The translations under genes and the position numbers were made by a program. The notes beneath the pieces were generated by a model that was not told the origin of the DNA, made no database searches, and saw only the letters and a list, made by a program, of their open reading frames with translations. Below, one piece after another: positions 1 to 64,000 of a DNA stretch of 64,000 nucleotides. Source of the DNA: Escherichia phage AV115. The number at the start of each line of letters is the position of its first letter. Positions within the stretch are counted from its first letter, which is position 1. The DNA lies in sequence record OR352945.1; one strand, given 5' to 3'.

Positions 1-2317
<2,317 letters not shown>

Positions 2318-2344
2318 AAATAAAGCAAATTAAGAGGAATTAAA

Positions 2345-4327
2345 ATGGCACTTCTCTCTCCGGGCGTTGAGCTCAAAGAAACTACCGTACAGAGTACTGT
2401 AGTTAATAACTCCACTGGTACTGCTGCCCTGGCTGGAAAATTCCAATGGGGACCTGCATTCCAGATTAAACAAATCACTGATGAAGTTGCATTGGTTGAT
2501 ATGTTTGGTACTCCTAATACGGATACAGCAGATTATTTCATGTCTGCTATGAACTTCCTTCAATATGGTAATGACCTTCGTGTCGTACGCGCAGTTGATC
2601 GTGATACTGCTAAGAACTCATCTCCTGTGGCAGGCAATATTGAATTCACAATCTCTGCTACTGGTAGTAACTATGCGGTTGGTGATAAAATTATCGTTAA
2701 GTATTTGACCGAAACTGTTGAAGCAGATGGTTATGTCACTTCAGTTGATGTCGATGGTAAAATTCTTAACATTTATATCCCAACCGGTAAAATTATTGCT
2801 CGTGCAAAAGAAATTAATGAATATCCGGCATTGGGTTCTAACTGGACCGCCGAAGTTGCCAGTTCTTCTTCTGGACTTTCTGGCGTTATTACAATTGGTT
2901 CTATCGTAACTGATTCGGGTATTCTGTTAACTGAAGTTGAAACTTCTGAAGAAGCTATTACTTCTCTAACTTTCCAAGAATCTATTAAAAAATATGGTGT
3001 CCCAGGCGTAGTTGCTCTTTATCCTGGTGAACTTGGCGACCAGCTCGAAATTGAAATCGTATCTAAAGCAGACTATGACAAAGGTGCTTCAGCCCAGTTA
3101 AAAATTTATCCTGATGGTGGTACTCGTGCATCTACTGCTAAAGCAATCTTTGGGTATGGCCCACAAACTGATGACCAATATGCAATTATCGTTCGTCGTA
3201 ACGATGCTGTAGTTCAGAGCGTAGTTCTTTCTACTAAACGCGGTGAACGAGATATTTATGGTAGTAATATCTTTATTGATGATTTCTTTGCTAAAGGCGC
3301 AAGCAATTATATTTTCGCTACTGCACAAGGTTGGCCAAAAGGTTTCTCTGGCGTAATCAAACTGGGTGGCGGCTTATCATCTAATGAAACTGTTGACGCT
3401 GGTGATTTAATGGAAGCTTGGGATTTGTTTGCTGACCGCGAATCTGTTAATGCGCAGTTGTTTATTGCCGGTTCTTGTGCAGGTGAATCTTTAGAAGTTG
3501 CTTCTACAGTTCAGAAACATGTTGTAGCAATTGGTGATTCTCGCCAAGATTGCTTGGTTCTTTGCTCACCGCCACGTGCAACTATAGTCGGTATTCCTGT
3601 TAATCGTGCAGTTGATAATCTGGTTGATTGGCGTACTGCGTCAGGAACTTACACTGATAATAACTTTAATGTAAGTTCTACTTATGCCGCTATTGACGGT
3701 AACTATAAATATCAATATGACAAATATAATGATGTGAATCGTTGGGTTCCATTAGCTGCTGATATTGCTGGTCTTTGTGCTCGCACAGACAATATTTCTC
3801 AGCCTTGGATGTCTCCTGCCGGTTATAACCGTGGACAAATTCTTAATGTTATTAAGCTTGCAATTGAAACTCGCCAAGCGCAGCGTGATCGTTTGTACCA
3901 GGAAGCTATTAACCCTGTTACTGGTACCGGTGGTGATGGGTATGTTCTGTACGGTGATAAAACTGCCACTTCTGTTCCTTCACCATTTGACCGTATTAAC
4001 GTTCGTCGTTTGTTCAATATGGTTAAAACGAACATTGGTTCAGCATCTAAATATCGCCTGTTTGAATTGAACAACGCATTTACCCGTTCTTCTTTCCGTA
4101 CAGAGACTTCTCAATATCTACAGGGTATTAAAGCTCTCGGTGGTGTATATAACTTTAAAGTTGTTTGTGATACTACCAATAACACACCAGCAGTTATCGA
4201 CCGTAATGAGTTTGTAGCTACTTTCTACTTACAACCTGCAAGATCGATAAATTATATTACGTTGAACTTTGTAGCAACAGCAACGGGTGCCGATTTCGAC
4301 GAACTAATTGGTGCTGTAGGTGCCTAA
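2345..4327 (+). CDS. 18: contractile tail sheath protein
   Basis: 660 aa, T4 gp18 length and gene order; SD AGAGGA upstream; late promoter at 2310. Confidence 0.95.
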   Translation: MALLSPGVELKETTVQSTVVNNSTGTAALAGKFQWGPAFQIKQITDEVALVDMFGTPNTDTADYFMSAMNFLQYGNDLRVVRAVDRDTAKNSSPVAGNIEFTISATGSNYAVGDKIIVKYLTETVEADGYVTSVDVDGKILNIYIPTGKIIARAKEINEYPALGSNWTAEVASSSSGLSGVITIGSIVTDSGILLTEVETSEEAITSLTFQESIKKYGVPGVVALYPGELGDQLEIEIVSKADYDKGASAQLKIYPDGGTRASTAKAIFGYGPQTDDQYAIIVRRNDAVVQSVVLSTKRGERDIYGSNIFIDDFFAKGASNYIFATAQGWPKGFSGVIKLGGGLSSNETVDAGDLMEAWDLFADRESVNAQLFIAGSCAGESLEVASTVQKHVVAIGDSRQDCLVLCSPPRATIVGIPVNRAVDNLVDWRTASGTYTDNNFNVSSTYAAIDGNYKYQYDKYNDVNRWVPLAADIAGLCARTDNISQPWMSPAGYNRGQILNVIKLAIETRQAQRDRLYQEAINPVTGTGGDGYVLYGDKTATSVPSPFDRINVRRLFNMVKTNIGSASKYRLFELNNAFTRSSFRTETSQYLQGIKALGGVYNFKVVCDTTNNTPAVIDRNEFVATFYLQPARSINYITLNFVATATGADFDELIGAVGA

Positions 4328-4338
4328 TAAGACGCCTG

Positions 4339-4360
4339 ATGGGCTATTTCGGTAGCCCAT
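4339..4360 (+). terminator. stem-loop after gene 18
   Basis: ATGGGCTA-tttcgg-TAGCCCAT, 8-bp stem. Confidence 0.5.
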
Positions 4361-4367
4361 ATAAATA
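4360..4367 (+). promoter_or_regulatory. late promoter TATAAATA (gene 19)
   Basis: Exact TATAAATA directly after gene 18 terminator hairpin. Confidence 0.65.
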
Positions 4368-4439
4368 TACTATATCGTTTAAAAATTAATTCTATGGGCA
4401 TCCGGTTAATCCTAAGCCCATATTACTACAGAGGCTAAT

Positions 4440-4931
4440 ATGTTTGTAGATGACGTAACTCGTGCCTTCGAATCAGGTGATTTCGCTCGCCCTAACCTGT
4501 TCGAAGTAGAAATCTCTTATCTTGGGCAAAACTTTAGCTTCCAGTGTCGTGCTACGGCTCTTCCTGCTGCGATTGTTGAAAAGGTTCCTGTTTCTTATAT
4601 GAACCGTAAAATTAACGTGGCCGGTGATCGTACATTCGATGATTGGACTATTACAGTAATGAACGATGATGCTCATAGCATTCGTCAGAAATTTGTTGAT
4701 TGGCAAGGTATTGCAGCAGGACAAGGTAATGAAATTACCGGTGGTAAACCTGCTGAATATAAAAAGTCTGCTATCGTTCGTCAATTTGCTCGTGATGCTA
4801 AAACGGTCACTAAAGAAGTTGAAATTGTCGGCTTGTGGCCTACTAACGTTGGCGAAGTATCTCTTGACTGGGACAGCAATAACGAGATTGAAACGTTCGA
4901 AGTAACTCTTGCTCTTGATTGGTGGGAATAA
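4440..4931 (+). CDS. 19: tail tube protein
   Basis: 163 aa; MFVDDVTRAFESGDFARPNLF matches T4 gp19. Confidence 0.95.
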   Translation: MFVDDVTRAFESGDFARPNLFEVEISYLGQNFSFQCRATALPAAIVEKVPVSYMNRKINVAGDRTFDDWTITVMNDDAHSIRQKFVDWQGIAAGQGNEITGGKPAEYKKSAIVRQFARDAKTVTKEVEIVGLWPTNVGEVSLDWDSNNEIETFEVTLALDWWE

Positions 4932-4937
4932 TCTGGT

Positions 4938-4953
4938 TGGGGAGAAATCCCCA
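4938..4953 (+). terminator. stem-loop after gene 19
   Basis: TGGGGA-GAAA-TCCCCA, GNRA tetraloop. Confidence 0.45.
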
Positions 4954-4979
4954 GCTTCCCGTGATGACGGAGAAGTCCA

Positions 4980-4987
4980 TATAAATA
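4980..4987 (+). promoter_or_regulatory. late promoter TATAAATA (gene 20)
   Basis: Exact TATAAATA ~29 nt before gene 20 ATG. Confidence 0.7.
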
Positions 4988-5015
4988 TAACTATAATTCC
5001 CATTCGGAGAATACA

Positions 5016-6587
5016 ATGAAATTTAATATCTTAAGTTTGTTTGCTCCATGGGCAAAAATGGACGAACGTGATTACAAAGACCAAGAAAAAGAAAATTTAG
5101 AATCTATCACCGCACCAAAATTAGACGACGGCGCTAAAGAATACGAAGTATCTGAAAATGAAGCACAGCAAACATATAATGCTATGTTTCAGAGAATGTT
5201 CGGTAGTCAAGAACCAGGGCTCAAATCAACCCGTGAATTAATCGATACGTATCGAAATTTGATGACGAACTATGAAGTGGATAATGCAGTCTCTGAAATA
5301 GTTTCCGATGCTATCGTATATGAAGATGATACAGAAGTCGTTTCTATAAATTTAGACAACACAAAATTTAGTCCAAATATCAAATCAATGATGTTGTATG
5401 AATTTAATGAAGTGTTAAATCATTTATCTTTCCAACGTAAAGGTTCAGATCATTTTAGACGTTGGTATGTGGATTCTCGAATTTTCTTCCATAAAATTAT
5501 TGACCCTAAACGCCCTAAAGAAGGTATTAAAGAGCTTCGTCGTTTAGACCCACGTCAAGTTCAATATGTCCGTGAAGTTATTACAACTACTGAAGCAGGT
5601 GTTAAAATAGTCAAGGGTTATAAAGAATATTTCATTTATGACACATCACACGAATCTTATGCTTGTGATGGTCGCATATATGAAGCTGGCACAAAAATAA
5701 AAATCCCTAAAGCCGCGATTGTTTACGCCCATTCTGGTTTAGTTGATTGTTGTGGTAAAAATATCATTGGTTATTTGCATCGGGCTATTAAGCCAGCGAA
5801 CCAATTAAAACTTCTTGAAGATGCCGTCGTAATTTATCGTATTACTCGTGCCCCCGATCGTCGTGTATGGTACGTTGATACAGGTAATATGCCTTCAAGA
5901 AAAGCAGCAGAACATATGCAACATGTTATGAATACGATGAAAAACCGTATTGCGTATGATGCTACTACAGGCAAGATTAAAAACCAGCAGCATATTATGT
6001 CGATGACCGAAGATTATTGGTTACAACGACGTGATGGTAAAGCGGTAACAGAAGTTGACACATTACCAGGTGCAGATAATACTGGAAATATGGAAGATGT
6101 ACGTTGGTTCCGTAATGCGCTTTATATGGCTTTACGTATTCCTATTACCCGTATTCCAAGTGACCAAGGTGGTATACAGTTTGATGCCGGTACTTCTATT
6201 ACACGAGATGAATTGTCATTTGGTAAATTTATTCGTGAGCTGCAACATAAATTTGAAGAGATATTCCTAGACCCGCTTAAAACTAATTTAATTCTTAAAG
6301 GAATTATTACAGAAGATGAGTGGAATGATGAAATAAATAATATTAAGATAAAATTTCATCGGGATAGTTATTTCTCGGAATTAAAGGATGCTGAGATTCT
6401 GGAGCGTCGCATTAATATGCTTCAGATGGCCGAACCATTTATTGGTAAATATATTTCTCACAGAACAGCTATGAAAGATATTCTTCAGATGTCTGACGAG
6501 GAAATTGAACAAGAGGCTAAGCAAATTGAAGAAGAGTCGAAAGAGGCTCGTTTCCAAGACCCCGACCAAGAACAAGAGGATTTTTAA
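5016..6587 (+). CDS. 20: portal vertex protein
   Basis: 523 aa; position and length as T4 gp20; late promoter at 4980. Confidence 0.95.
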
Positions 6588-6823
6588 TGGACGATTTAAT
6601 TCAAGCTATTAAATCAAACGACCTCGTTGCTACTCGAAAGTTTTTTGAAAGTGCAATGGCAGAAAAAACGGTTCGTTTGATTGAAGCACGCAAAGCAGAA
6701 ATCGCTTCTCAATTTTTGATTGAAGGCGAAGAACCTGAAGAAGAAAAGAAAGCTAAAGCTTCGGAAGACGACGCTGATGAAGGCGATGACGACGAAGACG
6801 AAGATGATGAGGACGATGAATAA
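6587..6823 (+). CDS. 67: prohead core protein with acidic C-terminal tail
   Basis: 78 aa, poly-D/E C-terminus; start overlaps gene 20 stop; synteny 20-67-68-21. Confidence 0.8.
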
Positions 6824-7248
6824 TGTATCTTATCCCTGAATCTTATGAATTGGTACTCGAAAATGTCGAAGCACTTATTCCTGAAGCACAGGGCCGAATC
6901 GATGCATTGTCTTCTGCTCTCGATATTGACGATATAAATACTATTATCGAGAACATGCTTGAAACTGAAACGGATTTAGCTGTTGCAATGGCTTCCATTA
7001 TTAATGAAGAACAGTTAAATGAGTTTATCGTTAAACATGTTTCTTCTCGTGGTGAAGTCACTCGCACTAAAGACCGTAAAACTCGTGAACGTAACGCGTT
7101 CCAAACCACTGGTCTTTCTAAAGCAAAACGTAGACAAATCGCTCGTAAGGTCGTTAAAGCTAAAAAAGCTAACCCTTCAGGCCAAGTTAAAGGCTTGCGT
7201 AAGCGTAAAAAAGCTCTTAAACGTCGTAAAGCATTAGGATTAAGCTAA
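6823..7248 (+). CDS. 68: prohead core protein with basic C-terminus
   Basis: 141 aa; K/R-rich tail; synteny. Confidence 0.8.
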
Positions 7249-7889
7249 TGAATAAACCCGAGTTACTTATTGAAACTTGGGGTCAACCCGGTGAGATTAT
7301 TGATGGCGTTCCAATGTTGGAATCTCATGATGGAAAAGATTCTGGCTTAAAACCAGGGCTTTATATAGAAGGTATTTTTCTTCAGGCAGAGGTTGTTAAC
7401 CGAAATAAACGTTTATATCCTAAACGCGTTTTGGAAAAAGCAGTAAGTGACTATATTAAAGAACAAGTCGCAACCAAACAAGCCCTTGGAGAATTAAACC
7501 ATCCACCTCGTGCAAATGTTGACCCTATGCAAGCCGCTATCATTATTGAAGATATGTGGTGGAAAGGAAACGATGTATATGGACGTGCTAGAATTATTGA
7601 AGGCGACCATGGTCCCGGCGATAAATTAGCTGCTAATATACGAGCTGGTTGGATTCCAGGTGTTTCCTCTCGTGGTCTTGGTTCTTTAACCGACACCAAT
7701 AAAGGGTACCGTATCGTGAACGAAGGATTTAAATTAACCGTCGGTGTAGATGCCGTATGGGGACCTTCGGCTCCAGATGCTTGGGTTACTCCTAAACAAA
7801 TATCAGAATCAGAAAATTCGGTGGAAATCACCAAAAACAGTGCTGACGAAGCATTTAAAGCTCTCGCAGAGAGTTTAAAAGCATTATAA
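7248..7889 (+). CDS. 21: prohead core scaffold/protease
   Basis: 213 aa; synteny and length as T4 gp21. Confidence 0.9.
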   Translation: MNKPELLIETWGQPGEIIDGVPMLESHDGKDSGLKPGLYIEGIFLQAEVVNRNKRLYPKRVLEKAVSDYIKEQVATKQALGELNHPPRANVDPMQAAIIIEDMWWKGNDVYGRARIIEGDHGPGDKLAANIRAGWIPGVSSRGLGSLTDTNKGYRIVNEGFKLTVGVDAVWGPSAPDAWVTPKQISESENSVEITKNSADEAFKALAESLKAL

Positions 7890-7892
7890 ATA
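7885..7892 (+). promoter_or_regulatory. late promoter TATAAATA (gene 22)
   Basis: Exact TATAAATA ~31 nt before gene 22 ATG. Confidence 0.7.
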
Positions 7893-7922
7893 ATAATGTA
7901 ATCTAAACCACAGGACACTAAA

Positions 7923-8735
7923 ATGATCAAAGAACAACTTTTGAAAGAAGCTCAGAACATCGAGACTTCAGTTGCTCTTAATAGTGTTTTCGAATCAGTA
8001 GAACTGTCTCCGGACGTTAAAGCTAATTTCAGCACTGTATTCGAAGCCACCGTTAAGCAGGAAGCAGTCAAACTAGCTGAATCTCATATCAAAGCCATCG
8101 CCGAAAAAGCCGAAGAAGAAGTTGAAAAGGCTAAAGAAGATGCTGAAGAGAAAGCTGATAAAAAATTGGCTGAACAAGCTTCTAAATTCCTAGACCATCT
8201 TGCAAAAGAATGGCTCGCAGAAAACCAAATCGCAGTTGATAAAGGCATTAAAGCTGATTTGTTCGAATCCATGCTTGGTGGTCTGAAAGAACTGTTTGTT
8301 GAACATAACGTTGTTGTTCCAGAAGAATCTGTAGATGTTGTAGCAGAAATGGAAGAAGAGCTGGCCGAACATAAAGAAGAAACCGCTCGTTTGTTCGAAG
8401 AAGTTACCAAACGTGATGCATATATCAATTACGTTCAGCGTGAAACCGCTATTAATGAAAGCGTAAAAGACCTGACTGAATCTCAGAAAGAAAAAGTTAT
8501 TGGCCTGGTTGAAGGTATGGATTATTCTGACGCATTTGGTACTAAGTTAACTGCTATTGTAGAAATGGTTAAAGGTTCTACTAAAGAAGAAGCCGCTATT
8601 ACCGAAAGTATAAATACAGTTGACAATGACGCTGCCGGTCTTAATTTTGTTGCCGAAGCAGTTGACACTACCACAACTCAGGTAGAACAGAATTCTAATG
8701 TAAGTTTATATGCGAAAGTCGCATCTCGTTTCTAA
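7923..8735 (+). CDS. 22: prohead core scaffold protein
   Basis: 270 aa, highly acidic coiled-coil-like; late promoter at 7885; immediately upstream of gene 23. Confidence 0.85.
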   Translation: MIKEQLLKEAQNIETSVALNSVFESVELSPDVKANFSTVFEATVKQEAVKLAESHIKAIAEKAEEEVEKAKEDAEEKADKKLAEQASKFLDHLAKEWLAENQIAVDKGIKADLFESMLGGLKELFVEHNVVVPEESVDVVAEMEEELAEHKEETARLFEEVTKRDAYINYVQRETAINESVKDLTESQKEKVIGLVEGMDYSDAFGTKLTAIVEMVKGSTKEEAAITESINTVDNDAAGLNFVAEAVDTTTTQVEQNSNVSLYAKVASRF

Positions 8736-8752
8736 TTTAAAGGTTAACACAA

Positions 8753-10321
8753 ATGACTACTATCAAAACTAAAGCTCAGCTCGTAGACAAATGGAAAGAA
8801 CTGCTGGAAGGTGAAGGCCTGCCGGAAATCGCTAATAGCAAGCAGGCTATTATCGCTAAAATCTTCGAAAACCAGGAAAAAGATTTCGAAGTATCCCCTG
8901 AATATAAAGACGAGAAAATCGCTCAGGCATTTGGTTCTTTCTTGACCGAAGCTGAAATTGGTGGTGACCACGGTTATAATGCTCAGAACATCGCAGCGGG
9001 TCAAACCTCTGGTGCAGTAACCCAAATTGGGCCGGCAGTTATGGGTATGGTTCGTCGTGCTATTCCTAATCTGATCGCTTTTGATATTTGTGGTGTTCAG
9101 CCTATGAACAGCCCGACCGGTCAGGTATTTGCTCTCCGTGCAGTATATGGTAAAGACCCTATCGCTGCTGGCGCTAAAGAAGCTTTCCATCCGATGTATG
9201 CCCCGGACGCGATGTTCTCTGGTCAGGGTGCTGCTAAGAAATTCCCAGCTCTGGCTGCTGACACTACTACTGTTGTAGGTGATATCTATACTCACTTCTT
9301 CCAAGAAACTGGTACTGTATATCTGCAAGCTTCTGCTGTCGTAACACTTGATTCTGGTGCAACTGATGCAGCTAAATTAGATGCAGAAGTTAAGAAACAA
9401 ATGGAAGCTGGTGCACTGGTAGAAATCGCTGAAGGTATGGCTACTTCTATCGCTGAACTCCAGGAAGGTTTCAACGGTTCTACCGATAACCCATGGAATG
9501 AAATGGGCTTCCGTATCGATAAACAAGTTATCGAAGCTAAATCTCGCCAGCTGAAAGCTGCTTACTCTATCGAATTAGCACAAGACCTCCGTGCAGTACA
9601 CGGTATGGATGCTGATGCTGAACTGAGCGGTATTCTGGCTACAGAAATTATGCTAGAAATCAACCGTGAAGTTGTTGATTGGATTAACTACTCAGCACAG
9701 GTTGGTAAATCTGGTATGACCCTGACTCCTGGTTCTAAAGCTGGTGTATTTGACTTCCAGGACCCGATTGATATCCGTGGTGCTCGTTGGGCCGGTGAAA
9801 GCTTTAAATCTCTGTTGTTCCAGATTGATAAAGAAGCAGTTGAAATTGCTCGTCAAACCGGTCGTGGTGAAGGTAACTTCATTATCGCTTCCCGTAACGT
9901 AGTTAACGTACTGGCTTCAGTTGATACTGGTATTTCTTACGCTGCACAGGGTCTGGCTTCCGGTTTTAATACCGACACTACTAAGTCTGTATTTGCCGGT
10001 GTACTTGGTGGTAAATACCGCGTATACATCGACCAGTATGCTAAACAGGATTATTTCACCGTTGGTTACAAAGGCGCTAACGAAATGGATGCAGGTATTT
10101 ACTATGCTCCTTACGTTGCACTTACCCCACTGCGTGGTTCCGATCCTAAGAACTTCCAGCCGGTAATGGGCTTTAAAACTCGTTACGGTATCGGTGTTAA
10201 CCCGTTTGCTGAAAGTTCCCTGCAGGCTCCAGGTGCTCGCATCCAGTCCGGTATGCCGTCTATCCTGAACAGCCTTGGTAAGAACGCTTACTTTAGACGC
10301 GTCTACGTTAAAGGAATTTAA
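8753..10321 (+). CDS. 23: major capsid protein
   Basis: 522 aa; near-identical to T4 gp23 throughout. Confidence 0.97.
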   Translation: MTTIKTKAQLVDKWKELLEGEGLPEIANSKQAIIAKIFENQEKDFEVSPEYKDEKIAQAFGSFLTEAEIGGDHGYNAQNIAAGQTSGAVTQIGPAVMGMVRRAIPNLIAFDICGVQPMNSPTGQVFALRAVYGKDPIAAGAKEAFHPMYAPDAMFSGQGAAKKFPALAADTTTVVGDIYTHFFQETGTVYLQASAVVTLDSGATDAAKLDAEVKKQMEAGALVEIAEGMATSIAELQEGFNGSTDNPWNEMGFRIDKQVIEAKSRQLKAAYSIELAQDLRAVHGMDADAELSGILATEIMLEINREVVDWINYSAQVGKSGMTLTPGSKAGVFDFQDPIDIRGARWAGESFKSLLFQIDKEAVEIARQTGRGEGNFIIASRNVVNVLASVDTGISYAAQGLASGFNTDTTKSVFAGVLGGKYRVYIDQYAKQDYFTVGYKGANEMDAGIYYAPYVALTPLRGSDPKNFQPVMGFKTRYGIGVNPFAESSLQAPGARIQSGMPSILNSLGKNAYFRRVYVKGI

Positions 10322-10350
10322 TGCTTTAACGTTAAAATACATAACCTTAT

Positions 10351-10368
10351 GGGAGACTCCGGTCTCCC
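10351..10368 (+). terminator. intrinsic terminator after gene 23
   Basis: GGGAGAC-tccg-GTCTCCC followed by T-rich tract. Confidence 0.6.
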
Positions 10369-10378
10369 ATTCTTGTTT

Positions 10379-11038
10379 CTATAGCTTAAAACAATCATCG
10401 CGTTCATTAATCCAATTTCTTATAGTTTTTGCGGATACGTTAAAGAATTCGGCAGCGTAATCGTAGTGGTTAAATTCATGGCCTTTAATAGAAATATCCA
10501 CAAATACAAATTTCTTACCTTTATTAGAATTCTTTCTAATTTTTGCTTTATGCTCTTCTGATAGTTTTCTACCTTTAAGATGAGAATCTCTATTTTTATA
10601 AAACTTTTTATTTGCTATAGATTTGTTTTCTCGATGTTCTTTAGATTCTTTAGAACCTAATTTCTTTTTAGATATTTTGGCCCGAACTTCTTCAGTCATA
10701 CCAGCTTTTGTCTTTTCGGATAACATCTCACGATACCCAGGTTCCTGTAAAGCTACTATAACAGGATTACCCTTGCCGCCTAAGGCTGCATTATAAGTAT
10801 CTGTTCTCATGACAAAAGCCTCGTCAACTAGTTCGGCTTCCTTAGCATACATCTCTTCAGATGTTTCGAAATTGAAAAGGATTTCCTTTTTAAAATTCTC
10901 TAAGCCGTATTTCTTTATGGATTTTACTATGTTAACCCCGGAACCCATATAAGAATCGTTAACATCTGTGGTGGCATGGGCTCCAACATAAATCTTGTTA
11001 TTAATGAGATTGGTTATTTTGTAAATTAAATAATTCAT
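10379..11038 (-). CDS. segD: GIY-YIG homing endonuclease (SegD-like)
   Basis: 219 aa; N-terminal IYKITNLINNKIYVG GIY-YIG motif, K-rich C-terminal DNA-binding region; same 23-24 intergenic position as T4 segD. Confidence 0.8.
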   Translation of the reverse strand: MNYLIYKITNLINNKIYVGAHATTDVNDSYMGSGVNIVKSIKKYGLENFKKEILFNFETSEEMYAKEAELVDEAFVMRTDTYNAALGGKGNPVIVALQEPGYREMLSEKTKAGMTEEVRAKISKKKLGSKESKEHRENKSIANKKFYKNRDSHLKGRKLSEEHKAKIRKNSNKGKKFVFVDISIKGHEFNHYDYAAEFFNVSAKTIRNWINERDDCFKL

Positions 11039-11041
11039 ATT

Positions 11042-11308
11042 TTATGCTGCTTTGACACGTCGGTTGATGATATCACGGAAGTCAATACGATTTTCTTGGA
11101 TTTTCAGCCAGTTACCAGATTTGTCTTTGGTATGGGTAGAATATTCACCGTTCCACCAGAAGTCAGTTTCATAAGCCAGGGCTTCGTATTTCTTAACCAA
11201 TGCATTAACTGCATTACCGTTAGGATTGGTACCAAATTTTTCTACCAGAGCTTTGATGTCTTTGTCAAGGTTAGAAAGTGTGGTACGGATAAAGTTTAAT
11301 TTGTTCAT
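11042..11308 (-). CDS. hypothetical early protein
   Basis: ORF track starts at 11323 but SD GAGGAG precedes ATG at 11308 (MNKLN...); early promoter directly upstream. Confidence 0.45.
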   Translation of the reverse strand: MNKLNFIRTTLSNLDKDIKALVEKFGTNPNGNAVNALVKKYEALAYETDFWWNGEYSTHTKDKSGNWLKIQENRIDFRDIINRRVKAA

Positions 11309-11337
11309 TTTTAATCTCCTCATGTTTTGATAGGTCT

Positions 11338-11367
11338 ATAGTAACACGACGCTTTTTGTGTGTAAAC
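11338..11367 (-). promoter_or_regulatory. early sigma70-type promoter (GTTTAC-N18-TACTAT)
   Basis: Minus strand GTTTAC ... TACTATAGAC followed by conserved leader ...CATGAGGAG... and ATG 11308. Confidence 0.6.
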
Positions 11368-11373
11368 CACTTT

Positions 11374-11381
11374 TATAAATA
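11374..11381 (+). promoter_or_regulatory. late promoter TATAAATA (gene 24)
   Basis: Exact TATAAATA ~31 nt before gene 24 ATG. Confidence 0.7.
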
Positions 11382-11411
11382 AAATTATATTCTCAATAAG
11401 GAAAAAATGCA

Positions 11412-12692
11412 ATGAGTAAAATCCAAAAATTATTGCGTGAATCTACAACGTCTACTAGCAACTCAATTGGTCGCCCAAATCTCGTTGCTTTGACTCGCGC
11501 TACGACTAAATTAATATATTCTGACATTGTAGCAACACAAAGAACTAATCAACCTGTTGCTGCTTTTTATGGTATCAAATATCTTAACCCAGATAACGAA
11601 TTCACATTTAAAACCGGTGCTACTTATGCGGGTGAAGTTGGATATGTAGACCGAGAAAAAATTACTGAACTCACAGAAGAATCAAAAGTCACACTAAATA
11701 AAGGTGATTTTTTCAAATATAATAATATCGTCTATAAAGTGTTAGAAGATACACCATTTGCAGATATTCAAGAAAGTGATCTAGAATTAGCTCTTCAGAT
11801 TGCAGTCGTTCATTTAAAGGTACGGTTATTTTCAGATGCAGCGGTAACAAGCAAATTTGAAAGCTCTGGTAGCGAAATTTCTGATGCAAGATTCCAGATT
11901 AATAAATGGCAAACTTCAGTCAAATCTCGTAAACTTAAAACTGGCCTCACAGTTGAATTAGCGCAAGATTTGGAAGCGAATGGATTTGATGCCCCTAACT
12001 TCTTAGAAGATTTGCTTGCAACTGAAATGGCAGATGAAATTAATAAAGATATTCTTCAGTCTTTAATTACTGTATCGAAACGTTATAAAGTTACTGGAAT
12101 TACTGACACTGGATTTATTGACTTGAGCTATGCATCCGCTCCAGAAGCAGGTCGTTCATTATATCGAATGGTGTGTGAAATGGTATCACACATTCAAAAA
12201 GAGTCAACTTATACTGCAACGTTTTGTGTAGCCTCAGCTCGTGCAGCTGCTATTCTTGCTGCTTCTGGTTGGTTAAAACATAAGCCGGAAGATGATAAGT
12301 ATCTTTCACAAAATGCTTATGGATTCTTGGCAAATGGATTACCTCTTTACTGCGATACCAACAGTCCGTTAGATTATGTTATTGTGGGTGTTGTAGAAAA
12401 TATCGGCGAAAAAGAAATTGTAGGGTCCATCTTTTATGCTCCATACACTGAAGGAGTAGATTTAGATGACCCGGAACATGTCGGTGCATTTAAAGTTGTA
12501 GTTGATCCAGAAAGCTTGCAACCGTCTATCGGATTATTGGTTAGATATGCTTTATCAGCAAATCCTTACACAGTAGCAAAAGACGAAAAAGAAGCGAGAA
12601 TAATTGATGGCGGGGACATGGATAAAATGGCAGGACGTTCAGACTTGTCTGTTTTACTCGGTGTTAAATTGCCTAAAATTATTATAGATTAA
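11412..12692 (+). CDS. 24: capsid vertex protein
   Basis: 426 aa; gp23 paralogue at T4 gene 24 position; late promoter at 11374. Confidence 0.93.
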   Translation: MSKIQKLLRESTTSTSNSIGRPNLVALTRATTKLIYSDIVATQRTNQPVAAFYGIKYLNPDNEFTFKTGATYAGEVGYVDREKITELTEESKVTLNKGDFFKYNNIVYKVLEDTPFADIQESDLELALQIAVVHLKVRLFSDAAVTSKFESSGSEISDARFQINKWQTSVKSRKLKTGLTVELAQDLEANGFDAPNFLEDLLATEMADEINKDILQSLITVSKRYKVTGITDTGFIDLSYASAPEAGRSLYRMVCEMVSHIQKESTYTATFCVASARAAAILAASGWLKHKPEDDKYLSQNAYGFLANGLPLYCDTNSPLDYVIVGVVENIGEKEIVGSIFYAPYTEGVDLDDPEHVGAFKVVVDPESLQPSIGLLVRYALSANPYTVAKDEKEARIIDGGDMDKMAGRSDLSVLLGVKLPKIIID

Positions 12693-12693
12693 T

Positions 12694-12719
12694 AAAAAGG
12701 GACCGTAAGGTCCCTTTTT
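12694..12719. terminator. bidirectional terminator between gene 24 and rnlB
   Basis: A5-GGGACC-gtaa-GGTCCC-T5 between convergent genes. Confidence 0.7.
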
Positions 12720-12721
12720 CG

Positions 12722-13720
12722 TTATGATACTAATTCAATCCATGCAGGACGCAGAACATCTTGCACCATTCGGACTAATTCTTTCTTAACAAGATTCGGA
12801 TTATCAGATGATGTTAATACAATACCTTCACGAGAAGTTTCTTCCAGAATATCTTGAACAGTCAATCCCATCACTTTGCCAAAATCTTTTGGAGTTACAG
12901 CCCCAATCTTAGAAATCACATTATTAACACGATTTAATGTAACATAACAAGCTAGAACATCAAGCAAGTTTTTGTCAATTTCGGTTAATGGAACCTGAGT
13001 TTTAATAGGCTTATCAGACTTTTTCTTTTCACTGAATTTAGAGTTCTTGCACTTAATAGCTACACGAGTACCGTTTGGCAGCCATTTAGGGAAACAAGGC
13101 TTCAGAACATAACCTTCCGCCGTATTATCGCCAATAACATTAGCATCAAATACACAATTATTTGCTTCTACAAGGTCTTCTGACGCAGTAGCATTATAAG
13201 CGGCTAAAACGGAATCAAGGTCATTTGGAATCATGATAAGAGAATCAAATGTTCCACGACCAAGCATTGGTGCCATTTTAAAACCGAATTCATTACAGAA
13301 ATCTTGCATTTCATAATCGGTCAAATACGTATTATCACCACTTTCTGTATTGATAAGGATATCGAACACATAAAAATCTTTTTCACCGTAGTCAACACCT
13401 TTCTGGATTCCACCACCAGCGAATTCACCGAATACTTGATATGATACTGCTCGATCTGCATGCATTAATTCCTGAACGGCTTTAATAGCTTTATCATACT
13501 TCTTGAGTACGATTTCATAGCCGTAAAAATCTTCTGCTGGAAGAATAGGGCCTGTGCGCTTGGCGCATGTGACGTTGTCACGTTCAATTATTAACGAGAA
13601 GTTAGTCCCATGGATTTTCTCACGTGCTACCCAAACACCAGTAGTCAAACCATTAGTGTAGAGTTTTTCAATAAACTTAGAGTTGTAGTGGTTTTCAAGA
13701 CTGCTGTATTTCTTAAACAT
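12722..13720 (-). CDS. rnlB: RNA ligase 2
   Basis: 332 aa; nucleotidyltransferase motifs (KIHGTN), T4 RnlB length and position. Confidence 0.88.
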
Positions 13721-13839
13721 AAATCACCATTATAAATAATAATATCAAAATAATTAGCAGAGACTCTATCTCCGACCCGATGTTTAATTTGAATGGATAG
13801 AACCTAGATTCATTATACCATCAAAAAATGTAAAGCATA

Positions 13840-14091
13840 TTAGAACTTGATTTCTATCCAATGTCCGTCACGTTGGTCATGATTAATTTTGTACTGAAAG
13901 CCATTATCACGTAACCACTGCCCGACTTGCTCGGTGATAGTTAAATCATTCTTTGATGGATAGTACGTGAATTGTGTCTGACCTTTGTCAGCGGCTTTCT
14001 CTGCCATCACAGAGAAGTTAGCAATAAAATCTTTCAACAAATTGGCTTTAGTGGCCAGAGCCCTTTCTCTTAATTCCTGTGCAAAACTCAT
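13840..14091 (-). CDS. hypothetical protein
   Basis: 83 aa ORF in rnlB-hoc gap, overlaps next ORF by 4 nt. Confidence 0.4.
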   Translation of the reverse strand: MSFAQELRERALATKANLLKDFIANFSVMAEKAADKGQTQFTYYPSKNDLTITEQVGQWLRDNGFQYKINHDQRDGHWIEIKF

Positions 14092-14294
14092 TTCTTCACC
14101 TTTTTGTTAATCAAACGTTTACGGTATACAACTTTTTCTTTTACTTTAAACTTTGACCGAGCTGTCTCGGCTTTAGTCCATAGTAATCCAACTTCTTTAG
14201 GTTGTAAACCAATTTTTTGAGCAATTTCTACGAATGAAAATCCCGCCTCATGTAATGTATAAACTTCAACTTCAGCTCTCATAATCAATCCCAT
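14088..14294 (-). CDS. hypothetical protein
   Basis: 68 aa ORF, basic C-terminus; co-oriented with rnlB. Confidence 0.4.
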   Translation of the reverse strand: MGLIMRAEVEVYTLHEAGFSFVEIAQKIGLQPKEVGLLWTKAETARSKFKVKEKVVYRKRLINKKVKK

Positions 14295-14363
14295 ATTATT
14301 TGGTTTGTGCCATTATACACATCAATCTCAAGTTGTGTTTTGTATGCTTTAAAAACGAAGAAA

Positions 14364-14377
14364 GGGGCCGAAGCCCC
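14364..14377 (-). terminator. stem-loop after hoc
   Basis: GGGGC-cgaa-GCCCC with T-rich run on minus strand. Confidence 0.55.
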
Positions 14378-14383
14378 TTACGA

Positions 14384-15520
14384 TTATGGATATGTATAGA
14401 TGATACCAGTTTCCAAAGCAGTTTTATGGATGACGTATCCATTACGTGATTCTTGAACATCAACTTCTGGATAGTCTTTCATCATCTTCTGAAGAGTGTA
14501 ACGATGCAGGTAGTATTTACTATCTGGATCGTCAATTTTCCAATCTTTACCTTCTTCAGTCATTTTTTGTATTTCATCCATAACCCACCAACCGCACCAG
14601 ATGTAAGCTGAAGTACGATGTGGAAGAGGATGAACATAAGGTAATTCACCTTCTGGTTCCGGAGCAACTTTATCAGTCACTTGAACTTGACCTTCTGCTG
14701 TAATAGTTTTGCTATCATAGTCATCTGCAGTAACGACGGCAGTCACTTCAATAGTTTGACTTCCAACAGATGAAGTATCAACAGTATATACATTAGTTGA
14801 TCCTTCTACTGGAGAAGAATCTTTCTTCCATGAATAAGTAATTTGTGCCGGTTCCGGTGCACCAGTAACATTAGCTGTAAATGTAGCCGAAGCATCTTGT
14901 TGAACATTAATAGAAGGAGGAGTCAATGTAACCCGTGGATTCATTGTCTTCTTATTAACCGTTAATGATACTTCATTCGAAGTAACTTCCTTTGCATCAT
15001 AATCTGTCGCAGTTACTTGGGCTACACATTTAATTCTTTTTACTCCACTTGTAGTTGGAGTATAGCTAAATGTAGAGTTAGTTTCTCCACCAACCTGTGA
15101 ATCATCTACATACCACTGATACGTAGCAGACGCTCCAACCGGTTGAGAAGCTAAGGCGGCAGTAAATTGAACTGTGGTTCCAATTACTCCGGCTGAAGGA
15201 CTATTGGGAGTTACTGCCAACGTAGTCGTTTGTGTCTTGTTTTGAACTGTGATAGTTGTAGAAGCTTCTGCTGTTTCAGCTTCAGCTTCAGCTTCTGGAA
15301 CTGTATTTGTTGCAACTACTTTAATAGTCTTTTGACCGGCAGGTCCTTTTAGTACATAACTAAAAGTTGCTTCAGCTCCATCTTGCGGAACATCATCTAC
15401 AGTCCAAGCATATGTAATAGTTCCGCCTCCAGTTTCACCACCAGGTGTAGCAGTAAACTGCTGAGTCTGATCTATAACTCCAGTAGGTGTTTTAGGAGTT
15501 ATATCAACTGTAAAAGCCAT
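14384..15520 (-). CDS. hoc: highly immunogenic outer capsid protein (Ig-like domains)
   Basis: 378 aa; repeated Ig-like segments (TxTATDYDAKE..), T4 Hoc length and position. Confidence 0.85.
   Translation of the reverse strand: MAFTVDITPKTPTGVIDQTQQFTATPGGETGGGTITYAWTVDDVPQDGAEATFSYVLKGPAGQKTIKVVATNTVPEAEAEAETAEASTTITVQNKTQTTTLAVTPNSPSAGVIGTTVQFTAALASQPVGASATYQWYVDDSQVGGETNSTFSYTPTTSGVKRIKCVAQVTATDYDAKEVTSNEVSLTVNKKTMNPRVTLTPPSINVQQDASATFTANVTGAPEPAQITYSWKKDSSPVEGSTNVYTVDTSSVGSQTIEVTAVVTADDYDSKTITAEGQVQVTDKVAPEPEGELPYVHPLPHRTSAYIWCGWWVMDEIQKMTEEGKDWKIDDPDSKYYLHRYTLQKMMKDYPEVDVQESRNGYVIHKTALETGIIYTYP
15277..15295 (-). repeat. hexanucleotide tandem repeat inside hoc
   Basis: (AGCTTC)x3+ on plus strand, encoding EAEAEAE in Hoc. 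Confidence 0.5.
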
Positions 15521-15529
15521 AAGTTATCC

Positions 15530-16198
15530 TTATTTTAATGTTACGAAAGAAGAATTACGAGTTTCACGAATTAGAACTGATCCATCGCGATTAATATAAT
15601 AAATTAAGCTAAATAATGTTTGGTGAGCAGAAGCGTGCACAAAACTGGTTGGGCGAGATTTCCAATCTGGAGTTTCGGCTATCCATTGATAAATCCACCA
15701 AGGAACAGTAACATATCCTGGGCCTTTGCCTAATTTAATGAGTGTAGGACTAAAATTTTCAGGCAGAACAAATTTTACTTCTTTATTTACCTCTGTCACA
15801 GGCTCTTTTTCAGATTCAACAACCTGAGTAATTGCTTCTTCGAATTTATCATGGTCGAATTCTTTTTCTTGTTCGACAACTTCTAGTACTTCAACTTGTT
15901 CTGTTGGAGAATCAAACAAAAGAATAGCTTCTTCTTTAACTTCTTCGTTGGTGAAATTAACACCGTCCACATCATCTGCGGCAGTAATTAAATCGGTGAT
16001 AGATAATCCATCAGTTTCAGGTAATGGTTCATCAGCCAGTGCGTTAAGAGCTTCTTCGATATCAATAACAATATTATCGAATGATTTTGTTTTCTTAACA
16101 CTAATGCCAAATTGTTCCGCATATTCAAACAGTTTAGCTTTGGCTTCCTTTTTATCAGAAAGAGCACGTAACTCTTCAATATAGTCTTTATCGATCAT
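15530..16198 (-). CDS. inh: inhibitor of prohead protease
   Basis: 222 aa acidic protein downstream of hoc, as T4 inh. Confidence 0.6.
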   Translation of the reverse strand: MIDKDYIEELRALSDKKEAKAKLFEYAEQFGISVKKTKSFDNIVIDIEEALNALADEPLPETDGLSITDLITAADDVDGVNFTNEEVKEEAILLFDSPTEQVEVLEVVEQEKEFDHDKFEEAITQVVESEKEPVTEVNKEVKFVLPENFSPTLIKLGKGPGYVTVPWWIYQWIAETPDWKSRPTSFVHASAHQTLFSLIYYINRDGSVLIRETRNSSFVTLK

Positions 16199-16211
16199 GA
16201 TATTTCCTCAT

Positions 16212-16219
16212 TATAAATA
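16212..16219 (+). promoter_or_regulatory. late promoter TATAAATA (uvsW)
   Basis: Exact TATAAATA ~30 nt before uvsW ATG. Confidence 0.65.
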
Positions 16220-16248
16220 TAACTATATTTATTACATGGTAATTTGAC

Positions 16249-17763
16249 ATGACTGACATTAAAGTACATTTTCATGATTTTAGTCACGTGCGCATTGAAT
16301 GCGACGAAAGTACGTTTTACGAACTTCGTGACTTTTTTAGCTTTGAAGCTGACGGGTATAAATTTAACCCGCGTTACAAATATGGGAACTGGGATGGTAG
16401 AATTCGACTTTTAGATTACAACCGTTTGTTACCATATGGACTTGTAGGACAAATAAAAAAGTTCTGTAGCAATATGAGTTATTCTGTATGGATTGACCCT
16501 AAAATCTTTGAGACCGAAGACCTTACCAGGGAAGATTTTGACGCATGGCTTTCTAAACAAGAAATTTATTCGGGCAACTCCAAAATCGAACCACATTGGT
16601 ATCAAAAAGATGCAGTATATGAAGGACTAGTTAATCGTCGTCGAATTTTAAACCTTCCGACATCAGCAGGTAAATCACTAATCCAAGCACTTTTAGCTCG
16701 GTATTATCTAGAGAACTATGAAGGTAAAATTCTCATTATCGTCCCTACAACAGCATTGACAACCCAGATGGCTAATGATTTTGTTGATTATCGCTTGTTT
16801 AGTCATTCGATGATTAAGAAAATTGGCGGTGGCGCTGATAAAGCAGACAAATCTAAAAACGACGCTCCAATTATTGTTGGCACATGGCAAACGGTAGTTA
16901 AGCAGCCTAAAGAATGGTTCTCTCAGTTCGGTATGATGATGAACGATGAATGCCACTTAGCAACAGGCAAAAGTATTTCTTCAATCATCTCAGGATTAAA
17001 TAATTGCATGTTTAAATTCGGTTTATCTGGCTCATTAAGAGACGGAAAGGCCAATGTAATGCAGTACGTAGGTATGTTCGGCGAAATCTTCCGTCCTGTT
17101 AGCACGTCTAAATTAATGGAAGATGGACAGGTAACTGAGCTTAAGATTAATAGTATTTTCCTTCGTTATCCAGACGAATTCACTGTTAAATTAAAAGGTA
17201 AAACATACCAAGAAGAAGTTAAAATTATTACCGGACTAAAACGTCGTACAAAGTGGATTGCTCAACTTTCAGTCAAATTGGCTAAGAAAGACGAGAACGC
17301 CTTTGTAATGTTTAAACACGTTACACACGGTAAAGAAATATTTGAAGCTATTAAAGAGCTTGGATACGAAAAAGTTTATTACGTATCAGGTGAAGTTGAT
17401 ACCGAAACACGTAACGCGCTTAAAGTCATGGCAGAAAATGGTAAAGGCATTATTATTGTCGCATCATATGGAGTATTCTCTACCGGTATTTCAGTCAAGA
17501 ATCTTCATCATGTTATTTTTGCCCATGGTGTTAAATCAAAAATTATTGTACTTCAAACCGTAGGTCGTGTGCTTCGTAAGCATGGTTCTAAAGCTGTTGC
17601 TACAGTTTGGGATCTCATCGACGATGCAGGTGTAAAACCTAAATCATTAAATACTAAAAAGAAGTATACTCATCTTAATTACTTGTTAAAACACGGTATT
17701 GATCGTATCCAACGTTACGCTGATGAGAAATTTAACTATGTAATGAAAACAATTAATTTATAA
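16249..17763 (+). CDS. uvsW: UvsW DNA/RNA helicase
   Basis: 504 aa; SF2 helicase motifs (DECH, TSAGKS); late promoter at 16212. Confidence 0.95.
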   Translation: MTDIKVHFHDFSHVRIECDESTFYELRDFFSFEADGYKFNPRYKYGNWDGRIRLLDYNRLLPYGLVGQIKKFCSNMSYSVWIDPKIFETEDLTREDFDAWLSKQEIYSGNSKIEPHWYQKDAVYEGLVNRRRILNLPTSAGKSLIQALLARYYLENYEGKILIIVPTTALTTQMANDFVDYRLFSHSMIKKIGGGADKADKSKNDAPIIVGTWQTVVKQPKEWFSQFGMMMNDECHLATGKSISSIISGLNNCMFKFGLSGSLRDGKANVMQYVGMFGEIFRPVSTSKLMEDGQVTELKINSIFLRYPDEFTVKLKGKTYQEEVKIITGLKRRTKWIAQLSVKLAKKDENAFVMFKHVTHGKEIFEAIKELGYEKVYYVSGEVDTETRNALKVMAENGKGIIIVASYGVFSTGISVKNLHHVIFAHGVKSKIIVLQTVGRVLRKHGSKAVATVWDLIDDAGVKPKSLNTKKKYTHLNYLLKHGIDRIQRYADEKFNYVMKTINL

Positions 17764-17777
17764 GGGCTTCGGCCCTT
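17762..17777 (+). terminator. stem-loop after uvsW (UUCG loop)
   Basis: AAGGGC-ttcg-GCCCTT; no strong T-run, may be stability/processing element. Confidence 0.4.
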
Positions 17778-17788
17778 AGGAGATAAAA

Positions 17789-18022
17789 ATGGTACTTGAA
17801 TTTAAACAATTTTTATACGAAGCATCTATTGACGAATTCATGGGTAAAATTGCTAGTTGTCATACCCTAGAAGGGCTTGAAGAATTGGAAGCTTATTATA
17901 AGAAACGTATAAAAGAAACGGAATTAAAAGATACAGATGATATTTCTGTCAGGGATGCCTTAGCAGGTAAGCGTGCCGAACTTGAAGGCGACGATGATGA
18001 GGATGTGGAAGAAGACTTCTAA
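17789..18022 (+). CDS. uvsW.1: UvsW.1 small acidic protein
   Basis: 77 aa, immediately after uvsW with SD AGGAG. Confidence 0.7.
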   Translation: MVLEFKQFLYEASIDEFMGKIASCHTLEGLEELEAYYKKRIKETELKDTDDISVRDALAGKRAELEGDDDEDVEEDF

Positions 18023-18024
18023 TT

Positions 18025-18056
18025 AAAAAAAGGCCCGACCTTTTTGGAAGGGCCAA
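18025..18056. terminator. imperfect hairpin between convergent uvsW.1 and uvsY.-2
   Basis: A7-GGCCC...GGGCC-A5, flanked by A/T runs. Confidence 0.4.
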
Positions 18057-18081
18057 AAACCATAGGCAAAAAAAGGTAACA

Positions 18082-18249
18082 CTATAGTAAAAGTTGGGTT
18101 TCGTTCAATTGCTCTTCTGAACTTTCTGAAACCGGCAATTGTTGGACATAATTATAACAAGGACCAGGATGTGCTGGACCTTTGTCTGTTTCAACAACCA
18201 ATGCAGAATCGATTGGAGTTTTACAGACAACACAAATCTTATCTGACAT
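18082..18249 (-). CDS. small Cys-containing protein (uvsY.-2-like)
   Basis: 55 aa ORF absent from ORF track (below 60 aa); strong SD AGGAGG 6 nt before ATG; CxxC...C pattern. Confidence 0.5.
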   Translation of the reverse strand: MSDKICVVCKTPIDSALVVETDKGPAHPGPCYNYVQQLPVSESSEEQLNETQLLL

Positions 18250-18281
18250 GATTGCCTCCTAAGTTGAAATTACATATCTAT

Positions 18282-18506
18282 TTATACAACTCTCATATGC
18301 ATATCAATGCCCATATCTTTAGAATAAAAATATTCATCAAGATATCCGGCAAATTTTCCTTTAATATAAAGGACGTCTTCGCCACAAGGATGGTCTGCCA
18401 GGATACGAATATCCTGACGACGTAGACGATACTTTTCCATTAAGAATTTAATTTCAGTTTCAAATTCTTCGTCATTATTAAAGGCATCTTCAATTGAATA
18501 ACGCAT
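18282..18506 (-). CDS. hypothetical protein (uvsY.-1-like)
   Basis: 74 aa ORF directly downstream of uvsY, start overlaps uvsY stop. Confidence 0.55.
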   Translation of the reverse strand: MRYSIEDAFNNDEEFETEIKFLMEKYRLRRQDIRILADHPCGEDVLYIKGKFAGYLDEYFYSKDMGIDMHMRVV

Positions 18507-18919
18507 TATTGCCCCGCTTCAAATTCTCGCATATCCTGGATATGTTTAAGTGCAAAACTACGAGACTTAACTGCGTCAAGTGCACCACTACAGAACTCAA
18601 GTAAAATTCCCCAGTATTGTAAAGTAGTCTCTATTTTAAGCACATCTTTATCTGCAGCCAGGACAGTTTTCATTTCAGATTTCTCGTATCGGTCCATACT
18701 GAATTCATCACCGTCACCTCGTCCCGAGTAGTAGTCTAATCTTGCTTTTAGAGCAGTTTTCTTCTGAGTCTCTATACGCAACATTTCTTTACGAATAAAT
18801 GAGTGCTTACGTAGCCATTTGCTGTATAACTTAACATTATTCGCCGTCTCGTATTGCAACTTTGTCGTATCAATAGCTAAGTCTGCGTCTAACTCTTCCT
18901 GTAAATCTTCCAGCTTCAT
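18506..18919 (-). CDS. uvsY: recombination mediator UvsY
   Basis: 137 aa, T4 UvsY length; MotA-type middle promoter upstream. Confidence 0.9.
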   Translation of the reverse strand: MKLEDLQEELDADLAIDTTKLQYETANNVKLYSKWLRKHSFIRKEMLRIETQKKTALKARLDYYSGRGDGDEFSMDRYEKSEMKTVLAADKDVLKIETTLQYWGILLEFCSGALDAVKSRSFALKHIQDMREFEAGQ

Positions 18920-18974
18920 AATATTCTCTCTTTAACTAATAATCTCCCGGCTGTATCGGAAGGACCTAAAACCA

Positions 18975-18999
18975 TTATACATAGGTCGCCTTGAAGCAT
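18975..18999 (-). promoter_or_regulatory. middle (MotA-dependent) promoter for uvsY
   Basis: Minus strand aaTGCTTCA (MotA-box-like) 12 nt upstream of TATAAT; ~55 nt before uvsY ATG. Confidence 0.5.
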
Positions 19000-19397
19000 T
19001 ACACTCTATTGCTTGACGCTAACTGAAGTTTAATTTGTTCAATATCGTCAGGGTTGTCTACGACCGAAAATCTAATCTCTACTATAACCGTATAGTCATC
19101 ATATACTGGCGTTACACTTACAGAAAGTTTGTCGATGCGTGGCTCATAGTTACGAACAGCTGCCTGGATATTACGCTCAATCGTATCGGCTGTAAGTGGT
19201 GTCATGTTCTCGAAAAGTTCATCAACCAAATCGCAACCAAATTCAGGGTCGAAGGGGCGTGAGCCTTTTCTAGTTGTCACTATGCCAAGAAGACTATTTT
19301 TAATAGAACGAAGTCCTACAGAACGAGCAACGTCCTTGTTCCAATCCATACGCATTTCTGGGTCGATATCTGAATAAAGTTTATTGATATTAGACAT
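18999..19397 (-). CDS. 25: baseplate wedge protein
   Basis: 132 aa; T4 gp25 length and position. Confidence 0.9.
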   Translation of the reverse strand: MSNINKLYSDIDPEMRMDWNKDVARSVGLRSIKNSLLGIVTTRKGSRPFDPEFGCDLVDELFENMTPLTADTIERNIQAAVRNYEPRIDKLSVSVTPVYDDYTVIVEIRFSVVDNPDDIEQIKLQLASSNRV

Positions 19398-20023
19398 TAT
19401 AGTAACTCAAAGAATTCTTTGAGGCCTCGTATTGTGTGAACGTGTGACGCCCCACATTTGGGACATTTAATAGGGGTTGCCAGATAAATTGATGGCGACA
19501 CCAAAAGATTTTTAATATTGATCATATCATCTTCTGTTATAAGGCCGTAAAGGTCGTTTATTTCTGCTTCAGTTAAATCTTCAACAGGGATGGACTCTCC
19601 ATTGACAAAAACGGCCTCAATACATGAAGCAATCATTAATGCGATATTTTTATCGTCAAATAATTTAGGTTGACGGAACTTAATTTTAATACCACTAAAC
19701 GAATACCAGGGATCGGCCTGTTCATCTAATTGAGTGTGCAATAAATTCATATAGACTTGAAATGAATGCCCACAGGAACAATTCCAGGTGTGTTCTTGAT
19801 TCACTTCACCTAATGAATGTGCCCACAGATTTACCAACAATAACTCGGCTTCTTGTTTAGTCAAGTTTTTAGCATTAGAGCAATTAGTGATAATATTGTT
19901 CACTGCGGATTCAATAGTACCGGTAGCCCGCGCACCTATGAGTCCTAAATATTCTTTTAAAGTAAAGGCTCTACAATTCACTTCTTTATCGCCTAAACGT
20001 ACTGTAAACGTATATTTGTACAT
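19397..20023 (-). CDS. 26: baseplate hub protein
   Basis: 208 aa; synteny 26-25; divergent from gene 51. Confidence 0.85.
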   Translation of the reverse strand: MYKYTFTVRLGDKEVNCRAFTLKEYLGLIGARATGTIESAVNNIITNCSNAKNLTKQEAELLLVNLWAHSLGEVNQEHTWNCSCGHSFQVYMNLLHTQLDEQADPWYSFSGIKIKFRQPKLFDDKNIALMIASCIEAVFVNGESIPVEDLTEAEINDLYGLITEDDMINIKNLLVSPSIYLATPIKCPKCGASHVHTIRGLKEFFELL

Positions 20024-20041
20024 GTTAACTCCTTTATTGTG

Positions 20042-20049
20042 TATTTATA
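20042..20049 (-). promoter_or_regulatory. late promoter TATAAATA (genes 26/25)
   Basis: Plus-strand TATTTATA = TATAAATA on minus strand, ~19 nt before gene 26 ATG. Confidence 0.6.
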
Positions 20050-20053
20050 AATA
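20046..20053 (+). promoter_or_regulatory. late promoter TATAAATA (gene 51)
   Basis: TATAAATA ~18 nt before gene 51 ATG; overlaps minus-strand copy. Confidence 0.65.
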
Positions 20054-20070
20054 ATAGAAAAGGAGTAATT

Positions 20071-20823
20071 ATGGCTAATATAATTCGTTGTAAATTACCG
20101 GATGGTGTTCATCGTTTCAAGCCGTTCACCGTAGCGGATTATAGAGACTTTTTACTAGTTAGAAATGATATCGAACATCGTTCGCCACAAGAACAAAAAG
20201 AAATAATTGCCGATCTGATTGATGATTATTTTGGCGAGTACCCTAAAACATGGCAACCATTTATATTCCTGCAAGTTTTTGCAGGCTCTATAGGCAAAAC
20301 AAAAGTTCCCGTTATTTTCACTTGCCCTAAATGCTCTAAAGAAAAAACTGCACCATTTGAGATATATCAAAAAGAACTAGTCGAACCTGAACTTGATGTT
20401 GCTGGTATAAAAATACGTTTTTCTTTCCCTGAAAAGTTTTATGACAACAAGGCATTAATGATAAGTGAAAACATAAAAGAAATATATTATAATGATGAAT
20501 GGTACCCATGGAATGATTTGACTGAAGAGAACCAAATCCAAGTAATAGAAGCAATAGACATTGACTCGCTCGAGAAGGTTATTGCTTCTATGAATCCTAT
20601 TAATTTGACCCTTAGATTAGGTTGTTGTGAACGACATGTTAAAACATATACTGATATCTTAGAGGTTTTTAAATTGTTAGTTAACCCTGATGAGATTTTT
20701 ACATTCTATCAGATAAACCATTCACTAGTAAAGAGCCAATACACATTGGATTCTATTATGCAAATGATTCCTGTTGAACGTGGTATTGCTTTAACATTAG
20801 TAGAAAAGGACCATAAAAAATGA
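20071..20823 (+). CDS. 51: baseplate hub assembly protein
   Basis: 250 aa; synteny; late promoter at 20046. Confidence 0.85.
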
Positions 20824-21992
20824 AAGTATTCCAACGTCCAGGATATCCTAACTTAAGCGTTAAATTATACCAAGATTATTCGGCTTGGCAAGAAAATAGA
20901 TACGTTGAACTCGCGGCAACAATAACAACTTTAACCATGCGAGATTCGCTATATGGAAGAAATGAAGGGATTCTTCAATTTTATGACACTAAAAACATCC
21001 ACACTAAAATGGACGGTAGACAGATAGTTCAAATCTCTGTTTCAAATTCAAACACACCTCTCCAAGTTAGAACTCGAATTTATGGATGTAGACATTATTC
21101 TGTGTCTGTGGACTCAAAAGGTGACAATATTATTGCAATTGAGCTTGGAACAATACATTCTATAGAGAACCTTAAATTTGGGCGTCCATTCTTCCCGGAC
21201 GCAGGCGAATCTATACGTGAAATGTTAGGTGTCATATACAAAGACCGTGCGTTAATTACTCCGCCAATAAACACTATTAATGCTTATGTTCCTGATATCC
21301 CTTGGACAAGCACATTTGATGATTATTTGGCATATGTCAGAGAATTAGGACTTGCTACAGCGAGTGATAAGTTCGTATTCGTATGGCAAGATATTTTAGG
21401 CGTAAACATGATTGACTATGATACTCTTATTGGTCAAGAAGGCGTTAAGATGGTTGTAGGCGAGCCAAATACCGTAGGTCAGTATATTCAAGAGCTTGAG
21501 TATCCATTAGTATGGGATTTCACCTGGATGACTAAAGCTAACCAATTTACAAGAGACCCTATTAAAAACGCCACGATATTCGCTCATTCATTTTTAGATA
21601 CATCTATTCCGGTTATTGTTACAGGCGATGGTGATAATGCTATTCTTGTGTCAAGATCCGGTGGATATTCCGAAATGACCTATCGTAATGGATTTGAAGA
21701 AGCAAGTCGTCTTCAGACAATGGCTCAATATGACGGATATGCTAAATGCACTACTACAGGCAATTTTAACATAACGCCTGCTACTAAAATTATATTTGTT
21801 GACCAAAAGAACCAATTCAAATCCGAATTTTACGTAGATGAAGTTATTCATGAGTTATCAAATAACAACTCACAAACTCATCTGTACATGTTTACCAACT
21901 CAATGGTGTTAGAACCTGTTAACCCAGTTAAGGTTAAAAATGAACTTAAATCTGATTCTACCTCTAAAGAAAATAATTCTACCACAGTCTAA
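20820..21992 (+). CDS. 27: baseplate hub protein
   Basis: 390 aa; T4 gp27 length and position. Confidence 0.9.
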
Positions 21993-22473
21993 TAAAAAGG
22001 TAATGATTCCTAAATTAGGGCTCAAACATTATAATCTTTTAAAGGACGTTAAAGGTCCTGATGAAAACATGAAAATCTTAGCTGATTCTATTTGTAAAAA
22101 TATGAGTCCCGCAGATTTTGATTTTGCATGTCTACACATATTGGAATTTAATAACAAACTTAAGTCTGAAGTTGAAAAAGATGGATTCACTTATAAACTA
22201 GATGACGTCTATGTATGCCAACGAACAGAATTCCAATTCCAAGGTAATACTTTTTATTTTAGACCACCAGGCAAATTTGAACAATTCGCTACAATCAGTG
22301 AAATGCTATCAAATTGCTTAATAAAAGTTAATGACGAAGAGAAAGAAATTTCTTTCCTTGAGATGCCTGCTTTTGTAATCAAATGGGCAGAAGACCTTTC
22401 GACAACTATTGCTATTCCAGGCCCTAATGGTCCTATTAAGGGTATAGCAGAAATTATTGGATTGCTTGAATGA
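21940..22473 (+). CDS. 28: baseplate hub distal subunit
   Basis: 177 aa; ATG with AAGG SD; overlaps 3' end of gene 27 by 53 nt. Confidence 0.8.
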
Positions 22474-24242
22474 AACCTGAAGAAATGAAATCCATGCGTA
22501 GAAATAAGGTCATTGCCGATAATAAACCACAAAAAGTAGCTGCAACAGCAGCTACCGATTCATTAGAAGCATTGAATGATATTTCATCAAAACTAGACGA
22601 TGTCCAAGCTGCGTCTGAACTCACATCACAAAGTGTAGAAGATAAAGGCAATGGAATTATTGAATCAATTGGAGACTTAAAGAATTCGACAGATAATACT
22701 GCTGAAGGCACAGAGCTTATCGCAGAAGTTATTGAAAAACAAACTGAAGTCACTAAAAGTATAAACGAAGTTTCTAGTGCAATAAGCTCTAAGTTAGACC
22801 GATTAGCTACATTATTAGAGCAAAAATTACAAACATCTACCGCTATTCAAAATACAGGAGGCACCTCTCTTGAAGTAATTGAGAACGCAATACCTGTTAA
22901 AGTGGTTGAGAACGAAACTTCCGATGAGTTGTTTAAAGCATTCCCTACACCTGAAAAGATTGATAATAAGCCAGACGAAGATTTCTTCCCAGCCCCGGTT
23001 CAAGAAAGTGCTAATTCTACTTCCGATTCTAAAGGCGGAATTAGCTTTAAATTGAGCGATAAAATTGCAATGCTCACCAAAACAGTTCAAACCGGGTTTA
23101 ATAAATCAATATCAATTTCAGACAGAATTGCTGGAATGCTTTTCAAATACACTATAACGGCTGCTATTGAAGCAGCAAAAATGGCCGCACTTATTCTTGG
23201 TATTGTTATCGGTATTGATTTATTGATAGTCCATTTCAAATATTGGACAGACAAGTTCACTTCTGCCTGGGATTTATTTGATGAAAACTTTACTAAATTC
23301 TCCGATGAAGCTAAAGAGTGGGGTAAATTCTTAAGTGATATATTCACTTCTATTGACTCTATAAAACAATTGTGGGAAGCTGGAGACTGGGGTGGTTTAA
23401 CCGTTGCTATTGTCAAAGGTGTAGGAACAGCATTAATGAACTTAGGTGAACTAATTCAATTAGGAATGGCTAAACTCTCTGCGTCTATATTGCGTGCTAT
23501 AGGTTTTGGCGATACCGCGGACGAAATAGAAGGACGTGCTTTGGAAGGATTCCAAGAAACTACTGGGAACAAATTAAAGAAAGAAGACCAAGAGAAAGTC
23601 GCTAAATATCAAATGAAACGTGACGATGGGGAATTAGGAACCGTTTCTAAAGGTCTTGATATGTTACAACGCGGCAAAACATTCGTTACTAACTGGGTTC
23701 GTGGTAATGACAATAAAGAAGAGTTTAGTACAAGCGATGAGCGTGCTGCGGAATCAGCAAAATTAAAAGAGTTACCTGAAGAGGAACGTAAAGAGGCGTA
23801 CATAAAAGCGAATGAAACTCGTGCTGCACTGGTTAGATTTGAGGATTATATCGATAAAATCGATATGACTAATCCAGAAAATGCTAAAAACGTCGAGAAG
23901 TCTTATGCTGATTTAAGTAAACTTATTAAAGACCCTGAACTTAATAAAACTCCTGTTGTTAAAAAGGAAATAGATGCTAGATTTGAAAAGCTAAATAATA
24001 AAATGGCTGAAGCCAAAAAGGCTCAGACAACAGTTAAGCCTGAATCTTCGTCTAAATCTCCAGAAGCAAAACAAGTTCAGTCAATAGAGAAAGGACGTGC
24101 TTCTGAATCTAAACAACAGCAACCGGTAGCGGCGATTAGTAACACAAATAATGTCGTCAAAAAGAATACCGTAGTCCAGAATATGACCCCTGTAACAAGT
24201 ACAACGGCTCCTGGAATTTTCCATGCCACCGGTGTTAATTAA
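22470..24242 (+). CDS. 29: baseplate hub / tail length determinator
   Basis: 590 aa, T4 gp29 length and position. Confidence 0.9.
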   Translation: MKPEEMKSMRRNKVIADNKPQKVAATAATDSLEALNDISSKLDDVQAASELTSQSVEDKGNGIIESIGDLKNSTDNTAEGTELIAEVIEKQTEVTKSINEVSSAISSKLDRLATLLEQKLQTSTAIQNTGGTSLEVIENAIPVKVVENETSDELFKAFPTPEKIDNKPDEDFFPAPVQESANSTSDSKGGISFKLSDKIAMLTKTVQTGFNKSISISDRIAGMLFKYTITAAIEAAKMAALILGIVIGIDLLIVHFKYWTDKFTSAWDLFDENFTKFSDEAKEWGKFLSDIFTSIDSIKQLWEAGDWGGLTVAIVKGVGTALMNLGELIQLGMAKLSASILRAIGFGDTADEIEGRALEGFQETTGNKLKKEDQEKVAKYQMKRDDGELGTVSKGLDMLQRGKTFVTNWVRGNDNKEEFSTSDERAAESAKLKELPEEERKEAYIKANETRAALVRFEDYIDKIDMTNPENAKNVEKSYADLSKLIKDPELNKTPVVKKEIDARFEKLNNKMAEAKKAQTTVKPESSSKSPEAKQVQSIEKGRASESKQQQPVAAISNTNNVVKKNTVVQNMTPVTSTTAPGIFHATGVN

Positions 24243-24250
24243 GGATTATT

Positions 24251-25360
24251 ATGATTAGTGTAAAAGAAATAGTAGTAGATGCAAAGGATTTAAATAAAGC
24301 AATCCCAGTCTCAGAAAGTGCTGGGCAAAGCACTAAAACCGAAACAACTACTAAAACTTATGTTGCTCAATTTCCTACAGGAAGAGCAGCCGGAAATGAC
24401 TCCACAGGAGACTTCCAGGTAACAGACCTTTATAAGAATGGATTATTATTTACCGCGTACAATATGTCTGCACGCGATTCAGGATCCCTCAGGAATTTAC
24501 GTCCGGCATATGCCGGGACTTCATCTAATGGTATCATATCAGATTTAACTGATAATGTGAAAGATGCAGTGACTAAATTCTCTAATGGGTTGCTTCCTGC
24601 CGGAGCTAATAAATCTACTATAAATAAAACTCCTGTTGCTAATATCCTTTTGCCGCGTTCCAAATCTGACGTTGATACAACTTCACATCGTTTTAATGAT
24701 ATTGGTGATAGCCTTATTACTAAAGGTGGAGGTACTGCTACGGGCGTTTTAAGTAACATTGCTTCTACTGCAGTTTTTGGTGCATTAGATTCTATTACTC
24801 AAGGGCTTATGGCTGATAATAACGAACAGATTTATACGACTTCTCGTAGTATGTACGGCGGTGCTGAGAACCGTACTAAAGTCTTTACATGGGATTTAAC
24901 TCCACGTTCAACTGAAGACCTTATGGCTATTATAAACATTTACCAGTATTTTAACTATTTCTCATATGGTGAGACCGGTAAATCACAGTACGCCCAAGAG
25001 ATTAAAAGTTATTTAGACGAATGGTACCGTTCAACGTTTATTGAGCCTATGACACCAGACGATGCTGTAAAAAATAAGACATTGTTTGAAAAGATTACTG
25101 CGTCATTAACAAACGTATTAGTTGTAAGCAACCCTACGATTTGGATGGTTAAAAACTTTGGACACACATCTAAATTTGACGGGTTAACTGATGTATTTGG
25201 CCCATGTCAAATTCAAAGCGTACGTTTTGATAAAACTCCAAATGGACAATTTAATGGTCTCGCTGTTGCTCCTAACTTACCGTCAACATTTACGTTAGAG
25301 ATAACAATGCGAGAAATTATTACATTAAACCGTTCTTCACTTTATGCGGGGACTTTCTAA
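24251..25360 (+). CDS. 48: baseplate tail tube junction protein
   Basis: 369 aa; synteny 29-48-54. Confidence 0.9.
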   Translation: MISVKEIVVDAKDLNKAIPVSESAGQSTKTETTTKTYVAQFPTGRAAGNDSTGDFQVTDLYKNGLLFTAYNMSARDSGSLRNLRPAYAGTSSNGIISDLTDNVKDAVTKFSNGLLPAGANKSTINKTPVANILLPRSKSDVDTTSHRFNDIGDSLITKGGGTATGVLSNIASTAVFGALDSITQGLMADNNEQIYTTSRSMYGGAENRTKVFTWDLTPRSTEDLMAIINIYQYFNYFSYGETGKSQYAQEIKSYLDEWYRSTFIEPMTPDDAVKNKTLFEKITASLTNVLVVSNPTIWMVKNFGHTSKFDGLTDVFGPCQIQSVRFDKTPNGQFNGLAVAPNLPSTFTLEITMREIITLNRSSLYAGTF

Positions 25361-26322
25361 TGTACTCTTTAGAAGAATTTAATAACCAAGCTATAAATGC
25401 AGATTTCCAACGAAACAATATGTTTAGTTGTGTATTTGCTACTACGCCATCGACCAAATCGTCTTCACTAATTTCGTCAATTGGTAGTTTTGCTTATAAT
25501 AACTTAGGGTTGGATTCAGATTGGCTAGGATTGACTCAAGGTGATATCAATCAGGGCGTAACAACCCTGATTACAGCAGGAACACAGAAATTAATTCGAA
25601 AATCAGGTGTAAGTAAATATCTGATTGGAGCAATGAGTCAACGTACGGTACAAAGCTTGTTAGGTGAGTTCACAGTAGGAGCTTATCTGATAGACTTCTT
25701 CAATATGGCATATAATAATACAGGTTTAATGATTTATTCTGTAAAAATGCCTGAGAACAGATTATCCTATGAAACGGATTTCAACTATAACTCCCCGAAC
25801 ATCCGAATTACCGGTCGAGAAATGGATCCGTTAGTAATAAGCTTTAGAATGGATTCTGAAGCATCTAACTTTAGAGCAATGCAGGACTGGGTAAACTCAG
25901 TCCAAGACCCTGTAACAGGTCTTCGCGCTTTACCACAAGACGTCGAAGCAGATATTCAGGTTAATTTACATGCACGAAATGGTTTACCACATACCGCTGT
26001 CATGTTCACCGGATGTATTCCTGTTAGTGTCTCTTCTCCTGAGTTAACGTATGATGGTGATAATCAGATAACAGTTTTTGATGTAACATTTGCTTATCGC
26101 GTTATGCAATCAGGTGCTGTAAATAGACAGGCTGCTTTAGAATGGCTGGAATCAGGACTTATTAGTAGTGTTTCAGGAATGTTTGGAAATAATCAGAATG
26201 ATTCTGGACTAGGAAGTGCAGTATCAAGACTTTCTAGATTAGGTGGGACTGCTGGTGGTGTGTCTAATATAAACACATTGACAGGCGTGGTGAATTCTGC
26301 ATCAAGAGTTTTAGGACTATAA
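25360..26322 (+). CDS. 54: baseplate tail tube initiator
   Basis: 320 aa; synteny. Confidence 0.9.
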   Translation: MYSLEEFNNQAINADFQRNNMFSCVFATTPSTKSSSLISSIGSFAYNNLGLDSDWLGLTQGDINQGVTTLITAGTQKLIRKSGVSKYLIGAMSQRTVQSLLGEFTVGAYLIDFFNMAYNNTGLMIYSVKMPENRLSYETDFNYNSPNIRITGREMDPLVISFRMDSEASNFRAMQDWVNSVQDPVTGLRALPQDVEADIQVNLHARNGLPHTAVMFTGCIPVSVSSPELTYDGDNQITVFDVTFAYRVMQSGAVNRQAALEWLESGLISSVSGMFGNNQNDSGLGSAVSRLSRLGGTAGGVSNINTLTGVVNSASRVLGL

Positions 26323-26329
26323 GAAAAAA

Positions 26330-26346
26330 GGGAGACGTTGTCTCCC
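26330..26346. terminator. bidirectional terminator between gene 54 and alt-side operon
   Basis: A-run GGGAGAC-gtt-GTCTCCC T-run between convergent genes. Confidence 0.6.
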
Positions 26347-26355
26347 TTTAGGGGT

Positions 26356-26649
26356 TTATTTACGGAATGAAAGGAATGCTGGTGCTCGGAATGGAGTATC
26401 ATCTTTAGAGTATTTAACTAATACGACCATTGGTACCTCTGTTTCTAAATGACCTGTCACTACACCTATAAAAATTTGGTCGGTGTGCTCAGGGTCACGA
26501 AAGTTTTTAAGAGGTTCCATAGCAATATGGAATGCACCTGGGAATACTCGATTCAATTCGTCAATCACAGCTTCATTAAAAACATCATCTGCCGGAATAA
26601 CATTTTCAACTACTAGTTCTTGACCATTAAAGCGAAGCATAGATTTCAT
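26356..26649 (-). CDS. hypothetical early protein (downstream of alt)
   Basis: Track ORF starts 26721, but early promoter lies inside that extension; SD AGGAAA precedes ATG at 26649 (MKSMLRF...). Confidence 0.45.
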   Translation of the reverse strand: MKSMLRFNGQELVVENVIPADDVFNEAVIDELNRVFPGAFHIAMEPLKNFRDPEHTDQIFIGVVTGHLETEVPMVVLVKYSKDDTPFRAPAFLSFRK

Positions 26650-26678
26650 AACGTTTTCCTCATGTTGTTGATGGGATG

Positions 26679-26708
26679 ATAGTATCACACATCCGTGTGC
26701 TTGTAAAC
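26679..26708 (-). promoter_or_regulatory. early sigma70-type promoter
   Basis: GTTTAC-N18-TACTAT on minus strand, conserved leader CAACAACATGAGGAAA before ATG 26649. Confidence 0.6.
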
Positions 26709-28795
26709 TATCCTTGGACAAATTTAAACGGAACTGATTCTAAATCCATTAAAGATGCTAACAATTTCAATCCTTTAGGAGCACTGTTTATTTCTACGAA
26801 TGAGGCAAAAGATACCGGCTCATCTGATTCAATTTCACCCGTCATAGCAACCACCTCGCCTGTTTCCATGAGAACATCACCATCATAAATGACAGCTTCG
26901 TCCAACTGGTCCGAGGACATGACTTCAGCTTGAATAAATTTAAGGTTGGATTCTAAACCTGCACCAGTGTCAGATGACGCATCTGTAATTTTATTTATCT
27001 GCAAGAGAATGCCTCTAGGCAAAATAATTTCTTGCTCATTAGGGTGATTACTCAACTGTCCTGGATAAACCACGTTAACTTTATGGGCGCCATCAATAGC
27101 CCATCCGACGTTAACACGGATTTGTTCTGGCGCATGCATAGCTGTTCTTACTTGACTAGGAGAAATGGTAACACCTTCGTCATTATTGTCAATGTTAAGC
27201 TCTTTGCGAACTTCTTCAGGAGCAAGTCCAAGGGCAACGTTCTCTTTAAACCCACCGAAAATAATAGGAGCTAGTGAAGTGGAAACATAGTTTCTGAAGT
27301 AGAATACCTTATTTTTAACCATTGCTTCGTAAATAGGCATTCTGATAGACTGAGCTCTATATAACGTTAGTCCTTCAGGTAAACGGTCTCCATTTAAAAA
27401 CGCCGAATCAAGACCATCAATAGCGCGTTTAACTTCATCTTCATCCGCAACATCGTAAAAATCTGGTTTATAACGACCTAACAACATATTATTGATATCG
27501 GTATACGCAGAAGAGGCATATTCACGAATAGCTCGTTTTTCAGCAACAGAGTATTGTTTAGGGTCACGATTCATTGTTATATTAAAGGTGCCTCTAGCCG
27601 ATTCTCGTGCATAAGTATACATCACATTAGACAAGAACGCTGATTTACGTTGTTTCCAAGTTTTTTCAGATACTTCAGCTAAAACGTCGTCAGCCAGTTG
27701 GAAATTATCTCGTCTAAAATCTTCAAACCATTCGTCTCTAATAGAGTCTGCAATTTCATTTGCAGCTTCAACAAAAGCAGCTAATGCTTTAACAGATGTT
27801 GTTTTTTCGGTTTTAATTTTCTTAGCAAACTTTTCTAAAGTTGGCTTAATAACACTACCATAAGAAACTTCATCAGCAAATCTAAAGGATTCATCAATAC
27901 GATTATAAATCTTATTTTCGATATCAGCAACTAAAGTGCCTTTTGCTGTGGACGATGCTTGGGCTAGTACGATTTCATATGCTTCAGGAAGTAATTCGGC
28001 CGTAGCCGGGCCACTAACTTCTTTAGCAGAATTTTCGTATTTCTGGAATAACTCACCTTCTTGGCGGTCAGCTTCTAAAGATTGGCTTGCGGCAATAGCA
28101 CGACGAGAAATTTTAGTACGAGCAATAACAGGCTTATCTTTACGTTTTTCTTCTACAGCAGCAATAGAACCAGCGATAGCCGTTTCTTTGGTGACTTTTT
28201 CGCCGGTCTTTTTACTCACATAAACTTCGCCAACATCAGAATCTACTTTCGTGTACAACTCTGTGTTAATGTTAGGGATGCCTTTAATATCTTCAATGTT
28301 GGCATTTTTACGAACCATCATCACATAGGTGTGTTTACCTGTGAATTGATACATTGCCGACAATACTTTAAAACGACCAGCGGTTTTAGTAGAAACTAAA
28401 CGAGCAAGAAGAGTTTGAAGCTGCTGTCCGCGTCCTTTCAATTTCTTGGTAGGGAATCGGAACAGAACTGCATCCATACGAAGAGCTTTAACCTGTTCAT
28501 ATACTGTATTGAAAATAGTGTTGATTGCATCAATAGGAGCAGGACCAAGGCCATTTTTCAATTCAGCGAGATTACCCTTTTCAGACAGACTCATAATAAC
28601 AACATGAGCGTATTTGTCGCCAAGTTTAACTTGTTTTACAGCATCGCCTTCAGAAAGGTAAGAGAATAAGCGAACTACGATGTTTGTATCGATATCACCA
28701 ATTTTCCAGACTTGTGGAACTTTAGCTTTAGGGTTCAAATTGACGACAGGAAGACTGCCTTCAGATTCAAACACTTCGTTTATTTGTTCAGACAT
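26708..28795 (-). CDS. alt: ADP-ribosyltransferase Alt
   Basis: 695 aa; position between gene 54 and gene 30 and size match T4 Alt. Confidence 0.85.
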   Translation of the reverse strand: MSEQINEVFESEGSLPVVNLNPKAKVPQVWKIGDIDTNIVVRLFSYLSEGDAVKQVKLGDKYAHVVIMSLSEKGNLAELKNGLGPAPIDAINTIFNTVYEQVKALRMDAVLFRFPTKKLKGRGQQLQTLLARLVSTKTAGRFKVLSAMYQFTGKHTYVMMVRKNANIEDIKGIPNINTELYTKVDSDVGEVYVSKKTGEKVTKETAIAGSIAAVEEKRKDKPVIARTKISRRAIAASQSLEADRQEGELFQKYENSAKEVSGPATAELLPEAYEIVLAQASSTAKGTLVADIENKIYNRIDESFRFADEVSYGSVIKPTLEKFAKKIKTEKTTSVKALAAFVEAANEIADSIRDEWFEDFRRDNFQLADDVLAEVSEKTWKQRKSAFLSNVMYTYARESARGTFNITMNRDPKQYSVAEKRAIREYASSAYTDINNMLLGRYKPDFYDVADEDEVKRAIDGLDSAFLNGDRLPEGLTLYRAQSIRMPIYEAMVKNKVFYFRNYVSTSLAPIIFGGFKENVALGLAPEEVRKELNIDNNDEGVTISPSQVRTAMHAPEQIRVNVGWAIDGAHKVNVVYPGQLSNHPNEQEIILPRGILLQINKITDASSDTGAGLESNLKFIQAEVMSSDQLDEAVIYDGDVLMETGEVVAMTGEIESDEPVSFASFVEINSAPKGLKLLASLMDLESVPFKFVQG

Positions 28796-28835
28796 AGTGT
28801 TTTCCTTTTAGTAATAATTTATATTTATGCCAAAA

Positions 28836-28851
28836 AGAGCCCGAAGGCTCT
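28836..28851 (-). terminator. stem-loop upstream of alt
   Basis: GAGCC-cgaa-GGCTC with T-run on minus strand. Confidence 0.5.
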
Positions 28852-29039
28852 TAATCCACAATCGGGAGCAAAGTACGATAAACTTCAAAATTAGGGCCTT
28901 TTTCGTACCCATCAACGTTATCTACGAAAACCCGATACGAATTTTCATTAGGAAAATCTAATATAATCTGAGAGCAAGAGGTGGAAACATCTCCACCATC
29001 CTTCTTAGCTACAATAACTGTTTCTAAATAAGCTTTCAT
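28851..29039 (-). CDS. hypothetical protein
   Basis: Track start is GTG at 29060; first ATG (MKAYLET) at 29039 overlaps ligase stop (TAATG). Confidence 0.35.
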   Translation of the reverse strand: MKAYLETVIVAKKDGGDVSTSCSQIILDFPNENSYRVFVDNVDGYEKGPNFEVYRTLLPIVD

Positions 29040-30532
29040 TATAAACCTGTCTGGGACCACGGTCCAAATACGTCTTCAAACGAATCCGCTTCTGTTTTAT
29101 CAAAACGGAACCCTTTAATAATTGGAAGGAAAATACCTACAGTACCTTCACGGCCTTTGGAATGAACCCAACCATTACATTCACAATCAGCGATACGTCC
29201 AATTAATTTACCTTCACGAGCTTCGGTCATTAATCGTTCACGGTCTAAATCATGACGCTCGTCTAAAGGAATAAGAACCTTTACACCGTCAACTGTTTTA
29301 TGAGTTGTATCTTTAAAACCTGAACCACAATCGGTTGTAATACGACGACAACGTGATACGAGTTCGACACCACCTAATTTGTTAGGGTCTTTAGAGTGTT
29401 CATAGTATCCTACAACTTCTAAAGCGATATCAATAACTTCTTTAAATTTAATTAGGTTCTTAGAGCGTTTGTTTTCCCAATATGAATCACGGTTTTTAAG
29501 GATAATACCTTCAAGACCTTGGTCAACATATTTTTTATAAACCACTTTAGCTTCATCAAGATTACGAACTAACTGATTTTCAATTGGTTCAATTCGCTTA
29601 AAGCCTTCAGCCATATTTTCAAGAGCAGCAAAACGAACATCGTATTTCTGACCTTTAATTTTGCCATCAGAATAGACTTCATCTAAAGGAACATAGTCCC
29701 AGGCTTGAAGAACCATACCTTCAGCTTCTTTAGGAGAAATAGTCCCTTGAAGAGATTTATTTGCTAAACCATTTGAAGTGCTACGGTCTGCAACTTGTAC
29801 TTCTTCGGATTCTTCATTATCACCAAATAAGAACGACAGGTCATTTCCTGAGCTCACAGCCTTTTTAATATAAAATGAATGATAAACTAATTCACCGTCG
29901 ATTAAAACCCCATTAGGGTGTCTTTCACGAGCTTCTTTAGTCATTTCCATTAGTTCATCCGCTAATAGAGTAAGACCATGATATTCGTTACCAGCACGAG
30001 AAAAGAATTGAACACCATCATCGCGAACTTCAGCGAAACAACGAGCACCATCTGCCTTTAATTGAGCAAATGCAGGCCATTTAATATTTTTAGTAATCAA
30101 TTTCTCGTCATATGCAGATGCTAACATCTGTGGTTGCAATTGAATAAGTCCAGGCCATACCTTATTCGCGATAGACACTGAAGCACCTACTTCAAGGTCG
30201 CGCATCATTACACGACGAAGGACTTCTACATCATCAGGTTTACCGTCAGCGATATAACCCATGAGCTCTTTAATTGCAGCATTACCAGTGAGTTTACGAG
30301 TGGCTAATGTGAACTCAATAAAATCCAACATGTCATCTAATTCAAGAAGACCATATGCTTGGGACCTTTCACCTGGTCCTGGCCATTTCTTAATATAATA
30401 CTGAATGCCACGTGCATACGTTAAACGATATACACGTTCAAGTAATTTGTTGTCCTTATTTTTCTTAAGGATTTCTTGTTTTGTTTTAGTAGAACCGATC
30501 GCAGCTATTTGGTTTAAAATATCTAAAATCAT
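29039..30532 (-). CDS. 30: ATP-dependent DNA ligase
   Basis: 497 aa; close match to T4 DNA ligase incl. KADGAR adenylation motif. Confidence 0.97.
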   Translation of the reverse strand: MILDILNQIAAIGSTKTKQEILKKNKDNKLLERVYRLTYARGIQYYIKKWPGPGERSQAYGLLELDDMLDFIEFTLATRKLTGNAAIKELMGYIADGKPDDVEVLRRVMMRDLEVGASVSIANKVWPGLIQLQPQMLASAYDEKLITKNIKWPAFAQLKADGARCFAEVRDDGVQFFSRAGNEYHGLTLLADELMEMTKEARERHPNGVLIDGELVYHSFYIKKAVSSGNDLSFLFGDNEESEEVQVADRSTSNGLANKSLQGTISPKEAEGMVLQAWDYVPLDEVYSDGKIKGQKYDVRFAALENMAEGFKRIEPIENQLVRNLDEAKVVYKKYVDQGLEGIILKNRDSYWENKRSKNLIKFKEVIDIALEVVGYYEHSKDPNKLGGVELVSRCRRITTDCGSGFKDTTHKTVDGVKVLIPLDERHDLDRERLMTEAREGKLIGRIADCECNGWVHSKGREGTVGIFLPIIKGFRFDKTEADSFEDVFGPWSQTGL

Positions 30533-30798
30533 TTGATGTCCTCGATTTTGGTTACGGTTCTATTATAAGCAACTTCATCTAGAAGCGATTTCAGCGTTTT
30601 CTGATAAGTGGTAATCCATTTACCGAGCCCTTCAACATAGTATTCTGAAATGTAGATGAACCCTTGTTCAACACACTCTTTAAATATTTCTGCGTCTTTT
30701 ACTGAACGAAACAATGGCCAGTCTCGAAAGAACATGTTAACGTGACCGTAGTCACGCGTTGTGTTTTTGCCATCTGTAATATCATGAACTACAAACAT
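30529..30798 (-). CDS. hypothetical protein (30.x cluster)
   Basis: 89 aa, start overlaps gene 30 upstream region. Confidence 0.5.
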   Translation of the reverse strand: MFVVHDITDGKNTTRDYGHVNMFFRDWPLFRSVKDAEIFKECVEQGFIYISEYYVEGLGKWITTYQKTLKSLLDEVAYNRTVTKIEDIK

Positions 30799-30807
30799 AA
30801 TTATCCC

Positions 30808-31623
30808 TTAACAATTTATAGACCAAGTCCATTTAGACGAATCTAAAGGAAAGTTTTGAATCGTCCACCATGGCTGCATATTGGTTGGTCCTGGGGTTCG
30901 CCAGGTATACGGATTCGACGGACCGCCAATTTGATTAGGCCATGCACCTGGACTTGTTGCACCAGATTCTTTAAGCAAATCCGCCAATCGTTTTAAAAGG
31001 TCTTCACGATCTGAATCTGAATTATGCTCGGGTGGAACCAAACGAGATTCAATATCATCCCACGTGTGTACACGTTGTGCAGTGCGAGGAATATCATCAC
31101 GTTCACCACGAGCCAACCAATAAATCGGTACATTAAGAATTTCTGCCGCATGGTCACAATGATGAGCTAAATCGTCAACGTAACAAATCACGTTATATTT
31201 TGTTTTAGCTAGTTCAAATAATTGTTCCTTTGACGAATCATGACCACACATCATTACTTCAGAAAAAGCGCCTGGGAACAAAGCATTCAAATTAAATTGT
31301 CTATTCAATCGAGCATCAATTGAATCACCTAGCGCCGTCACGGCTACAAAATTATAGTCTTCTTTTAGTTTATTGATAACTCGAAGAGCATCCGAATAAG
31401 GCGCTAAGTAACGAATAAAATCAGAGCGATTATATTTTTCTATTAATTGTTTACCAAGGTTATCGTCGGTATTGAATAGTTTACCAGGAGAAATAAATTT
31501 TTCGTCCTGGATCATTTTTAAAATATGTTCTAATGGAAGATTATATTTTTGGGCAAAATAAGGAAGTCCAGATTGCCAGCTTAAACATACACCATCAATA
31601 TCAGTCAAAATAGTAGGCTTCAT
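30808..31623 (-). CDS. hypothetical protein with N-terminal DxDGV motif (HAD-like?)
   Basis: 271 aa; TDIDGV near N-terminus resembles HAD motif I; 30.2 position. Confidence 0.5.
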   Translation of the reverse strand: MKPTILTDIDGVCLSWQSGLPYFAQKYNLPLEHILKMIQDEKFISPGKLFNTDDNLGKQLIEKYNRSDFIRYLAPYSDALRVINKLKEDYNFVAVTALGDSIDARLNRQFNLNALFPGAFSEVMMCGHDSSKEQLFELAKTKYNVICYVDDLAHHCDHAAEILNVPIYWLARGERDDIPRTAQRVHTWDDIESRLVPPEHNSDSDREDLLKRLADLLKESGATSPGAWPNQIGGPSNPYTWRTPGPTNMQPWWTIQNFPLDSSKWTWSINC

Positions 31624-32087
31624 AAAGAGTCTCTTAATAGGTTTAACACATCAATAAATTCAGCTTCGGTTAGTATTGTATCATCTTTTGTTAGACCACT
31701 AGCCATGCTGTGCTTCAAAATTTTTCCTTTAGAGGCTTGTAAGGCATCACGAAACCCCTTGTTTTGGATCGCTGCTTCAAAATATGCATTTGTATATAAT
31801 TCTTTCCACGCTTCAGAGTATCTTGAAAATGGAACTCCTAACCAGAAGAGAGTCCCATGGTCCTGAGCTCTTGCATAAGACCTTCCAGCTTGCTGTGCAG
31901 CCAGTCCTGACAGCCCAAATATACGTTTTTGTTGTTCAACATTTCTCACCTTACATCCTTGGAGAAATCCTTCAAGACCTCCGAATTGAATATCGTCCAT
32001 AACGAAAGGCCACCGGGCAAAATTACTTAATGCACATGACGGCCACTTAAAATTGCTTCTTATTTCTAATTCAGACATCTTTAACAC
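31620..32087 (-). CDS. YbiA/NADAR (DUF1768)-like protein
   Basis: 155 aa; LSNFARWPF resembles YbiA FSNFAAWPI signature. Confidence 0.55.
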   Translation of the reverse strand: MLKMSELEIRSNFKWPSCALSNFARWPFVMDDIQFGGLEGFLQGCKVRNVEQQKRIFGLSGLAAQQAGRSYARAQDHGTLFWLGVPFSRYSEAWKELYTNAYFEAAIQNKGFRDALQASKGKILKHSMASGLTKDDTILTEAEFIDVLNLLRDSL

Positions 32088-32289
32088 TTATAATTTCAAT
32101 ATCAGCCCAATGACCGTATCCAGGTATACGGTCTTCGATAGATAAATTTCCGTCATTTTTAGGCATTTTAATTGACGTAACGTATGGTTCTAGACGGTTT
32201 TCTGCATAATACGGAAAAACGTCTGTTACACGATAAGTAACTTCGATCATTTCTGTACCCAACAATTTCTGAATTAATTTCTTTAACAT
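32071..32289 (-). CDS. hypothetical protein
   Basis: 72 aa ORF, co-oriented in 30.x cluster. Confidence 0.4.
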   Translation of the reverse strand: MLKKLIQKLLGTEMIEVTYRVTDVFPYYAENRLEPYVTSIKMPKNDGNLSIEDRIPGYGHWADIEIISVKDV

Positions 32290-32290
32290 A

Positions 32291-32485
32291 TTATCCTCGC
32301 TTTAAACATTTGATTACAGACAGTTCACCACCCATGCGAACGTCTTCAGTTCCATCGACCCATAGGACGGTGTAGGCTTCTTTAATAGTAGCATTACCTA
32401 ATTTAAAAGCAGGTAAAACCTTTGAAATCATACCAGGAATACCTATACCTTTTAACTGGACAGTTTGTGATAAGAATAGTTGCAT
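32291..32485 (-). CDS. hypothetical protein
   Basis: 64 aa ORF, tightly packed. Confidence 0.4.
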   Translation of the reverse strand: MQLFLSQTVQLKGIGIPGMISKVLPAFKLGNATIKEAYTVLWVDGTEDVRMGGELSVIKCLKRG

Positions 32486-32772
32486 TAGAACCTCATCTGA
32501 AATCCGTGTGATTTAACATTACCGCCATAAATGTCAGAGGTATTGACTTCACGTGCGGCGCTAGGGTCGATGTTAATATCATGGTTGAGCTTAGTGATTG
32601 CTAAGGTGTCACGACCGTTAACAGTACGGAATTCTACCGGGCACACATCATCAGCATAAGCCTTAATGGATTCATGAGTAGGTTGTTTGTCGACAGGAAC
32701 GTCTTTACCTGCTTTAGAGAAAACAACTTCACAGAAATTTTTACGGGTATCAAAATAAGTGGTCATAAACAT
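32485..32772 (-). CDS. hypothetical protein
   Basis: 95 aa ORF with SD GAGGAA upstream. Confidence 0.45.
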   Translation of the reverse strand: MFMTTYFDTRKNFCEVVFSKAGKDVPVDKQPTHESIKAYADDVCPVEFRTVNGRDTLAITKLNHDINIDPSAAREVNTSDIYGGNVKSHGFQMRF

Positions 32773-32787
32773 AATATTTTCCTCAAA

Positions 32788-32809
32788 GGAGGCCGAAGCC
32801 TCCTTTTTT
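32788..32809 (+). terminator. plus-strand-oriented intrinsic terminator inside minus-strand gene cluster
   Basis: GGAGGC-cgaa-GCCTCC followed by T6 on plus strand. Confidence 0.5.
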
Positions 32810-32813
32810 AAGA

Positions 32814-33179
32814 TTAGATATCGAATTCGTTAAGAACTACATCAAAGATTGCTTCGAGATGTTCAGGTTTAGCTCGGTTACTCAGGATATGACGAATCCA
32901 AGTTTTAACCAGAAGTTTACGATTAACACCGTTCCAGCAAGGATGAGTACCTAAATCACGTTGACGGAAATCATCATCTAATGCAATTTTGAAGTTGGAA
33001 CCTTCCATCATGATTGAAACAGTAATGCCATTTTCAAATCGCATATAAACGTAATTAGGAGTCATATACTGCTCAATTTCACATACTGAACCATTTTTAT
33101 GCTTCCACAAGCAAACCATGTCGATAGAACCAGCGATACCGTTAGAAACATATTTACGTTCGAAGTTGATGTAGTTCAT
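32814..33179 (-). CDS. hypothetical early protein
   Basis: 121 aa; early promoter and hairpin directly upstream. Confidence 0.5.
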   Translation of the reverse strand: MNYINFERKYVSNGIAGSIDMVCLWKHKNGSVCEIEQYMTPNYVYMRFENGITVSIMMEGSNFKIALDDDFRQRDLGTHPCWNGVNRKLLVKTWIRHILSNRAKPEHLEAIFDVVLNEFDI

Positions 33180-33220
33180 TTTATTCTCCGGTTGTTTTAT
33201 TGATTAGGTGGTACAAGTCT

Positions 33221-33249
33221 ATAGTAACACATCCTACAGGAGAGTAAAC
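33221..33249 (-). promoter_or_regulatory. early sigma70-type promoter
   Basis: GTTTAC-N17-TACTATAGAC on minus strand, preceded by hairpin 33286-33303. Confidence 0.6.
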
Positions 33250-33285
33250 ATCTTTTTAAACTTTTTCTGCCCTAAACGCACAAAA

Positions 33286-33303
33286 GGGAGACCGAAGTCT
33301 CCC
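33286..33303 (-). terminator. stem-loop GGGAGACCGAAGTCTCCC (copy 1)
   Basis: Perfect 7-bp stem, CGAA loop, T-run on minus strand; precedes early promoter. Confidence 0.55.
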
Positions 33304-33308
33304 TAAAA

Positions 33309-33488
33309 TTATGCAACAACCTTTCCAAAACGAGAAGCATCATCTCGAAGAACTGCACGTGCTCTGCGCATGATCTTCTCAACGGTTTGATTAATACGAG
33401 AGTTCGACCCACGCTTGTATCCAGCGCGTTTAGAGGTACCATCAACTTTCTTTTCAACTGCTTTCTTTGCTTTAGCTTGTTTTGCCAT
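33309..33488 (-). CDS. small basic protein (59 aa)
   Basis: ORF not in track (59 aa): MAKQAKAKKAVEKK...; followed by hairpin terminator at 33286-33303. Confidence 0.4.
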   Translation of the reverse strand: MAKQAKAKKAVEKKVDGTSKRAGYKRGSNSRINQTVEKIMRRARAVLRDDASRFGKVVA

Positions 33489-33651
33489 TATAAATTCTCT
33501 TTAAATGAAAATGCAGGACTTATTGACATTGCCTGCTCAAGCCCTCAATGGGAACATAGGTTTTGGATATTTAACGACAGGATAACCATAAACCCGTCAT
33601 CATACCTACCATGACTTACACAGCTAACCTTTTGCTGACGCATGATAGCAA

Positions 33652-33900
33652 TTATTTCAAAGTAATAACAAAATGACGTACTGCTTTACGAGCTGCAGAA
33701 GCCAAAGGCTTAGCATATTTCAGTTCATCTTTTGCTTCCAGTTCAGAAGCCAAAGCTGCCTGGACCGGGTTCAGATGTTTGAAATAACGAAGGATTTCAA
33801 GAGCTTCGGCTTCAACATCAATAGATGCGCCATAGTTTTCATGACCATTATTCCATGCGTTTCGTTGCAGTTCAAGAGCGTGTTGTAATTGTTTAATCAT
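33652..33900 (-). CDS. rIII: rIII lysis-inhibition accessory protein
   Basis: 82 aa, T4 rIII length, position between 30.x cluster and gene 31. Confidence 0.7.
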   Translation of the reverse strand: MIKQLQHALELQRNAWNNGHENYGASIDVEAEALEILRYFKHLNPVQAALASELEAKDELKYAKPLASAARKAVRHFVITLK

Positions 33901-34024
33901 TTTAAATTCTCAATTCGAGATAATATTTAGTAGCCACGTTCGTCTGAATTTCACCTTCTTTCGACAAGTCTCTCAGTTGTAGGCTACCGCTTAGAAGAGT
34001 GTTCTCTTCATATAGTTATTTATA

Positions 34025-34357
34025 TCACTTATAAAGACACGGAATAGCTTTATAGTGGCATGTTACGAATTTCTGTTTAATTTCTTTAGGTTGTTTAAGT
34101 CCCAAAGCCACAAATGGATGTGGAACATTTCGAATTTGTCCAACTGGTAGTGGAGTCAAATCACCGACTTCAACAAAACCTTCAGGAACATCAGGACCTA
34201 CAGAATGAACTACACATAGTTCAGGAACTTCACCTTGAACACGTTTACCAATCACAAGTCCTGATTCGGTAACTTCTTCATCACCTGCTTGAGCGGGTTC
34301 AGAAACCAGAATGACATATTCACCAACAGCACGAATTGGGAGTTGTACTTCAGACAT
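34025..34357 (-). CDS. 31: co-chaperonin (GroES analogue)
   Basis: 110 aa; near-identical to T4 gp31. Confidence 0.92.
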
Positions 34358-34414
34358 CTTATTTCCTTGTTGTTTGACGATAGATTAATAATACCATACT
34401 ATTCGTAAAGCATA

Positions 34415-34723
34415 TTACATAAGAAGCAAACGTTCTACCGGAGTACCATCAACCGAAATTACTTTATCAAGGCGGAAAGAACGCCACTGACCTAACTCGG
34501 TATCGAATGCTCGAACTGATTCACGAGGTTCAGAACGAACTTCTGTTGATGGGTTACTATTTTCATATTTGACTTCAAGTTCGTCGCGGGAAGCAAACAT
34601 CGTACGAACATCACCGTTAGCCTTTTCAAATACAACACAATGAACGCCTACAGACAGAATAGTTTTAATACGTTCACGAAGAACCATAGTTTCTTGTTCA
34701 GTTAAAATCATATTATTCACCAC
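34415..34723 (-). CDS. hypothetical protein
   Basis: 102 aa ORF between cd and gene 31. Confidence 0.45.
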   Translation of the reverse strand: MVNNMILTEQETMVLRERIKTILSVGVHCVVFEKANGDVRTMFASRDELEVKYENSNPSTEVRSEPRESVRAFDTELGQWRSFRLDKVISVDGTPVERLLLM

Positions 34724-35294
34724 AAAAGTTTCGAATTTGTTCCCAATTCAGAGAACGAAGATTATTACGAGAGTACTGAATTACTTCAATACCGGCTTTT
34801 TTTAGAATGTCTGCCCAATTTTCAGGAGATCGGTCATATAATTCTGCATATACAACCTTTTTAATACCTGACTGTGTAATAGCTTTAGTGCAATCAGGAC
34901 ATGGAGAAAGCGTCGTATACAACGTAGCACCTTCAATAGAATTACCTTTACGAGCTGCAAACAAAATTGCATTCAATTCCGCATGGATTTCGTTATTAGC
35001 AGACCATGCACTATGAGCGGCCCGATGTTCTTTAGCCAAAACAAAATTATCCACCCGTCCAAATGCTGTAGTGCCTTCTTTATGCCCAGCAACGATGACC
35101 GGGCTTGGTTTATTCTTCAACCAACCATTTTCGGATGCATGTTCGCAACAGTTTGTACCACCTGAAGGAGAGCCATTATAACCTGTAGAAATAATGCGTC
35201 CATCTTTTTCAATGACGGCGCCAACTTTCCATGAACAACATTTTGATTCTTGAGAAATCAGATAAGCAATCTGAAGATATGTGCTAGCTTTCAT
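34713..35294 (-). CDS. cd: dCMP deaminase
   Basis: 193 aa; HAELNAI and PCPDC zinc-binding motifs. Confidence 0.95.
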   Translation of the reverse strand: MKASTYLQIAYLISQESKCCSWKVGAVIEKDGRIISTGYNGSPSGGTNCCEHASENGWLKNKPSPVIVAGHKEGTTAFGRVDNFVLAKEHRAAHSAWSANNEIHAELNAILFAARKGNSIEGATLYTTLSPCPDCTKAITQSGIKKVVYAELYDRSPENWADILKKAGIEVIQYSRNNLRSLNWEQIRNFCGE

Positions 35295-36286
35295 TATTGA
35301 ACCTTATTAATATAAGTTAACAGCTCTTTAGTTTGTTCCCAACTGATGCACGCATCGGTAATGGAAACGCCATAGGACATATTATCAGAAATTTTTTGAT
35401 TTCCTTCATGTAGGAATGATTCTATCATAATTCCTTTGACCAAATCATTAGCTGCTAAATTTTTACCAATACCAATTTGATTGCTATAATGCCCATCAGC
35501 GTTTGCATGGCTACAGTCAACCATTACATAATGATTCAGACCTACTGCCCTTGCTTTGTTAGAAGCTTCTTGAATATCAGAAGAATGATAGTTCGGGCCG
35601 TTGGTCCCGCCACGCAATACGATATGCGTATTCTGATTACCTTCAGCTTCAACAATGCCTACAGTACCATCGACGTCCATACCCATATACCGATGAGGCC
35701 AGGCGGCACTATACATCGCGTCTGTAGCTACTTTAATAGAACCATTGGTTGCGTTCTTGAAGCCTACGCACATCGGTAGACCTGAAGCAATTTCACGATG
35801 TGTCTGACTTTCAGTCGTACGGGCGCCAATAGCAACCCATGAGAAAATACCAGAAAGATACTTAATCGTGAATGGGTCTAATACTTCAGTTGCTAATGGA
35901 AGTCCCATACGTAGAAGTTTACGACACAATGTTCGTGCAACTATAAGACCGTGGTTCATATCAAAACTTCCGTCAAGATATGGATCATTTACAAGACCTT
36001 TCCAACCTACGGTAGTTCGAGGCTTTTCAAAATAAACGCGCATCACTAACAGAACATTAGGAAGACGAGTTTGAAGTTCAGCCAGACGTTTGCCGTATTC
36101 AACAGCAGCAATAGGGTCATGAATTGAACAAGGACCTACAACAATAAGTTTGCGTGGGTCTTCACCGTTCATAATCGAATTAACTTGTTCGCGATGAGAA
36201 GCCACTTGTGATGCGTAAGCTTCCGACAAAGGAATAATCTCAGCCAGTTCTTTTGGAGAAATAAGTTTTCCGACGACAGGTAACAT
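35294..36286 (-). CDS. 3-deoxy-D-arabino-heptulosonate 7-phosphate (DAHP) synthase, class I
   Basis: 330 aa; full-length similarity to AroG/AroF (GPCSIHD, VYFEKPRTTVGWKGL, IGARTTESQ, KPGxxD motifs); stop overlaps cd start. Confidence 0.88.
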   Translation of the reverse strand: MLPVVGKLISPKELAEIIPLSEAYASQVASHREQVNSIMNGEDPRKLIVVGPCSIHDPIAAVEYGKRLAELQTRLPNVLLVMRVYFEKPRTTVGWKGLVNDPYLDGSFDMNHGLIVARTLCRKLLRMGLPLATEVLDPFTIKYLSGIFSWVAIGARTTESQTHREIASGLPMCVGFKNATNGSIKVATDAMYSAAWPHRYMGMDVDGTVGIVEAEGNQNTHIVLRGGTNGPNYHSSDIQEASNKARAVGLNHYVMVDCSHANADGHYSNQIGIGKNLAANDLVKGIMIESFLHEGNQKISDNMSYGVSITDACISWEQTKELLTYINKVQ

Positions 36287-36406
36287 AACAATCCTTAGGA
36301 GATATAAACAGATTCTGATTCAACAATACCTTTAACCGGATTAGACAGGCTAAGTTGGTAGTGCTCAGATTTATGACCATTCTCGATAGTAATGAGATAG
36401 CTCTCA

Positions 36407-36643
36407 TTATAGTGTTCCATATACTCGAGTTGCTTCAACAAGACCATCACTGCCTAATTTAAGATTAGTAATTTGGTCACCATCTTTAGGATTAACGATT
36501 ATGAGAAAAGAACGTGGAGATTCTTGAATAACTCGTAATGTTGCATCTTGGAAACGTTCAGACACTTTATTGATGAGTGCTTGAGCAAATTCTTTTACTT
36601 TAATCTGAAATTCGTGTACTGTAATTGGGTTTTCACTTAGCAT
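36407..36643 (-). CDS. hypothetical early protein
   Basis: 78 aa; ATG with SD GAGGAA; early promoter at 36672-36701. Confidence 0.45.
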   Translation of the reverse strand: MLSENPITVHEFQIKVKEFAQALINKVSERFQDATLRVIQESPRSFLIIVNPKDGDQITNLKLGSDGLVEATRVYGTL

Positions 36644-36671
36644 TTCTATTTCCTCATTTGTTGGTAGAGTT

Positions 36672-36701
36672 ATAGTATCACAACTCCACCATGTTGTAAA
36701 C
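36672..36701 (-). promoter_or_regulatory. early sigma70-type promoter (operon containing DAHP synthase and cd)
   Basis: GTTTAC-N18-TACTAT(AAC) on minus strand; leader CAACAAATGAGGAAA before ATG 36643. Confidence 0.55.
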
Positions 36702-36703
36702 CA

Positions 36704-36979
36704 TTAAATTGCTTTGCATTCAATTTTTTGTGTACCGAAATTGATATCACATTGGATAACTAAATCGCCGTCAAGATCAAATACCACTATGACGTGTGCA
36801 GACCCAGGGAGAAGAGTAATAGCAATAGAATCTACTTGGTCTGGGAGCAAAGCATTGAGTACATGAGTTAGTTGAGCATGAACTCTGAGTTCGGCTGCAA
36901 TATCAAGCACTTCAAACATATTATTAGCAATAATCTGACTGAAGACTACCTTTACAATTTCAGAATATTTAGGGAACAT
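36704..36979 (-). CDS. hypothetical protein
   Basis: 91 aa ORF. Confidence 0.4.
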   Translation of the reverse strand: MFPKYSEIVKVVFSQIIANNMFEVLDIAAELRVHAQLTHVLNALLPDQVDSIAITLLPGSAHVIVVFDLDGDLVIQCDINFGTQKIECKAI

Positions 36980-36986
36980 AATTACC

Positions 36987-37211
36987 TCAGTGCACAGTAT
37001 TTACTTTAACTCGAACAACAAATCGCTCGGTTGGTTCACCGACGGGAACAAACTCTACATGATATTCACCTTTGTAACGAGTATTCAGATCATTACGAAT
37101 TCCTGCGAGTTTGTTGATTAATGTAGGACTCATATTAAGTCCCACTAGTTTACGAAGCATTTTGTATGCTTCATCTTCGATTTCATGATGTTTATCGTAC
37201 ATAGTTTTCAT
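36987..37211 (-). CDS. hypothetical protein
   Basis: 74 aa ORF. Confidence 0.4.
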   Translation of the reverse strand: MKTMYDKHHEIEDEAYKMLRKLVGLNMSPTLINKLAGIRNDLNTRYKGEYHVEFVPVGEPTERFVVRVKVNTVH

Positions 37212-37382
37212 TTAACCATTCAATTGCCTGGTCGACGTTATCAAATATACCGCCGTCCAAACGTTCTTCACGCTCATAGTCCATCACATCAATACCGAAC
37301 TGTCCATTTACTAAAGGCCAGGCTACAAACAAATATTCTTTATGATGTTCGATGGCCTCAATCACTTCATATAATCGTTTCA

Positions 37383-37383
<1 letters not shown>
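37192..37383 (-). CDS. hypothetical protein
   Basis: 63 aa ORF directly downstream of pseT. Confidence 0.4.
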
Positions 37384-38469
<1,086 letters not shown>

Positions 38470-38470
<1 letters not shown>

Positions 38471-38769
38471 TATTTTATTCCTAAGAAAGTTTCAAGAATA
38501 CGAATGTTATGCTCGCGCCGGTCTTTATTAATTTCAGCAACGTTTTTATTGATTGACGTACTTCTAACGTTTGAAGAAATAAATTTAATCATATGACTTT
38601 TGAGTTGTTGCAAATCCAACCCTTTTTCTTTAGCAGCTTTACGAAGAGCTTTACCTGCTTCATCTAGTGCCTTTGCTGCATCTTTGTCATAATCGACAAG
38701 TGACATTCCACGGCAGATATCAATATACTCATCAGACCGTTTGATGTAATTCTCTAGTAATGTTTTCAT
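38470..38769 (-). CDS. hypothetical protein
   Basis: 99 aa ORF. Confidence 0.4.
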
Positions 38770-38826
38770 TTAGATTTCCTCAATTATCCATAGGAGCATT
38801 ATACTCTGCTCCCGAGAGTTTGTAAA

Positions 38827-39051
38827 CTATTTTACTAAAGATTCAATATACTCATGAAGAGCTTTAGTAGCTACTGCCCACTTATTCTGATATTCATTTT
38901 TCAGATTAGCACGAGACTGAACTAACAAGCGGTCATTAGTCGGAGGCAAAGATTCTAATCGTTGAATCTGGCGCCCATAAATCATAGCCGCCATTTCAGA
39001 TTCATAGATAAGCCCTTTAATGTATTCATGCTGTTCTTTAGTCATTGGCAT
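38827..39051 (-). CDS. hypothetical protein
   Basis: 74 aa ORF. Confidence 0.4.
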   Translation of the reverse strand: MPMTKEQHEYIKGLIYESEMAAMIYGRQIQRLESLPPTNDRLLVQSRANLKNEYQNKWAVATKALHEYIESLVK

Positions 39052-39332
39052 TTTTCCTCTTTTAAACCACTACGATAATAACATAACATAGTCTTCTGGT
39101 CATGTACATATCTTTTTATGTCGTTTAACCAGATACGAAATTCTTGAGAGTCTTCAAATGGCATTCCAACCCATGGATTACCATCAATAACCTTTACTTG
39201 CCATTTCTGGTTATATTCAGCAATAGATTCAGGCCATGGCGGATGTAAAGTTTCTTTAGGGCTTAAGGGCACATCCTGGGCACATCCAGCCAAAATGCCA
39301 ATAGATAATACAACTGCGGTTAATTTAATCAT
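39042..39332 (-). CDS. pseT.2: outer-membrane spanin (lipoprotein)
   Basis: 96 aa; signal peptide with lipobox ILAGC, Pro-rich; overlaps upstream partner. Confidence 0.65.
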   Translation of the reverse strand: MIKLTAVVLSIGILAGCAQDVPLSPKETLHPPWPESIAEYNQKWQVKVIDGNPWVGMPFEDSQEFRIWLNDIKRYVHDQKTMLCYYRSGLKEEKCQ

Positions 39333-39685
39333 TCTGAGAGCTTCCTGAGGTCTTCTGCAAAGGAATCGAAGGACCTGTTGATTTGTTTTTCGACCAATCC
39401 TGGCTTACTTGCCACCACGTTCTTCTTCTTCGAATCCTGACGGAGCTTTTCATTTTCGGCCTTAAGTTGGTCAACTAAAACACGGTTCTTATAAGTCATT
39501 TCTTCGATTGACTGATATTGAACCTTGAAGTCGTCTAATACTTTAGCATTGTTTTTAGCGGTCTCTTTGACAGAAGCTAATTCAGTATTCAACGAATCAA
39601 CTTTGTTGTTTAAGACCACTATTGTTACCGTAGAAACTAGAGCAAAAGCTGCTACTATAGCATAAATCGGATTTACTTTAAGCAT
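39329..39685 (-). CDS. pseT.3: inner-membrane spanin
   Basis: 118 aa; N-terminal TM helix (IYAIVAAFALVSTVTIVVL) then coiled-coil. Confidence 0.65.
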   Translation of the reverse strand: MLKVNPIYAIVAAFALVSTVTIVVLNNKVDSLNTELASVKETAKNNAKVLDDFKVQYQSIEEMTYKNRVLVDQLKAENEKLRQDSKKKNVVASKPGLVEKQINRSFDSFAEDLRKLSE

Positions 39686-40173
39686 GTTTTAATAATCTCA
39701 ATGATTTCATCTCGGGATAAACCATTAATAAGAACGGTTTTCAAACCATCACACTGGACTTTGTATGATTCAAACAATACACACAACTCTTCTGCTGTAT
39801 GATATGGACTTGAAATTCCAAGGCGGTTGAATTTGTCGGTAAGAGGGTCGCAAATGATGTAGAATTTTATACCTGCGATATGTACGTTTGGTTGACTAAT
39901 ATTAATGAACACATTAGCGTCGTATTTAGTCAAATTGTTTTGAAGAAATTCTACCATGGCATTAACTGCTTCCGGCATCGCTTCGCGTTTCTCTTCAGCG
40001 TATCGGGTGGAATACTCTTTTTGTTTTACTTTCTTTTTAAGATTTTTGGCCAGTGTAACACGTAGGTCAGTAAGATAACCAACTGGACGTCCTTTCTTAA
40101 AGACCCGGATTCCGTCAGTTGTATCTCCAAAAGCGGTTACGACCATATCGTTAGTAATCAATTGCATATTCAT
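39673..40173 (-). CDS. alc: Alc-like protein (host transcription elongation inhibitor)
   Basis: Position between rnlA and spanins as T4 alc; start moved from 40236 to ATG 40173 (SD GAGGAG, 166 aa) because early promoter lies inside the longer ORF. Confidence 0.5.
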   Translation of the reverse strand: MNMQLITNDMVVTAFGDTTDGIRVFKKGRPVGYLTDLRVTLAKNLKKKVKQKEYSTRYAEEKREAMPEAVNAMVEFLQNNLTKYDANVFINISQPNVHIAGIKFYIICDPLTDKFNRLGISSPYHTAEELCVLFESYKVQCDGLKTVLINGLSRDEIIEIIKTCLK

Positions 40174-40203
40174 AATTTTCTCCTCTGGTTGTTGATAAAA
40201 GCC

Positions 40204-40233
40204 ATAGTAACACCTTCCTTGGTGTTTGTAAAC
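40204..40233 (-). promoter_or_regulatory. early sigma70-type promoter (alc)
   Basis: GTTTAC-N18-TACTATGGC on minus strand upstream of SD GAGGAG / ATG 40173. Confidence 0.55.
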
Positions 40234-40235
40234 CA

Positions 40236-41369
<1,134 letters not shown>

Positions 41370-41386
41370 TCAGTTAGTTTTTTTAA

Positions 41387-41416
41387 ATTGTACCACAATC
41401 CTTGTGGTGTGTAAAC
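41387..41416 (-). promoter_or_regulatory. putative early promoter (rnlA)
   Basis: GTTTAC -35 with TACAAT 18 nt downstream, ~27 nt before rnlA ATG; overlaps denA 3' end. Confidence 0.4.
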
Positions 41417-41826
41417 TACTTTTTCTTATGTTGGATATTCCAAGGCGGGTTGAACTTTTTGATAAAAAGTGGTTCTTCAAGGTCCATTGTTGCGATGGTC
41501 ATTGAACCAAGTTCGTTGGTGACTGAAAGGTCAAAACATTGGCGGGCCCAGAATTCAACCTTTTTGCCTTGCATTAAGGCATCCAAAATCATAAGTGATT
41601 TTCTTGAATCTGAAGTCTGGTCTTTTCGATTTATGGCTGTTCGATAATAGTTAATGCGTTTCTTTAAATTCTTGGTTTTACCAATATACACAAGTTCGTC
41701 ATCTATAGCAATAGCATATATAACATTTTTCTTATTAGGGGCATCAATGGTTTTAATTGTTGCATCTTCTAATAGCTCCAATTCTATATATTTAATAAAG
41801 GAATATTCGGCGGCAATATCTTTCAT
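41416..41826 (-). CDS. denA: endonuclease II (GIY-YIG)
   Basis: 136 aa, GIY-YIG-like motif (VIYAIAIDDELVYIGKTKNL); T4 denA length and position. Confidence 0.85.
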   Translation of the reverse strand: MKDIAAEYSFIKYIELELLEDATIKTIDAPNKKNVIYAIAIDDELVYIGKTKNLKKRINYYRTAINRKDQTSDSRKSLMILDALMQGKKVEFWARQCFDLSVTNELGSMTIATMDLEEPLFIKKFNPPWNIQHKKK

Positions 41827-41834
41827 AATAAAGT

Positions 41835-41848
41835 GGGACCGAAGTCCC
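41835..41848 (-). terminator. stem-loop between nrdB and denA
   Basis: GGGAC-cgaa-GTCCC immediately upstream of denA start. Confidence 0.4.
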
Positions 41849-41852
41849 GTCC

Positions 41853-42355
41853 TTAGAAATATTTTTTGTATGAATTGATTACATTTTGGTCTACATCATT
41901 ATCAATTTGTGCGACAAGATAAGAACTGATTTCAACTTCCTGAGGAGCTGCTTGAACTAAATCAGAGTTCAGATATTCACGAATCCAAGGATAAGGATGT
42001 TTGGTCGGAGCATCAGTAATTGGACACGGCAAACCACACTGTTTCATACGAGACACAGTCAAGTAATCAACAAAAGCACACATACTCTGTGTATTGATAC
42101 CTGGACATGTACCGTCTTTAAAGAGGTGTGCAGCCCATTCCTTCTCTTGACTATTTACTTCCATAAAAATGTCAACTGCTTCTTGTTCACATTCTTTAGC
42201 AATTTGAACCCACTCATCACCATCAGTACCGGATTGAAGTTGACGGATAATGTACTGAGTACCCTTGAGATGGAGTTGTTCGTCACGAGCAATGAACTTC
42301 ATAATCTTTGCATTGCCTTCCATAATTTCCATATTCTTATGGAAATTAAATGTAC
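41853..42355 (-). CDS. nrdB: ribonucleotide reductase small subunit, exon 2
   Basis: C-terminal NrdB (MEGNAKI..., ARDE..H iron ligands); exon start inferred at 42355 to restore conserved FAC(T)F junction. Confidence 0.8.
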
Positions 42356-42947
42356 CGTTATGTTCGATTGAGCTCGCTAATTCTCAACCCGTTCTCTTAT
42401 GAACTGCTGCATATTACTATGCAGACCAGACTATATCACAATCCCGGAGGGATTCTCCCCATTTCGAGTCGCTTGACCCTACGTCCGAAGACTAGTCGTT
42501 GAACCTTGCTTTGCAATTGTCGCCGTGCCATCGTTTATATGTCGATGGTGATAAATCTTTCTTTTCACAATATGGACAATTCAATTGAATTCTATTTGGA
42601 TTTAATTTGCATCTGTCATTATGTTTTAGATAAAACCCAGGACCTTTACCAATGTGACCGCAGAAATCACATGTGATTTCTTTTTGTGCAGGATGGGTTC
42701 CGTTCTTAACCATTTCTAATGTTTTTGCTGATGTTCTTCCATCAGAATCTTTAGGTATAGGCCCGTTAGCATCCATCCAAATTTTTCTATAATTCAATTG
42801 TGCATCCTCTTAAAAGTATAATCATATTTATTTTATAATATACTAATTAAAGGTGCAAGCAAAACCTTGGCTGCTAGTTTTCCTATAAAGGACTTTCCAG
42901 CAATTAAAGGAGTTTTCGATAAACGTTACCGTTTAAAGGCGCATTTT
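42356..42947 (-). mobile_element. group I self-splicing intron in nrdB
   Basis: ~592 nt interrupting conserved NrdB sequence between YVSFA and MEGNAKI; 5' exon ends in U, intron ends in G; boundaries approximate. Confidence 0.75.
42492..42797 (-). pseudogene. I-TevIII-like homing endonuclease remnant (intron ORF)
   Basis: 101 aa ORF inside intron with TTG start; CxxC...CxxC zinc-finger-like region but no HNH catalytic motif. Confidence 0.5.
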
Positions 42948-43623
42948 ACGCAAAAGATACATAAAAACGAATAGCTTCCAATGCATTGATGACATGCAAA
43001 CAAAGATAAAGAGATTTCATTAGGTCTCGTTTAGCTTCGGTCTCTTGTTTAATAGCTCGGTTTAAACGAAGGTCGGCATCAGGAGATTCTTTAGCTTGTT
43101 CTACAAATTCTTTAGCATTTTCCCAATTACGAGTCTTGACTAGAACATCATCATAATATTTACCTATTGATTCAGCTCGTTTCATGATTGCTTCGTCTAA
43201 TACAATCTCATCAAATACTTTGGATGGATCGGTATAAAGATTTCGCATAATATGAGTATACGAACGAGAGTGAATAGTTTCACTGAATGTCCATGTTGCA
43301 ACCCACGTATCTAATGAAGGGTCGGAAAGCAGTGCCATAAGTACCGCAGATGGGGCCCTGCCTTGGATAGAATCTAATAATGATTGATACTTAAGGTTGT
43401 TTGTAAAGATGTCCTGTTGGAACTGAGGAAGCTTATTGAACTGGGCCGAATCCAGCATCAGGTTTACTTCTTCTGGTCGCCAGAAAAACGACAATTGCTT
43501 TTCAATAAGTTCTTCAAAAACTTTATGTCGCTGAATATCATAACGTGCGAGGCCAAGACCAGAACCAAAGAACATTGGTTCATTCAAAACATCGACTTGT
43601 TGTGTGTTAAAAACTGTACTCAT
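42948..43623 (-). CDS. nrdB: ribonucleotide reductase small subunit, exon 1
   Basis: N-terminal NrdB (...EAIRFYVSFA); in-frame stop lies within intron. Confidence 0.85.
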
Positions 43624-43678
43624 TATATTTTCTCACTTAGTTATTAACTCATCCATGAGTAAATTATAATCAAAAGTC

Positions 43679-45943
43679 TTAAAGCTTACAAGCAGAACAA
43701 TCTTCAGCTTTAGGTGTTTCTAATTCATAGTCATCTGTACCTGACCCATCACGAGTGTTATGATAGTAGAGGTTTTTTCCGCCAAAGTACCAGAAGTAAA
43801 GCAGATCGTCAAGCATTACTGACATTGGCACTTTACCTTTCTCAAATACTGCAGGGTCATAGTAAGTATTAGCAGAAGCAGATTGGCACACCCATTTCAA
43901 CATGATAGCAACTTGGGTCAAATAAGGTTTATTACCTTTCTTAGCAAGTTTCCACGCGTAGTCGTAAAGACTCATGTTATGTTCTATATTAGGAACAACC
44001 TGTCGGAAGTTGCCTTCTTTAGATTCTTTAATACTTACAGGTCCACGAGGTGGTTCTATACCATTTGTGCTATTTGAGACTTGACTGCTTGACTCACAAG
44101 GCATGAGTGCAGACAACGTTGAGTTACGAATTCCATGTTCTTTGAGTTCAGCTCGAAGTTCTTCCCAGTCACAGACATAGTTCGGGGCTGCGATTTGGTC
44201 AATCTTTTTATTGTACCAGTCGATAGGTAATTCGCCTCTAGACCATTTAGTGTCTGAATAATACTCACAAGGTCCTTTTTCTTTGGCGAGTTTGATTGAT
44301 GCTTTGATAAGGCCATATTGCAATCTCTCGAACAATTCATGGGTCAAATCGTTAGCGTCTTCATATGAAGCAAAGTTAGAAGCTAACCATGCAGCATAGT
44401 TCGTCACACCAACACCGAGATTTCGACGCTTTTTAGCTTTTAAAGCTTCTGGAACCGGATAATCTTGATAGTCTAACAGGTTATCAAGTGCACGTACTTG
44501 TACTTCAGCAAGTTCATTAATTTTATCTTGGTCTTGCCAATCAAATTTATCTAATACAAAAGCAGATAATGTGCATAAACCAATTTCAGCATCAGGACCA
44601 TTCACATCATTAGTTGGAATAGCGATTTCACAACATAAGTTACTCTGACGAATTGGAGCTTTTTCACGAATAAACGGAGTGTAGTTATTCGTGTTATCAA
44701 CAAACTGTGGATAAATTCGAGCAGTGCCAGAACGTTCAGTCATGAACAATTCAAAGAGTTCTAGTGCTTTGATTCTTTTCTTTCTGATTGTTGGGTCTTT
44801 TTCAGCTTTCTCATAAAGCTCACGGAATTTATCTTGATCTTCAAAGAACGAGTAGTATAGTTCACCTGACATTTCGTGAGGGCTAAATAAAGTAATATAA
44901 TCATTTTTACCAAGGCGTTCCATCATAAGGTCATTAATCTGAATTCCGTAGTCCATATGTCGAATACGGTTTTCATCCACGCCTTTGTTATTTTTCAGAA
45001 CTAATAGGTTCTCTACTTCTAAGTGCCACATCGGATAATACGCTGTAGCAGCACCACCACGAATACCACCTTGAGAACAAGATTTTACTGCAGTTTGGAA
45101 ATGTTTCCAGAATGGAATAACACCTGTATGTCGAACTTCACCCGTACCGATCTTAGAACCTTCTGCACGAAGCATACCAACGTTGATACCGATACCAGCT
45201 CGTTTAGAAATATATTCAATAATTGATGCTGAAGTTTTGTTAATAGATTTTAACGAATCACCTGCTTCAATAACTACACAACTAGAGAACTGGCGAGTTG
45301 GAGTACGAGCACCTGCCATAATTGGGGTTGGCAATGAAACTTGATGAGTAGAAACGGCATCATAAAAACGAATAATATGTTTCAAACGGTCATGAGTTTC
45401 GTCTTGGTGTAAGGCCATGCCAATAGCCATGATAGCAAACTGGGGAGTTTCATAAATCTTCCCAGTTGTTTTATCTTTAACTAGATATTTTTCTTTAAGC
45501 TGCATAGCACCAGCATAAGTCAGGTCAAAGTCTCGTTCATGTTTAATCTGTGAATCGAGATAAATGATTTCTTCTGCTGAATATTGAGACAACAGCTCAG
45601 GGTCATATTTGCCTTCATTAACACAGTAAGAAATATGGTCTATAAAAGCAGGCGGTTCAAACTGCCCATATACATCTTTACGAAGTGCAAACATTAGCCC
45701 TTTGGCGGCGACATACTGATAATCAGGTTCTTCGACAGAAATCAAGTTAGCTGCAACTTTAATACAAATCTTCTGAATATCTTTGGTGCTCATCCCGTCG
45801 ACAAGATGGGTCTTAATTTCTTCATACAATTCGTATGGGTCGATTTGTGTTCCTTCACACTGCCAAGTTAATACTTGAATAATTTTCTGTGCATCAAAAT
45901 TTTGGGATACACCTGAATTTTTCACTACTTTAAAATTATACAT
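43679..45943 (-). CDS. nrdA: ribonucleotide reductase large subunit
   Basis: 754 aa; close to T4 NrdA; C-terminal CxxC. Confidence 0.97.
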   Translation of the reverse strand: MYNFKVVKNSGVSQNFDAQKIIQVLTWQCEGTQIDPYELYEEIKTHLVDGMSTKDIQKICIKVAANLISVEEPDYQYVAAKGLMFALRKDVYGQFEPPAFIDHISYCVNEGKYDPELLSQYSAEEIIYLDSQIKHERDFDLTYAGAMQLKEKYLVKDKTTGKIYETPQFAIMAIGMALHQDETHDRLKHIIRFYDAVSTHQVSLPTPIMAGARTPTRQFSSCVVIEAGDSLKSINKTSASIIEYISKRAGIGINVGMLRAEGSKIGTGEVRHTGVIPFWKHFQTAVKSCSQGGIRGGAATAYYPMWHLEVENLLVLKNNKGVDENRIRHMDYGIQINDLMMERLGKNDYITLFSPHEMSGELYYSFFEDQDKFRELYEKAEKDPTIRKKRIKALELFELFMTERSGTARIYPQFVDNTNNYTPFIREKAPIRQSNLCCEIAIPTNDVNGPDAEIGLCTLSAFVLDKFDWQDQDKINELAEVQVRALDNLLDYQDYPVPEALKAKKRRNLGVGVTNYAAWLASNFASYEDANDLTHELFERLQYGLIKASIKLAKEKGPCEYYSDTKWSRGELPIDWYNKKIDQIAAPNYVCDWEELRAELKEHGIRNSTLSALMPCESSSQVSNSTNGIEPPRGPVSIKESKEGNFRQVVPNIEHNMSLYDYAWKLAKKGNKPYLTQVAIMLKWVCQSASANTYYDPAVFEKGKVPMSVMLDDLLYFWYFGGKNLYYHNTRDGSGTDDYELETPKAEDCSACKL

Positions 45944-46571
45944 AATAATTCCATGTTGGATAATTTGATGATTTTAGACGGCGTCTAACCGTTTGGGTGC
46001 TCATAGATAAAATTATTGACGCTTCATTTAATGTATCATATATTACGTCGTTTATAATTACTTTCTTTGCAAATGGATTCTTAGCTCCTATCATAGCGTT
46101 AGAAATAGCTTGCTTAGTTGATTCTTTTAATGGGACTCCTTTAGAAATTTTTGTTTTAATTTTTATATTGTATTGTCCGCGTTTTTTACCTAATAAAGAA
46201 TTTCGTATCTTTTCTTTAGTCTCTTCAGATTTAACATGTCCTAGTTTGGAACGAGATATTTTATCTTTTGTTTTTTGGTCTAATTTTCGCCCTTTAAGCA
46301 AATCAACCATTTTTGCTCTAGCCCATCCAAATTCTTTATTATTTCTAGAACTCATTAAATTAACCGCGGTTGCTAAACCTAAATTGTTCGGATATATTTT
46401 TAATAAAAGAAGATGAGCCAAATAATGTTCTGAATATGTTAATTTAACTAGATTGTATGACTCATTGGTGCCACCTAAACATTTTGGGATTATATGATGC
46501 CATTCACCATCGATATCTTCAAAATTTCTTTCTTTATTTACTAAGTTTTTATATATTTTTAAATAATCCAT
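45936..46571 (-). CDS. HNH homing endonuclease (MobE-like)
   Basis: HNH motif EWHHIIPKCLGG...NLV; repeated K-rich NUMOD-like segments; track start GTG 46583, ATG at 46571; 3' end overlaps nrdA start. Confidence 0.8.
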   Translation of the reverse strand: MDYLKIYKNLVNKERNFEDIDGEWHHIIPKCLGGTNESYNLVKLTYSEHYLAHLLLLKIYPNNLGLATAVNLMSSRNNKEFGWARAKMVDLLKGRKLDQKTKDKISRSKLGHVKSEETKEKIRNSLLGKKRGQYNIKIKTKISKGVPLKESTKQAISNAMIGAKNPFAKKVIINDVIYDTLNEASIILSMSTQTVRRRLKSSNYPTWNYYV

Positions 46572-46646
46572 AGTATAATCCACTTTGTAGTATCAACGGG
46601 ATAGTATTTATCCCGTTAATTTATTATACACTTTTAAACTGAAGCG

Positions 46647-46901
46647 TTAATTATCCTCAGCAATAATTTCTTCGTATTCTTTAGGTGTCAAGACCGTGAT
46701 ATTGAAATAAACCAACGGTTCTTTTTCCACACCGTAACCACCACAGAATTCACGATATTCATAAATTCGTTCATGTGAATAACAAATGAATCGTTCACCT
46801 TTAACTATGATTTCACTATTCGGTGAAGGGATATCTAGTTCGGTAGGATTTTTCATTTCAAAAATTGTGGTGCCATATGAATTAATAAAACGTAAAATCA
46901 T
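46647..46901 (-). CDS. hypothetical protein
   Basis: 84 aa; ATG 1 nt after td stop. Confidence 0.4.
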   Translation of the reverse strand: MILRFINSYGTTIFEMKNPTELDIPSPNSEIIVKGERFICYSHERIYEYREFCGGYGVEKEPLVYFNITVLTPKEYEEIIAEDN

Positions 46902-46902
46902 T

Positions 46903-47214
46903 TTATACCGCCATTTTAGCTTTGATAGCTGGATGTGATTCGTAATTTTTAAGAACGAAATCAGAATGTGTCATCGTTCCGGTAACCCAGTCCATTTGGA
47001 TTTTTGTAGGCCAATTCTCAAAATTACTAGGCCAATTAATTTCAAGAGAACATAACTCTTTAGGTTCATGACGAAGAACTTCTTTGCATTGTTCTACATG
47101 ATTGCTGTAGATATGCGTGTTGCCGCCTGAGAACACTAAATCACCTGGGATAAGGTTACACATCTTCGCTACAATATGTGTCAAGGCAGCGTACGAGGCG
47201 ATGTTGAACGGTAG
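46903..47214 (-). CDS. td: thymidylate synthase, exon 2
   Basis: C-terminal TS (LPFNIASYA...); track ATG at 47215-47217 is the last 3 nt of the intron (cataATG|CTACCG). Confidence 0.93.
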   Translation of the reverse strand, partial: LPFNIASYAALTHIVAKMCNLIPGDLVFSGGNTHIYSNHVEQCKEVLRHEPKELCSLEINWPSNFENWPTKIQMDWVTGTMTHSDFVLKNYESHPAIKAKMAV

Positions 47215-48230
47215 CATTATGTTCAGATAAGGTCGTTAATCTTATCCCGGAATTATATCCAGCTGCATGTCACCATGCAGAGCAGACTATATCTCCAACT
47301 TGTTAAAGCAAGTTGTCTATCGTTTCGAGTCACTTGACCCTACTCCCTAAAGGGATAGTCGTTAGGCATTTATGTAGAACCAATTCCACTTATCAGATTT
47401 TACACGGTAAGTAACTAATCCTGATGAAATTTCAAAATGTCTAGCCGCATCGGCTGCACATTCAAAAATAATCCCATCGCATGAAATCTTTTTGATGTTA
47501 GCTGGCTTTTTGCCTTTCATCTTTTCAGATAGTTTAGTTTTAGTTTTTTCTGAATGTTTGTGATTAAAGAACGGGTTATTTTCACCTGAACGTTTTCGGC
47601 ACTTTCCACAAGTATCGGCCGAAGATGGTATGCGAACACCGCATTTACAAAACTTGTGGTTTTCTGGATTCCATCGGCCATTTTTACTTCCGTGTTTACC
47701 ATAAAGAGCTTTCCGACCATCAGGACCAAGCTTAAGCATCTTAGCTTTAACAGTTTCAGCTCGTTTCTTAGCAATTTCTTCTTTTAATGGATGATTTGAA
47801 AGCACATCGCCAAAAGACGCATCAGCAATATTATATCCATTAATTTTAGAATTTAGCTCTTTAATCCAAAAATTTTCTCGTTCAATAATCAAATCTTTCT
47901 CATATGGAATTTCTTCCAGTATAGAGCATTCAAAAACATTACCATGTTTATTAAAAGACCTTTGAAATTTTATAGAAGAGTGAACACCGTTTTCAAGGTC
48001 TTTAAAATGTCTCTTCCATCTTTTCTCAAAATCTTTAGCACTTCCAACATACACTTTACCGTTTAAAGTGTTTTTAATCTGATAAATTCCGCTTTTCATA
48101 AACACCTCTTTTTATATAGAAGTATTTATTAAAGGGTAGTCCTACAATTTAGCACGGGATTGTCTACTAGAGAGGTCCCCCGTTTAGATAGATTACAAGT
48201 ATAAGTCACCTTATACCTAGGCCTAAATTA
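47215..48230 (-). mobile_element. group I self-splicing intron in td
   Basis: 1016 nt; 5' and 3' intron sequences as I recall the T4 td intron; exon 1 ends ...GGT. Confidence 0.93.
47362..48099 (-). CDS. I-TevI: intron-encoded GIY-YIG homing endonuclease I-TevI
   Basis: 245 aa from ATG 48099 (track GTG start at 48105); MKSGIYQIKNT...; GIY-YIG plus zinc finger. Confidence 0.97.
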   Translation of the reverse strand: MKSGIYQIKNTLNGKVYVGSAKDFEKRWKRHFKDLENGVHSSIKFQRSFNKHGNVFECSILEEIPYEKDLIIERENFWIKELNSKINGYNIADASFGDVLSNHPLKEEIAKKRAETVKAKMLKLGPDGRKALYGKHGSKNGRWNPENHKFCKCGVRIPSSADTCGKCRKRSGENNPFFNHKHSEKTKTKLSEKMKGKKPANIKKISCDGIIFECAADAARHFEISSGLVTYRVKSDKWNWFYINA

Positions 48231-48779
48231 ACCTAAGAAAACATCTACACTGCGTTGATACCATTGTAAATCAAGATGACCATTACGCACATTGAACTGA
48301 TAGAACATATGGCAAGGAGGAAGAGCCATTTGATTTATTTCAGCCGGATTCCAGGCAGAAACAATTTGACGACGATCAGTTGGTAATTTTTTAATACGGT
48401 CGATTGTTTCAACTAATTGGTCTACACCACCAAAATCACGCCATTGCTTACCATAAATAGGACCAAGTTCGCCGCTATGATATCCAAGGTCTTTTGCCTG
48501 ATTTTCATAGTTGTCGTCCCAAATAGTTTTACCTTGAATAAGACTACCATGAGTACGAATACGCAAATCATTAACATTGGTAGAACCAGACATGAACCAC
48601 AGTAACTCGGCAATACAAGCTTTCCATGCTAATTTCTTAGTTGTTACTGCAGGAAATCCTTTAGTAAGGTCCCAACGTAATTTAGTTCCGAACAGGGCAA
48701 TAGTGCCGGTACCTGTACGGTCGTCTGTTTCGTAGCCATTTTCTAAGATATCTTTAATCAGGTATTGGTATTGTTTCAT
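48231..48779 (-). CDS. td: thymidylate synthase, exon 1
   Basis: N-terminal TS with active-site region PPCH; 183 codons. Confidence 0.95.
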
Positions 48780-49363
48780 TTATATACGCTCTCAGTAATT
48801 TCGGTGAGTTCATCGATTCTGTAGTAATGAGATTCTACCATAGAACGTTGAAGCATAATATCTTGGACGAAATCTTTATCAAGTTGAACATCGGAATTAA
48901 CACGACATTTCTTAATGATTTTAGTCATCACGATTTCATCGGCATAAGGCAGTGCTTGTTTTAATAGAGCAGGGCCACCAATAATAGATACATCAACATG
49001 TTCAGTAGAAAGTTTAAACGGTACGTCAGTTGCAGGGCTAAACAGGTTAATTTCACCACCCGTTACCAAGGTAATAAATTCTGCTTGGGTGATATAGAAC
49101 CGTGCAAGTTCGTTGGTTTTGGTCCTAGGCAGTTTTCTGGCCATATCAGTGACAACCACATGAGTACGATCCTGGAGTAGACGAGGTAATGATGCAAAAG
49201 TCTTAGCACCCATAACCATTACAGTGTTTTTAGTGCGAGCAACAAAGTTACTCATATCTTGTTTGATATGCTTCCATGGAAGTCCATCACCTAATCCAAA
49301 AGCATATTCCAGTTTATCATCAACTGTTTTAGTCGGAGCGCATGCGAATACTAATTTAAGCAT
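48776..49363 (-). CDS. frd: dihydrofolate reductase
   Basis: 195 aa; stop overlaps td start; T4 Frd length and position. Confidence 0.9.
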   Translation of the reverse strand: MLKLVFACAPTKTVDDKLEYAFGLGDGLPWKHIKQDMSNFVARTKNTVMVMGAKTFASLPRLLQDRTHVVVTDMARKLPRTKTNELARFYITQAEFITLVTGGEINLFSPATDVPFKLSTEHVDVSIIGGPALLKQALPYADEIVMTKIIKKCRVNSDVQLDKDFVQDIMLQRSMVESHYYRIDELTEITESVYK

Positions 49364-49366
49364 TTT

Positions 49367-49615
49367 TTATTTCCTCAGATTTTTCTTAACAACTTTCCAA
49401 TCAGCTTTAAACGATTCAACATCAGAGTGGTGAATCCAGAATCCTGCACTTTCACCATCTTCGTAGAGTGGACATCCATCGCATTCTTCGTTCCAACCCA
49501 TTTCACGTAAAGCTTCTTCAGCTTGTTCAAGGAGTTCAGCGTCTTTACCAACGATGTTGAAGTACCATTTACCTCTAACTTCAGAATCTTTGATGCTCTG
49601 GCGTTGCAATCTCAT
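49367..49615 (-). CDS. hypothetical protein
   Basis: Track ORF starts with a non-ATG codon at 49678; first ATG (MRLQRQ...) at 49615. Confidence 0.4.
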   Translation of the reverse strand: MRLQRQSIKDSEVRGKWYFNIVGKDAELLEQAEEALREMGWNEECDGCPLYEDGESAGFWIHHSDVESFKADWKVVKKNLRK

Positions 49616-49677
49616 TTTATTCTCCTTCACTTTTGATTTGATAGGGCTACTATAACATAACCCTATCTGATTATACA

Positions 49678-50070
49678 CTACTTTTTAAAAGTTTTTTGCA
49701 AAAGTTTGATGATTTCGTCGACGTTGGTTTCATCTACGATACAATGGATTTTTGTTACACCTAAAGTTATACCTTCGTTAGTAGGTTGAGGCTTTACTAA
49801 ATCTACTTCAATAAAGTATTTGAACTCGTCAGGATAAATCTCGAAATAAGTTTCAATTTCACCACCGGCAGAACATACAGTACCGTCTTCCATAGTTACA
49901 CTTACTACGTTTGACGTATCGCTATCATAATCAGGTTCCATTCCGTTTACAACAAAACTAGGCCCATGGAGTTCAATCAATTTTAACATCTTAGCGTTAT
50001 TGTGTGGTGCTTCTTGAACAAAGTCGTCTTTAAATAAAGGGTTAATGATATAAGATTTTCCGATTTCCAT
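49678..50070 (-). CDS. hypothetical early protein
   Basis: 130 aa; SD GAGGAA and early promoter upstream. Confidence 0.5.
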   Translation of the reverse strand: MEIGKSYIINPLFKDDFVQEAPHNNAKMLKLIELHGPSFVVNGMEPDYDSDTSNVVSVTMEDGTVCSAGGEIETYFEIYPDEFKYFIEVDLVKPQPTNEGITLGVTKIHCIVDETNVDEIIKLLQKTFKK

Positions 50071-50099
50071 TTTGATTTCCTCATGTTGTTGATAGGTCT

Positions 50100-50128
50100 A
50101 TACTAACACATCCAGGTAAGAAGTAAAC
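50100..50128 (-). promoter_or_regulatory. early sigma70-type promoter
   Basis: GTTTAC-N17-TAGTATAGAC on minus strand, preceded by hairpin 50160-50177; leader CAACAACATGAGGAAA. Confidence 0.6.
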
Positions 50129-50159
50129 AACTTTTTCGGCAATTTACAGATACTCAAAA

Positions 50160-50177
50160 GGGAGACCGAAGTCTCCC
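50160..50177 (-). terminator. stem-loop GGGAGACCGAAGTCTCCC (copy 2), after gene 32
   Basis: Identical 18-nt hairpin, T-run on minus strand, followed by early promoter. Confidence 0.6.
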
Positions 50178-50183
50178 AATTTA

Positions 50184-51083
50184 TTATAGACCAGCTAACA
50201 GGTCATCGAGGTCACCATCGTCAGAAGACGAGGAACTCATGAAGTCATCTTCAGTTTTTGCAGAACCAAAGGCTTCCATGTCTTTATCAAAATCGTCAAG
50301 GTCAGAAGCAACTTTATCTGCAACAGAAGCTGCTGCGGCTGCTGCACCACCAAGAGCGGCAGTACCAAGAACTTGATTAAATTTAGTATTCAATTCTTCA
50401 AACGATTTGAACTTATCTTTAGAAGTCATTTCAGAAAGGTCGACCATTTGTTCGAACAATTCTTTCTGGAAAGATTCATCATCAATGTTTGGAATCGCAG
50501 ATTGATTCAGGAATTTAGATTCGTCGTAGTTACTGAAACCAGAAACCTGTTTAACTTTCAGCACAAAGTTAGCACCTTCCCACGGGCAAGTTACATCAAC
50601 AGGAGTTTCACCCATTTCAGTATCGACTGCAATCATTGCATTGATTTTGTCCCAAATCTTTTTACCGAAACGATATTTGAATACTTTACCTTCATTATCT
50701 GGAGCTTGAGGGTCTTTAACAACCAGAATATTAGCCCAATAAGAAGTTTTACGTTTCAGTTGAGAATATTCAGTTTTGTTGGTATTGTACAGGTCATTTT
50801 TACTAATGTACTGACATACAGGACAAGAGTCATAATCGCCGTGTGTAGATGAACAGGTTTCAATATACCATTTACCATTTTTCTTGAACCCGTGGTTAAC
50901 AAGAATTGTAAACGGAAGTGCGTCATCTGTTTTTGCCGGCAGGAAACGAATTACCGCTTGACCATTACCGGATGCATCGAGTTTCAGCTTCCATTCACCT
51001 TTATCTTCTGAAGAGAAACCTTTGTTACCATTCAGTTTAGCCATCTGAGCTGCGAGGTCTGCGGTACTTTTACGTTTAAACAT
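50184..51083 (-). CDS. 32: single-stranded DNA-binding protein
   Basis: 299 aa; near-identical to T4 gp32 (zinc site, acidic C-terminal tail). Confidence 0.97.
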
Positions 51084-51160
51084 TTTATTTGCCTTTATTT
51101 AGATTATTAATTAAATTTTACAGTTGGTTGCTACGACACTTATACCTCGTAGCTGGTATG
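51084..51160 (-). promoter_or_regulatory. gene 32 5' leader (putative autoregulatory translational operator)
   Basis: Long A/U-rich leader with repeated UUAAA/UAAA elements upstream of weak SD AAAGG. Confidence 0.45.
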
Positions 51161-51163
51161 ATT

Positions 51164-51171
51164 TATTTATA
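51164..51171 (-). promoter_or_regulatory. late promoter TATAAATA (gene 32)
   Basis: Plus TATTTATA ~80 nt upstream of gene 32 start. Confidence 0.55.
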
Positions 51172-51200
51172 AAGTAATTTTAACACACAAGAAATAAAGC

Positions 51201-51854
51201 TTAATACTTACATGATTTGATTGTTTCTATGAACAATTTCTTAGCAGCATTTCTATCGATTTGAAGTATTTTTCGATATGCCTTTAATTTGGTAGAATAA
51301 TTTTGCCAGACTAAGTTATCGGTGAGTTCGTCGTGCTTATCTATAATATTCAAAAACGAGTCCAACAATAAGAAAGTTTCAAATGAAATTATATTGCTTT
51401 GTAGCAATTTAAATATGTAGCTCGACTGAACGTTGTTATTATAATCAAATATCTCTTGAAGCGCACTAACTTCAACTTTCTTACTGAAATAGTAGATGTT
51501 ACGTACGTCTTCAGCAAACGTCTCCTTGGCTTGTTTGAGACGTCCAATATATTCCCTATAGAAAACTAATGCATCAGCGTCTGATATCTCACCAATCCAT
51601 GCGTCTTGGTTAGCAACTAAGTTGCTTATGAATATCAAGGTGAGTTCCTTCAATTTATATTTCTCTGCTAGTTTTTCAAAGAAATATTTATCTCGGCGTT
51701 TTTGATACGCATTATCCGAAACACGCATGCACCAGTTATATTTGATTACGTCATACCGACCACCAAAGTGGTTTTTGCACATCAAGTATAGTTTATATAC
51801 TGATTTTCCATTAATATAACGTTCTCCGTCAGGAGGCATGCGTATTTTAATCAT
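51201..51854 (-). CDS. 59: helicase loader
   Basis: 217 aa; close to T4 gp59. Confidence 0.95.
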   Translation of the reverse strand: MIKIRMPPDGERYINGKSVYKLYLMCKNHFGGRYDVIKYNWCMRVSDNAYQKRRDKYFFEKLAEKYKLKELTLIFISNLVANQDAWIGEISDADALVFYREYIGRLKQAKETFAEDVRNIYYFSKKVEVSALQEIFDYNNNVQSSYIFKLLQSNIISFETFLLLDSFLNIIDKHDELTDNLVWQNYSTKLKAYRKILQIDRNAAKKLFIETIKSCKY

Positions 51855-52530
51855 AGTTCCATCCAGGCCATTTTGAAGATTTAAGTCTATATGTAACTAA
51901 AGACGCAGAAATATTAAAAACATTTGAAACTTCTTTACACGAGGCGTATTTTACACCATCAATAATTATAGGTTTTTGTTTTTTAATAGTTCTTTCTTTA
52001 GAATGCGGCTTTGAATTTGCTATTCTAAGAGCTTCTTTGGTTGAATCAGGCATCGGCTTATTCGTTTTTCGCCCTTTTCGGACTTTACTCAAGGCCAATT
52101 TGTGAGCTTCAGATAGTTTCTTACCCTTATTAGGTGACGGTATTTTTCTTTCTAGTCTTGTTTTAGATACTTTAGCCTTAGTCTCTTCAGATCTAGGTTT
52201 ACCTAATTTAGAAAGTGAAATAGACCTTTTAGCTTCATCACTTTGTTTTTTACCAGGACCACCTTTACCACCGGGAACTAAGTTATAAGTATCATCTCGC
52301 AAAACAAAATCTTCATTAACCAATTCTGCTTCTTTTTTATAGGCGTCCTTGTCATTATCATATTCATAAAGAATTTCGGTATAAAAATTTTTTAGTCCAT
52401 ATTTAGCTTTGGCCGCTAATATAGCGCGGCCTGATCCAATATACCAATCTTTCTCTTTATGTTTTTTGTGTACGCCTATATAAATTTTACCATTTATTTT
52501 ATTGGTAGTTTTATACACAACGTATTTCAT
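51847..52530 (-). CDS. GIY-YIG homing endonuclease (Seg-like)
   Basis: 227 aa; VYKTTNKINGKIYIG motif, K-rich C-terminal half; ATG overlaps gene 33 stop (ATGA), 3' end overlaps gene 59 start. Confidence 0.8.
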   Translation of the reverse strand: MKYVVYKTTNKINGKIYIGVHKKHKEKDWYIGSGRAILAAKAKYGLKNFYTEILYEYDNDKDAYKKEAELVNEDFVLRDDTYNLVPGGKGGPGKKQSDEAKRSISLSKLGKPRSEETKAKVSKTRLERKIPSPNKGKKLSEAHKLALSKVRKGRKTNKPMPDSTKEALRIANSKPHSKERTIKKQKPIIIDGVKYASCKEVSNVFNISASLVTYRLKSSKWPGWNYD

Positions 52531-52865
52531 AATAAGAAATCTAGCGTATTAGTTTTTTCACCACGAGCAACTGATGGGCGAAGCATGTTTTCGTCAATTG
52601 CTTCGCTTGTAATTTTTTCAACAATTCCTGTAGGAATAAATTTAGCAAATTGTGTTTCTGGAATAGAATTTTCTTCCAAGAAAGCAGTTGTTGCTTCTAA
52701 ATAAGACATACCAAATTGTTCAACCATGGATTCGATAATGAATCCGTTTTCTTGACGGTCAAGCAATTTAGCGATATCATCTTTATCGTGTTTTACTGCT
52801 AATTCTTGTTCAGATAAACCGGCCTCATCAACCGGTTTAATATCACTTAGTGAAAACTGTGTCAT
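52527..52865 (-). CDS. 33: late transcription accessory protein
   Basis: 112 aa; T4 gp33 length and position. Confidence 0.9.
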   Translation of the reverse strand: MTQFSLSDIKPVDEAGLSEQELAVKHDKDDIAKLLDRQENGFIIESMVEQFGMSYLEATTAFLEENSIPETQFAKFIPTGIVEKITSEAIDENMLRPSVARGEKTNTLDFLL

Positions 52866-53130
52866 AAAGCTCGACTACCTCTTCGTTTTCAGCTTCAAAT
52901 TGGTCACGAGCGTCTTTATGATAAAGAGCTAACAAACGATTAAACATTTTTCCATCGACACCAAGCTCTTCTTTAGCACGAGTACGAATGTCTTTAATCA
53001 GTTCATTATAACCAGAAATTTTAAGTTTGTTATCGGAAGCTTCCTTGACTAGTTTAGCCAGTTCTTCACCATGCACATCTTGATTAAATTCAACTGCTTC
53101 TTTCTTAGCCATGTTTACCTCAGAATTCAT
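52843..53130 (-). CDS. dsbA: double-stranded DNA-binding protein
   Basis: 95 aa ORF (possibly 89 aa from second Met at ~53112); position between rnh and gene 33. Confidence 0.8.
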   Translation of the reverse strand: MNSEVNMAKKEAVEFNQDVHGEELAKLVKEASDNKLKISGYNELIKDIRTRAKEELGVDGKMFNRLLALYHKDARDQFEAENEEVVELYDTVFTK

Positions 53131-54037
53131 TAATTACACTTGTCAATTTAGAAAGACCAGATTTTACAAAGTATGAATAAATCTTGCCTTTAGGTTGTGG
53201 TTTATATGAGTTATAATACTCTATAATGGTTGAAGCAATATTATCAGGGATATAATCAAAATCAATGAGAACCAAATTTTCTTGATACCGTTTATATTCT
53301 TCTGCACTTAATAATACTTCAGCTTGAGAGCGGTCATTGGCAATTGCTTCAATAATCGTTGTTTTCATGCTTGGAGTTCGTTCACCATCAACTCTGGTAA
53401 ACCAGAAGTCACCACGAACTCGAACCGATGCAACACCGTCTTTACGGTCACCTTTAAGAATTTTAGTCATGCAATCAATTTCAGCAGAACCGTTCTTAAT
53501 TTTAACCCATTTTTTCTGTGGTGGCGACCACTGTTTAACGTTAGGATATTTGTGTAATTGTGTAAAGTCACCATCTGATGCAACAATACATACTTTATGT
53601 CCAGCTAATGACAAATATTTAGTTAATACACCGATATGGTCATCCGCTTCATACTTGTCAATATCCATTACAACGTATGGCATGTATTTCTTAATCTCAT
53701 CAACAACTTGATGGAGTGCAGTAAAATATCCTTCCCAATCCCACTTTGAAGCTTCACGATCGGTTTTACGATTTTTCTTGTAATAGTAAGCAAAGTCACG
53801 TCGCCAATAACCTGAAGTAGCATTATCCATACACAATACAAATTTTGTATAGCCTTGCTTACGGAACATCACTACGTTTTTACGAATTGAATTCAAGATT
53901 ACATGGCGAACCATCGGAACAGTAATTTTATCGCCGTCTTCAAAGTTGTTTAATGCGGCTGCCAATGCAATGTTACTAAAGTCGGCAAGTGCAATACCTT
54001 CTTTGTAATCTTCATCCAACATCATTTCTAAATCCAT
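53120..54037 (-). CDS. rnh: RNase H / 5'-3' exonuclease
   Basis: 305 aa; close to T4 RNase H. Confidence 0.95.
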   Translation of the reverse strand: MDLEMMLDEDYKEGIALADFSNIALAAALNNFEDGDKITVPMVRHVILNSIRKNVVMFRKQGYTKFVLCMDNATSGYWRRDFAYYYKKNRKTDREASKWDWEGYFTALHQVVDEIKKYMPYVVMDIDKYEADDHIGVLTKYLSLAGHKVCIVASDGDFTQLHKYPNVKQWSPPQKKWVKIKNGSAEIDCMTKILKGDRKDGVASVRVRGDFWFTRVDGERTPSMKTTIIEAIANDRSQAEVLLSAEEYKRYQENLVLIDFDYIPDNIASTIIEYYNSYKPQPKGKIYSYFVKSGLSKLTSVINEF

Positions 54038-54069
54038 ATGAACCTCTTGTTCAGTTAGTCAACTTGTCT

Positions 54070-54099
54070 ATAGTAACACACTCATTTGAAAGCGTAAAC
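54070..54099 (-). promoter_or_regulatory. early sigma70-type promoter (rnh)
   Basis: GTTTAC-N18-TACTATAGAC on minus strand ~33 nt before rnh ATG; 4 nt from gene 34 late promoter on opposite strand. Confidence 0.55.
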
Positions 54100-54102
54100 T
54101 GG

Positions 54103-54110
54103 TATAAATA
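54103..54110 (+). promoter_or_regulatory. late promoter TATAAATA (gene 34)
   Basis: Exact TATAAATA ~30 nt before gene 34 ATG. Confidence 0.7.
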
Positions 54111-54140
54111 AGTATTATTGAAACAATAAAGGAAAAACGA

Positions 54141-57100
54141 ATGGCCGACATCAAACGTAAGTTCAGAGCCGAAGACGGTCTGGACGCCGGTGGCGACAAG
54201 ATTGTTAACGTAGCATTAGCCGACCGTACAGTAGGTACTGATGGCGTAAACGTTGACTTCCTGGTACAAGAAAACACCGTTCAAGTATATGATTCTACGC
54301 GTGGATATAACAGAGGATTTGTTGTTCTTTATGACAACCGCTTATATCAAGCAATAAATGATATCGTGTCTCCTTCCGGGGCATTTAACCTTTTACAATG
54401 GCGTGCAGTTCGTACTGATGCACAATGGATAACCGTCGCTTCTGGGACTTATCAACTTTCTTCAGGCGAATCGATTTCTGTTAACACTGGTGCCGGCAAT
54501 GATATGGTTTTCACGTTGCCAAATACTCCGGTTGATGGTGATACTGTTGTTTTGGCTGATATTGGTGGAAGAACCGGGACAGTTAAAGTACAGATTAACG
54601 CGTCTGTGCAGAGTATTTTAAACTTTAGAGGTGAACAAGTTCGTACAGTTTTAATGACGCGCCCACGTTCACAACTATTGTTTGTGTTTAGTAATCGTTT
54701 GTGGCAGATGTATATTATCGATTATGGTAAAGAATCAATCACTGTTACACCTGCGACACCATATCAAGCACAAGCAAATGATTTTATCGTTCGTCGTTTT
54801 ACTAGTGCAGCACCAATCAACATTACACTTCCACGTAATGCTAACAATGGTGATATAATCAGCCTAGTCGATTTAGATAGATTAAACCCACTGTATCATA
54901 CAATTGTTAAAACATTTGATGATACAACGTCTATTGGTGAAGTCGGGACTCATATTGCCGAAGGCAGAAATGACTCTGACGCGTTTTTTGTTTTTGATGC
55001 CGCAAATAGTTTATGGCGTATATGGGAAGGCGACCAGAAATCGCGTCTTCGTATTATCCGTGCGGATTCAAATATTCGTCCAAATGAAGAAGTTCTTATT
55101 TTTGGCACAAATAACGCTACAGCCGGAACTATTAATCTTACGCTGCCTTCCGGAATTTTGAGTGGTGACACTGTTAAAATTTCAATGAACTACATGCGTA
55201 AAGGCCAAACAGTAAAAATTAAAGCTGCCGAAGGTGATACAATTGCTTCTTCTGTCGCATTACTTCAGTTCCCTAAACGTTCTGAATATCCACCTGATGC
55301 TCAATGGGTTTCTGTTACTGAACTAGAATTCAATGGCACTACTTCATATGTTCCTGTGTTAGAATTAGCGTATATCGAAGACACTGTTGCTGGTACACGT
55401 TATTGGGTTGTTCAACAAAACGTCCCTACAGTAGAACGTGTTGATGCTGGAACTGATGCTACACGAGCTCGTTTAGGTGTTATTGCTCTTGCTACTCAAG
55501 CGCAAGCAAATGTTGATTTAGAGAATACTCCAGCTAAAGAAGTGGCTATTACTCCGGAAACATTGGCAAATCGTACAGCAACTGAAGCTCGACGTGGTAT
55601 CGCTAAAATTGCTACAACAGCACAAGTTAACCAGAATTCCACAGCATCATTTGTGGACGATACTATTGTTACGCCTAAAAAACTAAATGAGCGTACAGCA
55701 ACTGAAACTCGTCGCGGTCTTGCTGAAATTGCTACTCAGACCGAAACCGATGCTGGTCTTGATGACACAACGATTATTACACCTAAGAAATTGCAGGCAC
55801 GTCAGGGTTCTGAAACACTATCGGGTATAGTTAAATATGTATCAACTACTTCTGCTACTCCTGCTGAAACTCGTGGGGCTGCAGGCACTAACGTTTATAA
55901 TAAAGACACAACTACGTTAACTATTTCGCCTAAAGCTCTCGATCAGTATAAAGCGACTTCTACTCAACAGGGTGCTACTATTCTGGCTCTTGAAAGTGAA
56001 GTAATTGCTGGTCAATCCCAAGCAGGTTATTCTCATGCTGTAGTAACTCCTGAAACACTACATAAGAAAACTTCTACTGATGGACGTATTGGTTTAATTG
56101 AAATTGCTACGCAAGCAGAAACTAATGCTGGGACTGATTATACACGTGCAGTAACGCCTAAGACGTTAAATGATAGGAAAGCTACGGAAGGATTATCCGG
56201 CATAGCCGAACTTGCTACGCAAGTTGAATTTGATACTGGAACTGATGATACTCGTATCTCGACTCCACTGAAAATTAAAACTCATTTTGATTCTTCTGAC
56301 CGTACCAGTGTTAATTCTGATTCCGGACTTATTGAAGAAGGAACCTTGTGGAACCATTATACTCTTGATATTTCTAAAGCAAATGAAACACAACGTGGTA
56401 CACTTCGCGTAGCGACCCAGGCAGAATCTAATGCAGGAACTTTAGATGATGTTCTTATTACTCCTAAAAAGCTTTTAGGGACTAAGTCCACTGAAACGTC
56501 TGAAGGCGTAATTAAGGTTGCTACTCAGGCTGAAACTGTAACAGGAACTTCTGCTAATACTGCTGTATCTCCTAAGAATTTAAAATGGATTGTCCAGAAA
56601 GAACCAACATGGGCTGCTACTACAGCAATTCGCGGATTCGTTAAAACTTCATCCGGTTCTATTACATTCGTTGGTAATGATACAGTCGGTTCTACCCAAG
56701 ATTTAGAACTGTATGAGAAAAATAGCTATGCAGTATCACCATATGAATTAAACCGTGTATTGGCAAATTATTTGCCGTTAAAAGCAAAAGCCGTAGATAG
56801 TAATTTATTGGATGGTCTAGATTCATCTCAGTTCATTCGTAGGGACATCGCCCAGTCAGTTAATGGTTCACTAACCTTAACCCAACAAACGAATCTGAGT
56901 GCCCCTCTTGTATCATCTAGTACTGCTACGTTTGGTGGTTCAGTTTCGGCAAATAGTACATTAACTATTTCTAACTCTGGAACAGCTACTCGTCTGATTT
57001 TTGAAAAAGGACCTCAGTCCGGAACAAATCCTGCTCAAACGATGACTATCAGAGTTTGGGGAAATGAATTTGGTGGTGGTTCAGATACAACACGTTCTAC

Positions 57101-58016
57101 TGTATTTGAAGTTGGTGATGAAACATCTAATCACTTTTATTCTCAACGTAATAAAGCTGGGAATATAACGTTTAGCATTAATGGTACTGTGATGCCAATA
57201 AATGTTAACGCTTCAGGCACGTTAAATGCGAATGGTGTAGCAACATTTGGTCGTTCAGTTACAGCCAATGGTGAATTCATTAGCAAGTCTGCAAATGCTT
57301 TTAGAGCAATAAACGGTGATTATGGATTCTTTATTCGTAATGATGCCTCTAATACCTATTTTTTGCTCACTGCAGCCGGTGATCAGACTGGTGGTTTTAA
57401 TGGATTACGCCCATTATTAATTAATAATCAATCCGGTCAGATTACAATTGGTGAAGGCTTAATCATCGCCAAAGGTGTTACTATAAATTCAGGCGGTTTG
57501 ACTGTTAACTCGAGAATTCGTTCTCAGGGTATTAAAACATCTGATTTATATACTCGTGCGCCAACATCTGATACTGTAGGATTCTGGTCAATCGATATTA
57601 ACGATTCAGCCACTTATAACCAGTTCCCAGGTTATTTTAAAATGGTTGAAAAAACTAATGAAGTGACTGGGCTTCCATACTTAGAACGCGGCGAAGAAGT
57701 TAAATCTCCTGGTACATTGACTCAGTTTGGTAATACACTTGATTCACTTTACCAAGATTGGATTACTTATCCAACAACTCCAGAAGCACGTACCACTCGC
57801 TGGACACGTACATGGCAGAAAACTAAAAATTCTTGGTCAAGTTTTGTTCAGGTATTTGATGGAGGTAACCCTCCTCAACCATCTGATATTGGTGCTTTAC
57901 CATCTGATAATGCTACAATGGGGAATCTTACTATTCGTGATTTCTTAAGGATTGGTAATGTCCGCATTATTCCAGACCCTGTGAATAAATCTGTTAAATT
58001 CGAGTGGATTGAATAA
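54141..58016 (+). CDS. 34: long tail fibre proximal subunit
   Basis: 1291 aa; repeated TPKxL..R.ATE..G.A.IAT fibre motifs; late promoter at 54103. Confidence 0.95.
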   Translation: MADIKRKFRAEDGLDAGGDKIVNVALADRTVGTDGVNVDFLVQENTVQVYDSTRGYNRGFVVLYDNRLYQAINDIVSPSGAFNLLQWRAVRTDAQWITVASGTYQLSSGESISVNTGAGNDMVFTLPNTPVDGDTVVLADIGGRTGTVKVQINASVQSILNFRGEQVRTVLMTRPRSQLLFVFSNRLWQMYIIDYGKESITVTPATPYQAQANDFIVRRFTSAAPINITLPRNANNGDIISLVDLDRLNPLYHTIVKTFDDTTSIGEVGTHIAEGRNDSDAFFVFDAANSLWRIWEGDQKSRLRIIRADSNIRPNEEVLIFGTNNATAGTINLTLPSGILSGDTVKISMNYMRKGQTVKIKAAEGDTIASSVALLQFPKRSEYPPDAQWVSVTELEFNGTTSYVPVLELAYIEDTVAGTRYWVVQQNVPTVERVDAGTDATRARLGVIALATQAQANVDLENTPAKEVAITPETLANRTATEARRGIAKIATTAQVNQNSTASFVDDTIVTPKKLNERTATETRRGLAEIATQTETDAGLDDTTIITPKKLQARQGSETLSGIVKYVSTTSATPAETRGAAGTNVYNKDTTTLTISPKALDQYKATSTQQGATILALESEVIAGQSQAGYSHAVVTPETLHKKTSTDGRIGLIEIATQAETNAGTDYTRAVTPKTLNDRKATEGLSGIAELATQVEFDTGTDDTRISTPLKIKTHFDSSDRTSVNSDSGLIEEGTLWNHYTLDISKANETQRGTLRVATQAESNAGTLDDVLITPKKLLGTKSTETSEGVIKVATQAETVTGTSANTAVSPKNLKWIVQKEPTWAATTAIRGFVKTSSGSITFVGNDTVGSTQDLELYEKNSYAVSPYELNRVLANYLPLKAKAVDSNLLDGLDSSQFIRRDIAQSVNGSLTLTQQTNLSAPLVSSSTATFGGSVSANSTLTISNSGTATRLIFEKGPQSGTNPAQTMTIRVWGNEFGGGSDTTRSTVFEVGDETSNHFYSQRNKAGNITFSINGTVMPINVNASGTLNANGVATFGRSVTANGEFISKSANAFRAINGDYGFFIRNDASNTYFLLTAAGDQTGGFNGLRPLLINNQSGQITIGEGLIIAKGVTINSGGLTVNSRIRSQGIKTSDLYTRAPTSDTVGFWSIDINDSATYNQFPGYFKMVEKTNEVTGLPYLERGEEVKSPGTLTQFGNTLDSLYQDWITYPTTPEARTTRWTRTWQKTKNSWSSFVQVFDGGNPPQPSDIGALPSDNATMGNLTIRDFLRIGNVRIIPDPVNKSVKFEWIE

Positions 58017-58024
58017 GAGGTATT

Positions 58025-59152
58025 ATGGAAAAATTTATGGCTAAGTTTGGACAAGGATACGTCCAAACGCCATTTTTATCGGAAAGCAATTCAGTACGAT
58101 TTAAATTAAGCATAGCGGGCTCTTGCCCGCTATCAACATCTCCTGCTTATATTAAGTTCCAGGATAATCCACTTGGTTCCCAGGTTTTTTCCGTTGGATT
58201 AAACGTTCGTGTAATAAATCCTACAACAGGTGCAGTAGTTGAATCTAAGTCATATAATTTCTCTACTGAAAACGACGCCACGTCAAGTGCATTTGTTACT
58301 TACATGGATACATATGCTTCAAATTTTATATTTGCTCTTGTTACTAACGCTAAAACAAACTTTCCTCCTGAAGTTCTCGCATGGTTTACCAAAGCTGGGA
58401 GTTCTGCTATTCCATTAGCTCAACAAGTTTTAAATATAGTGGACATTTCTTATTCTGCATTTTATATTTCTGGTAAGAACGCTATAGCACTAGAACATAT
58501 TAAGTATAGTAATAAGAAAACTTCAACCGACTATAGTACACCACTTGATGTTGTGTACGACACTATCGATGATATTGGTGCTACCGGCTTCCCTAGTCGT
58601 ACGTACGAATCGACAGACACATTTTTATCTGCTGTTGGAGGTACTAATAACGAAATTAAAAGGATGCCTACAACATCCCTTATTACACCTCTCGCTGGGT
58701 ATAAATTGAAGCCTGGAGATTTCCTTTATATGAAATTCCAACTAATGGCCGATGCTGATTTGTTAGCACAAGGGACGACACGACTCTCTATTCGTTTCTT
58801 TAAATCTCCTTCTACTTCACCTATTTCATTTAAGGATATAAACTTTGATGGGGCTGCAGGTGAATGGAAGATATATGAAGACTACATAGAAATTCCTGCT
58901 GGTGCTGACGGGTTCACGATTTATTGTTATCGTACAGCTCCAGTCGGGCAAGGTGGATTAAGAAACGTTATATTCACTGAAGTATCATGTAATGGAAGCG
59001 TTTCAAAACCTGCTGAGTTTGGTATAAATGGTATTCGTGTAAATTATGTTTCAGAATCTTTAAGTGCCCCAGACATAATGACATTACCTACTCAATCTTC
59101 AACTGATACCGGTAAGGTATTTGGACAAGAATTTAAAGAAGCATCAGAATAA
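58025..59152 (+). CDS. 35: long tail fibre hinge protein
   Basis: 375 aa; synteny 34-35-36-37. Confidence 0.9.
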   Translation: MEKFMAKFGQGYVQTPFLSESNSVRFKLSIAGSCPLSTSPAYIKFQDNPLGSQVFSVGLNVRVINPTTGAVVESKSYNFSTENDATSSAFVTYMDTYASNFIFALVTNAKTNFPPEVLAWFTKAGSSAIPLAQQVLNIVDISYSAFYISGKNAIALEHIKYSNKKTSTDYSTPLDVVYDTIDDIGATGFPSRTYESTDTFLSAVGGTNNEIKRMPTTSLITPLAGYKLKPGDFLYMKFQLMADADLLAQGTTRLSIRFFKSPSTSPISFKDINFDGAAGEWKIYEDYIEIPAGADGFTIYCYRTAPVGQGGLRNVIFTEVSCNGSVSKPAEFGINGIRVNYVSESLSAPDIMTLPTQSSTDTGKVFGQEFKEASE

Positions 59153-59157
59153 ATTTA

Positions 59158-59175
59158 GGGAGACCGAAGTCTCCC
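59158..59175 (+). terminator. stem-loop GGGAGACCGAAGTCTCCC (copy 3), after gene 35
   Basis: Identical 18-nt hairpin followed by ATTTTTG, then late promoter. Confidence 0.6.
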
Positions 59176-59182
59176 ATTTTTG

Positions 59183-59190
59183 TATAAATA
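59183..59190 (+). promoter_or_regulatory. late promoter TATAAATA (gene 36)
   Basis: Exact TATAAATA ~25 nt before gene 36 ATG, after gene 35 terminator. Confidence 0.7.
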
Positions 59191-59214
59191 TGGTATACAT
59201 ATAAGGAGACAACT

Positions 59215-59877
59215 ATGGCCGATTTAAAAGCTGGTAGTACAACTGGCGGTGCCGTTATATGGCATCAAGGTAATTTCCCTTTAATGCCAGCAGGTGATGA
59301 CGTCCTGTATAAAACGTTTAAACTCTATTCAGAATATAATAAACCACAAGCTGCTGATAATGATTTCGTTTCTAAAGCTAATGGTGGTACTTACGCTGCA
59401 ACTGTTCGATTTAACGGAGGCGTACATGTTCCTACTGTAGGTAGTAGTCAACAGTGTGGTGTTTATCCAGGTAACGGTGATGCAGCTACTTTTGATATGG
59501 CAAATATTGACATCGTTTCGTGGAATGGTATTGGTTTTAAGTCATCACAAGGTTCAGCAGACCGAACTGTTGTTATTAACGCTCGTAATGGTGATATTAG
59601 TACAAAAGGCGTTGTGACAGCAGTAGGTCAAGTAAGAAGCGATGCGACTTCTCCTATAGCAGCGAATGATCTCACAAGAAAAGATTATGTTGATGGACGA
59701 ATAAATATTGTTACGGATAACGCAAATTCCCGTGTATTGCGTAAAGGCGATACCATGATTGGTACTTTAACAGCACCAAACTTTTTCTCACAGAATCCGG
59801 CGTCTGAGGCTAATCATGTTCCTCGTTTCGACCAGATTGTAATTAAAGATTCTGTTCAAGATTTCGGCTATTATTAA
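59215..59877 (+). CDS. 36: long tail fibre proximal-distal connector
   Basis: 220 aa; late promoter at 59183. Confidence 0.9.
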   Translation: MADLKAGSTTGGAVIWHQGNFPLMPAGDDVLYKTFKLYSEYNKPQAADNDFVSKANGGTYAATVRFNGGVHVPTVGSSQQCGVYPGNGDAATFDMANIDIVSWNGIGFKSSQGSADRTVVINARNGDISTKGVVTAVGQVRSDATSPIAANDLTRKDYVDGRINIVTDNANSRVLRKGDTMIGTLTAPNFFSQNPASEANHVPRFDQIVIKDSVQDFGYY

Positions 59878-59885
59878 GAGGACTT

Positions 59886-62800
59886 ATGGCTACATTAAAA
59901 CAGATACAATTTAAAAGAAGCAAAGTAGCAGGAGTTAATCCTACTGCAGCACAATTAGCCGAAGGCGAATTAGCGATAAACTTAAAAGATCGAACTCTTT
60001 TTACTAAAGATGACCTCGGTAATATTATTAGCCTAGGCTTTGCTAAGGGTGGGGATATTAACGGTAATGTAACTCAAACTGGCGATTATTTACAAAACGG
60101 CACGTATAATCTCAATGGAAATCAGTTTGTTTACGCAGGAAAATACATTGAATTTTTACCTAAAACCACTGGAAATGGCGCTTGGGCTAACCAACATTCG
60201 AATAAAGCCCCTATCTTTACAGATTTAAGTTCAACTACTTCTGTTTCAGAATACCATCCACTGATTAAACAACGTTATAAAGATGGAACTTTTTCTGCTG
60301 GTACATTAGTAAACGAAGGTAGTTTTAAATTCCATTATATTGATGAAACCGGGACTTCAAAATACTGGACTTTTAATCGAAACGGTAATTTTCAAGTTGA
60401 TTCCGGAAGTTTATTAGTATCTAATGGATATTTAGTTACTCAAAGTAATATTGAAACTAAAGCTGGTTCTTTAATTGGTCCTAAAGTTATTACCAAAAAT
60501 ATCAATGTGAGTACTAAATCTTGGGACACTAATATTGATACTGCATATGATTTAGTTTCATTACCGACTTGGCACTATACTCCAACCGAAACAGATTTGG
60601 ATACTAATGGTATAAACTACCTTCGTAAATTCCGCGGACATGTTTCTTCTGCTATTTTCCATGAAGTTGCTGATGCTCGTTCAGGTAAACCACAGAATAT
60701 TTCGTATTGGACGGGACGTAATGCTGAAGTTTATCAATGGTCTTATACCACAGACGGGCGTATGTCTGTTGCTAATTCGATAGGTATAGGTCTTGCTGAT
60801 GTTGGTGACCAAGGACGTTATCCATTGGTTTCGTTTGGTAAAGGTATTGCAATTGGTGACAATGATACTGGTATTAAATGGGTTCGTGACGGCGTTATTG
60901 ATTTGATTGCTAACGGTGTTTCGACCGGTACAATAAACAGTACTGGTGTTAATAGTACAAAGAAATTAACAGTTGGGTATAGCCGTGATTCTGGATCTAC
61001 TTGGGATTATCCGAATACCAACCAGGCAATGTTCAGCGCTAGAACAGAAGTTGATGGTAATAATAACGGTGATGGTCAAACTCACATTGGTTATAGTTCT
61101 AATGCTAAGATGTATCATTATTTCCGTGGCGCTGGCCGCATGGCCATCAGCATGGGTGAAGGTCTTATTGTCGAACCAGGAATTCTTGATATTAAAACCG
61201 GTTCAAATTCGTTAAATTTGCGTGCTGATGGTACCATCGCTTCTGTTCAAACGTTAAAACTTAATAATGGATTATATTTTAATGGTGATGGAACTAATGC
61301 TTCTCTAATTTTTAAAGCAGCTTCAGGTATTGATGGTACTAAGCAAATTTTGTGGGAAGGCGGTACTCGTGCAGGTCAGAACAAAAGTTATGTGACCGTG
61401 AAAGCATGGGGTAACTCATTTAATGCTACTGGTGATAAAGCTCGAGAAACCGTATTTGAGGTTTCTGATGGCCAAGGTTATTATTTCTATTCTCAACGCG
61501 TAGCTCCGACCGGTTCTGAAACTACAGGCCCTGTTGTAACTCAGTTCAATGGACAGGTTAATGCTAGAGGAAGCTTAATAACCGACGGAAGTCTTAGAGT
61601 TAACGGATTAAGCACTCTAGTTGGCAACGTTACAATGAATAATGGATTGTTTGTTCAAGGCGGTTCTTCTATTACTGGACAAGTTAAAATTGGTGGAACA
61701 GCTGATGCATTAAGAATTTGGAATGCTGAATACGGTGCTATTTTCCGTCGTTCTGAAGATAAGCTTTATATTATTCCAACTCCGCAGAATGCTGGTGAAT
61801 CAGGTGGTATTTCTAATTTACGTCCGTTCTATATTGCATTAAGTAATGGTAAAGTTTCTATGGATCATGATGTAGATATCGGCGGCGGCAGATTTAAAGT
61901 AGAAGCTGCTGGAACTACGGCTGGTCAACGCATAACAGTAAATATGGCATCAGATGCTATTAGAATAAATGCTCCAACACAAGAGTCTTCTAACTTCATT
62001 CAAGGACGTAAAGCAGATGTTCCGAAATGGTATTTAGGTATTGGCGACGGCGGCAACGTCGTTCGTATGCACAGTTACACATATTCACATGGTATTGCAT
62101 TAAACTCTGATTCTGTCGATATTACTAAACCTCTTAAAGTCGGAAATGCCCAACTAGGAACCGATGGCAATATCACGGGCGGTTCAGGAAACTTTGCTAA
62201 CTTGAATACAACTTTAAACCGTAAAGTGAATTCTGGTTTTATTACTTATGGAGCAACTGCAGGTTGGTACAAGTTTGCAACAGTAACAATGCCTCAAGCT
62301 ACATCAACCGTTTCAATTACAGTCACTGGCGGAAATGGATCTAATTCTGGATCATTTAATCAGTGCGCAATTTCTGAAATTGTTCTTCGTACAGGAAACA
62401 ATACTCCTAAAGGATTAAATGCTGTTCTATATAGAAGAGGACTAAATTCATTTAGAGATATTGCTTGGGTTAATACATCTGGCGATACATATGACATTTA
62501 TGTCAATATGGGAACATATGCTAATCAGTTAATATTCAATTACAGTTCTGTTGATAATGCAACAGTTCAAATAATTGGCGCATTTAGCTCAGCTCAAAGT
62601 CCTGTTGATACATTACCGGAAACAAATGTTAAAGGACAGGTAGCAGATGTATTGACTAACTTAGTTGATTCAGGAAAAACAAAGCGTTTTGTTGCTGAAT
62701 CTGAAATAGCTGTTAATAATCAAACTGGATTACGTATTACGAGTAATGGTGATAAATCTGGTTCAAATTCAGTATTATTTAGAAATGACGGTGGAAGCTT

Positions 62801-63779
62801 CTATATTTTACTGACCGACAAAAACTCTTCAGACGGCGATAATAAAGCAACTGAAGGTGGTTGGAATGGAAAACGACCATTTTCAATTGATATGACTGCT
62901 GGTACTGTTCGTCTTGGCGAAAATACTTCTTTTGGTAAAGATGTTACTATTGATGGAAGCATTAATTCACGAGTTAAAGTTGTCGGACAGTGGAGTGTTA
63001 GCTTTTCTGATATTTCAGATGTGACTCGTGACCGTTCTGCATTTTTAGTGAATACGGGTGGCATTTCCAAGACAAGTCAATCTTATTACCCGCTATTTTC
63101 TGGATACAGTTTTTTAACTGACGCAGGTTATCGCCAATCGTTTGAATTTGGATGGTTAGGTGTTTCTGGTACTTGGCGTCAAGGCATTATTCGCATGCGT
63201 GGTGACAACCCATCGGGGCAACAGGCTCGTTGGACTTTTGATATGGACGGAACATTTTATGCTCCTATACTATCATGCGGATCTGCGAGAGCATTCGGTG
63301 TCAATACAACAAATGGATGGGGTGGTAACTCAATTGCGATAGGTGATAGTGATACTGGTTTTAGACAAGTAGGCGATGGGCTTTTAGAAACATGGGCAAA
63401 CAACGTTAAGGTCGTTCGTTATACTTCAAGTGAAGTTTATTCCGAGAAAAACGTCAACGCTCCTAACGTTTATATTCGTTCTGATATTCGTTTGAAATCT
63501 AATTTCAAGCCTATTGAAAACGCGCTCGAAAAGGTTGAACAACTTGATGGTTTAATCTATGACAAAGCTGAATATATAGGCGGTGAACCTGTCCAAACAG
63601 AAGCGGGTATTGTGGCTCAAACACTGCAAGATGTTTTACCAGAAGCAGTTCGTGAAGTTGAAGATATTAAGGGTAATAAAATACTCACTGTTTCTTCTCA
63701 ATCCCAGATTGCTCTTCTGGTTGAAGCTGTGAAAACACTTTCTTCTCGTGTAAAAGAACTTGAATCTAAACTTATGTAA
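59886..63779 (+). CDS. 37: long tail fibre distal subunit with C-terminal intramolecular chaperone
   Basis: 1297 aa; C-terminal ~100 aa (from ...YIRSDIRLKSNF to end) resembles self-cleaving chaperone domain. Confidence 0.93.
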   Translation: MATLKQIQFKRSKVAGVNPTAAQLAEGELAINLKDRTLFTKDDLGNIISLGFAKGGDINGNVTQTGDYLQNGTYNLNGNQFVYAGKYIEFLPKTTGNGAWANQHSNKAPIFTDLSSTTSVSEYHPLIKQRYKDGTFSAGTLVNEGSFKFHYIDETGTSKYWTFNRNGNFQVDSGSLLVSNGYLVTQSNIETKAGSLIGPKVITKNINVSTKSWDTNIDTAYDLVSLPTWHYTPTETDLDTNGINYLRKFRGHVSSAIFHEVADARSGKPQNISYWTGRNAEVYQWSYTTDGRMSVANSIGIGLADVGDQGRYPLVSFGKGIAIGDNDTGIKWVRDGVIDLIANGVSTGTINSTGVNSTKKLTVGYSRDSGSTWDYPNTNQAMFSARTEVDGNNNGDGQTHIGYSSNAKMYHYFRGAGRMAISMGEGLIVEPGILDIKTGSNSLNLRADGTIASVQTLKLNNGLYFNGDGTNASLIFKAASGIDGTKQILWEGGTRAGQNKSYVTVKAWGNSFNATGDKARETVFEVSDGQGYYFYSQRVAPTGSETTGPVVTQFNGQVNARGSLITDGSLRVNGLSTLVGNVTMNNGLFVQGGSSITGQVKIGGTADALRIWNAEYGAIFRRSEDKLYIIPTPQNAGESGGISNLRPFYIALSNGKVSMDHDVDIGGGRFKVEAAGTTAGQRITVNMASDAIRINAPTQESSNFIQGRKADVPKWYLGIGDGGNVVRMHSYTYSHGIALNSDSVDITKPLKVGNAQLGTDGNITGGSGNFANLNTTLNRKVNSGFITYGATAGWYKFATVTMPQATSTVSITVTGGNGSNSGSFNQCAISEIVLRTGNNTPKGLNAVLYRRGLNSFRDIAWVNTSGDTYDIYVNMGTYANQLIFNYSSVDNATVQIIGAFSSAQSPVDTLPETNVKGQVADVLTNLVDSGKTKRFVAESEIAVNNQTGLRITSNGDKSGSNSVLFRNDGGSFYILLTDKNSSDGDNKATEGGWNGKRPFSIDMTAGTVRLGENTSFGKDVTIDGSINSRVKVVGQWSVSFSDISDVTRDRSAFLVNTGGISKTSQSYYPLFSGYSFLTDAGYRQSFEFGWLGVSGTWRQGIIRMRGDNPSGQQARWTFDMDGTFYAPILSCGSARAFGVNTTNGWGGNSIAIGDSDTGFRQVGDGLLETWANNVKVVRYTSSEVYSEKNVNAPNVYIRSDIRLKSNFKPIENALEKVEQLDGLIYDKAEYIGGEPVQTEAGIVAQTLQDVLPEAVREVEDIKGNKILTVSSQSQIALLVEAVKTLSSRVKELESKLM

Positions 63780-63780
63780 A

Positions 63781-63798
63781 AGAGGGCTTCGGCCCTCT
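63781..63798 (+). terminator. stem-loop between genes 37 and 38
   Basis: AGAGGGC-ttcg-GCCCTCT immediately after gene 37 stop, before gene 38 SD. Confidence 0.45.
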
Positions 63799-63809
63799 AA
63801 GGATTTTTA

Positions 63810-64000
63810 ATGGCAATTGTAGGTGTTCCTGGCTGGATTGGTGAATCTGCCGTGAATGAAACTGGACAACGTTGGATGGATGCTGCAATGAAAGCAGTTC
63901 GTGTTTCAGTTCCTGGTTGGATGAGTTCAATGGCTGGGCAATCTAAAGAGATTCATTATAGCATTGGTGCTAGCAATTCTTACAATAAAGACACACTAAT
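63810..64000 (+). CDS. 38: T2-type tail fibre adhesin, N-terminal fragment (partial)
   Basis: MAIVGVPGWIGESAVNETGQRWM resembles the gp37-binding N-terminus of T2-type gp38; runs off window end. Confidence 0.8.
   Translation, partial: MAIVGVPGWIGESAVNETGQRWMDAAMKAVRVSVPGWMSSMAGQSKEIHYSIGASNSYNKDTL

Follow-up and report, generated by a model that had tools for sequence, protein, structure and literature searches.

Two minus-strand genes lie between genes 23 and 24 in the window, the 64,000-nucleotide stretch of Escherichia phage AV115 (OR352945.1) that was analysed as a whole: a segD-like gene for a free-standing GIY-YIG homing endonuclease and, upstream of it, a small gene for an 88-residue protein. 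The coordinates of both genes and of the associated signals are collected in Table 1. Over positions 10000–11900 the window is 100% identical to AV109 (Mosigvirus, Tevenvirinae; GenBank OR352939), in which the two coding sequences are annotated as "SegD homing endonuclease" and "hypothetical protein"; that much is already known from public records. AV114 and AV116 are as close to the window as AV109 in the region examined, and for the end of gene 24 and for rnlB (12692–13725) the coordinates in the window and in the AV109 annotation are 3–5 nt apart. An earlier note had placed a SegD-like GIY-YIG gene of 219 codons antisense between genes 23 and 24 and, next to it, an 88-aa frame starting at ATG 11308 behind an early promoter and leader of its own. 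The open reading frame and its profile matches bear out the former, and the promoter together with the GAGGAG motif the latter.

Table 1. Features of the gene 23–24 interval and its flanks, in window coordinates
Feature	Position	Strand	Basis or remark
Gene 23, major capsid protein	8753-10321	plus	left flank
GC-rich hairpin ATGGGAGAC-loop-GTCTCCCAT	10349-10370		shared by two converging transcripts, that of gene 23 and that of segD and the small ORF
segD-like free-standing GIY-YIG homing endonuclease gene, 219 aa	10379-11038	minus	open reading frame, profiles, SegD identity, dN/dS
Inserted cassette, 668 nt	10384-11051	minus	alignments of seg+ and seg- genomes
Small early gene, 88 aa, PHROG 6003	11042-11308	minus	open frame, profile match, dN/dS
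Shine-Dalgarno GAGGAG, 7 nt upstream of ATG 11308	11316-11321	minus	read from sequence
T4-type early (sigma-70-like) promoter GTTTAC-N17-(TG)TTACTAT	11338-11367	minus	promoter scan, consensus, conservation
Gene 24 late promoter TATAAATA	11374-11381	plus	31 nt upstream of gene 24 ATG 11412
Gene 24, vertex protein	11412-12692	plus	right flank

The hairpin at the far end of the unit is its sole strong one and is kept alike in relatives that carry the endonuclease at this locus (seg+) and in those that lack it (seg-). Its folding scores differ little between strands (z = -3.8 for minus, -4.05 for plus), and it was scored as a plus-strand terminator. Because the T-tail is good on the plus strand only, the hairpin would act mainly as the terminator of gene 23; termination of the early unit at the same place is uncertain, the U-tail being poor on the minus strand. 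At the opposite end the late promoter of gene 24 stands back to back with the A/T-rich region upstream of the early promoter. A search of Rfam over 10000–11800 gave no match.

The early promoter upstream of the small gene consists of a -35 element GTTTAC, a spacer of 17 nt and TACTAT with a TG extension, and as TTTACA-17-TACTAT it fits the PeSL promoter consensus of T4-like phages, TTTACW-N17-TAYWAT (PMC4122927). It is kept at the same position in all relatives that bear the small ORF and in T4, and it would be transcribed early, by the unmodified host RNA polymerase. The window contains 13 matches to GTTTAC-N16-18-TANNNT where 3.2 would be expected, and ten minus-strand copies look like a single family with a common GTG(T/A)TACTAT. 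Near-identical early promoters on the minus strand have their -35 hexamers at 14209, 26708, 33249, 36701, 38827, 40233, 41416, 50128 and 54099. The leader of the small-ORF promoter, AGACCTATCAA..CATGAGGA, recurs at the copies at 50128 and 26708, and the three also have the leader stretch AGACCTATCAACAACATGAGGA in common. The family copies elsewhere in the genome are candidate recombination cassettes.

The 219-residue protein was matched by PHROG 314 (homing endonuclease family; 5e-54), by the homing endonuclease (HEase) models of PADLOC (1.6e-22) and, over residues 5–214, by TIGR01453 (group I intron endonuclease, NCBIfam) at 57.4 bits for a cut-off of 56.05. It shares 58% of its residues with T4-type SegD along the full length, and the motifs LIYKI...KIYVG can be read in its sequence. 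Matches to the Pfam families GIY-YIG (PF01541) and SegE_GIY-YIG (PF19835) stay below the curated cut-offs. The C-terminus, which is conserved with T4 SegD, gives sub-threshold Pfam matches to NUMOD3 (residues 156–176) and to a helix-turn-helix (187–213), and the TIGR01453 alignment reaches to residue 214; a sequence search found no solved structure. The gene is intact in 37 of 37 carriers, with a decayed copy in none, and its dN/dS against relatives is 0.05–0.17; both segD and the small ORF are under purifying selection. The segD gene is moreover a mosaic: its first 300 nt hold only 7–9 differences among AV109, IME08 and 04086 (window 10395–10781 compared), in the DNA-binding half 27–65 of 240 positions differ and IME08 and 04086 have a 12-nt insertion, and phage mobillu has the reverse pattern with a divergent 5' end.

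The frame of the small gene opens at ATG 11323, which would give 93 residues, and all homologues begin at the conserved ATG 11308. The upstream start was rejected, lying as it does within ATGAGGAG, the stretch that supplies the Shine-Dalgarno motif for the conserved one. The dN/dS of 0.03–0.15 argues that this is a real gene. Its product matches PHROG 6003 with residues 1–88 against a 90-position profile (1.2e-48), and homologues of this family are found at the 23–24 locus in Dhakavirus, Gaprivervirus, Mosigvirus and a metagenomic T4-like contig. The protein is basic in all alleles (pI ~9.5), has no cysteines and is invariant at positions that include K3, F6, L11, L14, N30-G31-N32, A45 and Q71; AlphaFold2 predicts a helix-helix-beta hairpin-helix fold (pLDDT 90.6). 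No family match was obtained in Pfam, NCBIfam or PADLOC and no relative in a profile search of PDB sequences, and the only significant Foldseek match among PDB and viral models was the family's own homologue from rV5-like phages. Literature searches with the ORF names and the PHROG number returned nothing. The remark in the earlier note that the frame has no recognisable function thus still stands after profiles, structure prediction and structure search, none of which gave a relative of known function. A profile search of 1.84 billion cluster representatives at E <= 0.001 gave 10 matches, of which five (P0009, P0015, P0016, P0019 and P0020) are full-length members and P0007 is a fragment; the others are spurious or chimeric, P0021 and P0022 being discarded as spurious repeat proteins and P0023 as a chimeric entry. 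The family appears from these searches to be tiny and confined to phages. In rV5-like phages the homologue lies at unrelated loci, in runs of small genes of unknown function.

The 88-aa protein is probably dispensable, since T4 does without it and the RB69 reference record has a disrupted frame for it. There (NC_004928, segment 604–844) the ORF is split into two fragments, ORF189c and ORF188c, by two indels (+1 and -1 when set against JS09 and AV112), and RB69 has either a pseudogene or old sequencing errors at this place. As the likeliest role we tentatively propose that of an accessory protein, made early, which would bind a host macromolecule in host take-over or counter-defence and be no partner of the endonuclease; the chances of this fall somewhat short of even. 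A reading in which the protein would instead be a functional partner of the endonuclease, as regulator, inhibitor or specificity factor, could draw on the tight bicistron in one reading frame (TAA AAT ATG) and on a basic character compatible with nucleic acid binding; it is hardly credible given that most genomes with the 88-aa protein are without the endonuclease, that rV5-like phages carry the protein at unrelated loci and that T4 SegD exists without it.

The early promoter, leader and small ORF behave in these alignments as one module that is swapped between Dhakavirus and Mosigvirus. The window holds a JS98 (Dhakavirus)-type allele in a Mosigvirus backbone, and most Mosigviruses hold an RB69-type allele. 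Compared with the window, the Dhakavirus MX01 is 96–99% identical from the hairpin to the promoter (10296–11370) and 52–92% identical in genes 23 and 24. The Mosigvirus AV112 has the opposite distribution, with capsid genes 98–100% identical, an ORF stretch at 41–59% and an ORF protein at 31%, so that alleles only 31% identical occur within flanks that are 98–100% identical. In phage mobillu the native Mosigvirus promoter is joined to a Dhaka-type ORF by a crossover within the conserved leader. Most Tequatroviruses are without the module and have an 83-bp gap with only the late promoter and the hairpin, the late promoter being the sole promoter element kept there. The gap thus occurs in four states: empty; with promoter and ORF; with promoter, ORF and segD, as in the window; and with promoter, leader and segD, as in T4, T6 and 51 other records. 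As a separate observation, tandem gene 24 paralogues stand beside the locus in IME08 (1–2399 of the segment) and in the metagenomic relative (1337–3901), the gene names 24a (JS98) and 24(1) (VR7) imply the same arrangement, and the window has a single gene 24.

The position of the cassette was defined by aligning the seg+ genomes AV109, mobillu, IME08 and 04086 with the seg- genomes SQ17, MX01 and JS98. The cassette runs from the recoded end of the small ORF (its last three codons and the stop), across a spacer of 3 nt, to the last codon of segD, and stands in place of the 10 nt GATTGCATAG of seg- alleles; its junctions are identical in 4 of the 4 seg+ genomes examined, and the 23–24 intergenic length is 1090 nt in seg+ against 432 nt in seg- genomes. 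The small-ORF family occupies the gap in 239 phage records, 37 of them with this endonuclease, which leaves about 200 genomes with the ORF at this locus and no endonuclease, among them SQ17, JS09, AV112 and RB69 (Mosigvirus), MX01 and JS98 (Dhakavirus), VR7 and SP18 (Gaprivervirus) and one metagenomic T4-like contig. Two pairs of genomes carry the argument on the order of arrival. Over 246 nt the ORFs show no difference between AV109 (seg+) and SQ17 (seg-), nor between IME08 (seg+) and JS98 (seg-), whereas the two ORF backgrounds are 20 positions apart. Within either pair the flanking capsid genes are ~98% identical, and the seg- ORFs match their seg+ counterparts until the last 10–20 nt. These identities show that the small ORF is the resident gene and the endonuclease the newcomer, and that the endonuclease has been inserted at least twice at a pre-existing junction of gene and terminator, into different resident alleles. 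An apparently different C-terminus in seg- phages, suggested by tblastn matches that stop at residue 72, was dismissed after direct alignment, which gave one amino-acid change, I87A.

These counts overturn two proposals of the earlier note, that the small ORF is an extra gene at the locus and that it could have come as cargo of the endonuclease: the family holds the gap in all 239 records, and the ORF is found alone in about 200 genomes and unchanged across both seg+/seg- pairs. The note's other suggestion, that the ORF came with the promoter cassette, fared better, as the block is absent from most Tequatroviruses, is swapped between Dhakavirus and Mosigvirus and has a crossover in its leader in mobillu. 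Conservation of the ORF in relatives as a known gene would, by the note's own standard, have spoken against its account, and in part this is the case. Conserved and annotated it is, in all 239 records as a hypothetical protein, so that "known" is the part that did not hold.

The small ORF's TAA is followed after 3 nt by the segD ATG, in frame, and the string TAA AAT ATG (11036–11044) is kept in every seg+ genome examined. Were the stop read through, the small-ORF product would be fused to the endonuclease. The sequence upstream of the segD ATG contains no promoter-like site and no Shine-Dalgarno-like sequence of its own, and no RNA hairpin sequestering the start, of the kind present in other T4 endonuclease genes, was found there (z = 0.36 and 0.62). 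As the cassette brings along no promoter, ribosome-binding site or terminator, segD would be transcribed as the second cistron of the resident early unit. Its translation would most likely be by termination-reinitiation and at low level, the stop and start falling in the overlapping string TAAAATATG. The predicted product is a bicistronic early transcript in which translational coupling would keep the endonuclease scarce.

The distribution of the cassette among alleles was compared with the sequence at its insertion point. With Dhaka (JS98)-type alleles defined as records with an ORF identity of at least 90%, the cassette is present in 37 of 86 of these, in 0 of ~121 RB69-type and in 0 of 32 Gaprivervirus-type alleles, and the latter two types have a different sequence from stop to hairpin. 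In all seg+ alleles the end of the ORF is recoded, from K-I-A* to K-A-A* or K-A-E*, and substitutions cluster directly beside the insertion. Restriction to one allele type and recoding of the last codons together suit an element with site specificity, the target of which would lie across the 3' end of the ORF and be destroyed by insertion. The junction sequence near AAGATTGCATAGTATAGAAAC in SQ17 and JS98 is a concrete candidate for this site. The recoded final 10 nt of the small gene would probably abolish the endonuclease's own target and so make seg+ genomes immune, while cleavage followed by recombinational repair would carry the element into the unoccupied sites of relatives that co-infect the cell. 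A variant in which co-conversion with segD dragged the Dhaka-type allele into Mosigvirus was set aside, with some reserve, because SQ17 has the identical allele with a seg- junction.

Spread by homing is the step at which a rival account has most to be weighed. The nearest relative to have been characterised, T4 SegD, is reported to cut DNA and not to home its own gene (Sokolov et al. 2018, Virology 515:215), and the presence/absence pattern could be produced by ordinary homologous recombination without cleavage. The endonuclease of the window might likewise have ceased to home, with its patchiness due to homologous or promoter-cassette recombination and its sequence kept for another reason or only recently inactive. 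The swapping of the intergenic block between genera, as in MX01, has no need of an endonuclease, and segD is itself a mosaic of lineages. We nevertheless think this unlikely: the same 668-nt cassette has the same junctions and very short co-transferred flanks in two backbones or more, it is strictly limited to one allele type, all 37 copies are intact at the low dN/dS given above, and substitutions gather beside the insertion as expected for a change to target-site immunity.

The order of events has two challengers, both of which fail on the seg- genomes. That the two genes are adjacent, co-oriented and 3 nt apart, and that a Dhaka-type ORF allele in Mosigvirus-type flanks comes with segD in 29 records and without it in 1, would suit a single composite mobile element with the ORF as its cargo; this is very improbable in view of the many genomes with the ORF family and no endonuclease at the locus, of the match of the SQ17 and JS98 ORFs to those of AV109 and IME08 up to their last nucleotides, and of T4-type phages that have segD without the ORF. 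Still less likely is a history in which segD was ancestral at the locus and repeatedly lost by deletion, with the seg- state derived. Homing endonuclease genes do cycle through gain, decay and loss, and the direct fusion of segD to the leader in T4-type phages indicates that deletions happen here, but the seg- alleles (~200 genomes) share one clean junction with its own 10-nt sequence and no segD remnants, distant alleles (VR7, JS09, the metagenomic contig) go straight from stop to hairpin, and none of the 37 carriers has a decayed copy.

The reading that we prefer, and hold to be probable, is that of a resident early unit into which a spreading SegD-type cassette has inserted, borrowing the promoter, with the ORF independent of the endonuclease. 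The resident unit, antisense to the capsid genes and made up of promoter, leader with strong Shine-Dalgarno sequence, 88-aa gene and shared hairpin, is at home in Mosigvirus, Dhakavirus and Gaprivervirus. A bolder extension, speculative and in our estimate probably wrong as a whole, is that the 88-aa protein is an early effector of new fold directed against a host function or defence, that its alleles are exchanged as a cassette and that the SegD-type endonuclease, tied in an unusual way to an early unit by translational coupling, targets the 3' end of one allele type; were it true, the endonuclease would bias which arms-race allele is inherited in mixed infections. Mildly new, beyond the public annotation, are the anatomy of the insertion, the recurrent and allele-specific insertion of a SegD-family gene, the downstream place of segD in an early unit, with translation probably coupled to that of the first gene, and the series of four states through which it connects with T4 segD. 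This series is a clean natural one for a long-studied element. The locus further offers population-level evidence that a SegD-family gene spreads, though T4 SegD is reported to have failed to home in the laboratory, and it illustrates how a homing endonuclease gene that stands free can appropriate an early transcription unit already in place without bringing signals of its own. As a mobile element of phages it is of an ordinary kind, and it leaves the current understanding of such elements unchanged; the 88-aa protein adds one more conserved, confidently folded early phage protein that can be screened for host-directed or anti-defence activity.

Among known systems T4 segD comes closest. It shares the 23–24 locus, the antisense orientation, the amino-acid identity noted above, a hairpin that follows the stop at once and, at the corresponding position, a promoter of early type. 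In T4, which is without the small ORF, the ATG of segD takes in the alignment the place of the small ORF's ATG, directly behind promoter and leader, whereas in the window segD comes second and is preceded by no Shine-Dalgarno sequence. The DNA-binding part at the C-terminus has diverged, and the target may differ. T4 SegD is reported not to home, and the distribution found here points to recurrent insertion. In T4 itself (NC_000866, segment positions 964–992) the element TTTACA-17-TATTAT with a TG extension, with 10 of 12 consensus matches, lies directly upstream of segD. A 2010 review found no segD-specific promoter identifiable (PMC2988022); the present comparison suggests that T4 segD does have one. 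T4 SegF, SegG and MobE, which home with co-conversion and marker exclusion, resemble the window's gene in being free-standing, placed beside conserved genes, present or absent among relatives and linked to junction polymorphisms. The T4 endonuclease genes reviewed have middle or late promoters, never early ones (PMC2988022), unlike the early unit here. The I-TevI-type group I intron endonucleases (TIGR01453) have an N-terminal GIY-YIG domain, which the present protein shares, and a NUMOD3-like repeat linker and C-terminal helix-turn-helix, which it may share, its Pfam NUMOD3 and HTH matches being sub-threshold; the present gene differs in standing free, outside any intron, and in its below-threshold Pfam GIY-YIG match.

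The resident part of the unit has its own counterparts. RB69ORF188c, JS98 orf173 and VR7ORF190c belong to the same family (PHROG 6003; 31–99% identity), occupy the same locus in the same orientation and do not differ in kind from the window's ORF. PeSL cassettes (Arbiol 2010; Comeau 2014, PMC4122927) share with the unit an A/T-rich upstream region, a promoter and a Shine-Dalgarno sequence, followed by the beginning of a small ORF that varies. Like the unit, they are blocks associated with replacement and found in one close relative but not in another, and the crossover in phage mobillu falls inside the cassette. The unit departs from them in that gene 24 begins, with its late promoter, directly upstream of the early promoter, where a PeSL cassette has its stem-loop, and in its location among conserved capsid genes instead of a hyperplastic region.

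Follow-up and report, generated by a model that had tools for sequence, protein, structure and literature searches.

The uvsY.-2 gene of a T4-like coliphage: a conserved DUF2685 gene with a predicted CCHC zinc site and an acidic C-terminal tail

The uvsY transcription unit of Escherichia phage AV115 closes with a gene of 55 codons that by position and by sequence is the orthologue of T4 uvsY.-2 and a member of the DUF2685 family. It was investigated in the context of a 64,000-nt stretch of sequence record OR352945.1, here called the window, to which all coordinates refer unless another record is named. That this is a real, translated and conserved gene closing the uvsY unit can be taken as established, or very nearly so. 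The explanation that best accounts for the observations overall, in which our confidence and our doubt are about equal, is that it is uvsY.-2 of a Mosigvirus T4-like coliphage and that its product would be a CCHC finger with a docking tail. The gene is already known and annotated, as uvsY.-2 and as DUF2685, and is not new. What is added here is a predicted four-ligand CCHC site, a treble-clef model, a tail motif with Glu42, a counted synteny and a candidate late promoter. These additions were not found stated in the literature searched, in which two papers mention uvsY.-2 and none DUF2685.

The gene and its transcription unit

The features of the locus are as follows.

16249-17763, convergent with uvsY.-2: uvsW, 504 aa (ORF list)
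17789-18022, plus strand, convergent: uvsW.1, 77 aa (Pfam UvsW-1, E 1.6e-26)
18025-18054, minus strand: intrinsic terminator, a hairpin GGCCC..GGGCC at 18032-18054 and then U7 at 18025-18031 (RNA fold)
18082-18249, minus strand: uvsY.-2 coding sequence, DUF2685 family, 55 codons and a TAG stop (18082-18084)
18255-18260, minus strand: Shine-Dalgarno sequence AGGAGG, read from the sequence, with a CAATC spacer to the ATG
18279-18286, minus strand: match to the T4 late-promoter consensus TATAAATA, starting at -37 and ending 29 nt before the uvsY.-2 ATG
18282-18506, minus strand: uvsY.-1, 74 aa (ORF list; phrog_1541, no Pfam family)
18506-18919, minus strand: uvsY (ORF list; annotation in relatives)

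Read from ATG to TAG on the minus strand, 18082-18249 translates as MSDKICVVCKTPIDSALVVETDKGPAHPGPCYNYVQQLPVSESSEEQLNETQLLL. A preliminary description of this DNA had proposed an ORF of 55 aa with an ATG here, and the translation confirms it. The strong Shine-Dalgarno sequence of that description is present as AGGAGG, but its spacer has 5 nt and not 6. The ORF had also been called unlisted. It is indeed absent from the earlier reader's ORF track; its coding sequence is, however, annotated in Escherichia phage AV114 (as WPK34923), in T4 and in Shigella phage JK45, and it is therefore unlisted only in a track that was filtered by size. The proposed placement between uvsW.1 and uvsY.-1 is borne out by the ORFs and their family matches.

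The proposed correspondence to T4 uvsY.-2 also holds. The T4 protein (NP_049797, UniProt Q00778, 114496-114663) has the same length of 55 aa, occupies the same slot and is 92.7% identical; the four differences from T4 are A26V, V35I, Q36K and Q37E, all of them outside the conserved positions. The protein of phage JK45 is identical and carries the label 'uvsY.-2 gene product'. In a Pfam scan the ORF matches PF10886 (DUF2685) with 109.4 bits against a cut-off of 25 (E 9.9e-32), residues 3-55 aligning to model positions 1-55 of 55, above the gathering threshold; at E values up to 1 the scan returned only one chance match besides DUF2685. There is a match to phrog_1043 (E 7.5e-30), and NCBIfam holds no matching family. 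The 1.25-kb neighbourhood is 99.8% identical to that of phage AV114 (Straboviridae, Tevenvirinae, Mosigvirus) and 80-90% identical in about 500 T4-type genomes.

That uvsY.-2 closes the uvsY transcription unit as its last cistron, with a strong ribosome binding site and an intrinsic terminator, is likewise shown or nearly certain. The locus was compared with 44 related loci, of which 43 are IMG/VR contigs and the other, filed as a 'bacterium' bin, is a T4-like contig of 167 kb; 41 of them have an SD-like motif at the corresponding place. A GC hairpin with a T-run lies at the position of the terminator in T4, JS98, Kpn6N, Serratia 92A1, Aeromonas SW69-9 and Makalu_002, and a run of five or more T follows uvsY.-2 in 39/44 loci. 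On the plus strand the hairpin at 18025-18054 is followed by AAAAACC; the U-run is on the minus strand alone, and the element therefore seems to terminate in one direction only, that of the uvsY unit. The consensus terminator scan missed this hairpin because its stem has an internal loop, and scanning of the locus for sigma-70 and terminator consensus sequences was uninformative.

The late-promoter match overlaps the TAA stop of uvsY.-1. Exact copies of TATAAATA number 18 in the window, against 7.3 expected. The motif is found upstream of uvsY.-2 in T4 and also in Acinetobacter phage Morttis, there in an unrelated sequence context; across the related loci the exact TATAAATA precedes uvsY.-2 in 13/44 and NATAAATA in 32/44. 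Because it recurs upstream of the gene in T4, in Morttis and in some of the related loci, the motif is a plausible candidate for an autonomous late promoter of this last cistron. Such a promoter would fit the 'late' class that has been assigned to the T4 protein.

On the convergent side, the T4 record NC_000866 (112677-114440) gives uvsW as a single CDS of 1764 nt with a note on sequence discrepancies, unlike the window (16249-18022) and most relatives, where there is a uvsW of 504 aa and a separate uvsW.1 of 77 aa. Between the uvsW stop and the SD of uvsW.1 (AGGAG), on the plus strand at 17761-17778, is a C(UUCG)G tetraloop hairpin, AAGGGC-UUCG-GCCCUU, with a minimum free energy of -11.5 kcal/mol and a z of -2.5. 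Very stable intercistronic UUCG hairpins were first described in T4.

Coding evidence, gene order and distribution

Is such a short ORF a protein gene? The alternatives are a chance ORF and a non-coding element, for example a small RNA or a terminator region. In the AT-rich window ORFs of 30-80 codons are frequent, and the length of this one is under the usual size cut-offs. Against T4, however, there are 14 synonymous and only 4 non-synonymous differences (dN/dS 0.06); the dN/dS is 0.125 against JS98 and 0.20 against Klebsiella phage Kpn6N, and the third codon position dominates the changes in each of these pairwise comparisons. The Cys and His residues that are the predicted metal ligands are kept at identities down to about 31-35%, and Rfam has no significant RNA family at the locus (best E 0.78). 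Proteomics, which the preliminary description had named as a check, agrees: the T4 protein has been seen by mass spectrometry, in a table where NA marks undetected proteins and uvsY.-2 has a class, its protein being 'late' and its transcript 'middle' (PMC9697503 Table S2). The alternative of a chance or non-coding ORF is thus refuted, the probability left to it being next to nil, and the uvsY.-2 ORF is certain to be coding.

Knock-down of the gene has a measured cost in T4. In a pooled CRISPRi-ART screen uvsY.-2 was classed only as 'Semi-Fit' (K-S p 0.12), and a single-guide knock-down gave smaller plaques and lowered the plating efficiency about 2-fold; complementation in trans rescued the knock-down (PMC11879866). 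Downstream polarity cannot explain the phenotype, because uvsY.-2 is the last cistron before the terminator. Few T4 genes of unknown function have a fitness effect that was both measured and complemented, and uvsY.-2 belongs to these few (PMC11879866).

Homologues with 100-41% identity were found by tblastn in about 1250 phage records, which is about as many T4-like phage records as those with UvsY (1378), and the hosts of these phages include Escherichia, Klebsiella, Acinetobacter, Aeromonas and Vibrio. When one genome per species was scanned for 185,579 bacterial and archaeal species, the single match was a 167-kb T4-like contig (CAVJPU010000002.1). Within the limits of this pattern-based scan, the DUF2685 family is phage-specific. 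A partial 'DUF2685 domain-containing protein [Enterococcus faecalis]' (P0003) has C31R, a change at a predicted zinc ligand. The T4-like sequences under bacterial labels, P0003 and CAVJPU010000002.1, are probably the result of contamination or mis-binning.

The gene order around uvsY.-2 is highly conserved. Of the 44 related loci, 43 have uvsW convergent downstream, 41 have uvsY upstream, 41 contain gene 25 and 38 contain uvsW.1; uvsY.-2 thus lies downstream of uvsY (or gene 25) and is convergent with uvsW.1 and uvsW. The same order as in the window is found in T4, JS98, Kpn6N, Serratia 92A1, Aeromonas SW69-9, Makalu_002 and Pm5461. In JS98, Kpn6N, Serratia 92A1, the Krischvirus Makalu_002 and Aeromonas SW69-9 uvsY is directly followed by uvsY.-2, while in Acinetobacter phages gene 25 comes before uvsY.-2 and uvsY is not adjacent. 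Found in only 10/44 loci, uvsY.-1 is an accessory insert between uvsY and uvsY.-2, and it was 'Not Fit' in the CRISPRi-ART screen (PMC11879866). This conserved order may reflect vertical inheritance rather than functional coupling.

Some loci depart from the common arrangement. A longer ORF, of 123-126 aa, has the DUF2685 module as its C-terminal half in Shigella phage vB_SdyM_006 and in the Proteus phages of Bragavirus, so the module tolerates an N-terminal fusion in Bragavirus. The fusion is in frame, and the resulting ORF comes immediately behind uvsY, as in Proteus phage vB_PmiM_Pm5461 (NC_028762; positions 1501-1881 of locus L012). Its N-terminal domain has 72 aa and belongs to phrog_26998; it matched no Pfam family and has no similarity to uvsY.-1, and the fusion is therefore no evidence for joint action of uvsY.-1 and uvsY.-2. 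In IMGVR_UViG_2974742932_000001 (locus L014, 4481-5173) an insert of about 700 nt between uvsW and uvsW.1 encodes a 230-aa HNH-type homing-endonuclease-like ORF. Locus L015 has a gap of the same size between these two genes, and that of L041 is smaller, at about 360 nt. The KVP40-like Vibrio phage D527 (locus L002, 2412-2825) has a gene annotated 'tRNA amidotransferase' and a 66-aa hypothetical gene between uvsY and its uvsY.-2 homologue, and a 35-aa ORF between that homologue and uvsW.

The predicted zinc site and the acidic tail

A profile search of 1.84 billion representative proteins gave 65 clusters, nearly all with lengths of 51-67 aa. The alignment used here consists of 60 representatives that share no more than 50% identity with each other and 31-78% with the query; two apparently spurious matches were left out, the repetitive P0063 of 1774 aa and P0072, which has 172 aa and three repeats. 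The parts of the protein to which the alignment and the model point are encoded as follows.

18139-18240, minus strand: predicted zinc module, residues 4-37
18232-18234, 18223-18225, 18169-18171 and 18157-18159, minus strand: codons of the predicted ligands C6, C9, H27 and C31, respectively
18085-18138, minus strand: acidic tail, residues 38-55, predicted disordered (pLDDT 58-68, without secondary structure)
18085-18108, minus strand: terminal motif L48-x-E50-[TVI]-[QE]-L53-L54-hydrophobic

Four residues are invariant in 60/60 sequences: C6, C9, C31 and E42. H27 is found in 57/60; of the other three sequences, two have Cys in its place (GVVCSSVC and GMVCQGQC) and the third is truncated and error-ridden. 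Exchange of His for Cys in this column is typical of a metal ligand, which argues for a four-ligand CCHC site and not a three-Cys site, and the predicted pattern is C-x2-C-x17-[H/C]-x3-C. Other conserved columns are K10 (59/60), G29 (58/60) and G24 (55/60). The uvsY.-2 ORF of AV115 has C6, C9, H27, C31, E42, L48, E50, L53 and L54, as does the family consensus.

AlphaFold2, run with the family alignment, gave a model with a mean pLDDT of 80.5. In blocks of 10 residues the mean is 84-91 over residues 1-40 and falls to 58 and 68 over residues 41-55. Beta bridges surround the CxxC, a hairpin spans 19-26 and the only helix of the model spans 30-37; H27 comes immediately before this helix and C31 is in its first turn. 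These are the characteristics of a treble clef, with the CxxC knuckle in a beta-hairpin and two ligands at the start of a helix that follows a second hairpin. From this model, which contains no zinc, we infer a treble clef rather than a classical zinc ribbon. Taking the alignment and the model together, one zinc is very probably held by C6, C9, H27 and C31 of UvsY.-2, within a treble-clef fold.

Of what the preliminary description had said about the protein, then, the most part stands. Its three cysteines are C6, C9 and C31, and they are conserved among the divergent relatives, a point that it had proposed to check, although its CxxC...C pattern lacks the fourth ligand, H27 (or Cys, in two sequences). 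Its small metal-binding or zinc-ribbon-like protein agrees with the predictions, and the structure prediction that it had put forward as a check gives a confident model, with the refinement that the predicted fold is a treble clef and not a classical, two-knuckle ribbon.

Comparison of the model with known structures gave matches that are weak. The nearest structural neighbours are eL24, YacG and the FCS, HIT and MYND fingers; the best Foldseek E value against the PDB is 0.39, and scores in the twilight zone are expected for a domain of 35 residues. Foldseek against BFVD matched only uncharacterised members of the DUF2685 family. A sequence profile search of the PDB found nothing significant, only two chance matches at E 0.2 or worse.

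The second part of the protein, a third of its length, is its tail. Conservation there is marked: besides the invariant E42 (60/60), which is accompanied by S43, L48 is present in 45/60, E50 in 46/60, and L53 and L54 in 50/60 each. The tail changes little between phages of Escherichia, Klebsiella, Acinetobacter, Aeromonas and Vibrio. Disorder is predicted for it, and it nevertheless keeps an invariant Glu and a conserved terminus, which is the signature of a short linear docking motif.

Possible functions and comparison with known systems

How might such a protein act? In the mechanism that we propose, UvsY.-2 would be a 6-kDa single-domain CCHC zinc finger in which C6 and C9 form the zinc knuckle, and H27 and C31, at the start of the helix, complete the treble-clef site. 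The zinc module would present a rigid docking surface to a partner, and the tail would fold on binding into a pocket of that partner. The protein would have no enzymatic activity and would be a small protein-binding adaptor or inhibitor. There are precedents for a tail of this kind. YacG is a treble-clef finger whose C-terminal tail is unstructured until gyrase is bound (PMC4083091), and gp43, gp55 and gp33 of T4 have 'hydrophobic and acidic C-termini' on unstructured linkers (PMC2988020). The acidic composition of the protein and the N-terminal fusion that its module tolerates in Bragavirus phages also speak for protein docking. On these grounds UvsY.-2 may have no catalytic role and act by binding another protein, as adaptor or inhibitor, a view to which we give slightly less than even weight.

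What might the partner be? The tail is near-constant across distant hosts and the gene is kept between uvsY and uvsW (41-43/44 loci); the likeliest partner would therefore be either a host protein that is highly conserved or a conserved protein of phage DNA metabolism. It is conceivable, if unlikely, that UvsY.-2 is a small, hitherto unrecognised regulator of T4-type DNA metabolism, a CCHC finger with its tail docked on a hub protein, for which the candidates would be the gp45 clamp pocket that serves gp43, gp55 and gp33, or UvsW, UvsX, gp32 or a topoisomerase. If this were true, the balance of replication, recombination and late transcription would be tuned in mid-to-late infection.

UvsY.-2 might instead be a nucleic-acid-binding finger, either of RNA, like eL24 and some FCS fingers, or of DNA, regulating translation, transcription or the oriF/uvsY region. 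The composition of the protein is against this. Its pI is 4.3, and it has 8 acidic residues against 3 basic ones (3 Lys, no Arg), which argues against nucleic-acid binding; K10 is the sole conserved basic residue, and the most conserved features apart from the ligands are acidic or hydrophobic (E42, E50, L53 and L54). We therefore regard a nucleic-acid-binding role as unlikely. A metal-handling, TRASH-like domain, serving as a metallochaperone or metal sensor and not holding a structural zinc, would be consistent with the ligand pattern, which is its one point of support, and is far less probable still.

Tests of the TRASH clan (CL0175, with zf-FCS, YacG/DUF329, L24e, MYND and HIT) gave nothing significant by sequence with Pfam, hhalign or the PDB profile search. 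UvsY.-2 lacks the 'FCS' signature and does not significantly resemble the FCS, MYND and HIT fingers or eL24/Rlp24, either by sequence or by profile, and whereas eL24 is basic and binds rRNA, UvsY.-2 is acidic.

The inhibitor might be host-directed, acting in anti-defence or on a host enzyme such as gyrase in the fashion of YacG, and not in phage DNA metabolism. Anti-defence functions may be found among the unknown Semi-Fit genes, in the view of the authors of the CRISPRi-ART study (PMC11879866). The family is restricted to phages, and its predicted architecture recalls that of YacG, a treble clef with the ligands in the same register and a C-terminal tail that is disordered. However, the transcript is middle, the protein is late and a late-promoter motif precedes the gene, and anti-defence genes are expected to be early more often. 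Likewise, a tail that varies so little between hosts as far apart as Vibrio and Acinetobacter speaks against a defence target specific to particular strains, and the phenotype appears in a laboratory E. coli host. A target in the host is accordingly given a low probability. The preferred reading of a CCHC finger with a docking tail provides four ligands, Glu42 and a C-terminal motif, which make a 'hypothetical protein' testable by point mutants and pull-down. The gene is of modest interest and will not surprise a specialist; yet it is a good small target, having both a complemented phenotype and mutational handles.

The closest known system is uvsY.-2 of T4 itself, with its 55 aa, its slot between uvsY.-1 and uvsW.1 and the same layout of SD, late-promoter motif and terminator. 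For the tail, comparison can be made with gp43, gp55 and gp33, which similarly have a short hydrophobic and acidic segment near the C-terminus and an unstructured linker (PMC2988020). The clamp-binding ends are SLDFLFG in T4 gp43, SLDFLYEAND in T4 gp55 and TLDFLL in gp33 of the window. The last of these comes from a 112-aa ORF at 52527-52865 on the minus strand that ends in ...TNTLDFLL, and that was assigned as gp33 by its length and tail and not by homology search. Aligned from the C-terminus, the ETQLLL of UvsY.-2 and the TLDFLL of gp33 have L and L at -1, L and L at -2, L and F at -3, Q or E and D at -4, and T, V or I and L at -5. The core of the gp45 clamp epitope, [ST]-L-D-F-L-[FYL], is absent from the end of UvsY.-2 (...NETQLLL), and the clamp is a lead of low probability. 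The E. coli beta-clamp motif is QL[SD]LF; the Gln position is Glu in 17/60 sequences and the motif is one residue short in UvsY.-2, and this candidate was rejected. The gp32 of the window (299 aa, 50184-51083, minus strand), which was also compared with the uvsY.-2 tail, has the acidic-hydrophobic end ...DLDDLLAGL.

YacG, the E. coli gyrase inhibitor (PF03884, formerly DUF329, TRASH clan), was considered as a lead for UvsY.-2 and tested. The UvsY.-2 ORF has no match to the YacG model, for which the E. coli YacG control scores 85.8 bits. With hhalign the ligands are placed in register at a probability of only 3.4%, and homology was set aside in favour of analogy. The third ligand is Cys in YacG and His in UvsY.-2, and the tail motif of UvsY.-2 is unrelated to the YacG tail. 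YacG docks gyrase through Trp40, which is invariant in YacG, and Trp59 (PMC4083091), whereas UvsY.-2 has no Trp. These differences count against the YacG version of a host-directed inhibitor in particular. By analogy, then, UvsY.-2 may work like YacG, with a finger and a tail that folds on its partner, but it is not a YacG.

Follow-up and report, generated by a model that had tools for sequence, protein, structure and literature searches.

The window analyzed here, a 64-kb stretch of the Escherichia phage AV115 genome (64,000 nt), carries the uvsY region in the same gene order as T4: uvsW on the plus strand; uvsY.-2, uvsY.-1, uvsY, gene 25 and gene 26 on the minus strand; and genes 51 and 27 on the plus strand. 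Over 1.1 kb, Escherichia phage AV109 shares 99.8% identity with this region, about 150 other members of Mosigvirus (the RB69 group) share at least 95% and T4 only about 71%; by sequence the window is a Mosigvirus (RB69-type) genome. Gene 25, encoding a baseplate wedge protein (18999..19397, minus strand), ends in a TAA stop codon at 19001-18999, and uvsY (18506..18919, minus strand) begins with an ATG at 18919-18917. The latter is a 137-aa open reading frame annotated as UvsY in near-identical phages, in agreement with the original prediction, which had named uvsY as the gene served by a middle promoter at this place.

Read 5′ to 3′ on the minus strand, the gene 25 stop codon is followed by aaTGCTTCA (18992..19000), a 12-nt spacer, AGGCGACCTATG (18980..18991), a TATAAT hexamer (18974..18979) and, 54 nt further on, the uvsY ATG. 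The original prediction had described these elements in this order, with about 55 nt to the start codon, and the sequence bears it out on both points; its coordinates, 18975-18999, were one base short at each end, the real limits being 18974 and 19000. The stop codon overlaps the 5′ edge of aaTGCTTCA, and its T together with that motif makes up TAATGCTTCA. Sequence, identity to T4 and consensus match all identify this element as a putative MotA box. According to the published rule, (a/t)(a/t)(a/t)TGCTTtA lies 12 ± 1 bp from TAtaaT (PMC2988021). TAATGCTTCA agrees with this box at 9/10 positions, and its C sits where an earlier consensus allows t or c. The TATAAT hexamer matches the sigma70 −10 consensus at 6/6 positions, and the 12-bp spacing falls within the rule. 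The predicted transcription start is an A at 18967 on the minus strand, 7 nt past TATAAT, placed by homology to the mapped start of the T4 promoter PuvsY. Relative to this start, the hexamer would span −12 to −7 and the GCTT of the box −30 to −27, the canonical position given 12-bp spacing. The uvsY 5′ leader (18920..18966) contains a Shine-Dalgarno-like GAGAG at 18930-18926.

Because the −10 hexamer is perfect, the site could also be read as a host-type or early sigma70 promoter that relies on TATAAT and works independently of MotA. Such a sigma70 route does exist in the wider family, since RB43, which is reported to lack motA, serves uvsY from TTGACT-17-TATAAT. However, a consensus promoter scan did not call a sigma70 promoter at this site, and by eye the best −35 hexamer at 16–18 bp spacing matches TTGACA at only 2/6 positions, which leaves no usable −35. 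The spacer also holds no TGn extended −10 in register, and the upstream element that is conserved is TGCTTCA, not TTGACA. A MotA-independent sigma70 promoter is thus a very unlikely reading of this site. Two further candidates were rejected. A T4 late promoter, which would be gp55-dependent, was excluded as there is no TATAAATA in 18920-19000. A hairpin in the leader (18962-18944), flagged as terminator-like by a scan, was considered as a gene 25 terminator and dismissed, with a minimum free energy of −7.7 kcal/mol and z = +0.62 versus shuffles; it has no T4 equivalent.

In T4, PuvsY belongs to a set of about 60 known middle promoters; its start lies at T4 115371 (Hinton 2010, Table 1, PMC2988021), and it is dependent on MotA and AsiA (PMC2988021). 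Position 115371 (position 2872 of the T4 extract) is an A 7 nt past TATAAT and aligns with 18967 in the window. The two sites share their location, directly after the gene 25 stop codon and 5′ of uvsY, and both are followed by uvsY, uvsY.-1 and uvsY.-2. The T4 box TAATGCTTCA is identical in the window at 10/10 positions and GTATAATG at 8/8. The spacer, in contrast, is 13 nt in T4 and 12 nt in the window, and only 4/13 aligned positions match. By sequence comparison, a constrained box and −10 flanking a free spacer are the classic footprint of two kept elements. The T4-type middle-promoter architecture of the original prediction therefore finds support both in consensus and spacing and in a base-for-base alignment to a mapped MotA/AsiA-dependent promoter. 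There are also differences: the uvsY leader has a higher G+C content in the window than in T4, and T4 has a TGn extended −10 (TGGTATAAT) that has been lost in the window. Because of this loss, MotA dependence would be expected to be at least that of T4. Overall, the site is very probably orthologous to T4 PuvsY, with the same position, and would be a Mosigvirus middle-mode promoter acting by sigma appropriation; that it functions as a promoter here is argued from orthology and conservation. For this phage, we infer where transcription starts, that it depends on MotA and AsiA, and that it falls in the middle period.

The strict form of the motif is rare by chance. TGCTTNA-N11-13-TATAAT occurs three times in the window, versus 0.07 and 0.04 expected in two shuffle tests, and in neither did any shuffle reach three. 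The looser TGCTTnA-N11-13-TAnnnT occurs 15 times, versus 3.8 ± 2.0 expected (200 shuffles, maximum 9), an enrichment of about four-fold. Twelve of these 15 matches lie on the minus strand, which is the prereplicative strand, and half of those 12 (six) sit 31–92 nt 5′ of same-strand start codons. These frequencies bear on the notion that the motif at uvsY is a chance occurrence, or is kept only through the abutting end of gene 25, with late promoters further upstream supplying all uvsY transcripts by read-through. The box does share its TAA with the gene 25 stop codon, and a late-promoter motif 5′ of gene 26 (20042-20049, minus strand) could give read-through transcripts. However, only 0.04–0.07 such motifs are expected per 64 kb, TGCTTCA and TATAAT are noncoding yet conserved although the spacer between them is not, and the T4 orthologue has been mapped experimentally. 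Together, these observations make a fortuitous motif extremely improbable, even less credible than a MotA-independent sigma70 promoter.

Five additional combinations of MotA box and −10 were observed on the minus strand, at 13812-13837, 34388-34412, 47286-47310, 48832-48855 and 53213-53237. They lie 31–92 nt 5′ of minus-strand genes, including rnlB-like and gene-31-like open reading frames, whose T4 counterparts have mapped middle promoters (PMC2988021). From their sequence and placement, these five are probably further middle promoters in this genome region.

The late-promoter motif TATAAATA occurs 18 times in the window, versus 7.3 expected. Two copies overlap back to back in the divergent intergenic region between gene 26 and gene 51 (20042-20049, minus strand, and 20046-20053, plus strand), one lies 30 nt before the uvsW ATG (16212-16219, plus strand) and one before uvsY.-2 (18279-18286, minus strand). 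The minus-strand copies nearest to the uvsY promoter site are those at 18279-18286 and 20042-20049. Judging from these motifs, uvsY probably also receives late read-through transcription.

Conservation of the site was followed in an alignment of the uvsY upstream regions of 12 T4-like phages. TATAAT is conserved in nine of the 12, and seven genera of the Tevenvirinae have a box plus −10 5′ of uvsY. In four of them, Mosigvirus, Tequatrovirus, Winklervirus (X20) and Gaprivervirus (VR26), TGCTT stands right after the gene 25 stop codon and TATAAT 14–15 nt past GCTT. The other three, Karamvirus (CC31, CGCTTTTA), Jiaodavirus (KP179, TGCTAAC) and Dhakavirus (Bp7, TTGCTGTT), combine a variant box with the same TATAAT. 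In the same alignment, Krischvirus MIZ3 (RB49-type) has neither box nor −10 and no recognizable promoter 5′ of uvsY, and nothing comparable is seen 5′ of uvsY in the Vibrio and Aeromonas phages. In RB43, the sigma70-type TTGACT-17-TATAAT occupies the equivalent place, about 60–90 nt 5′ of uvsY. RB49 and RB43 were reported to have no motA and no middle-promoter consensus (Nolan et al., 2006, PMC1524935). The absence of the box from the RB49-type phage and from RB43 suggests that it tracks the activator, and from these comparisons the promoter class appears to switch with the presence of MotA. Database matches to MotA include phages that infect the hosts of CC31, X20, KP179, VR26 and Bp7 (Enterobacter, Serratia, Klebsiella and E. 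coli).

Within the genus, eight Mosigvirus sequences were compared, including five divergent GenBank records. Among them, four sites vary across the 79 nt between gene 25 and uvsY, and none falls in the box or the −10: two are spacer SNPs, one is a length polymorphism in an A-run and one is a SNP near the start codon. The invariance of box and −10 within Mosigvirus rests on few substitutions. In the IMG/VR viral contigs, a search with anchors on either side of the promoter matched only a single contig.

The site had been predicted in RB69 before. Among the 32 middle promoters that Nolan et al. (2006) predicted for RB69 (PMC1524935), their Additional file 4 lists Pm:117605 (117565-117605, minus strand) with a low HMM score of 8.1. 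This purely computational prediction spans the RB69 gene 25/uvsY junction and is the same site; relative to the window, RB69 has one SNP in the spacer (G to A) and a single extra A in the leader. For Mosigvirus, the feature has therefore been on record since 2006 (RB69), and in T4 it has been characterized experimentally. The searchable literature yielded neither transcript mapping nor in vitro transcription for any Mosigvirus.

The site also touches on how uvsY is annotated. In RB69 (AY303349, 117104-117598) and several other Mosigvirus records, uvsY is given as 164 aa, starting from an ATG inside the box TAATGCTTCA. The corresponding in-box ATG in the window (18997-18999, minus strand) lies 80 nt upstream of the 137-aa start and is out of frame. 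The A-run in the leader varies in length among Mosigvirus (2, 3 or 4 A's), and only some of the phages have the in-box ATG in frame with uvsY. On this sequence evidence, the 164-aa uvsY is in all likelihood an artefact of annotation, and the shorter, T4-like start (137 aa) the correct one. The promoter site itself likewise argues against 164-aa models that start inside the MotA box.

With a tail-fibre gene at its end, the window includes neither motA nor asiA, and we infer their presence from relatives. The uvsY promoter locus is 99.1% identical in APCEc01, which codes for a MotA of 210 aa and an AsiA of 90 aa, and RB69 also encodes both proteins. MotA records at ≥95% identity number about 153, in line with the roughly 150 Mosigvirus uvsY records. 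The APCEc01 AsiA is 73% identical to T4 AsiA. The APCEc01 MotA (10360-10992) is 52% identical to T4 MotA overall, with a well-conserved N-terminal activation half and a C-terminal DNA-binding half that is only about 30% identical to that of T4. Despite this divergence of the C-terminal half, the box consensus in the window is still of the T4 type. The enrichment of the motif suggests that Mosigvirus MotA reads the same box, and it is possible that its specificity has been conserved despite the strong divergence of its DNA-binding domain.

If the steps of sigma appropriation are as described for T4 (PMC2988021), AsiA would bind and remodel region 4 of host sigma70 early in infection, rendering the −35 unreadable. 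MotA would bind the box TAATGCTTCA, centred near −30, and contact the C-terminus of sigma70, and region 2 of sigma70 would read TATAAT. Transcription would then run on the minus strand from about 18967 through uvsY, uvsY.-1 and uvsY.-2.

In T4, the same locus is annotated with a replication origin, oriF (ori-uvsY). The minimal T4 oriF consists of a middle promoter and a downstream unwinding element, the latter needing no specific sequence, and a persistent R-loop primes leading-strand synthesis until it is unwound by the late-expressed UvsW (PMC3016281). The middle promoter described here could therefore have a second role, additional to that of serving uvsY, as the priming promoter of an oriF-type origin: immediately downstream, the middle transcript would persist as an R-loop, be processed and prime leading-strand synthesis, with UvsW removing the R-loop later. 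Besides the T4 annotation and the sequence independence of the unwinding element, several features are consistent with such a role. The promoter is orthologous to that of T4 oriF and stands in the same gene context beside late-expressed uvsW; the gene order is kept and includes uvsW, whose ATG has the late-promoter motif TATAAATA 30 nt ahead of it (16212-16219); the promoter of a second T4 origin, oriG/P34i, is also conserved (56356-56381 in the window); and the leader from +21 to +50 has a T4-like 20–30% G+C. However, the A+T-rich unwinding element of T4 oriF, whose place is taken here by the uvsY leader, is not clearly conserved in the window. The first 20 transcribed nucleotides are 60% G+C, and the segment from +1 to +60 is 40% G+C and of average stability, its dG of −74.9 kcal/mol ranking at the 46th percentile within the window, whereas the corresponding T4 segment is 30% G+C with a dG of −68.8 kcal/mol, and only 6.5% of the 60-mers in the window are less stable than it. 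Since the unwinding element needs no specific sequence, these comparisons neither back nor refute origin function, and origin mapping for T4 relatives was not found in the literature. That the promoter doubles as an origin promoter can be put forward only tentatively; in Mosigvirus, promoter and leader might together act as an R-loop origin of the oriF type, despite the G+C-rich start of the leader and its small inverted repeat, with the balance of probability on the negative side.

The oriG-like site deserves a separate description. It is a strict box plus −10 (TGCTTTA-N13-TATAAT) on the minus strand at 56356-56381, antisense inside a gp34-like proximal tail-fibre gene (54141-58016, plus strand). 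Its T4 counterpart in the alignment is P34i, the oriG (ori34) promoter, with ATTTGCTT and GTATAATGG conserved, a conservation that is confounded by protein constraint as the site lies inside coding sequence. The site is absent from the RB69 list of Nolan and coworkers.

For the phage itself, the significance of the uvsY promoter site goes little beyond correct annotation: it marks the start of a transcription unit. For the group, it indicates that MotA/AsiA sigma appropriation, and with it middle-mode control of the recombination mediator UvsY, would have been kept from T4 to the RB69-type phages, a conservation that holds though the DNA-binding domain of MotA has strongly diverged. The wider interest lies in whether the T4 R-loop origins oriF and oriG persist in relatives, a question that reaches beyond sequence alone. 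If the uvsY promoter does prime an origin, then, taken together with the oriG/P34i promoter, R-loop origins would be ancestral and positionally fixed in the Tevenvirinae, with loose sequence needs.

Follow-up and report, generated by a model that had tools for sequence, protein, structure and literature searches.

The 47-nt gap between the divergent genes 26 (minus strand) and 51 (plus strand) contains a perfect 12-nt palindrome, TATTTATAAATA, which very probably acts as a compact bidirectional T4-type late promoter, serving genes 51-27-28-29 in one direction and genes 26-25 in the other. We reach this reading by comparing the surrounding 64,000-nt stretch of DNA (hereafter, the window) with the sequences of related phages. 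The preliminary description had placed a palindromic core at 20042-20053, with two late-promoter boxes that overlap by 4 nt, and both points were borne out: the core reads TATTTATAAATA, and exact matches to the box TATAAATA are found at 20046-20053 on the plus strand and at 20049-20042 on the minus strand, with the TATA at 20046-20049 common to both. Two −10-type elements on opposite strands reciprocally overlap in the gap. The further suggestion that one short element would drive late transcription both ways is supported by the invariance of the 12-mer, by a conserved A at position +1, by the fact that these are the only boxes available, and by the promoters predicted for RB69. Divergent 26/51 late promoters are not new, having been described earlier for T4 and RB69. 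Overlapping late promoters from which the T4 baseplate gene cluster is transcribed divergently were reportedly mapped experimentally by Scarlato, Storlazzi, Gargano and Cascino in 1989; the T4 records NC_000866 and AF158101 contain no annotated promoter features.

The window comes from a Mosigvirus, and the region is 99.9% identical to that of Mosigvirus phages such as AV109 and APCEc01. The names 26, 25, and 51, proposed earlier for the adjacent genes, agree with PHROG and Pfam matches and with synteny to T4 and RB69: as in these two phages, uvsY, 25, and 26 lie on one strand, and 51, 27, 28, and 29 on the other. The gp51 of the window is 99.6% identical to RB69 gp51. The products of genes 26 and 51 both match Pfam family PF12322 (T4_baseplate) over the full length, as well as phrog_150, and are paralogues of each other (25% identity over ~205 amino acids, E = 2e-10); the palindromic promoter is thus situated on the axis of a head-to-head duplicated gene pair. 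In a review of the T4 tail, gp26 and gp51 are both described as hub assembly chaperones, and homology between them is not mentioned.

No further consensus late box was found on either strand between positions 18286 and 24619. Apart from the boxes in the 26/51 gap, no late promoter is thus evident for either 26-25 or 51-27-28-29, and, since the next consensus late box is not encountered before 24619, genes 27, 28, and 29 are presumably co-transcribed from the rightward promoter, P51. The positions of these genes and of the promoter elements, together with that of the late-transcription gene 33, are collected in Table 1. Genes 55 and 45 are carried by the near-identical RB69-type genomes.

Table 1. 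Promoter elements, predicted starts, ribosome-binding sites, and genes in the window.
Feature	Position	Strand	Basis
12-nt palindrome TATTTATAAATA, two overlapping late-promoter boxes	20042..20053	.	Sequence; identical in T4, T2, and RB69
Late-promoter box TATAAATA of P51 (positions −13 to −6)	20046..20053	+	Exact match; inside RB69 predicted promoter Pl:118620
Late-promoter box TATAAATA of P26 (positions −13 to −6)	20049-20042	−	Exact match; inside RB69 predicted promoter Pl:118672
Predicted P51 start, A, 6 nt after the box	20059	+	Equivalent column A in 94% of 36 distinct contexts
Predicted P26 start zone, minus strand reads A-T-A	20035..20037	−	Equivalent column A in 89% of contexts
Shine-Dalgarno sequence AAGGAG of gene 51	20060..20065	+	Sequence; GGAG/GAGG conserved in relatives
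Shine-Dalgarno sequence AAGGAG of gene 26 (CTCCTT on the plus strand), mirror of the gene 51 site	20029..20034	−	Sequence; conserved in relatives
Gene 26, baseplate hub protein or chaperone, 208 aa, first of the leftward late unit	19397..20023	−	PHROG/Pfam, synteny
Gene 25, baseplate wedge subunit, second of the leftward unit	18999..19397	−	gp25 family match
Gene 51, baseplate hub assembly protein, 250 aa, first of the rightward late unit	20071..20823	+	PHROG/Pfam, synteny
Genes 27, 28, and 29, baseplate hub	20820..24242	+	gp27 family match for the neighbouring ORF; T4 gene order
Gene 33, late-transcription co-activator, acts in trans	52527..52865	−	tblastn, 99% identical to RB69 gp33

The box TATAAATA occurs 18 times in the window vs 7.3 times expected, a 2.5-fold enrichment that was not reached in any of 100 shuffles. 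The exact 12-mer TATTTATAAATA occurs once (0.05 expected) and was present in 5 of 100 shuffles; given the composition, ~0.17 cases of TATT directly upstream would be expected among 18 boxes. By these figures, the single occurrence is only weakly improbable, and one could suppose that the element is a chance palindrome of an AT-rich genome, or else a functionless relic of the inverted duplication which gave rise to the head-to-head paralogues 26 and 51. What marks the 12-mer as non-random is its placement at the only divergent late-gene junction in the window, together with its full conservation in relatives. A neutral remnant would not stay invariant over more than 12 genera in which gp51 is 38-73% identical and the flanks have diverged, and we find an explanation by chance or by descent alone hardly credible.

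Elsewhere in the window, all ten TATAAATA boxes of the first 17 kb (2310-16219) are on the plus strand, and most of them lie 14-30 nt upstream of long ORFs, as fits a run of co-oriented late genes. A sequence that differs from the palindrome by one mismatch, TATTTTTAAATA, is found at 46554-46565.

The conservation of the 12-mer was assessed in 26/51 regions gathered from annotated phage genomes and IMG/VR contigs representing the sampled Straboviridae lineages; one mis-parsed and one truncated locus were corrected by eye in the tally. The exact 12-mer is kept in 61 of the 70 divergent 26/51 loci. These 61 loci comprise 31 distinct intergenic sequences and belong to more than 12 genera, among them Tequatrovirus, Mosigvirus, Karamvirus, Gelderlandvirus, Jiaodavirus, Roskildevirus, Dhakavirus, Gaprivervirus, Winklervirus, Muldoonvirus, and Acinetobacter phages, with gp51 identity to the window protein going down to 38%. 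All 12 bases are identical in T4 (NC_000866.4, 116450-116461), T2, and RB69. The 26/51 loci of KVP40, Aeh1, and cyanophages were not reached by the gp51-based searches.

To describe the surroundings of the element, we used 36 distinct 72-nt contexts anchored on the 12-mer, within which its invariance is partly by construction, an exact match being the criterion by which a context was included. The bases directly outside the 12-mer are conserved at 35-55%. Further out, 89% of the contexts have a T at the sixth base to the left of the 12-mer, and 94% have an A at the sixth base to the right. As can be seen from their positions, these two +1 columns are mirror-symmetric, 23 bp apart, and located exactly at the starts expected 6 nt after each box. 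The mirrored Shine-Dalgarno blocks are also conserved among the 36 contexts.

The pattern of conservation bears on whether both boxes are used. There might be one working promoter only, the other box being a by-product of the near-symmetry of TATAAATA, with the gene on that side expressed from elsewhere. The TATA in TATAAATA is self-complementary, and four more bases therefore suffice to make a second box, which is expected by composition at ~1% per box; moreover, Krischvirus phages have a consensus plus-strand box without a consensus minus-strand one, and in RB49 only a weak plus-strand promoter is predicted near the 26/51 locus (PMC1524935). However, late promoters have no sequence requirement upstream of the box and no −35 element, while at the 26/51 junction the four outermost bases at either end do not vary among 31 distinct contexts, unlike their neighbours. 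The 16 remaining TATAAATA boxes of the window are preceded by four bases in which no pattern was seen. Since the invariant TATT (20042-20045) lies upstream of the plus-strand box, where late boxes show no preference, it is explained only by the minus-strand box; the invariant AATA (20050-20053) is, as the mirror image of this case, explained only by the plus-strand box. Conservation of an A at +1 on both strands and the lack of any other consensus late box for 26-25 or 51-29 also argue against a single promoter, and we judge this explanation very unlikely.

Several lineages differ from the exact arrangement. In Krischvirus (2 distinct sequences, 4 loci), the gap contains a 13-mer with one extra T, TATTTTATAAATA (~1169-1181 in locus L014). 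The consensus plus-strand box is kept in it, while the minus strand reads TATAAAATA, which is not a consensus box; Krischvirus thus does without the exact arrangement. In RB49, TATTTTATAAATA is also present at a second divergent junction, where an ORF beside rnh stands opposite gene 34 (599-611 in L084). Because of this recurrence, we do not regard the 13-mer simply as a disrupted form of the palindrome.

In Aeromonas phages that are apparently of the 44RR, 25, and AS4 type (loci L015, L017, L060, L062, and L066), a 10-nt palindrome, TATTTAAATA, was found (3 distinct sequences, 5 loci). Each of its strands departs from the T4 box at position −12, and it is not among the predicted 44RR late promoters. 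In one Acinetobacter-phage-like contig (L058; 1 distinct sequence, 1 locus), the 26/51 gap reads CATTTATAAATATTTATA. The minus-strand box in the T4 register is spoiled there (TATAAATG), and a second exact minus-strand box lies to the right; together, the boxes form a 14-nt palindrome, TATAAATATTTATA, in which they are placed face to face. Facing boxes were also seen at a second divergent late junction of RB69, that of genes 4 and 53 (L085, 639-661, outside the window), where they are separate (TATAAATA, 7 nt, and TATTTATA) and where the predicted transcript 5′ ends would overlap by ~5 nt.

A natural control is offered by RB43-like phages, Slopekvirus, and Pseudotevenvirus, where genes 54, 51, 26, and 25 lie on one strand. 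No late box was detected before gene 51 in these loci (L018, L019, L070-L076, and L079; 4 distinct sequences, 10 loci, listed as RB43-like), and nothing but a G+C-rich hairpin with a run of Ts behind it was seen in the gap that precedes this gene (~1172-1201 in L018). The palindrome is missing exactly where divergent transcription is not needed.

The symmetry of the element could be accounted for in another way, if the palindrome were mainly or additionally a site for a dimeric regulator of both operons, e.g., DsbA. The palindrome is indeed perfect, DsbA has been reported on A/T-rich sites overlapping two late promoters, and dsbA is encoded in the window (52843-53130). Yet the affinity of DsbA is micromolar, the protein was without effect in vitro, and dsbA is a non-essential gene, while the conservation at the 26/51 junction ends exactly at the box edges apart from the +1 A, so that nothing is left for a regulator to explain. 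A second natural control is provided by Aeh1, whose late promoter consensus is CTAAATA, and for which an overlapping pair of plus- and minus-strand late promoters, Pl:122785 and Pl:122835, is tabulated (PMC1524935). The sequence at this place was predicted from the published promoter coordinates alone and then confirmed: Aeh1 contains TATTTAGCTAAATA, a 14-nt palindrome of two CTAAATA boxes (L081, 2005-2018; NC_005260, ~122804-122817), between the divergent late genes 4 (minus strand) and a tail-tube-cap gene (plus strand), which have mirrored Shine-Dalgarno sites. The palindrome of Aeh1 follows the promoter consensus of its own lineage, which fits fused promoters and not the operator of an unrelated protein. 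We consider a regulator site very unlikely, though one might exist in addition to the promoters, and the bidirectional promoter remains our preferred reading of the 26/51 element.

The T4 late box occupies positions −13 to −6 relative to the start (PMC1524935). The exact +6 base on the leftward side (20036) is a T on the minus strand of the window, and the start of P26 is therefore probably 20037 or 20035. The predicted divergent starts would then be 22-24 bp apart in the window; their equivalents in T4 are NC_000866.4 positions 116467 (plus strand) and 116444 (minus strand). The box-to-ATG leaders measure only 17 and 18 nt, and both include AAGGAG. The two Shine-Dalgarno sites mirror each other (CTCCTTT ... 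AAAGGAG), and within 20021-20076 read-through RNA is predicted to form a hairpin that pairs both Shine-Dalgarno arms, with a folding energy of −12.7 kcal/mol (z = −3.2) for the plus strand and −7.8 kcal/mol (z = −1.8) for the minus strand. In single-strand folds, the strongest helix is that between the two Shine-Dalgarno arms, and the inner stem across the 12-mer is short and weak. Late transcripts would keep the ribosome site free, since both predicted starts are inside the hairpin loop. A Shine-Dalgarno hairpin across the 26/51 gap resembles the known arrangement of T4 gene e and I-TevI.

Two other roles considered for the region were rejected. The 12-mer itself is not expected to act as a cruciform or hairpin, because no stable stem can form in a 12-nt A/T palindrome that has no loop. 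As for a σ70 promoter, only one match was found nearby, a weak one within gene 51.

The gp55-containing RNA polymerase is known to read the late box as a non-template single strand, flipping bases −12, −9, and −8. In the late open complex, the DNA strands are separated between −12 and +2, gp33 and the gp45 clamp being located at the upstream end, and the polarity of late activation is set by clamp orientation. At the 26/51 junction, host RNA polymerase with the σ-like gp55, gp33, and the gp45 sliding clamp would open the palindrome in either orientation. When the plus-strand box (20046-20053) is read, melting would extend over 20047-20060, and 51-27-28-29 would be transcribed from a start near 20059. 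When the minus-strand box (20049-20042) is read, melting would extend over 20048-20035, and 26-25 would be transcribed from a start near 20035-20037. With the TATA common to both boxes and ~23 bp between the starts, both open complexes would need the same stretch of DNA, so that transcription could begin in only one direction at a time.

A more elaborate reading joins four features of the locus, and as a whole we regard it as unlikely. First, the element may be more than a fortuitous overlap of two promoters, namely a toggle. At each firing, its direction would depend on how the gp45 clamp is oriented and, hence, on the nicked strand or the direction of the fork. Second, steric exclusion between the two complexes may then determine in what proportion the hub transcripts 26-25 and 51-27-28-29 are made. 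Third, the mirrored Shine-Dalgarno sites may silence read-through RNA, such that only transcripts started in the loop are translated. Fourth, the palindrome may lie at the centre of symmetry of the inverted duplication from which paralogues 26 and 51 arose.

As a discovery, the 26/51 element matters little, being a textbook-era T4 feature of which both promoters are already listed for RB69. Its value is that of a clean natural bidirectional promoter that relies both on an oriented sliding clamp and on a σ-like factor of the phage. The comparative series (the invariant 12-mer, the 10-, 13-, and 14-nt variants, the Aeh1 version matching its own consensus, and loss of the boxes in lineages with co-directional genes) amounts to a ready-made mutational set on the choice of promoter direction.

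Compared with the 26/51 pair of T4, the window has orthologous divergent genes, the identical 12-mer, and a similar leader layout with AAGGAG on both sides, while the flanking bases differ and the gap is 47 nt long vs 50 nt in T4. The gp51 proteins of the T4 group are ~72% identical to that of the window, and the promoter element itself is without difference. A T4 dRNA-seq preprint reports 150 start sites in this phage, and Geiduschek and Kassavetis note in their review that not every listed late box has been shown to be active in vivo. The intergenic region of RB69 is base-for-base identical to that of the window. Late promoters Pl:118620 (plus strand) and Pl:118672 (minus strand) were predicted independently in RB69 with an HMM by Nolan et al. 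in 2006 (PMC1524935, Additional file 5), and the palindrome, at RB69 positions 118641-118652, is inside both of them; these are predictions listed in a table, and we found no discussion there of the overlap or its conservation. The TATTTAGCTAAATA element of Aeh1 is likewise made of two lineage-consensus late boxes on opposite strands, fused at a divergent late junction, but it differs in the genes served, in the box (CTAAATA), and in being a 14-nt palindrome in which the 8-mers overlap by 2 nt.

A close parallel outside of phages is provided by the bacterial bidirectional promoters with a symmetric −10 element described by Warman, Grainger and colleagues (PMC10268837, PMC12825309). In these σ70 promoters, which are enriched between divergent genes, the starts are 7-25 bp apart, with 18, 10, and 23 bp being common spacings, and binding in the two directions is mutually exclusive. 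The 26/51 element shares with them the overlapping −10-type elements on opposite strands, and the spacing of 23 bp predicted here falls within the 7-25 bp range. It differs in having a gp55-type 8-bp box with no −35 element and activation by an oriented sliding clamp, in a symmetry that is perfect instead of approximate, and in that both products are mRNAs of one assembly pathway. The 26/51 element would thus work like the members of this class without being a σ70 member itself, since its box is the gp55-type 8-mer.

Follow-up and report, generated by a model that had tools for sequence, protein, structure and literature searches.

The window analysed here, a stretch of 64,000 nucleotides from Escherichia phage AV115 (OR352945.1), contains a cluster of genes arranged in the same order as in phage T4: 30.7, 30.6, 30.5, 30.4, 30.3, 30.2, 30.1, the ligase gene (30), alt.1 and alt. 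The features of interest are listed in Table 1, where the homolog of gene 30.3 appears under the name adfN. Over the 2.7 kb around this open reading frame (ORF), two Escherichia phages, AV116 and AV118, share 99.9% identity with the window. AV116 is classified in GenBank as a Mosigvirus, the genus of RB69, and the window phage is a Mosigvirus too, not a Tequatrovirus. Conservation with respect to T4 is uneven along the cluster. Between 30529 and 32485, the identity is 94% for gp30.3, 70% for gp30.2, 67% for gp30.5, 58% for gp30.1 and 50% for gp30.4, and it is 96% for gp30.9. Such unevenness could stem from strong selection on adfN or from a recent exchange between genera. No match to T4 genes 30.8, 31.2 and cd.1 was found in the window. 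Homologs of AdfA (T4 61.2), another anti-DarT factor, and of ModB were likewise looked for and not found, since the corresponding part of the genome lies outside it.

Table 1. Location of adfN, of the codons of its conserved residues and of other features in the window (coordinates of adfN include the stop codon).
Feature	Position	Strand	Description
alt	26708..28795	-	695 aa; ADP-ribosyltransferase exoenzyme domain (Pfam PF03496, E = 6e-28)
gene 30.2 homolog	30808..31623	-	271 aa; HAD-phosphatase-like motifs
adfN (T4 gene 30.3 ortholog)	31620..32078	-	152 aa; putative phage-type NADAR DNA ADP-ribosylglycohydrolase
C-terminal helix codons (residues 138-151 in model)	31626..31667	-	intact; lost in RB69
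His123 codon, end of last beta strand	31710..31712	-	invariant
window counterpart of T4 ORF 30.3'	31718..31942	-	stopped after 34 codons
Lys43 codon, phosphate-coordinating lysine	31950..31952	-	invariant; same in T4; equivalent to K43 of T4, K50 of PnNADAR and K95 of C7 NADAR
Glu36 codon, catalytic glutamate	31971..31973	-	invariant; same in T4; equivalent to E36 of T4 AdfN, E43 of PnNADAR and E88 of E. coli C7 NADAR
L17-S18-N19-F20 codons (LSNF motif)	32019..32030	-	invariant in 62 homologs; align to FSNF of YbiA
gene 30.4 homolog	32071..32289	-	72 aa; PHROG 2042
gene 31.1 homolog	34415..34723	-	WYL_2 Sm-like SH3 barrel family (PF10902, E = 4.5e-10)
DAHP synthase gene	35294..36286	-	330 aa; class I (PF00793, E = 4e-75)

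Two other genes of the window merit a brief mention. The homolog of gene 31.1 belongs by its Pfam match to an Sm-like family, and its GenBank label in AV116 ('tail fibers protein') looks like an annotation error. Directly downstream of the dCMP deaminase gene lies a gene for a DAHP synthase, an auxiliary gene of the aromatic-amino-acid pathway, at a site that holds only small cd.x genes in T4 and RB69. Homologs occur in 212 phage records, including T4-like phages of Escherichia, Klebsiella, Serratia, Proteus and Acinetobacter, and no role of this enzyme for the phage was found stated in the literature searched.

In the list of ORFs, adfN is part of a minus-strand frame running from 32087 to 31620 that encodes 155 aa when read from a GTG codon. 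An earlier sequence-only reading of the window had reported this ORF with its correct coordinates and with that length, leaving out the strand, but the most likely true start codon is an ATG at 32078, yielding a product of 152 aa. This ATG is favoured by the annotated start of the T4 gene and by the lack of conservation in the three extra codons (GCA in T4 versus GTG in the window). Gene packing at adfN is tight, as is typical of the cluster: the ATG falls inside the final codons of the 30.4 homolog, whose TGA occupies 32071-32073, and the adfN TGA overlaps the ATG of the 30.2 homolog as ATGA. A scan for promoters and terminators around adfN returned sites no more numerous than in shuffled sequence, and the gene appears to be read within a long minus-strand cluster. 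The choice of start codon also affects public records. Positions 9121..9501 of AV116 (OR352946.1), equivalent to 31620..32000 of the window, are annotated in GenBank as a 126-aa hypothetical protein that begins at an internal Met and from which the SNF region has been removed. Since AV116 and the window give the same 152-aa translation (100% identity), the shorter product is a start-codon mis-annotation, and several other records carry comparably shortened or split adfN products. T4 also has an internal out-of-frame ORF within gene 30.3, designated 30.3' (75 aa); the stop that interrupts its counterpart in the window argues against 30.3' as a conserved protein-coding gene.

The window protein matches Pfam PF08010 (Phage_30_3) over the complete model (positions 1-138 of 138; E = 2.8e-66, 222 bits versus a cut-off of 36), as well as PHROG 652. 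Together with the presence of homologs in 1510 phage records and with a dN/dS of 0.086 against T4 at 90.4% nucleotide identity, which denotes purifying selection, the Pfam match shows that this is no chance ORF. The link to the NADAR superfamily is indirect, because the Pfam NADAR model (PF08719) does not pick up the window protein at E <= 1, and the connection runs through the fold, the family profile and intermediate sequences. Queried alone against the PDB, the window protein returned nothing at E <= 10, and no match was obtained in NCBIfam or PADLOC. The family alignment and profile comprise 62 homologs, down to 34% identity, 24 of which match PF08719 individually (best E = 1.5e-7). Searched against PDB sequences, the profile has E. 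coli YbiA (2b3w) as its sole match, with E = 0.0048 over the SNF...E..Q..K block, and the alignment sets CALSNFARWPFVMDD, contained in the ORF, against FSNFAAWPIKVDG of YbiA. This alignment bears out the YbiA-like SNFA.WP signature that the sequence-only reading had singled out. Of the checks proposed there, the Pfam NADAR profile matches those 24 of the 62 homologs and not the window protein itself, and the comparison of structures agrees with the proposal: the AF2 model (pLDDT 91.7, pTM 0.88) predicts the YbiA-type alpha+beta fold, a helical core flanked by small beta hairpins, by which the NADAR superfamily is recognised. The window protein is a stand-alone NADAR-fold enzyme with nothing beyond the core domain.

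The E-x(3)-Q-x(2)-K block is present in the window protein as part of LSNF...LEGFLQGCK, aligned to the corresponding block of YbiA. Residues S18, N19, F20, E36, Q40, K43 and H123 are invariant across the 62 homologs (numbering from the ATG, which equals T4 numbering). The glutamate and the lysine are the catalytic and phosphate-binding residues of NADARs, as identified for E43/K50 of PnNADAR and E88/K95 of C7 NADAR (PMC11543638), the phosphate-coordinating role of the lysine being described also in PMC11825919. In the T4 protein, the E36A variant rescued RB69 on DarTG1 cells only in part and served as the inactive control in dot blots (PMC11825919). H123, within ILKHS, immediately follows the final strand of the model (residues 120-122). 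The residue at this last-strand position varies by family: YbiA-type proteins have Glu, those of the DarG1/BC4488 type Asp and phage gp30.3 proteins His (PMC11125620; PMC11543638). Hence, His123 identifies the window protein as a phage-type NADAR, a member of neither the YbiA nor the DarG1 family.

Orthology to T4 gene 30.3 is apparent from both sequence and position. The two proteins align without gaps and share 143 of 152 residues (94%), none of the nine substitutions falls at an invariant position, and adfN sits between the 30.4 and 30.2 homologs, as in T4. What is established for the window allele is which gene it is, how its product folds and that the catalytic residues are intact. The T4 protein has been renamed AdfN (anti-DarT factor NADAR) by Johannesman et al. 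(2025), who mapped resistance to DarTG1 to the 3' part of 30.3 through recombination between T2 or T4 and RB69 (PMC11825919). Deletion of adfN leaves T4 and T2 unable to form plaques on DarTG1 cells, its expression rescues RB69 on those cells, and the purified T4 protein, but not E36A, strips ADP-ribose from DNA modified by DarT1; binding of AdfN to DarT1 was not detected in a bacterial two-hybrid assay (PMC11825919). Working in vitro, an independent group reported that T4 gp30.3 hydrolyses guanine-ADPr and not thymine-ADPr (PMC11125620), and later that it does not hydrolyse cytidine-ADPr (PMC12945103). In a transposon screen of T4, insertions in 30.3 disappeared with DarTG1 and not without it (bioRxiv 10.1101/2025.11.20.689424), and no growth defect has been reported for the loss of adfN on hosts lacking DarTG1 (PMC11825919; bioRxiv 10.1101/2025.11.20.689424).

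Given this body of work, it is highly probable that the gene in the window is adfN, the ortholog of T4 30.3, and that it encodes a NADAR enzyme reversing the DarT1-dependent ADP-ribosylation of guanines in phage DNA. Upon infection of an E. coli cell carrying DarTG1, the DarT1 toxin would place ADP-ribose on guanines of the phage DNA and block its replication. AdfN would then cut the guanine-ADP-ribose bond by means of Glu36, Lys43 and His123, restoring the DNA and allowing the phage to replicate. It would act, in other words, as an orphan copy of the antitoxin's chemistry and not as an inhibitor that binds the toxin. The activity of the window allele and its role against DarTG1 are presumably those of the 94%-identical T4 protein on which the experiments were done. 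The sequence-only reading had put forward the countering of a host ADP-ribosylating toxin as an inference. The experiments on T4 AdfN bear this proposal out, and the question is in fact already answered in print (PMC11825919; PMC11125620; bioRxiv 10.1101/2025.11.20.689424). The rescue of toxicity that was suggested as its check would, on the other hand, have given a false negative, since in two laboratories T4 AdfN failed to protect uninfected cells from DarT1 (PMC11825919; PMC11125620).

Part of the RB69 story bears directly on the window phage. RB69 is sensitive to DarTG1, and its 30.3 gene carries a single T insertion that brings in a stop at once and costs the protein its last 15 residues; T4 AdfN truncated at the same point shows reduced activity (PMC11825919). 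In a three-way DNA alignment of the window, T4 and RB69, the extra T is found in RB69 alone, after the site equivalent to position 31668 of the window, where the frame stays open to residue 152 and the last 27 residues are the same as in T4. A 70-base probe spanning the RB69 site matched 608 phage records. Among the matches listed, it was exact only in the two RB69 records, and the others span 69 bases, that is, they do not have the extra T. Within those matches the insertion is hence confined to RB69, which establishes the intact allele as the norm and makes the frameshift look peculiar to that one isolate. As the insertion is absent from the window, we infer that the window phage should act like T4 and T2, which are resistant to DarTG1, and unlike RB69. 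This leads to the prediction that a Mosigvirus such as that of the window resists DarTG1, contrary to RB69, the type phage of its genus.

The hydrolysis of any DNA bearing guanine-ADPr does not seem to be the whole story, though. Besides its failure in uninfected cells, T4 AdfN gives little rescue of T5 and Bas25, two unrelated phages (PMC11825919; PMC11125620). This weak action outside T-even infection indicates that a T-even-specific requirement exists, and a further T-even factor has been proposed (PMC11825919). That T4-type AdfN needs a phage-encoded partner, of which the HAD-phosphatase-like gp30.2 would be one candidate, is nonetheless unlikely. At six Straboviridae loci from five genera (T4, RB69, AV116, Lazarusvirus, Slopekvirus and Chrysonvirus), a homolog of 30.2 follows that of 30.3 downstream, no more than 1 kb away, but none was found within 4 kb of the gp30.3 homologs in Krischvirus and in Vibrio, Shewanella and Ralstonia phages. 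The transposon-screen preprint names 30.3 as the only DarTG1 hit and does not mention 30.2 (bioRxiv 10.1101/2025.11.20.689424). The absence near gp30.3 in these four phages and the screen naming only 30.3 both argue against gp30.2 as an obligate partner, and the linkage looks instead like inherited gene order.

As regards gp30.2 itself, residues D8, D10, T96, K132, K142, D150 and D151 are invariant among five homologs, and the C-terminal tail, rich in Pro and Trp, is poorly conserved. We take D8, D10, T96, K132/K142 and D150-D151 to resemble the four HAD-phosphatase motifs. The gp30.2 homolog has no Pfam match, the sole PDB match of its profile is a 5'(3')-deoxyribonucleotidase at a non-significant E = 0.21, and its single-sequence AlphaFold model has a pLDDT of 37.9. 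Judging by these motifs, gp30.2 may be an unrecognised phage nucleotidase.

The location of adfN might point to a different role, in which the enzyme would mainly serve the phage's own ADP-ribosylation programme by removing or tuning the ADP-ribose set by Alt (and ModA/ModB) on host proteins or RNA. The sequence-only reading had entertained this role on account of the distance to alt, given as about 3 kb and amounting in fact to 2.8 kb, a proximity for which such a role would account. An alt gene with an ADP-ribosyltransferase domain is indeed present, and the alt, ligase and 30.x genes also occur together in Acinetobacter and Aeromonas relatives. Moreover, according to a comparative study, T4-like phages express their NADARs early, together with ADP-ribosyltransferases (PMC9503650), and the literature searched yielded no assay in which a phage NADAR was given protein with arginine-linked ADP-ribose. 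Nonetheless, every NADAR substrate demonstrated so far, including that of T4 gp30.3, is a guanine of DNA or RNA, with no cleavage of thymine or cytidine adducts (PMC11125620; PMC12945103), and the loss of adfN goes without a reported growth defect where the host lacks DarTG1. In Vibrio, Shewanella and Ralstonia phages, gp30.3 homologs lie far from any alt gene, and the alt genes at the loci of the Acinetobacter and Aeromonas relatives are carried by the other strand. The closeness of adfN and alt therefore reflects a shared T4-type gene order and not a functional pairing; the proposed modulation of Alt-family modifications finds no support, and we regard it as very improbable. Much the same can be said of the idea that AdfN mainly destroys small soluble ADP-ribose derivatives, such as immune signals or by-products of RNA repair, and that DNA repair is not its chief activity. 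This prediction from comparative genomics predates the assays of phage NADARs (PMC9503650). In its favour, YbiA-type NADARs have N-glycosidase activity on small intermediates of the riboflavin pathway (cited in PMC9503650 and PMC12945103), and a further substrate would be compatible with T4 AdfN not working as an antitoxin where there is no infection (PMC11825919). Yet the genetics are specific: a phenotype arises only against DarTG1, whose toxin modifies DNA, and AdfN in purified form clears ADP-ribose from DNA directly (PMC11825919). Furthermore, the Glu position of YbiA is occupied by His in the window protein, so YbiA chemistry cannot simply be assumed for AdfN. Small molecules as its main target are very improbable.

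Finally, adfN might have decayed in the lineage of the window phage, as in RB69, leaving the phage sensitive to DarTG1 or reliant on AdfA. Mosigvirus is the genus to which RB69, with its truncated allele, belongs, and the nearly identical AV116 is annotated with the 126-aa product only. But the latter is a matter of start-codon choice, the full 152-aa frame is open in the window, free of the RB69 insertion and with no catalytic residue or part of the C-terminal helix missing, and the low dN/dS speaks of a gene under constraint. A decayed allele is already contradicted by the sequence as we read it, and its probability is close to negligible. The preferred reading, that of an ordinary, intact adfN reversing DarT1 modification of guanines, is a finding already known, and the outcomes for the window leave current understanding unchanged. 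What they do allow is to assign the name adfN with confidence, where near-identical GenBank records say "hypothetical protein" or shorten the start.

Among known systems, T4 AdfN is the closest to the window protein, with the same neighbours, the same E36, K43 and H123 and an equally intact C-terminal helix. The differences lie in the nine substitutions, in the genus (Tequatrovirus for T4, Mosigvirus for the window phage) and in the interruption of 30.3'. The gp30.3 of RB69, from the same genus as the window phage, is nearly identical up to residue 137 and is flanked by a gp30.2 with 99% identity; it departs from the window protein in its T insertion and in the loss of the last 15 residues. 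E. coli YbiA (2b3w; NADAR/DUF1768, PF08719) stands further apart. It belongs to a host operon controlled by LexA and has been tied to riboflavin intermediates and swarming (PMC11125620; PMC12945103), and it has Glu where the window protein has His. Like T4 AdfN, it confers no protection against DarT1 in vivo (PMC11125620). The window protein is thus YbiA-like in its fold, but it lies outside the YbiA family in the sense of de Souza and Aravind.

The DarG1 NADARs of the BC4488 family, represented by those of G. lovleyi (8bat) and E. coli C7, have Asp in place of His123, and the 152-aa core domain of the window protein compares with 219 aa in the G. lovleyi NADAR (PMC12945103); T4 AdfN, for its part, is no substitute for DarG1 in uninfected cells (PMC11825919). 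No darT was found beside adfN, as the adjacent 30.4 and 30.2 homologs have no DarT domain and PADLOC models gave no match; the only ADP-ribosyltransferase nearby is Alt, of the PF03496 exoenzyme type. AdfN provides a clear case of a phage adopting the enzymatic chemistry of an antitoxin to reverse a DNA-modifying defence. AdfN-Bas32 and AdfN-Bas60, from T5-like and Vequintavirinae phages, are also orphan phage NADARs, specific for guanine and able to counter DarTG1 (PMC11825919). They fall in other NADAR clades and were acquired independently, and, as opposed to T4-type AdfN, they do not depend on T-even infection and neutralise DarT1 even where no phage is present.

Follow-up and report, generated by a model that had tools for sequence, protein, structure and literature searches.

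A UUCG hairpin between the 30.7 and 30.6 homologues of Escherichia phage AV115: a probable structure of the early message with a terminator-like complement

Between two early genes of Escherichia phage AV115 which are both read from the minus strand, the plus strand carries what looks like an intrinsic terminator: a short GC-rich hairpin immediately followed by six T's. Does this element stop transcripts running against the genes, does it act on the translation of the gene downstream, or is it a structure of the early message itself? An earlier note, made from the nucleotide sequence, had proposed the first two possibilities. We examined the question computationally in a stretch of 64,000 nucleotides of this phage (sequence record OR352945.1), the whole of which is called the window below, and in the homologous loci of related phages.

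The hairpin and its surroundings

A 2-kb query taken round the site matches Escherichia phage AV118, classified as a Mosigvirus, at 99.7% identity, and by this similarity AV115 can be regarded as a Mosigvirus-type T-even phage. The minus-strand genes of the region are homologues of T4 genes 30 (ligase), 30.1 to 30.7, 30.9, rIII, 31 and cd. The sequence GGAGGC-cgaa-GCCTCC followed by T6, as the earlier note had described it on the plus strand, is present at exactly 32788-32809, and the flanking genes, homologues of 30.7 and 30.6, both lie on the minus strand as the note had said. The hairpin sits in the 41-nt spacer which leads from the stop codon of 30.7 to the ATG of 30.6. The features to which we refer are the following.

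32788-32793 and 32798-32803, plus strand: arms GGAGGC and GCCTCC of the core stem, read from the sequence
32794-32797, plus strand: loop CGAA (UUCG on the minus strand)
32804-32809, plus strand: T6 directly past the stem, equal to A6 on the mRNA strand
32785-32806, minus strand: intercistronic RNA hairpin AAAGGAGGC-UUCG-GCCUCCUUU, with C:G as the loop-closing pair
32814-33179, minus strand: gene 30.7 homologue, 121 aa, 95% identical to T4 gp30.7, first cistron of the early transcription unit
32485-32772, minus strand: gene 30.6 homologue of 95 aa, which follows the hairpin in the message
32780-32784, minus strand: Shine-Dalgarno (SD) sequence GAGGA of the 30.6 homologue, adjoining the hairpin on its 3' side, with the ATG (32772) 7 nt further on
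33180-33304, minus strand: upstream control region of 30.7, with terminator, early-type promoter and leader

The stem lengthens to 9 bp (AAAGGAGGC/GCCTCCTTT, 32785-32806), three bases of the T6 run being also those which lengthen the sense-strand stem through A:U pairs, and the whole element reads AAAGGAGGC-CGAA-GCCTCCTTT-TTT on the plus strand. Read on the minus strand, which is that of the genes, its centre is GGC-UUCG-GCC, a UUCG loop closed by C:G. The predicted folding energy is -13.4 kcal/mol on the plus strand and -14.2 kcal/mol on the minus strand (z about -3.4 against shuffles), and the minimum free energy fold of the 71-nt context retains the hairpin on both strands. A generic terminator scan missed the site because the extension of the stem uses up three of the T's; we therefore derived its chance level from a custom motif count with shuffles, which replaced that scan. 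With both strands included, the window holds 10 hairpins that have a tetraloop and a 6-bp stem of at least five G:C pairs, against 0.23 +/- 0.64 in 200 dinucleotide shuffles. A hairpin of this kind followed by T6 is seen only once in the window, at 32788-32809, and in none of the 200 dinucleotide shuffles. The hairpin motif is far beyond chance. No family match was obtained at the site when positions 30000-36000 were scanned with Rfam at E<=1.

Upstream, gene 30.7 follows a compact control region on the minus strand. After 30.9, a CUUCGG hairpin with a U-tract forms a terminator (33285-33304), the homologue of which is annotated as 'early terminator TE' in phage GiZh; next come an early-type promoter, GTTTAC-N17-TACTAT, and the leader of 30.7, where the SD before the ATG contains GGAG, the type of site cut by RegB. 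The 30.7 transcript of T4 is one of the early ones, and RegB cleaves it within the SD (PMC9409239, citing Truncaite 2006). The T4 counterpart of the region 33180-33308 holds the 333-bp gene 30.8 with its own early promoter; in AV115 the 30.8 homologue is absent between 30.9 (33309-33488) and 30.7, and a single block of terminator, promoter and leader is left.

The window has more copies of the hexanucleotide CTTCGG than expected, 29 as against 16.1 +/- 3.7, and 20 of these lie on the minus strand. Hairpins having a UUCG loop, a C:G closing pair and at least 4 bp number 10, nine of which are intergenic with stems of at least 5 bp, and in eight of these nine the UUCG stands on the strand of the flanking genes. 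Two other modules on the plus strand, at 17761-17778 and 63781-63798, likewise consist of a stop codon, a CUUCGG hairpin, then GGAG or AAGGA, then an ATG, with no U-tract; taken with the site studied here, they suggest that hairpins adjacent to a TIR form a class of their own, which recurs and is separate from that of the terminators. UUCG tetraloops, which are very stable, were first found in T4 mRNA (PMC4371310).

The one exception to the orientation rule is the hairpin GGGAGAC-CGAA-GTCTCCC at 59158-59175, where UUCG is on the strand opposite the flanking genes. Its neighbours are plus-strand ORFs (58025-59152 and 59215-59877) which resemble the tail-fibre genes 35 and 36 in size and order, and on the plus strand it is followed by ATTTTT and then by a late-promoter box, TATAAATA, at 59183-59190. 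This hairpin of the late region mirrors the idea of an antisense terminator which the earlier note had put forward for our site. The same 18-nt hairpin, GGGAGAC-TTCG-GTCTCCC, stands at three intergenic sites (33286-33303, 50160-50177 and 59158-59175), and once more with the loop AAC at 26330-26346; such dispersed identical terminator hairpins could be short recombination substrates.

Terminator strength and transcription of the plus strand

Using a terminator index which combines hairpin energy and T-tract (d'Aubenton-Carafa 1990 as in Lesnik 2001), calibrated in the window and meant for relative use only, we obtained 26.2 for the site on the plus strand and 6.2 on the minus (gene) strand, against 10.5-24.9 for five minus-strand operon-end hairpins of the window which served as reference, including the one after 30.9 (21.3). 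In this phage, a good terminator is thus suggested by the plus-strand reading but not by the sense reading. An RNA polymerase arriving on the plus strand would very probably be terminated by the hairpin and T6. On the sense strand, the stem is followed by UUUGAGGAAAAUAUU, which does not make a U-tract, and every homologue has only 2-3 U's between the stem and the purine-rich SD. Public annotations of the site conflict: it is a rho-independent terminator on the antisense strand in phage GiZh and a terminator on the gene strand, based on ARNold, in phage OE5505.

The T-run is labile. The 57-nt junction of AV115 is found in identical form in just 3 of 51 matching records, and the T6 of the plus strand is replaced by A-T5, A-T6, A-T3 or nothing in relatives. 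The mRNA strand reads as follows before the stem in four of them (for the first three, the identity over the 2-kb query is given in brackets).

AV109 (97%): AAAT
ChristianSchoenbein (95.6%): AAAAAT
SF (94.2%): AAAAAT
NC-G: AAAAAAT

In AV115, A6 is completed by a single base, which also gives the sense hairpin its three A:U pairs. Across 21 distinct homologous variants, the antisense index exceeds 0 in three and 10 in two, and the sense index reaches its maximum, 6.2, in the lineage of AV115 and is at or below about 0 in most variants. The homologues from Klebsiella and Serratia phages keep the hairpin and show no T-run on the plus strand. About half of the distinct variants have a T-rich antisense tail, defined by at least 5 T in 8, as compared to roughly 10% expected from intergenic composition. 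In this count two of the T's come from the TAA stop codon, and the variants lack independence; the excess may reflect some selection on the plus strand. The plus strand has the hairpin and the U-tract of an intrinsic terminator, with a U-tract that is not conserved among homologues, and the comparison indicates that the site is not a conserved terminator on either strand.

Which transcripts could reach the site on the plus strand? The nearest perfect late-promoter box on this strand is at 24619, in the block of late genes which ends with gene 54, and no perfect TATAAATA was found on the plus strand from there to the site, over about 8 kb. Boxes with one mismatch (153 against 158.5 expected) are at chance level and hence carry no information. 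The hairpin after the late gene 54 homologue (26320-26360) has an index of 24.9 on the minus strand, where its T7 tail serves the convergent minus-strand operon; for the late transcript of the plus strand, the tail is UUUAGGGG and the index 1.7. As this plus-strand terminator is weak, late read-through into the antisense of alt-30-30.x is conceivable. Neither the terminator scan nor the tetraloop survey lists a comparably strong plus-strand terminator between gene 54 and the site. The site is about 6.4 kb beyond gene 54, and a read-through RNA would be untranslated that far; long untranslated RNA is normally curtailed by Rho. None of the six other hairpins listed between minus-strand genes has a comparable T-run on the plus strand, which argues against a general design of antisense stops. 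Our search of the literature on T4 Term-seq, maps of transcription starts and ends (TSS/TTS) and antisense RNA-seq found no strand-specific data for this region.

A weak sigma70-like promoter match, TTCACA-N17-CAAAAT (9/12), is seen on the plus strand at 32728-32756, about 35 nt upstream of the hairpin. Together with T6, it would bound an RNA of about 45 nt antisense to the SD and start codon of 30.6. Matches of such quality number 52 against 54 expected in 17 kb, and this one lies in conserved coding sequence.

Conservation of pairing and loop in T4-like phages

We gathered homologous loci through gp30.6, through an alignment of gp30.7, and from GenBank phages of other genera. Between its genes 30.7 and 30.6, T4 has a hairpin at the same place but with another sequence, GGGGC-UUCA-GCCCC. 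In T4 and most of the 31 IMG/VR loci, the stop codon of 30.7 is directly followed by a hairpin, and the same holds for Serratia phage CHI14 (Winklervirus), Klebsiella phage pzk-kv19 (Jiaodavirus) and Enterobacter phage UFV01 (Karamvirus). It is lost in locus L038, has a stem mismatch in L037, and the arrangement is different in L044, L045 and L049; given its loss in a relative (L038), the hairpin is dispensable. Among the homologues, it begins 2-15 nt after the upstream stop codon and leaves a gap of 0-8 nt between stem and SD, and in nearly all of them GAGGAAA is found 2-7 nt past the hairpin. The arms are GGAGG/CCUCC in one lineage only and GGGGC/GCCCC in most other homologues. The hairpin is kept although several unrelated genes succeed 30.7 and the hairpin in different genera. 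In one locus, L005 (IMGVR_UViG_2974742932_000001, 1380-1510), 30.8 and 30.7 are deleted up to the 5' edge of the hairpin. The hairpin, its stem shorter by one G, now lies in the 5' leader between the sole early promoter and 30.6. At such a position an efficient sense-strand terminator would not be tolerated.

When 19 distinct variants are aligned on the loop, 92% of the cells are paired, and in four of the six stem pairs both partners have changed in a compensatory way (G:C to A:U and G:C to C:G). The covariation score was reached by none of 500 shuffles, and controls slid along the alignment are 29-68% paired. These figures point to purifying selection for pairing. Compensatory changes alone cannot tell on which strand the pairing is selected; the strand was assigned from the identity of the loop together with the orientation bias seen throughout the window. 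On the sense strand, the 19 loops are UUCG (14), UUUG (2), UACG, GAAA and UUCA (1 each), so that 16 of the 19 variants have a loop of the UNCG or GNRA class when read along the genes. The antisense readings of the same loops (CGAA, CGUA, UUUC etc.) belong to these classes in none of the 19. One lineage (L028, L029, L031) has fully swapped UUCG for GAAA, and this interchange implies that what selection sees is the stability of the hairpin in the sense RNA. By this comparison, an exceptionally stable tetraloop is kept in the sense orientation only.

A proposed place in the early message, and other explanations

The earlier note had also suggested that, on the minus strand, the hairpin overlaps the ribosome binding region of the next gene and could modulate its translation. 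The overlap concerns only an SD-like GGAGG in the 5' arm, 26 nt from the ATG, as the SD GAGGA itself is outside the extended stem. In 13 homologues, the predicted accessibility of SD and AUG did not change consistently when the hairpin was deleted or either arm was mutated; in these predictions the hairpin abuts the SD of 30.6 without sequestering it, and the suggested modulation of translation found no backing. The idea that the hairpin keeps the SD open was dropped as a supported mechanism, the comparison of wild type with deletion and arm mutants having no consistent direction in the 13 homologues. The GGAG of the 5' arm was considered as a RegB target and seems a doubtful one, for this motif is base-paired in the predicted fold and is missing from most homologues, which have GGGGC. 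That GGAG motifs within intergenic UUCG stem-loops are resistant to RegB in vitro (PMC1702504) fits the paired GGAG of the 5' arm.

The explanation that we prefer, with moderate confidence, is that the site belongs to the classical T4-type intercistronic C(UUCG)G hairpins and is their representative at this locus, acting as gene-strand (minus-strand) RNA in the early polycistronic message, where it forms a barrier to decay or processing. Hairpins of this class date back to 1988, when Tuerk et al. reportedly described those of the form C(UUCG)G in bacteriophage T4 mRNA; T4 has the orthologous hairpin, and at least two GenBank records already annotate the site as a terminator. Stable hairpins can obstruct exonucleases and RNase E. 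By analogy, the sense-strand intercistronic structure is most probably a decay or processing barrier. The early message would start at the promoter upstream of 30.7 and run through 30.6 towards the ligase gene 30, and the hairpin would be a fast-folding and very stable punctuation mark in it. It would halt the 3'->5' exonucleases which enter after endonucleolytic cuts downstream, and would slow down the 5'->3' spread of an RNase E/G attack begun by the RegB cut at the GGAG of the 30.7 SD, and the lifetime of the 30.7 segment would be uncoupled from that of 30.6 and of later cistrons. The A6 run adds three A:U pairs to the sense hairpin, the complementary strand gaining a hairpin with T6 as a side effect. 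We read the termination capacity of the plus strand as a lineage-specific by-product and not as a conserved function.

The site resembles the T4 hairpins in its short GC-rich stem, in its UUCG loop closed by C:G on the gene strand, in its place within an intercistronic spacer of a T-even early message, and in the conservation of structure over sequence; by position it is the orthologue of the T4 30.7/30.6 hairpin. It differs from them in that its stem, GGAGGC/GCCUCC, is extended by AAA/UUU, whereas T4 itself has the weaker UUCA loop, and in that the A6 run of this lineage creates the look of a terminator on the complementary strand. With intrinsic and bidirectional terminators it shares a GC-rich hairpin followed by T6 on the plus strand, and a partly symmetrical, bidirectional-looking arrangement of an upstream A-tract and a short downstream T-tract. 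Unlike them, it lies between co-directional genes and not within a convergent pair, its U-tract is unconserved and on a strand without known genes or promoters nearby, and its sense tail has 3 U's and runs into the SD. REP elements and 5' stem-loops such as that of ompA are mRNA-stabilising or decay-barrier hairpins; the hairpin of AV115, for which a barrier role is proposed, is like them a stable intercistronic structure without a U-tract in a polycistronic message, but its length is far below that of REP, and it does not stand at the very 5' end of a primary transcript. The promoter-early stem-loop (PeSL) cassettes (PMC2839356, PMC4122927) are also comparable, with an intergenic stem-loop followed by SD and start codon, set among small early genes in a variable region and at a synteny breakpoint. 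A PeSL is defined as a stem-loop followed by an early promoter and then by the SD (PMC4122927); here only 0-8 nt separate stem and SD, and the early promoter is upstream of 30.7 instead.

Several other explanations have to be weighed, some of which are compatible with the main reading, so that they are not all mutually exclusive. The hairpin could be an attenuator or partial intrinsic terminator of the sense strand, lowering transcription of 30.6 and downstream genes relative to 30.7. The gene-strand annotation in OE5505 and the slightly positive sense index of this lineage agree with this, as does the strong reduction of reporter expression by the stem-loops of PeSL cassettes in RB49 (PMC2839356); we nevertheless hold it to be unlikely, in view of the two or three U's which precede the SD in all homologues, of an index which is about 0 or less in most variants and always under that of the genuine terminators of the window, and of the L005 locus, which tolerates the hairpin right after its sole promoter. 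As to a plus-strand terminator selected to keep antisense (late, read-through) transcription out of the early genes which lie further along that strand, which was the suggestion of the earlier note, its strength in AV115 stands: the index is level with those of the best terminators in the window, the annotators of GiZh made the same call, T-rich antisense tails are present in T4-type and JS98-type relatives, and past the weak hairpin of gene 54 nothing comparably strong is listed before the site. The selected function did not stand so well, and appears decidedly unlikely. The U-tract is unconserved, differing even between phages 95-97% identical over the 2-kb query and missing where Klebsiella- and Serratia-phage homologues keep the hairpin, and the identity of the loop is optimised for the opposite strand. 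The plus strand offers no perfect late box between 24619 and the site, with one-mismatch matches at chance, and Rho would normally have stopped an untranslated RNA 6.4 kb past gene 54; the other six hairpins listed between minus-strand genes, moreover, have no comparable antisense T-run. We consider it improbable that the element is bifunctional in this Mosigvirus sub-lineage, that is, a stability hairpin on the mRNA strand whose plus-strand T6 also sets the 3' end of an antisense RNA, be it late read-through past gene 54 or the cis-antisense RNA of about 45 nt from 32728-32756, which would cover the SD and start of 30.6 and help to shut off the early operon.

A tuner of translation of the downstream cistron might free the SD from long-range pairing, mask the decoy GGAGG, or link initiation at 30.6 with the ribosomes which terminate at 30.7. 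The hairpin is indeed close both to the conserved GAGGAAA and to the stop codon, a terminating ribosome would need to melt it, and in this lineage its 5' arm reads as a perfect SD-like sequence, which the anti-SD-like 3' arm sequesters. However, the predicted unpaired probability from SD to AUG does not change consistently in the 13 homologues, the GGAGG/CCUCC arms belong to one lineage while most others have GGGGC/GCCCC, and a compact phage genome gives close spacing anyway, which leaves this explanation very doubtful. Finally, the hairpin could act at the level of DNA, as a recombination linker, a promoter-less relative of the PeSL cassettes involved in gene shuffling among T4-type phages. 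The break of synteny falls exactly at this junction, several unrelated genes following 30.7 and the hairpin in different genera; the deletion of 30.8-30.7 in L005 ends at its 5' edge; identical 18-nt GGGAGAC-TTCG-GTCTCCC hairpins are dispersed in the window; and crossover points of PeSLs are in or beside the stem-loops (PMC2839356). A hairpin of 14-22 nt nevertheless provides little homology, and the UNCG or GNRA loops specific to the sense strand would be left unexplained, so that we regard a linker role as hardly probable.

For annotation, the locus calls for caution: short GC-rich hairpins of the T4 type resemble terminators on either strand, and here two public records oppose each other. 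The class of the loop, UNCG or GNRA on one strand only, can show together with comparative data which strand is under selection. Neither the decay barrier nor the plus-strand termination would much alter current understanding. Termination on the plus strand, if true, would document containment of antisense transcription within the early region; the decay barrier, if true, would provide a simple mutable handle on the differing lifetimes of early cistrons after RegB cleavage in T-even phages.
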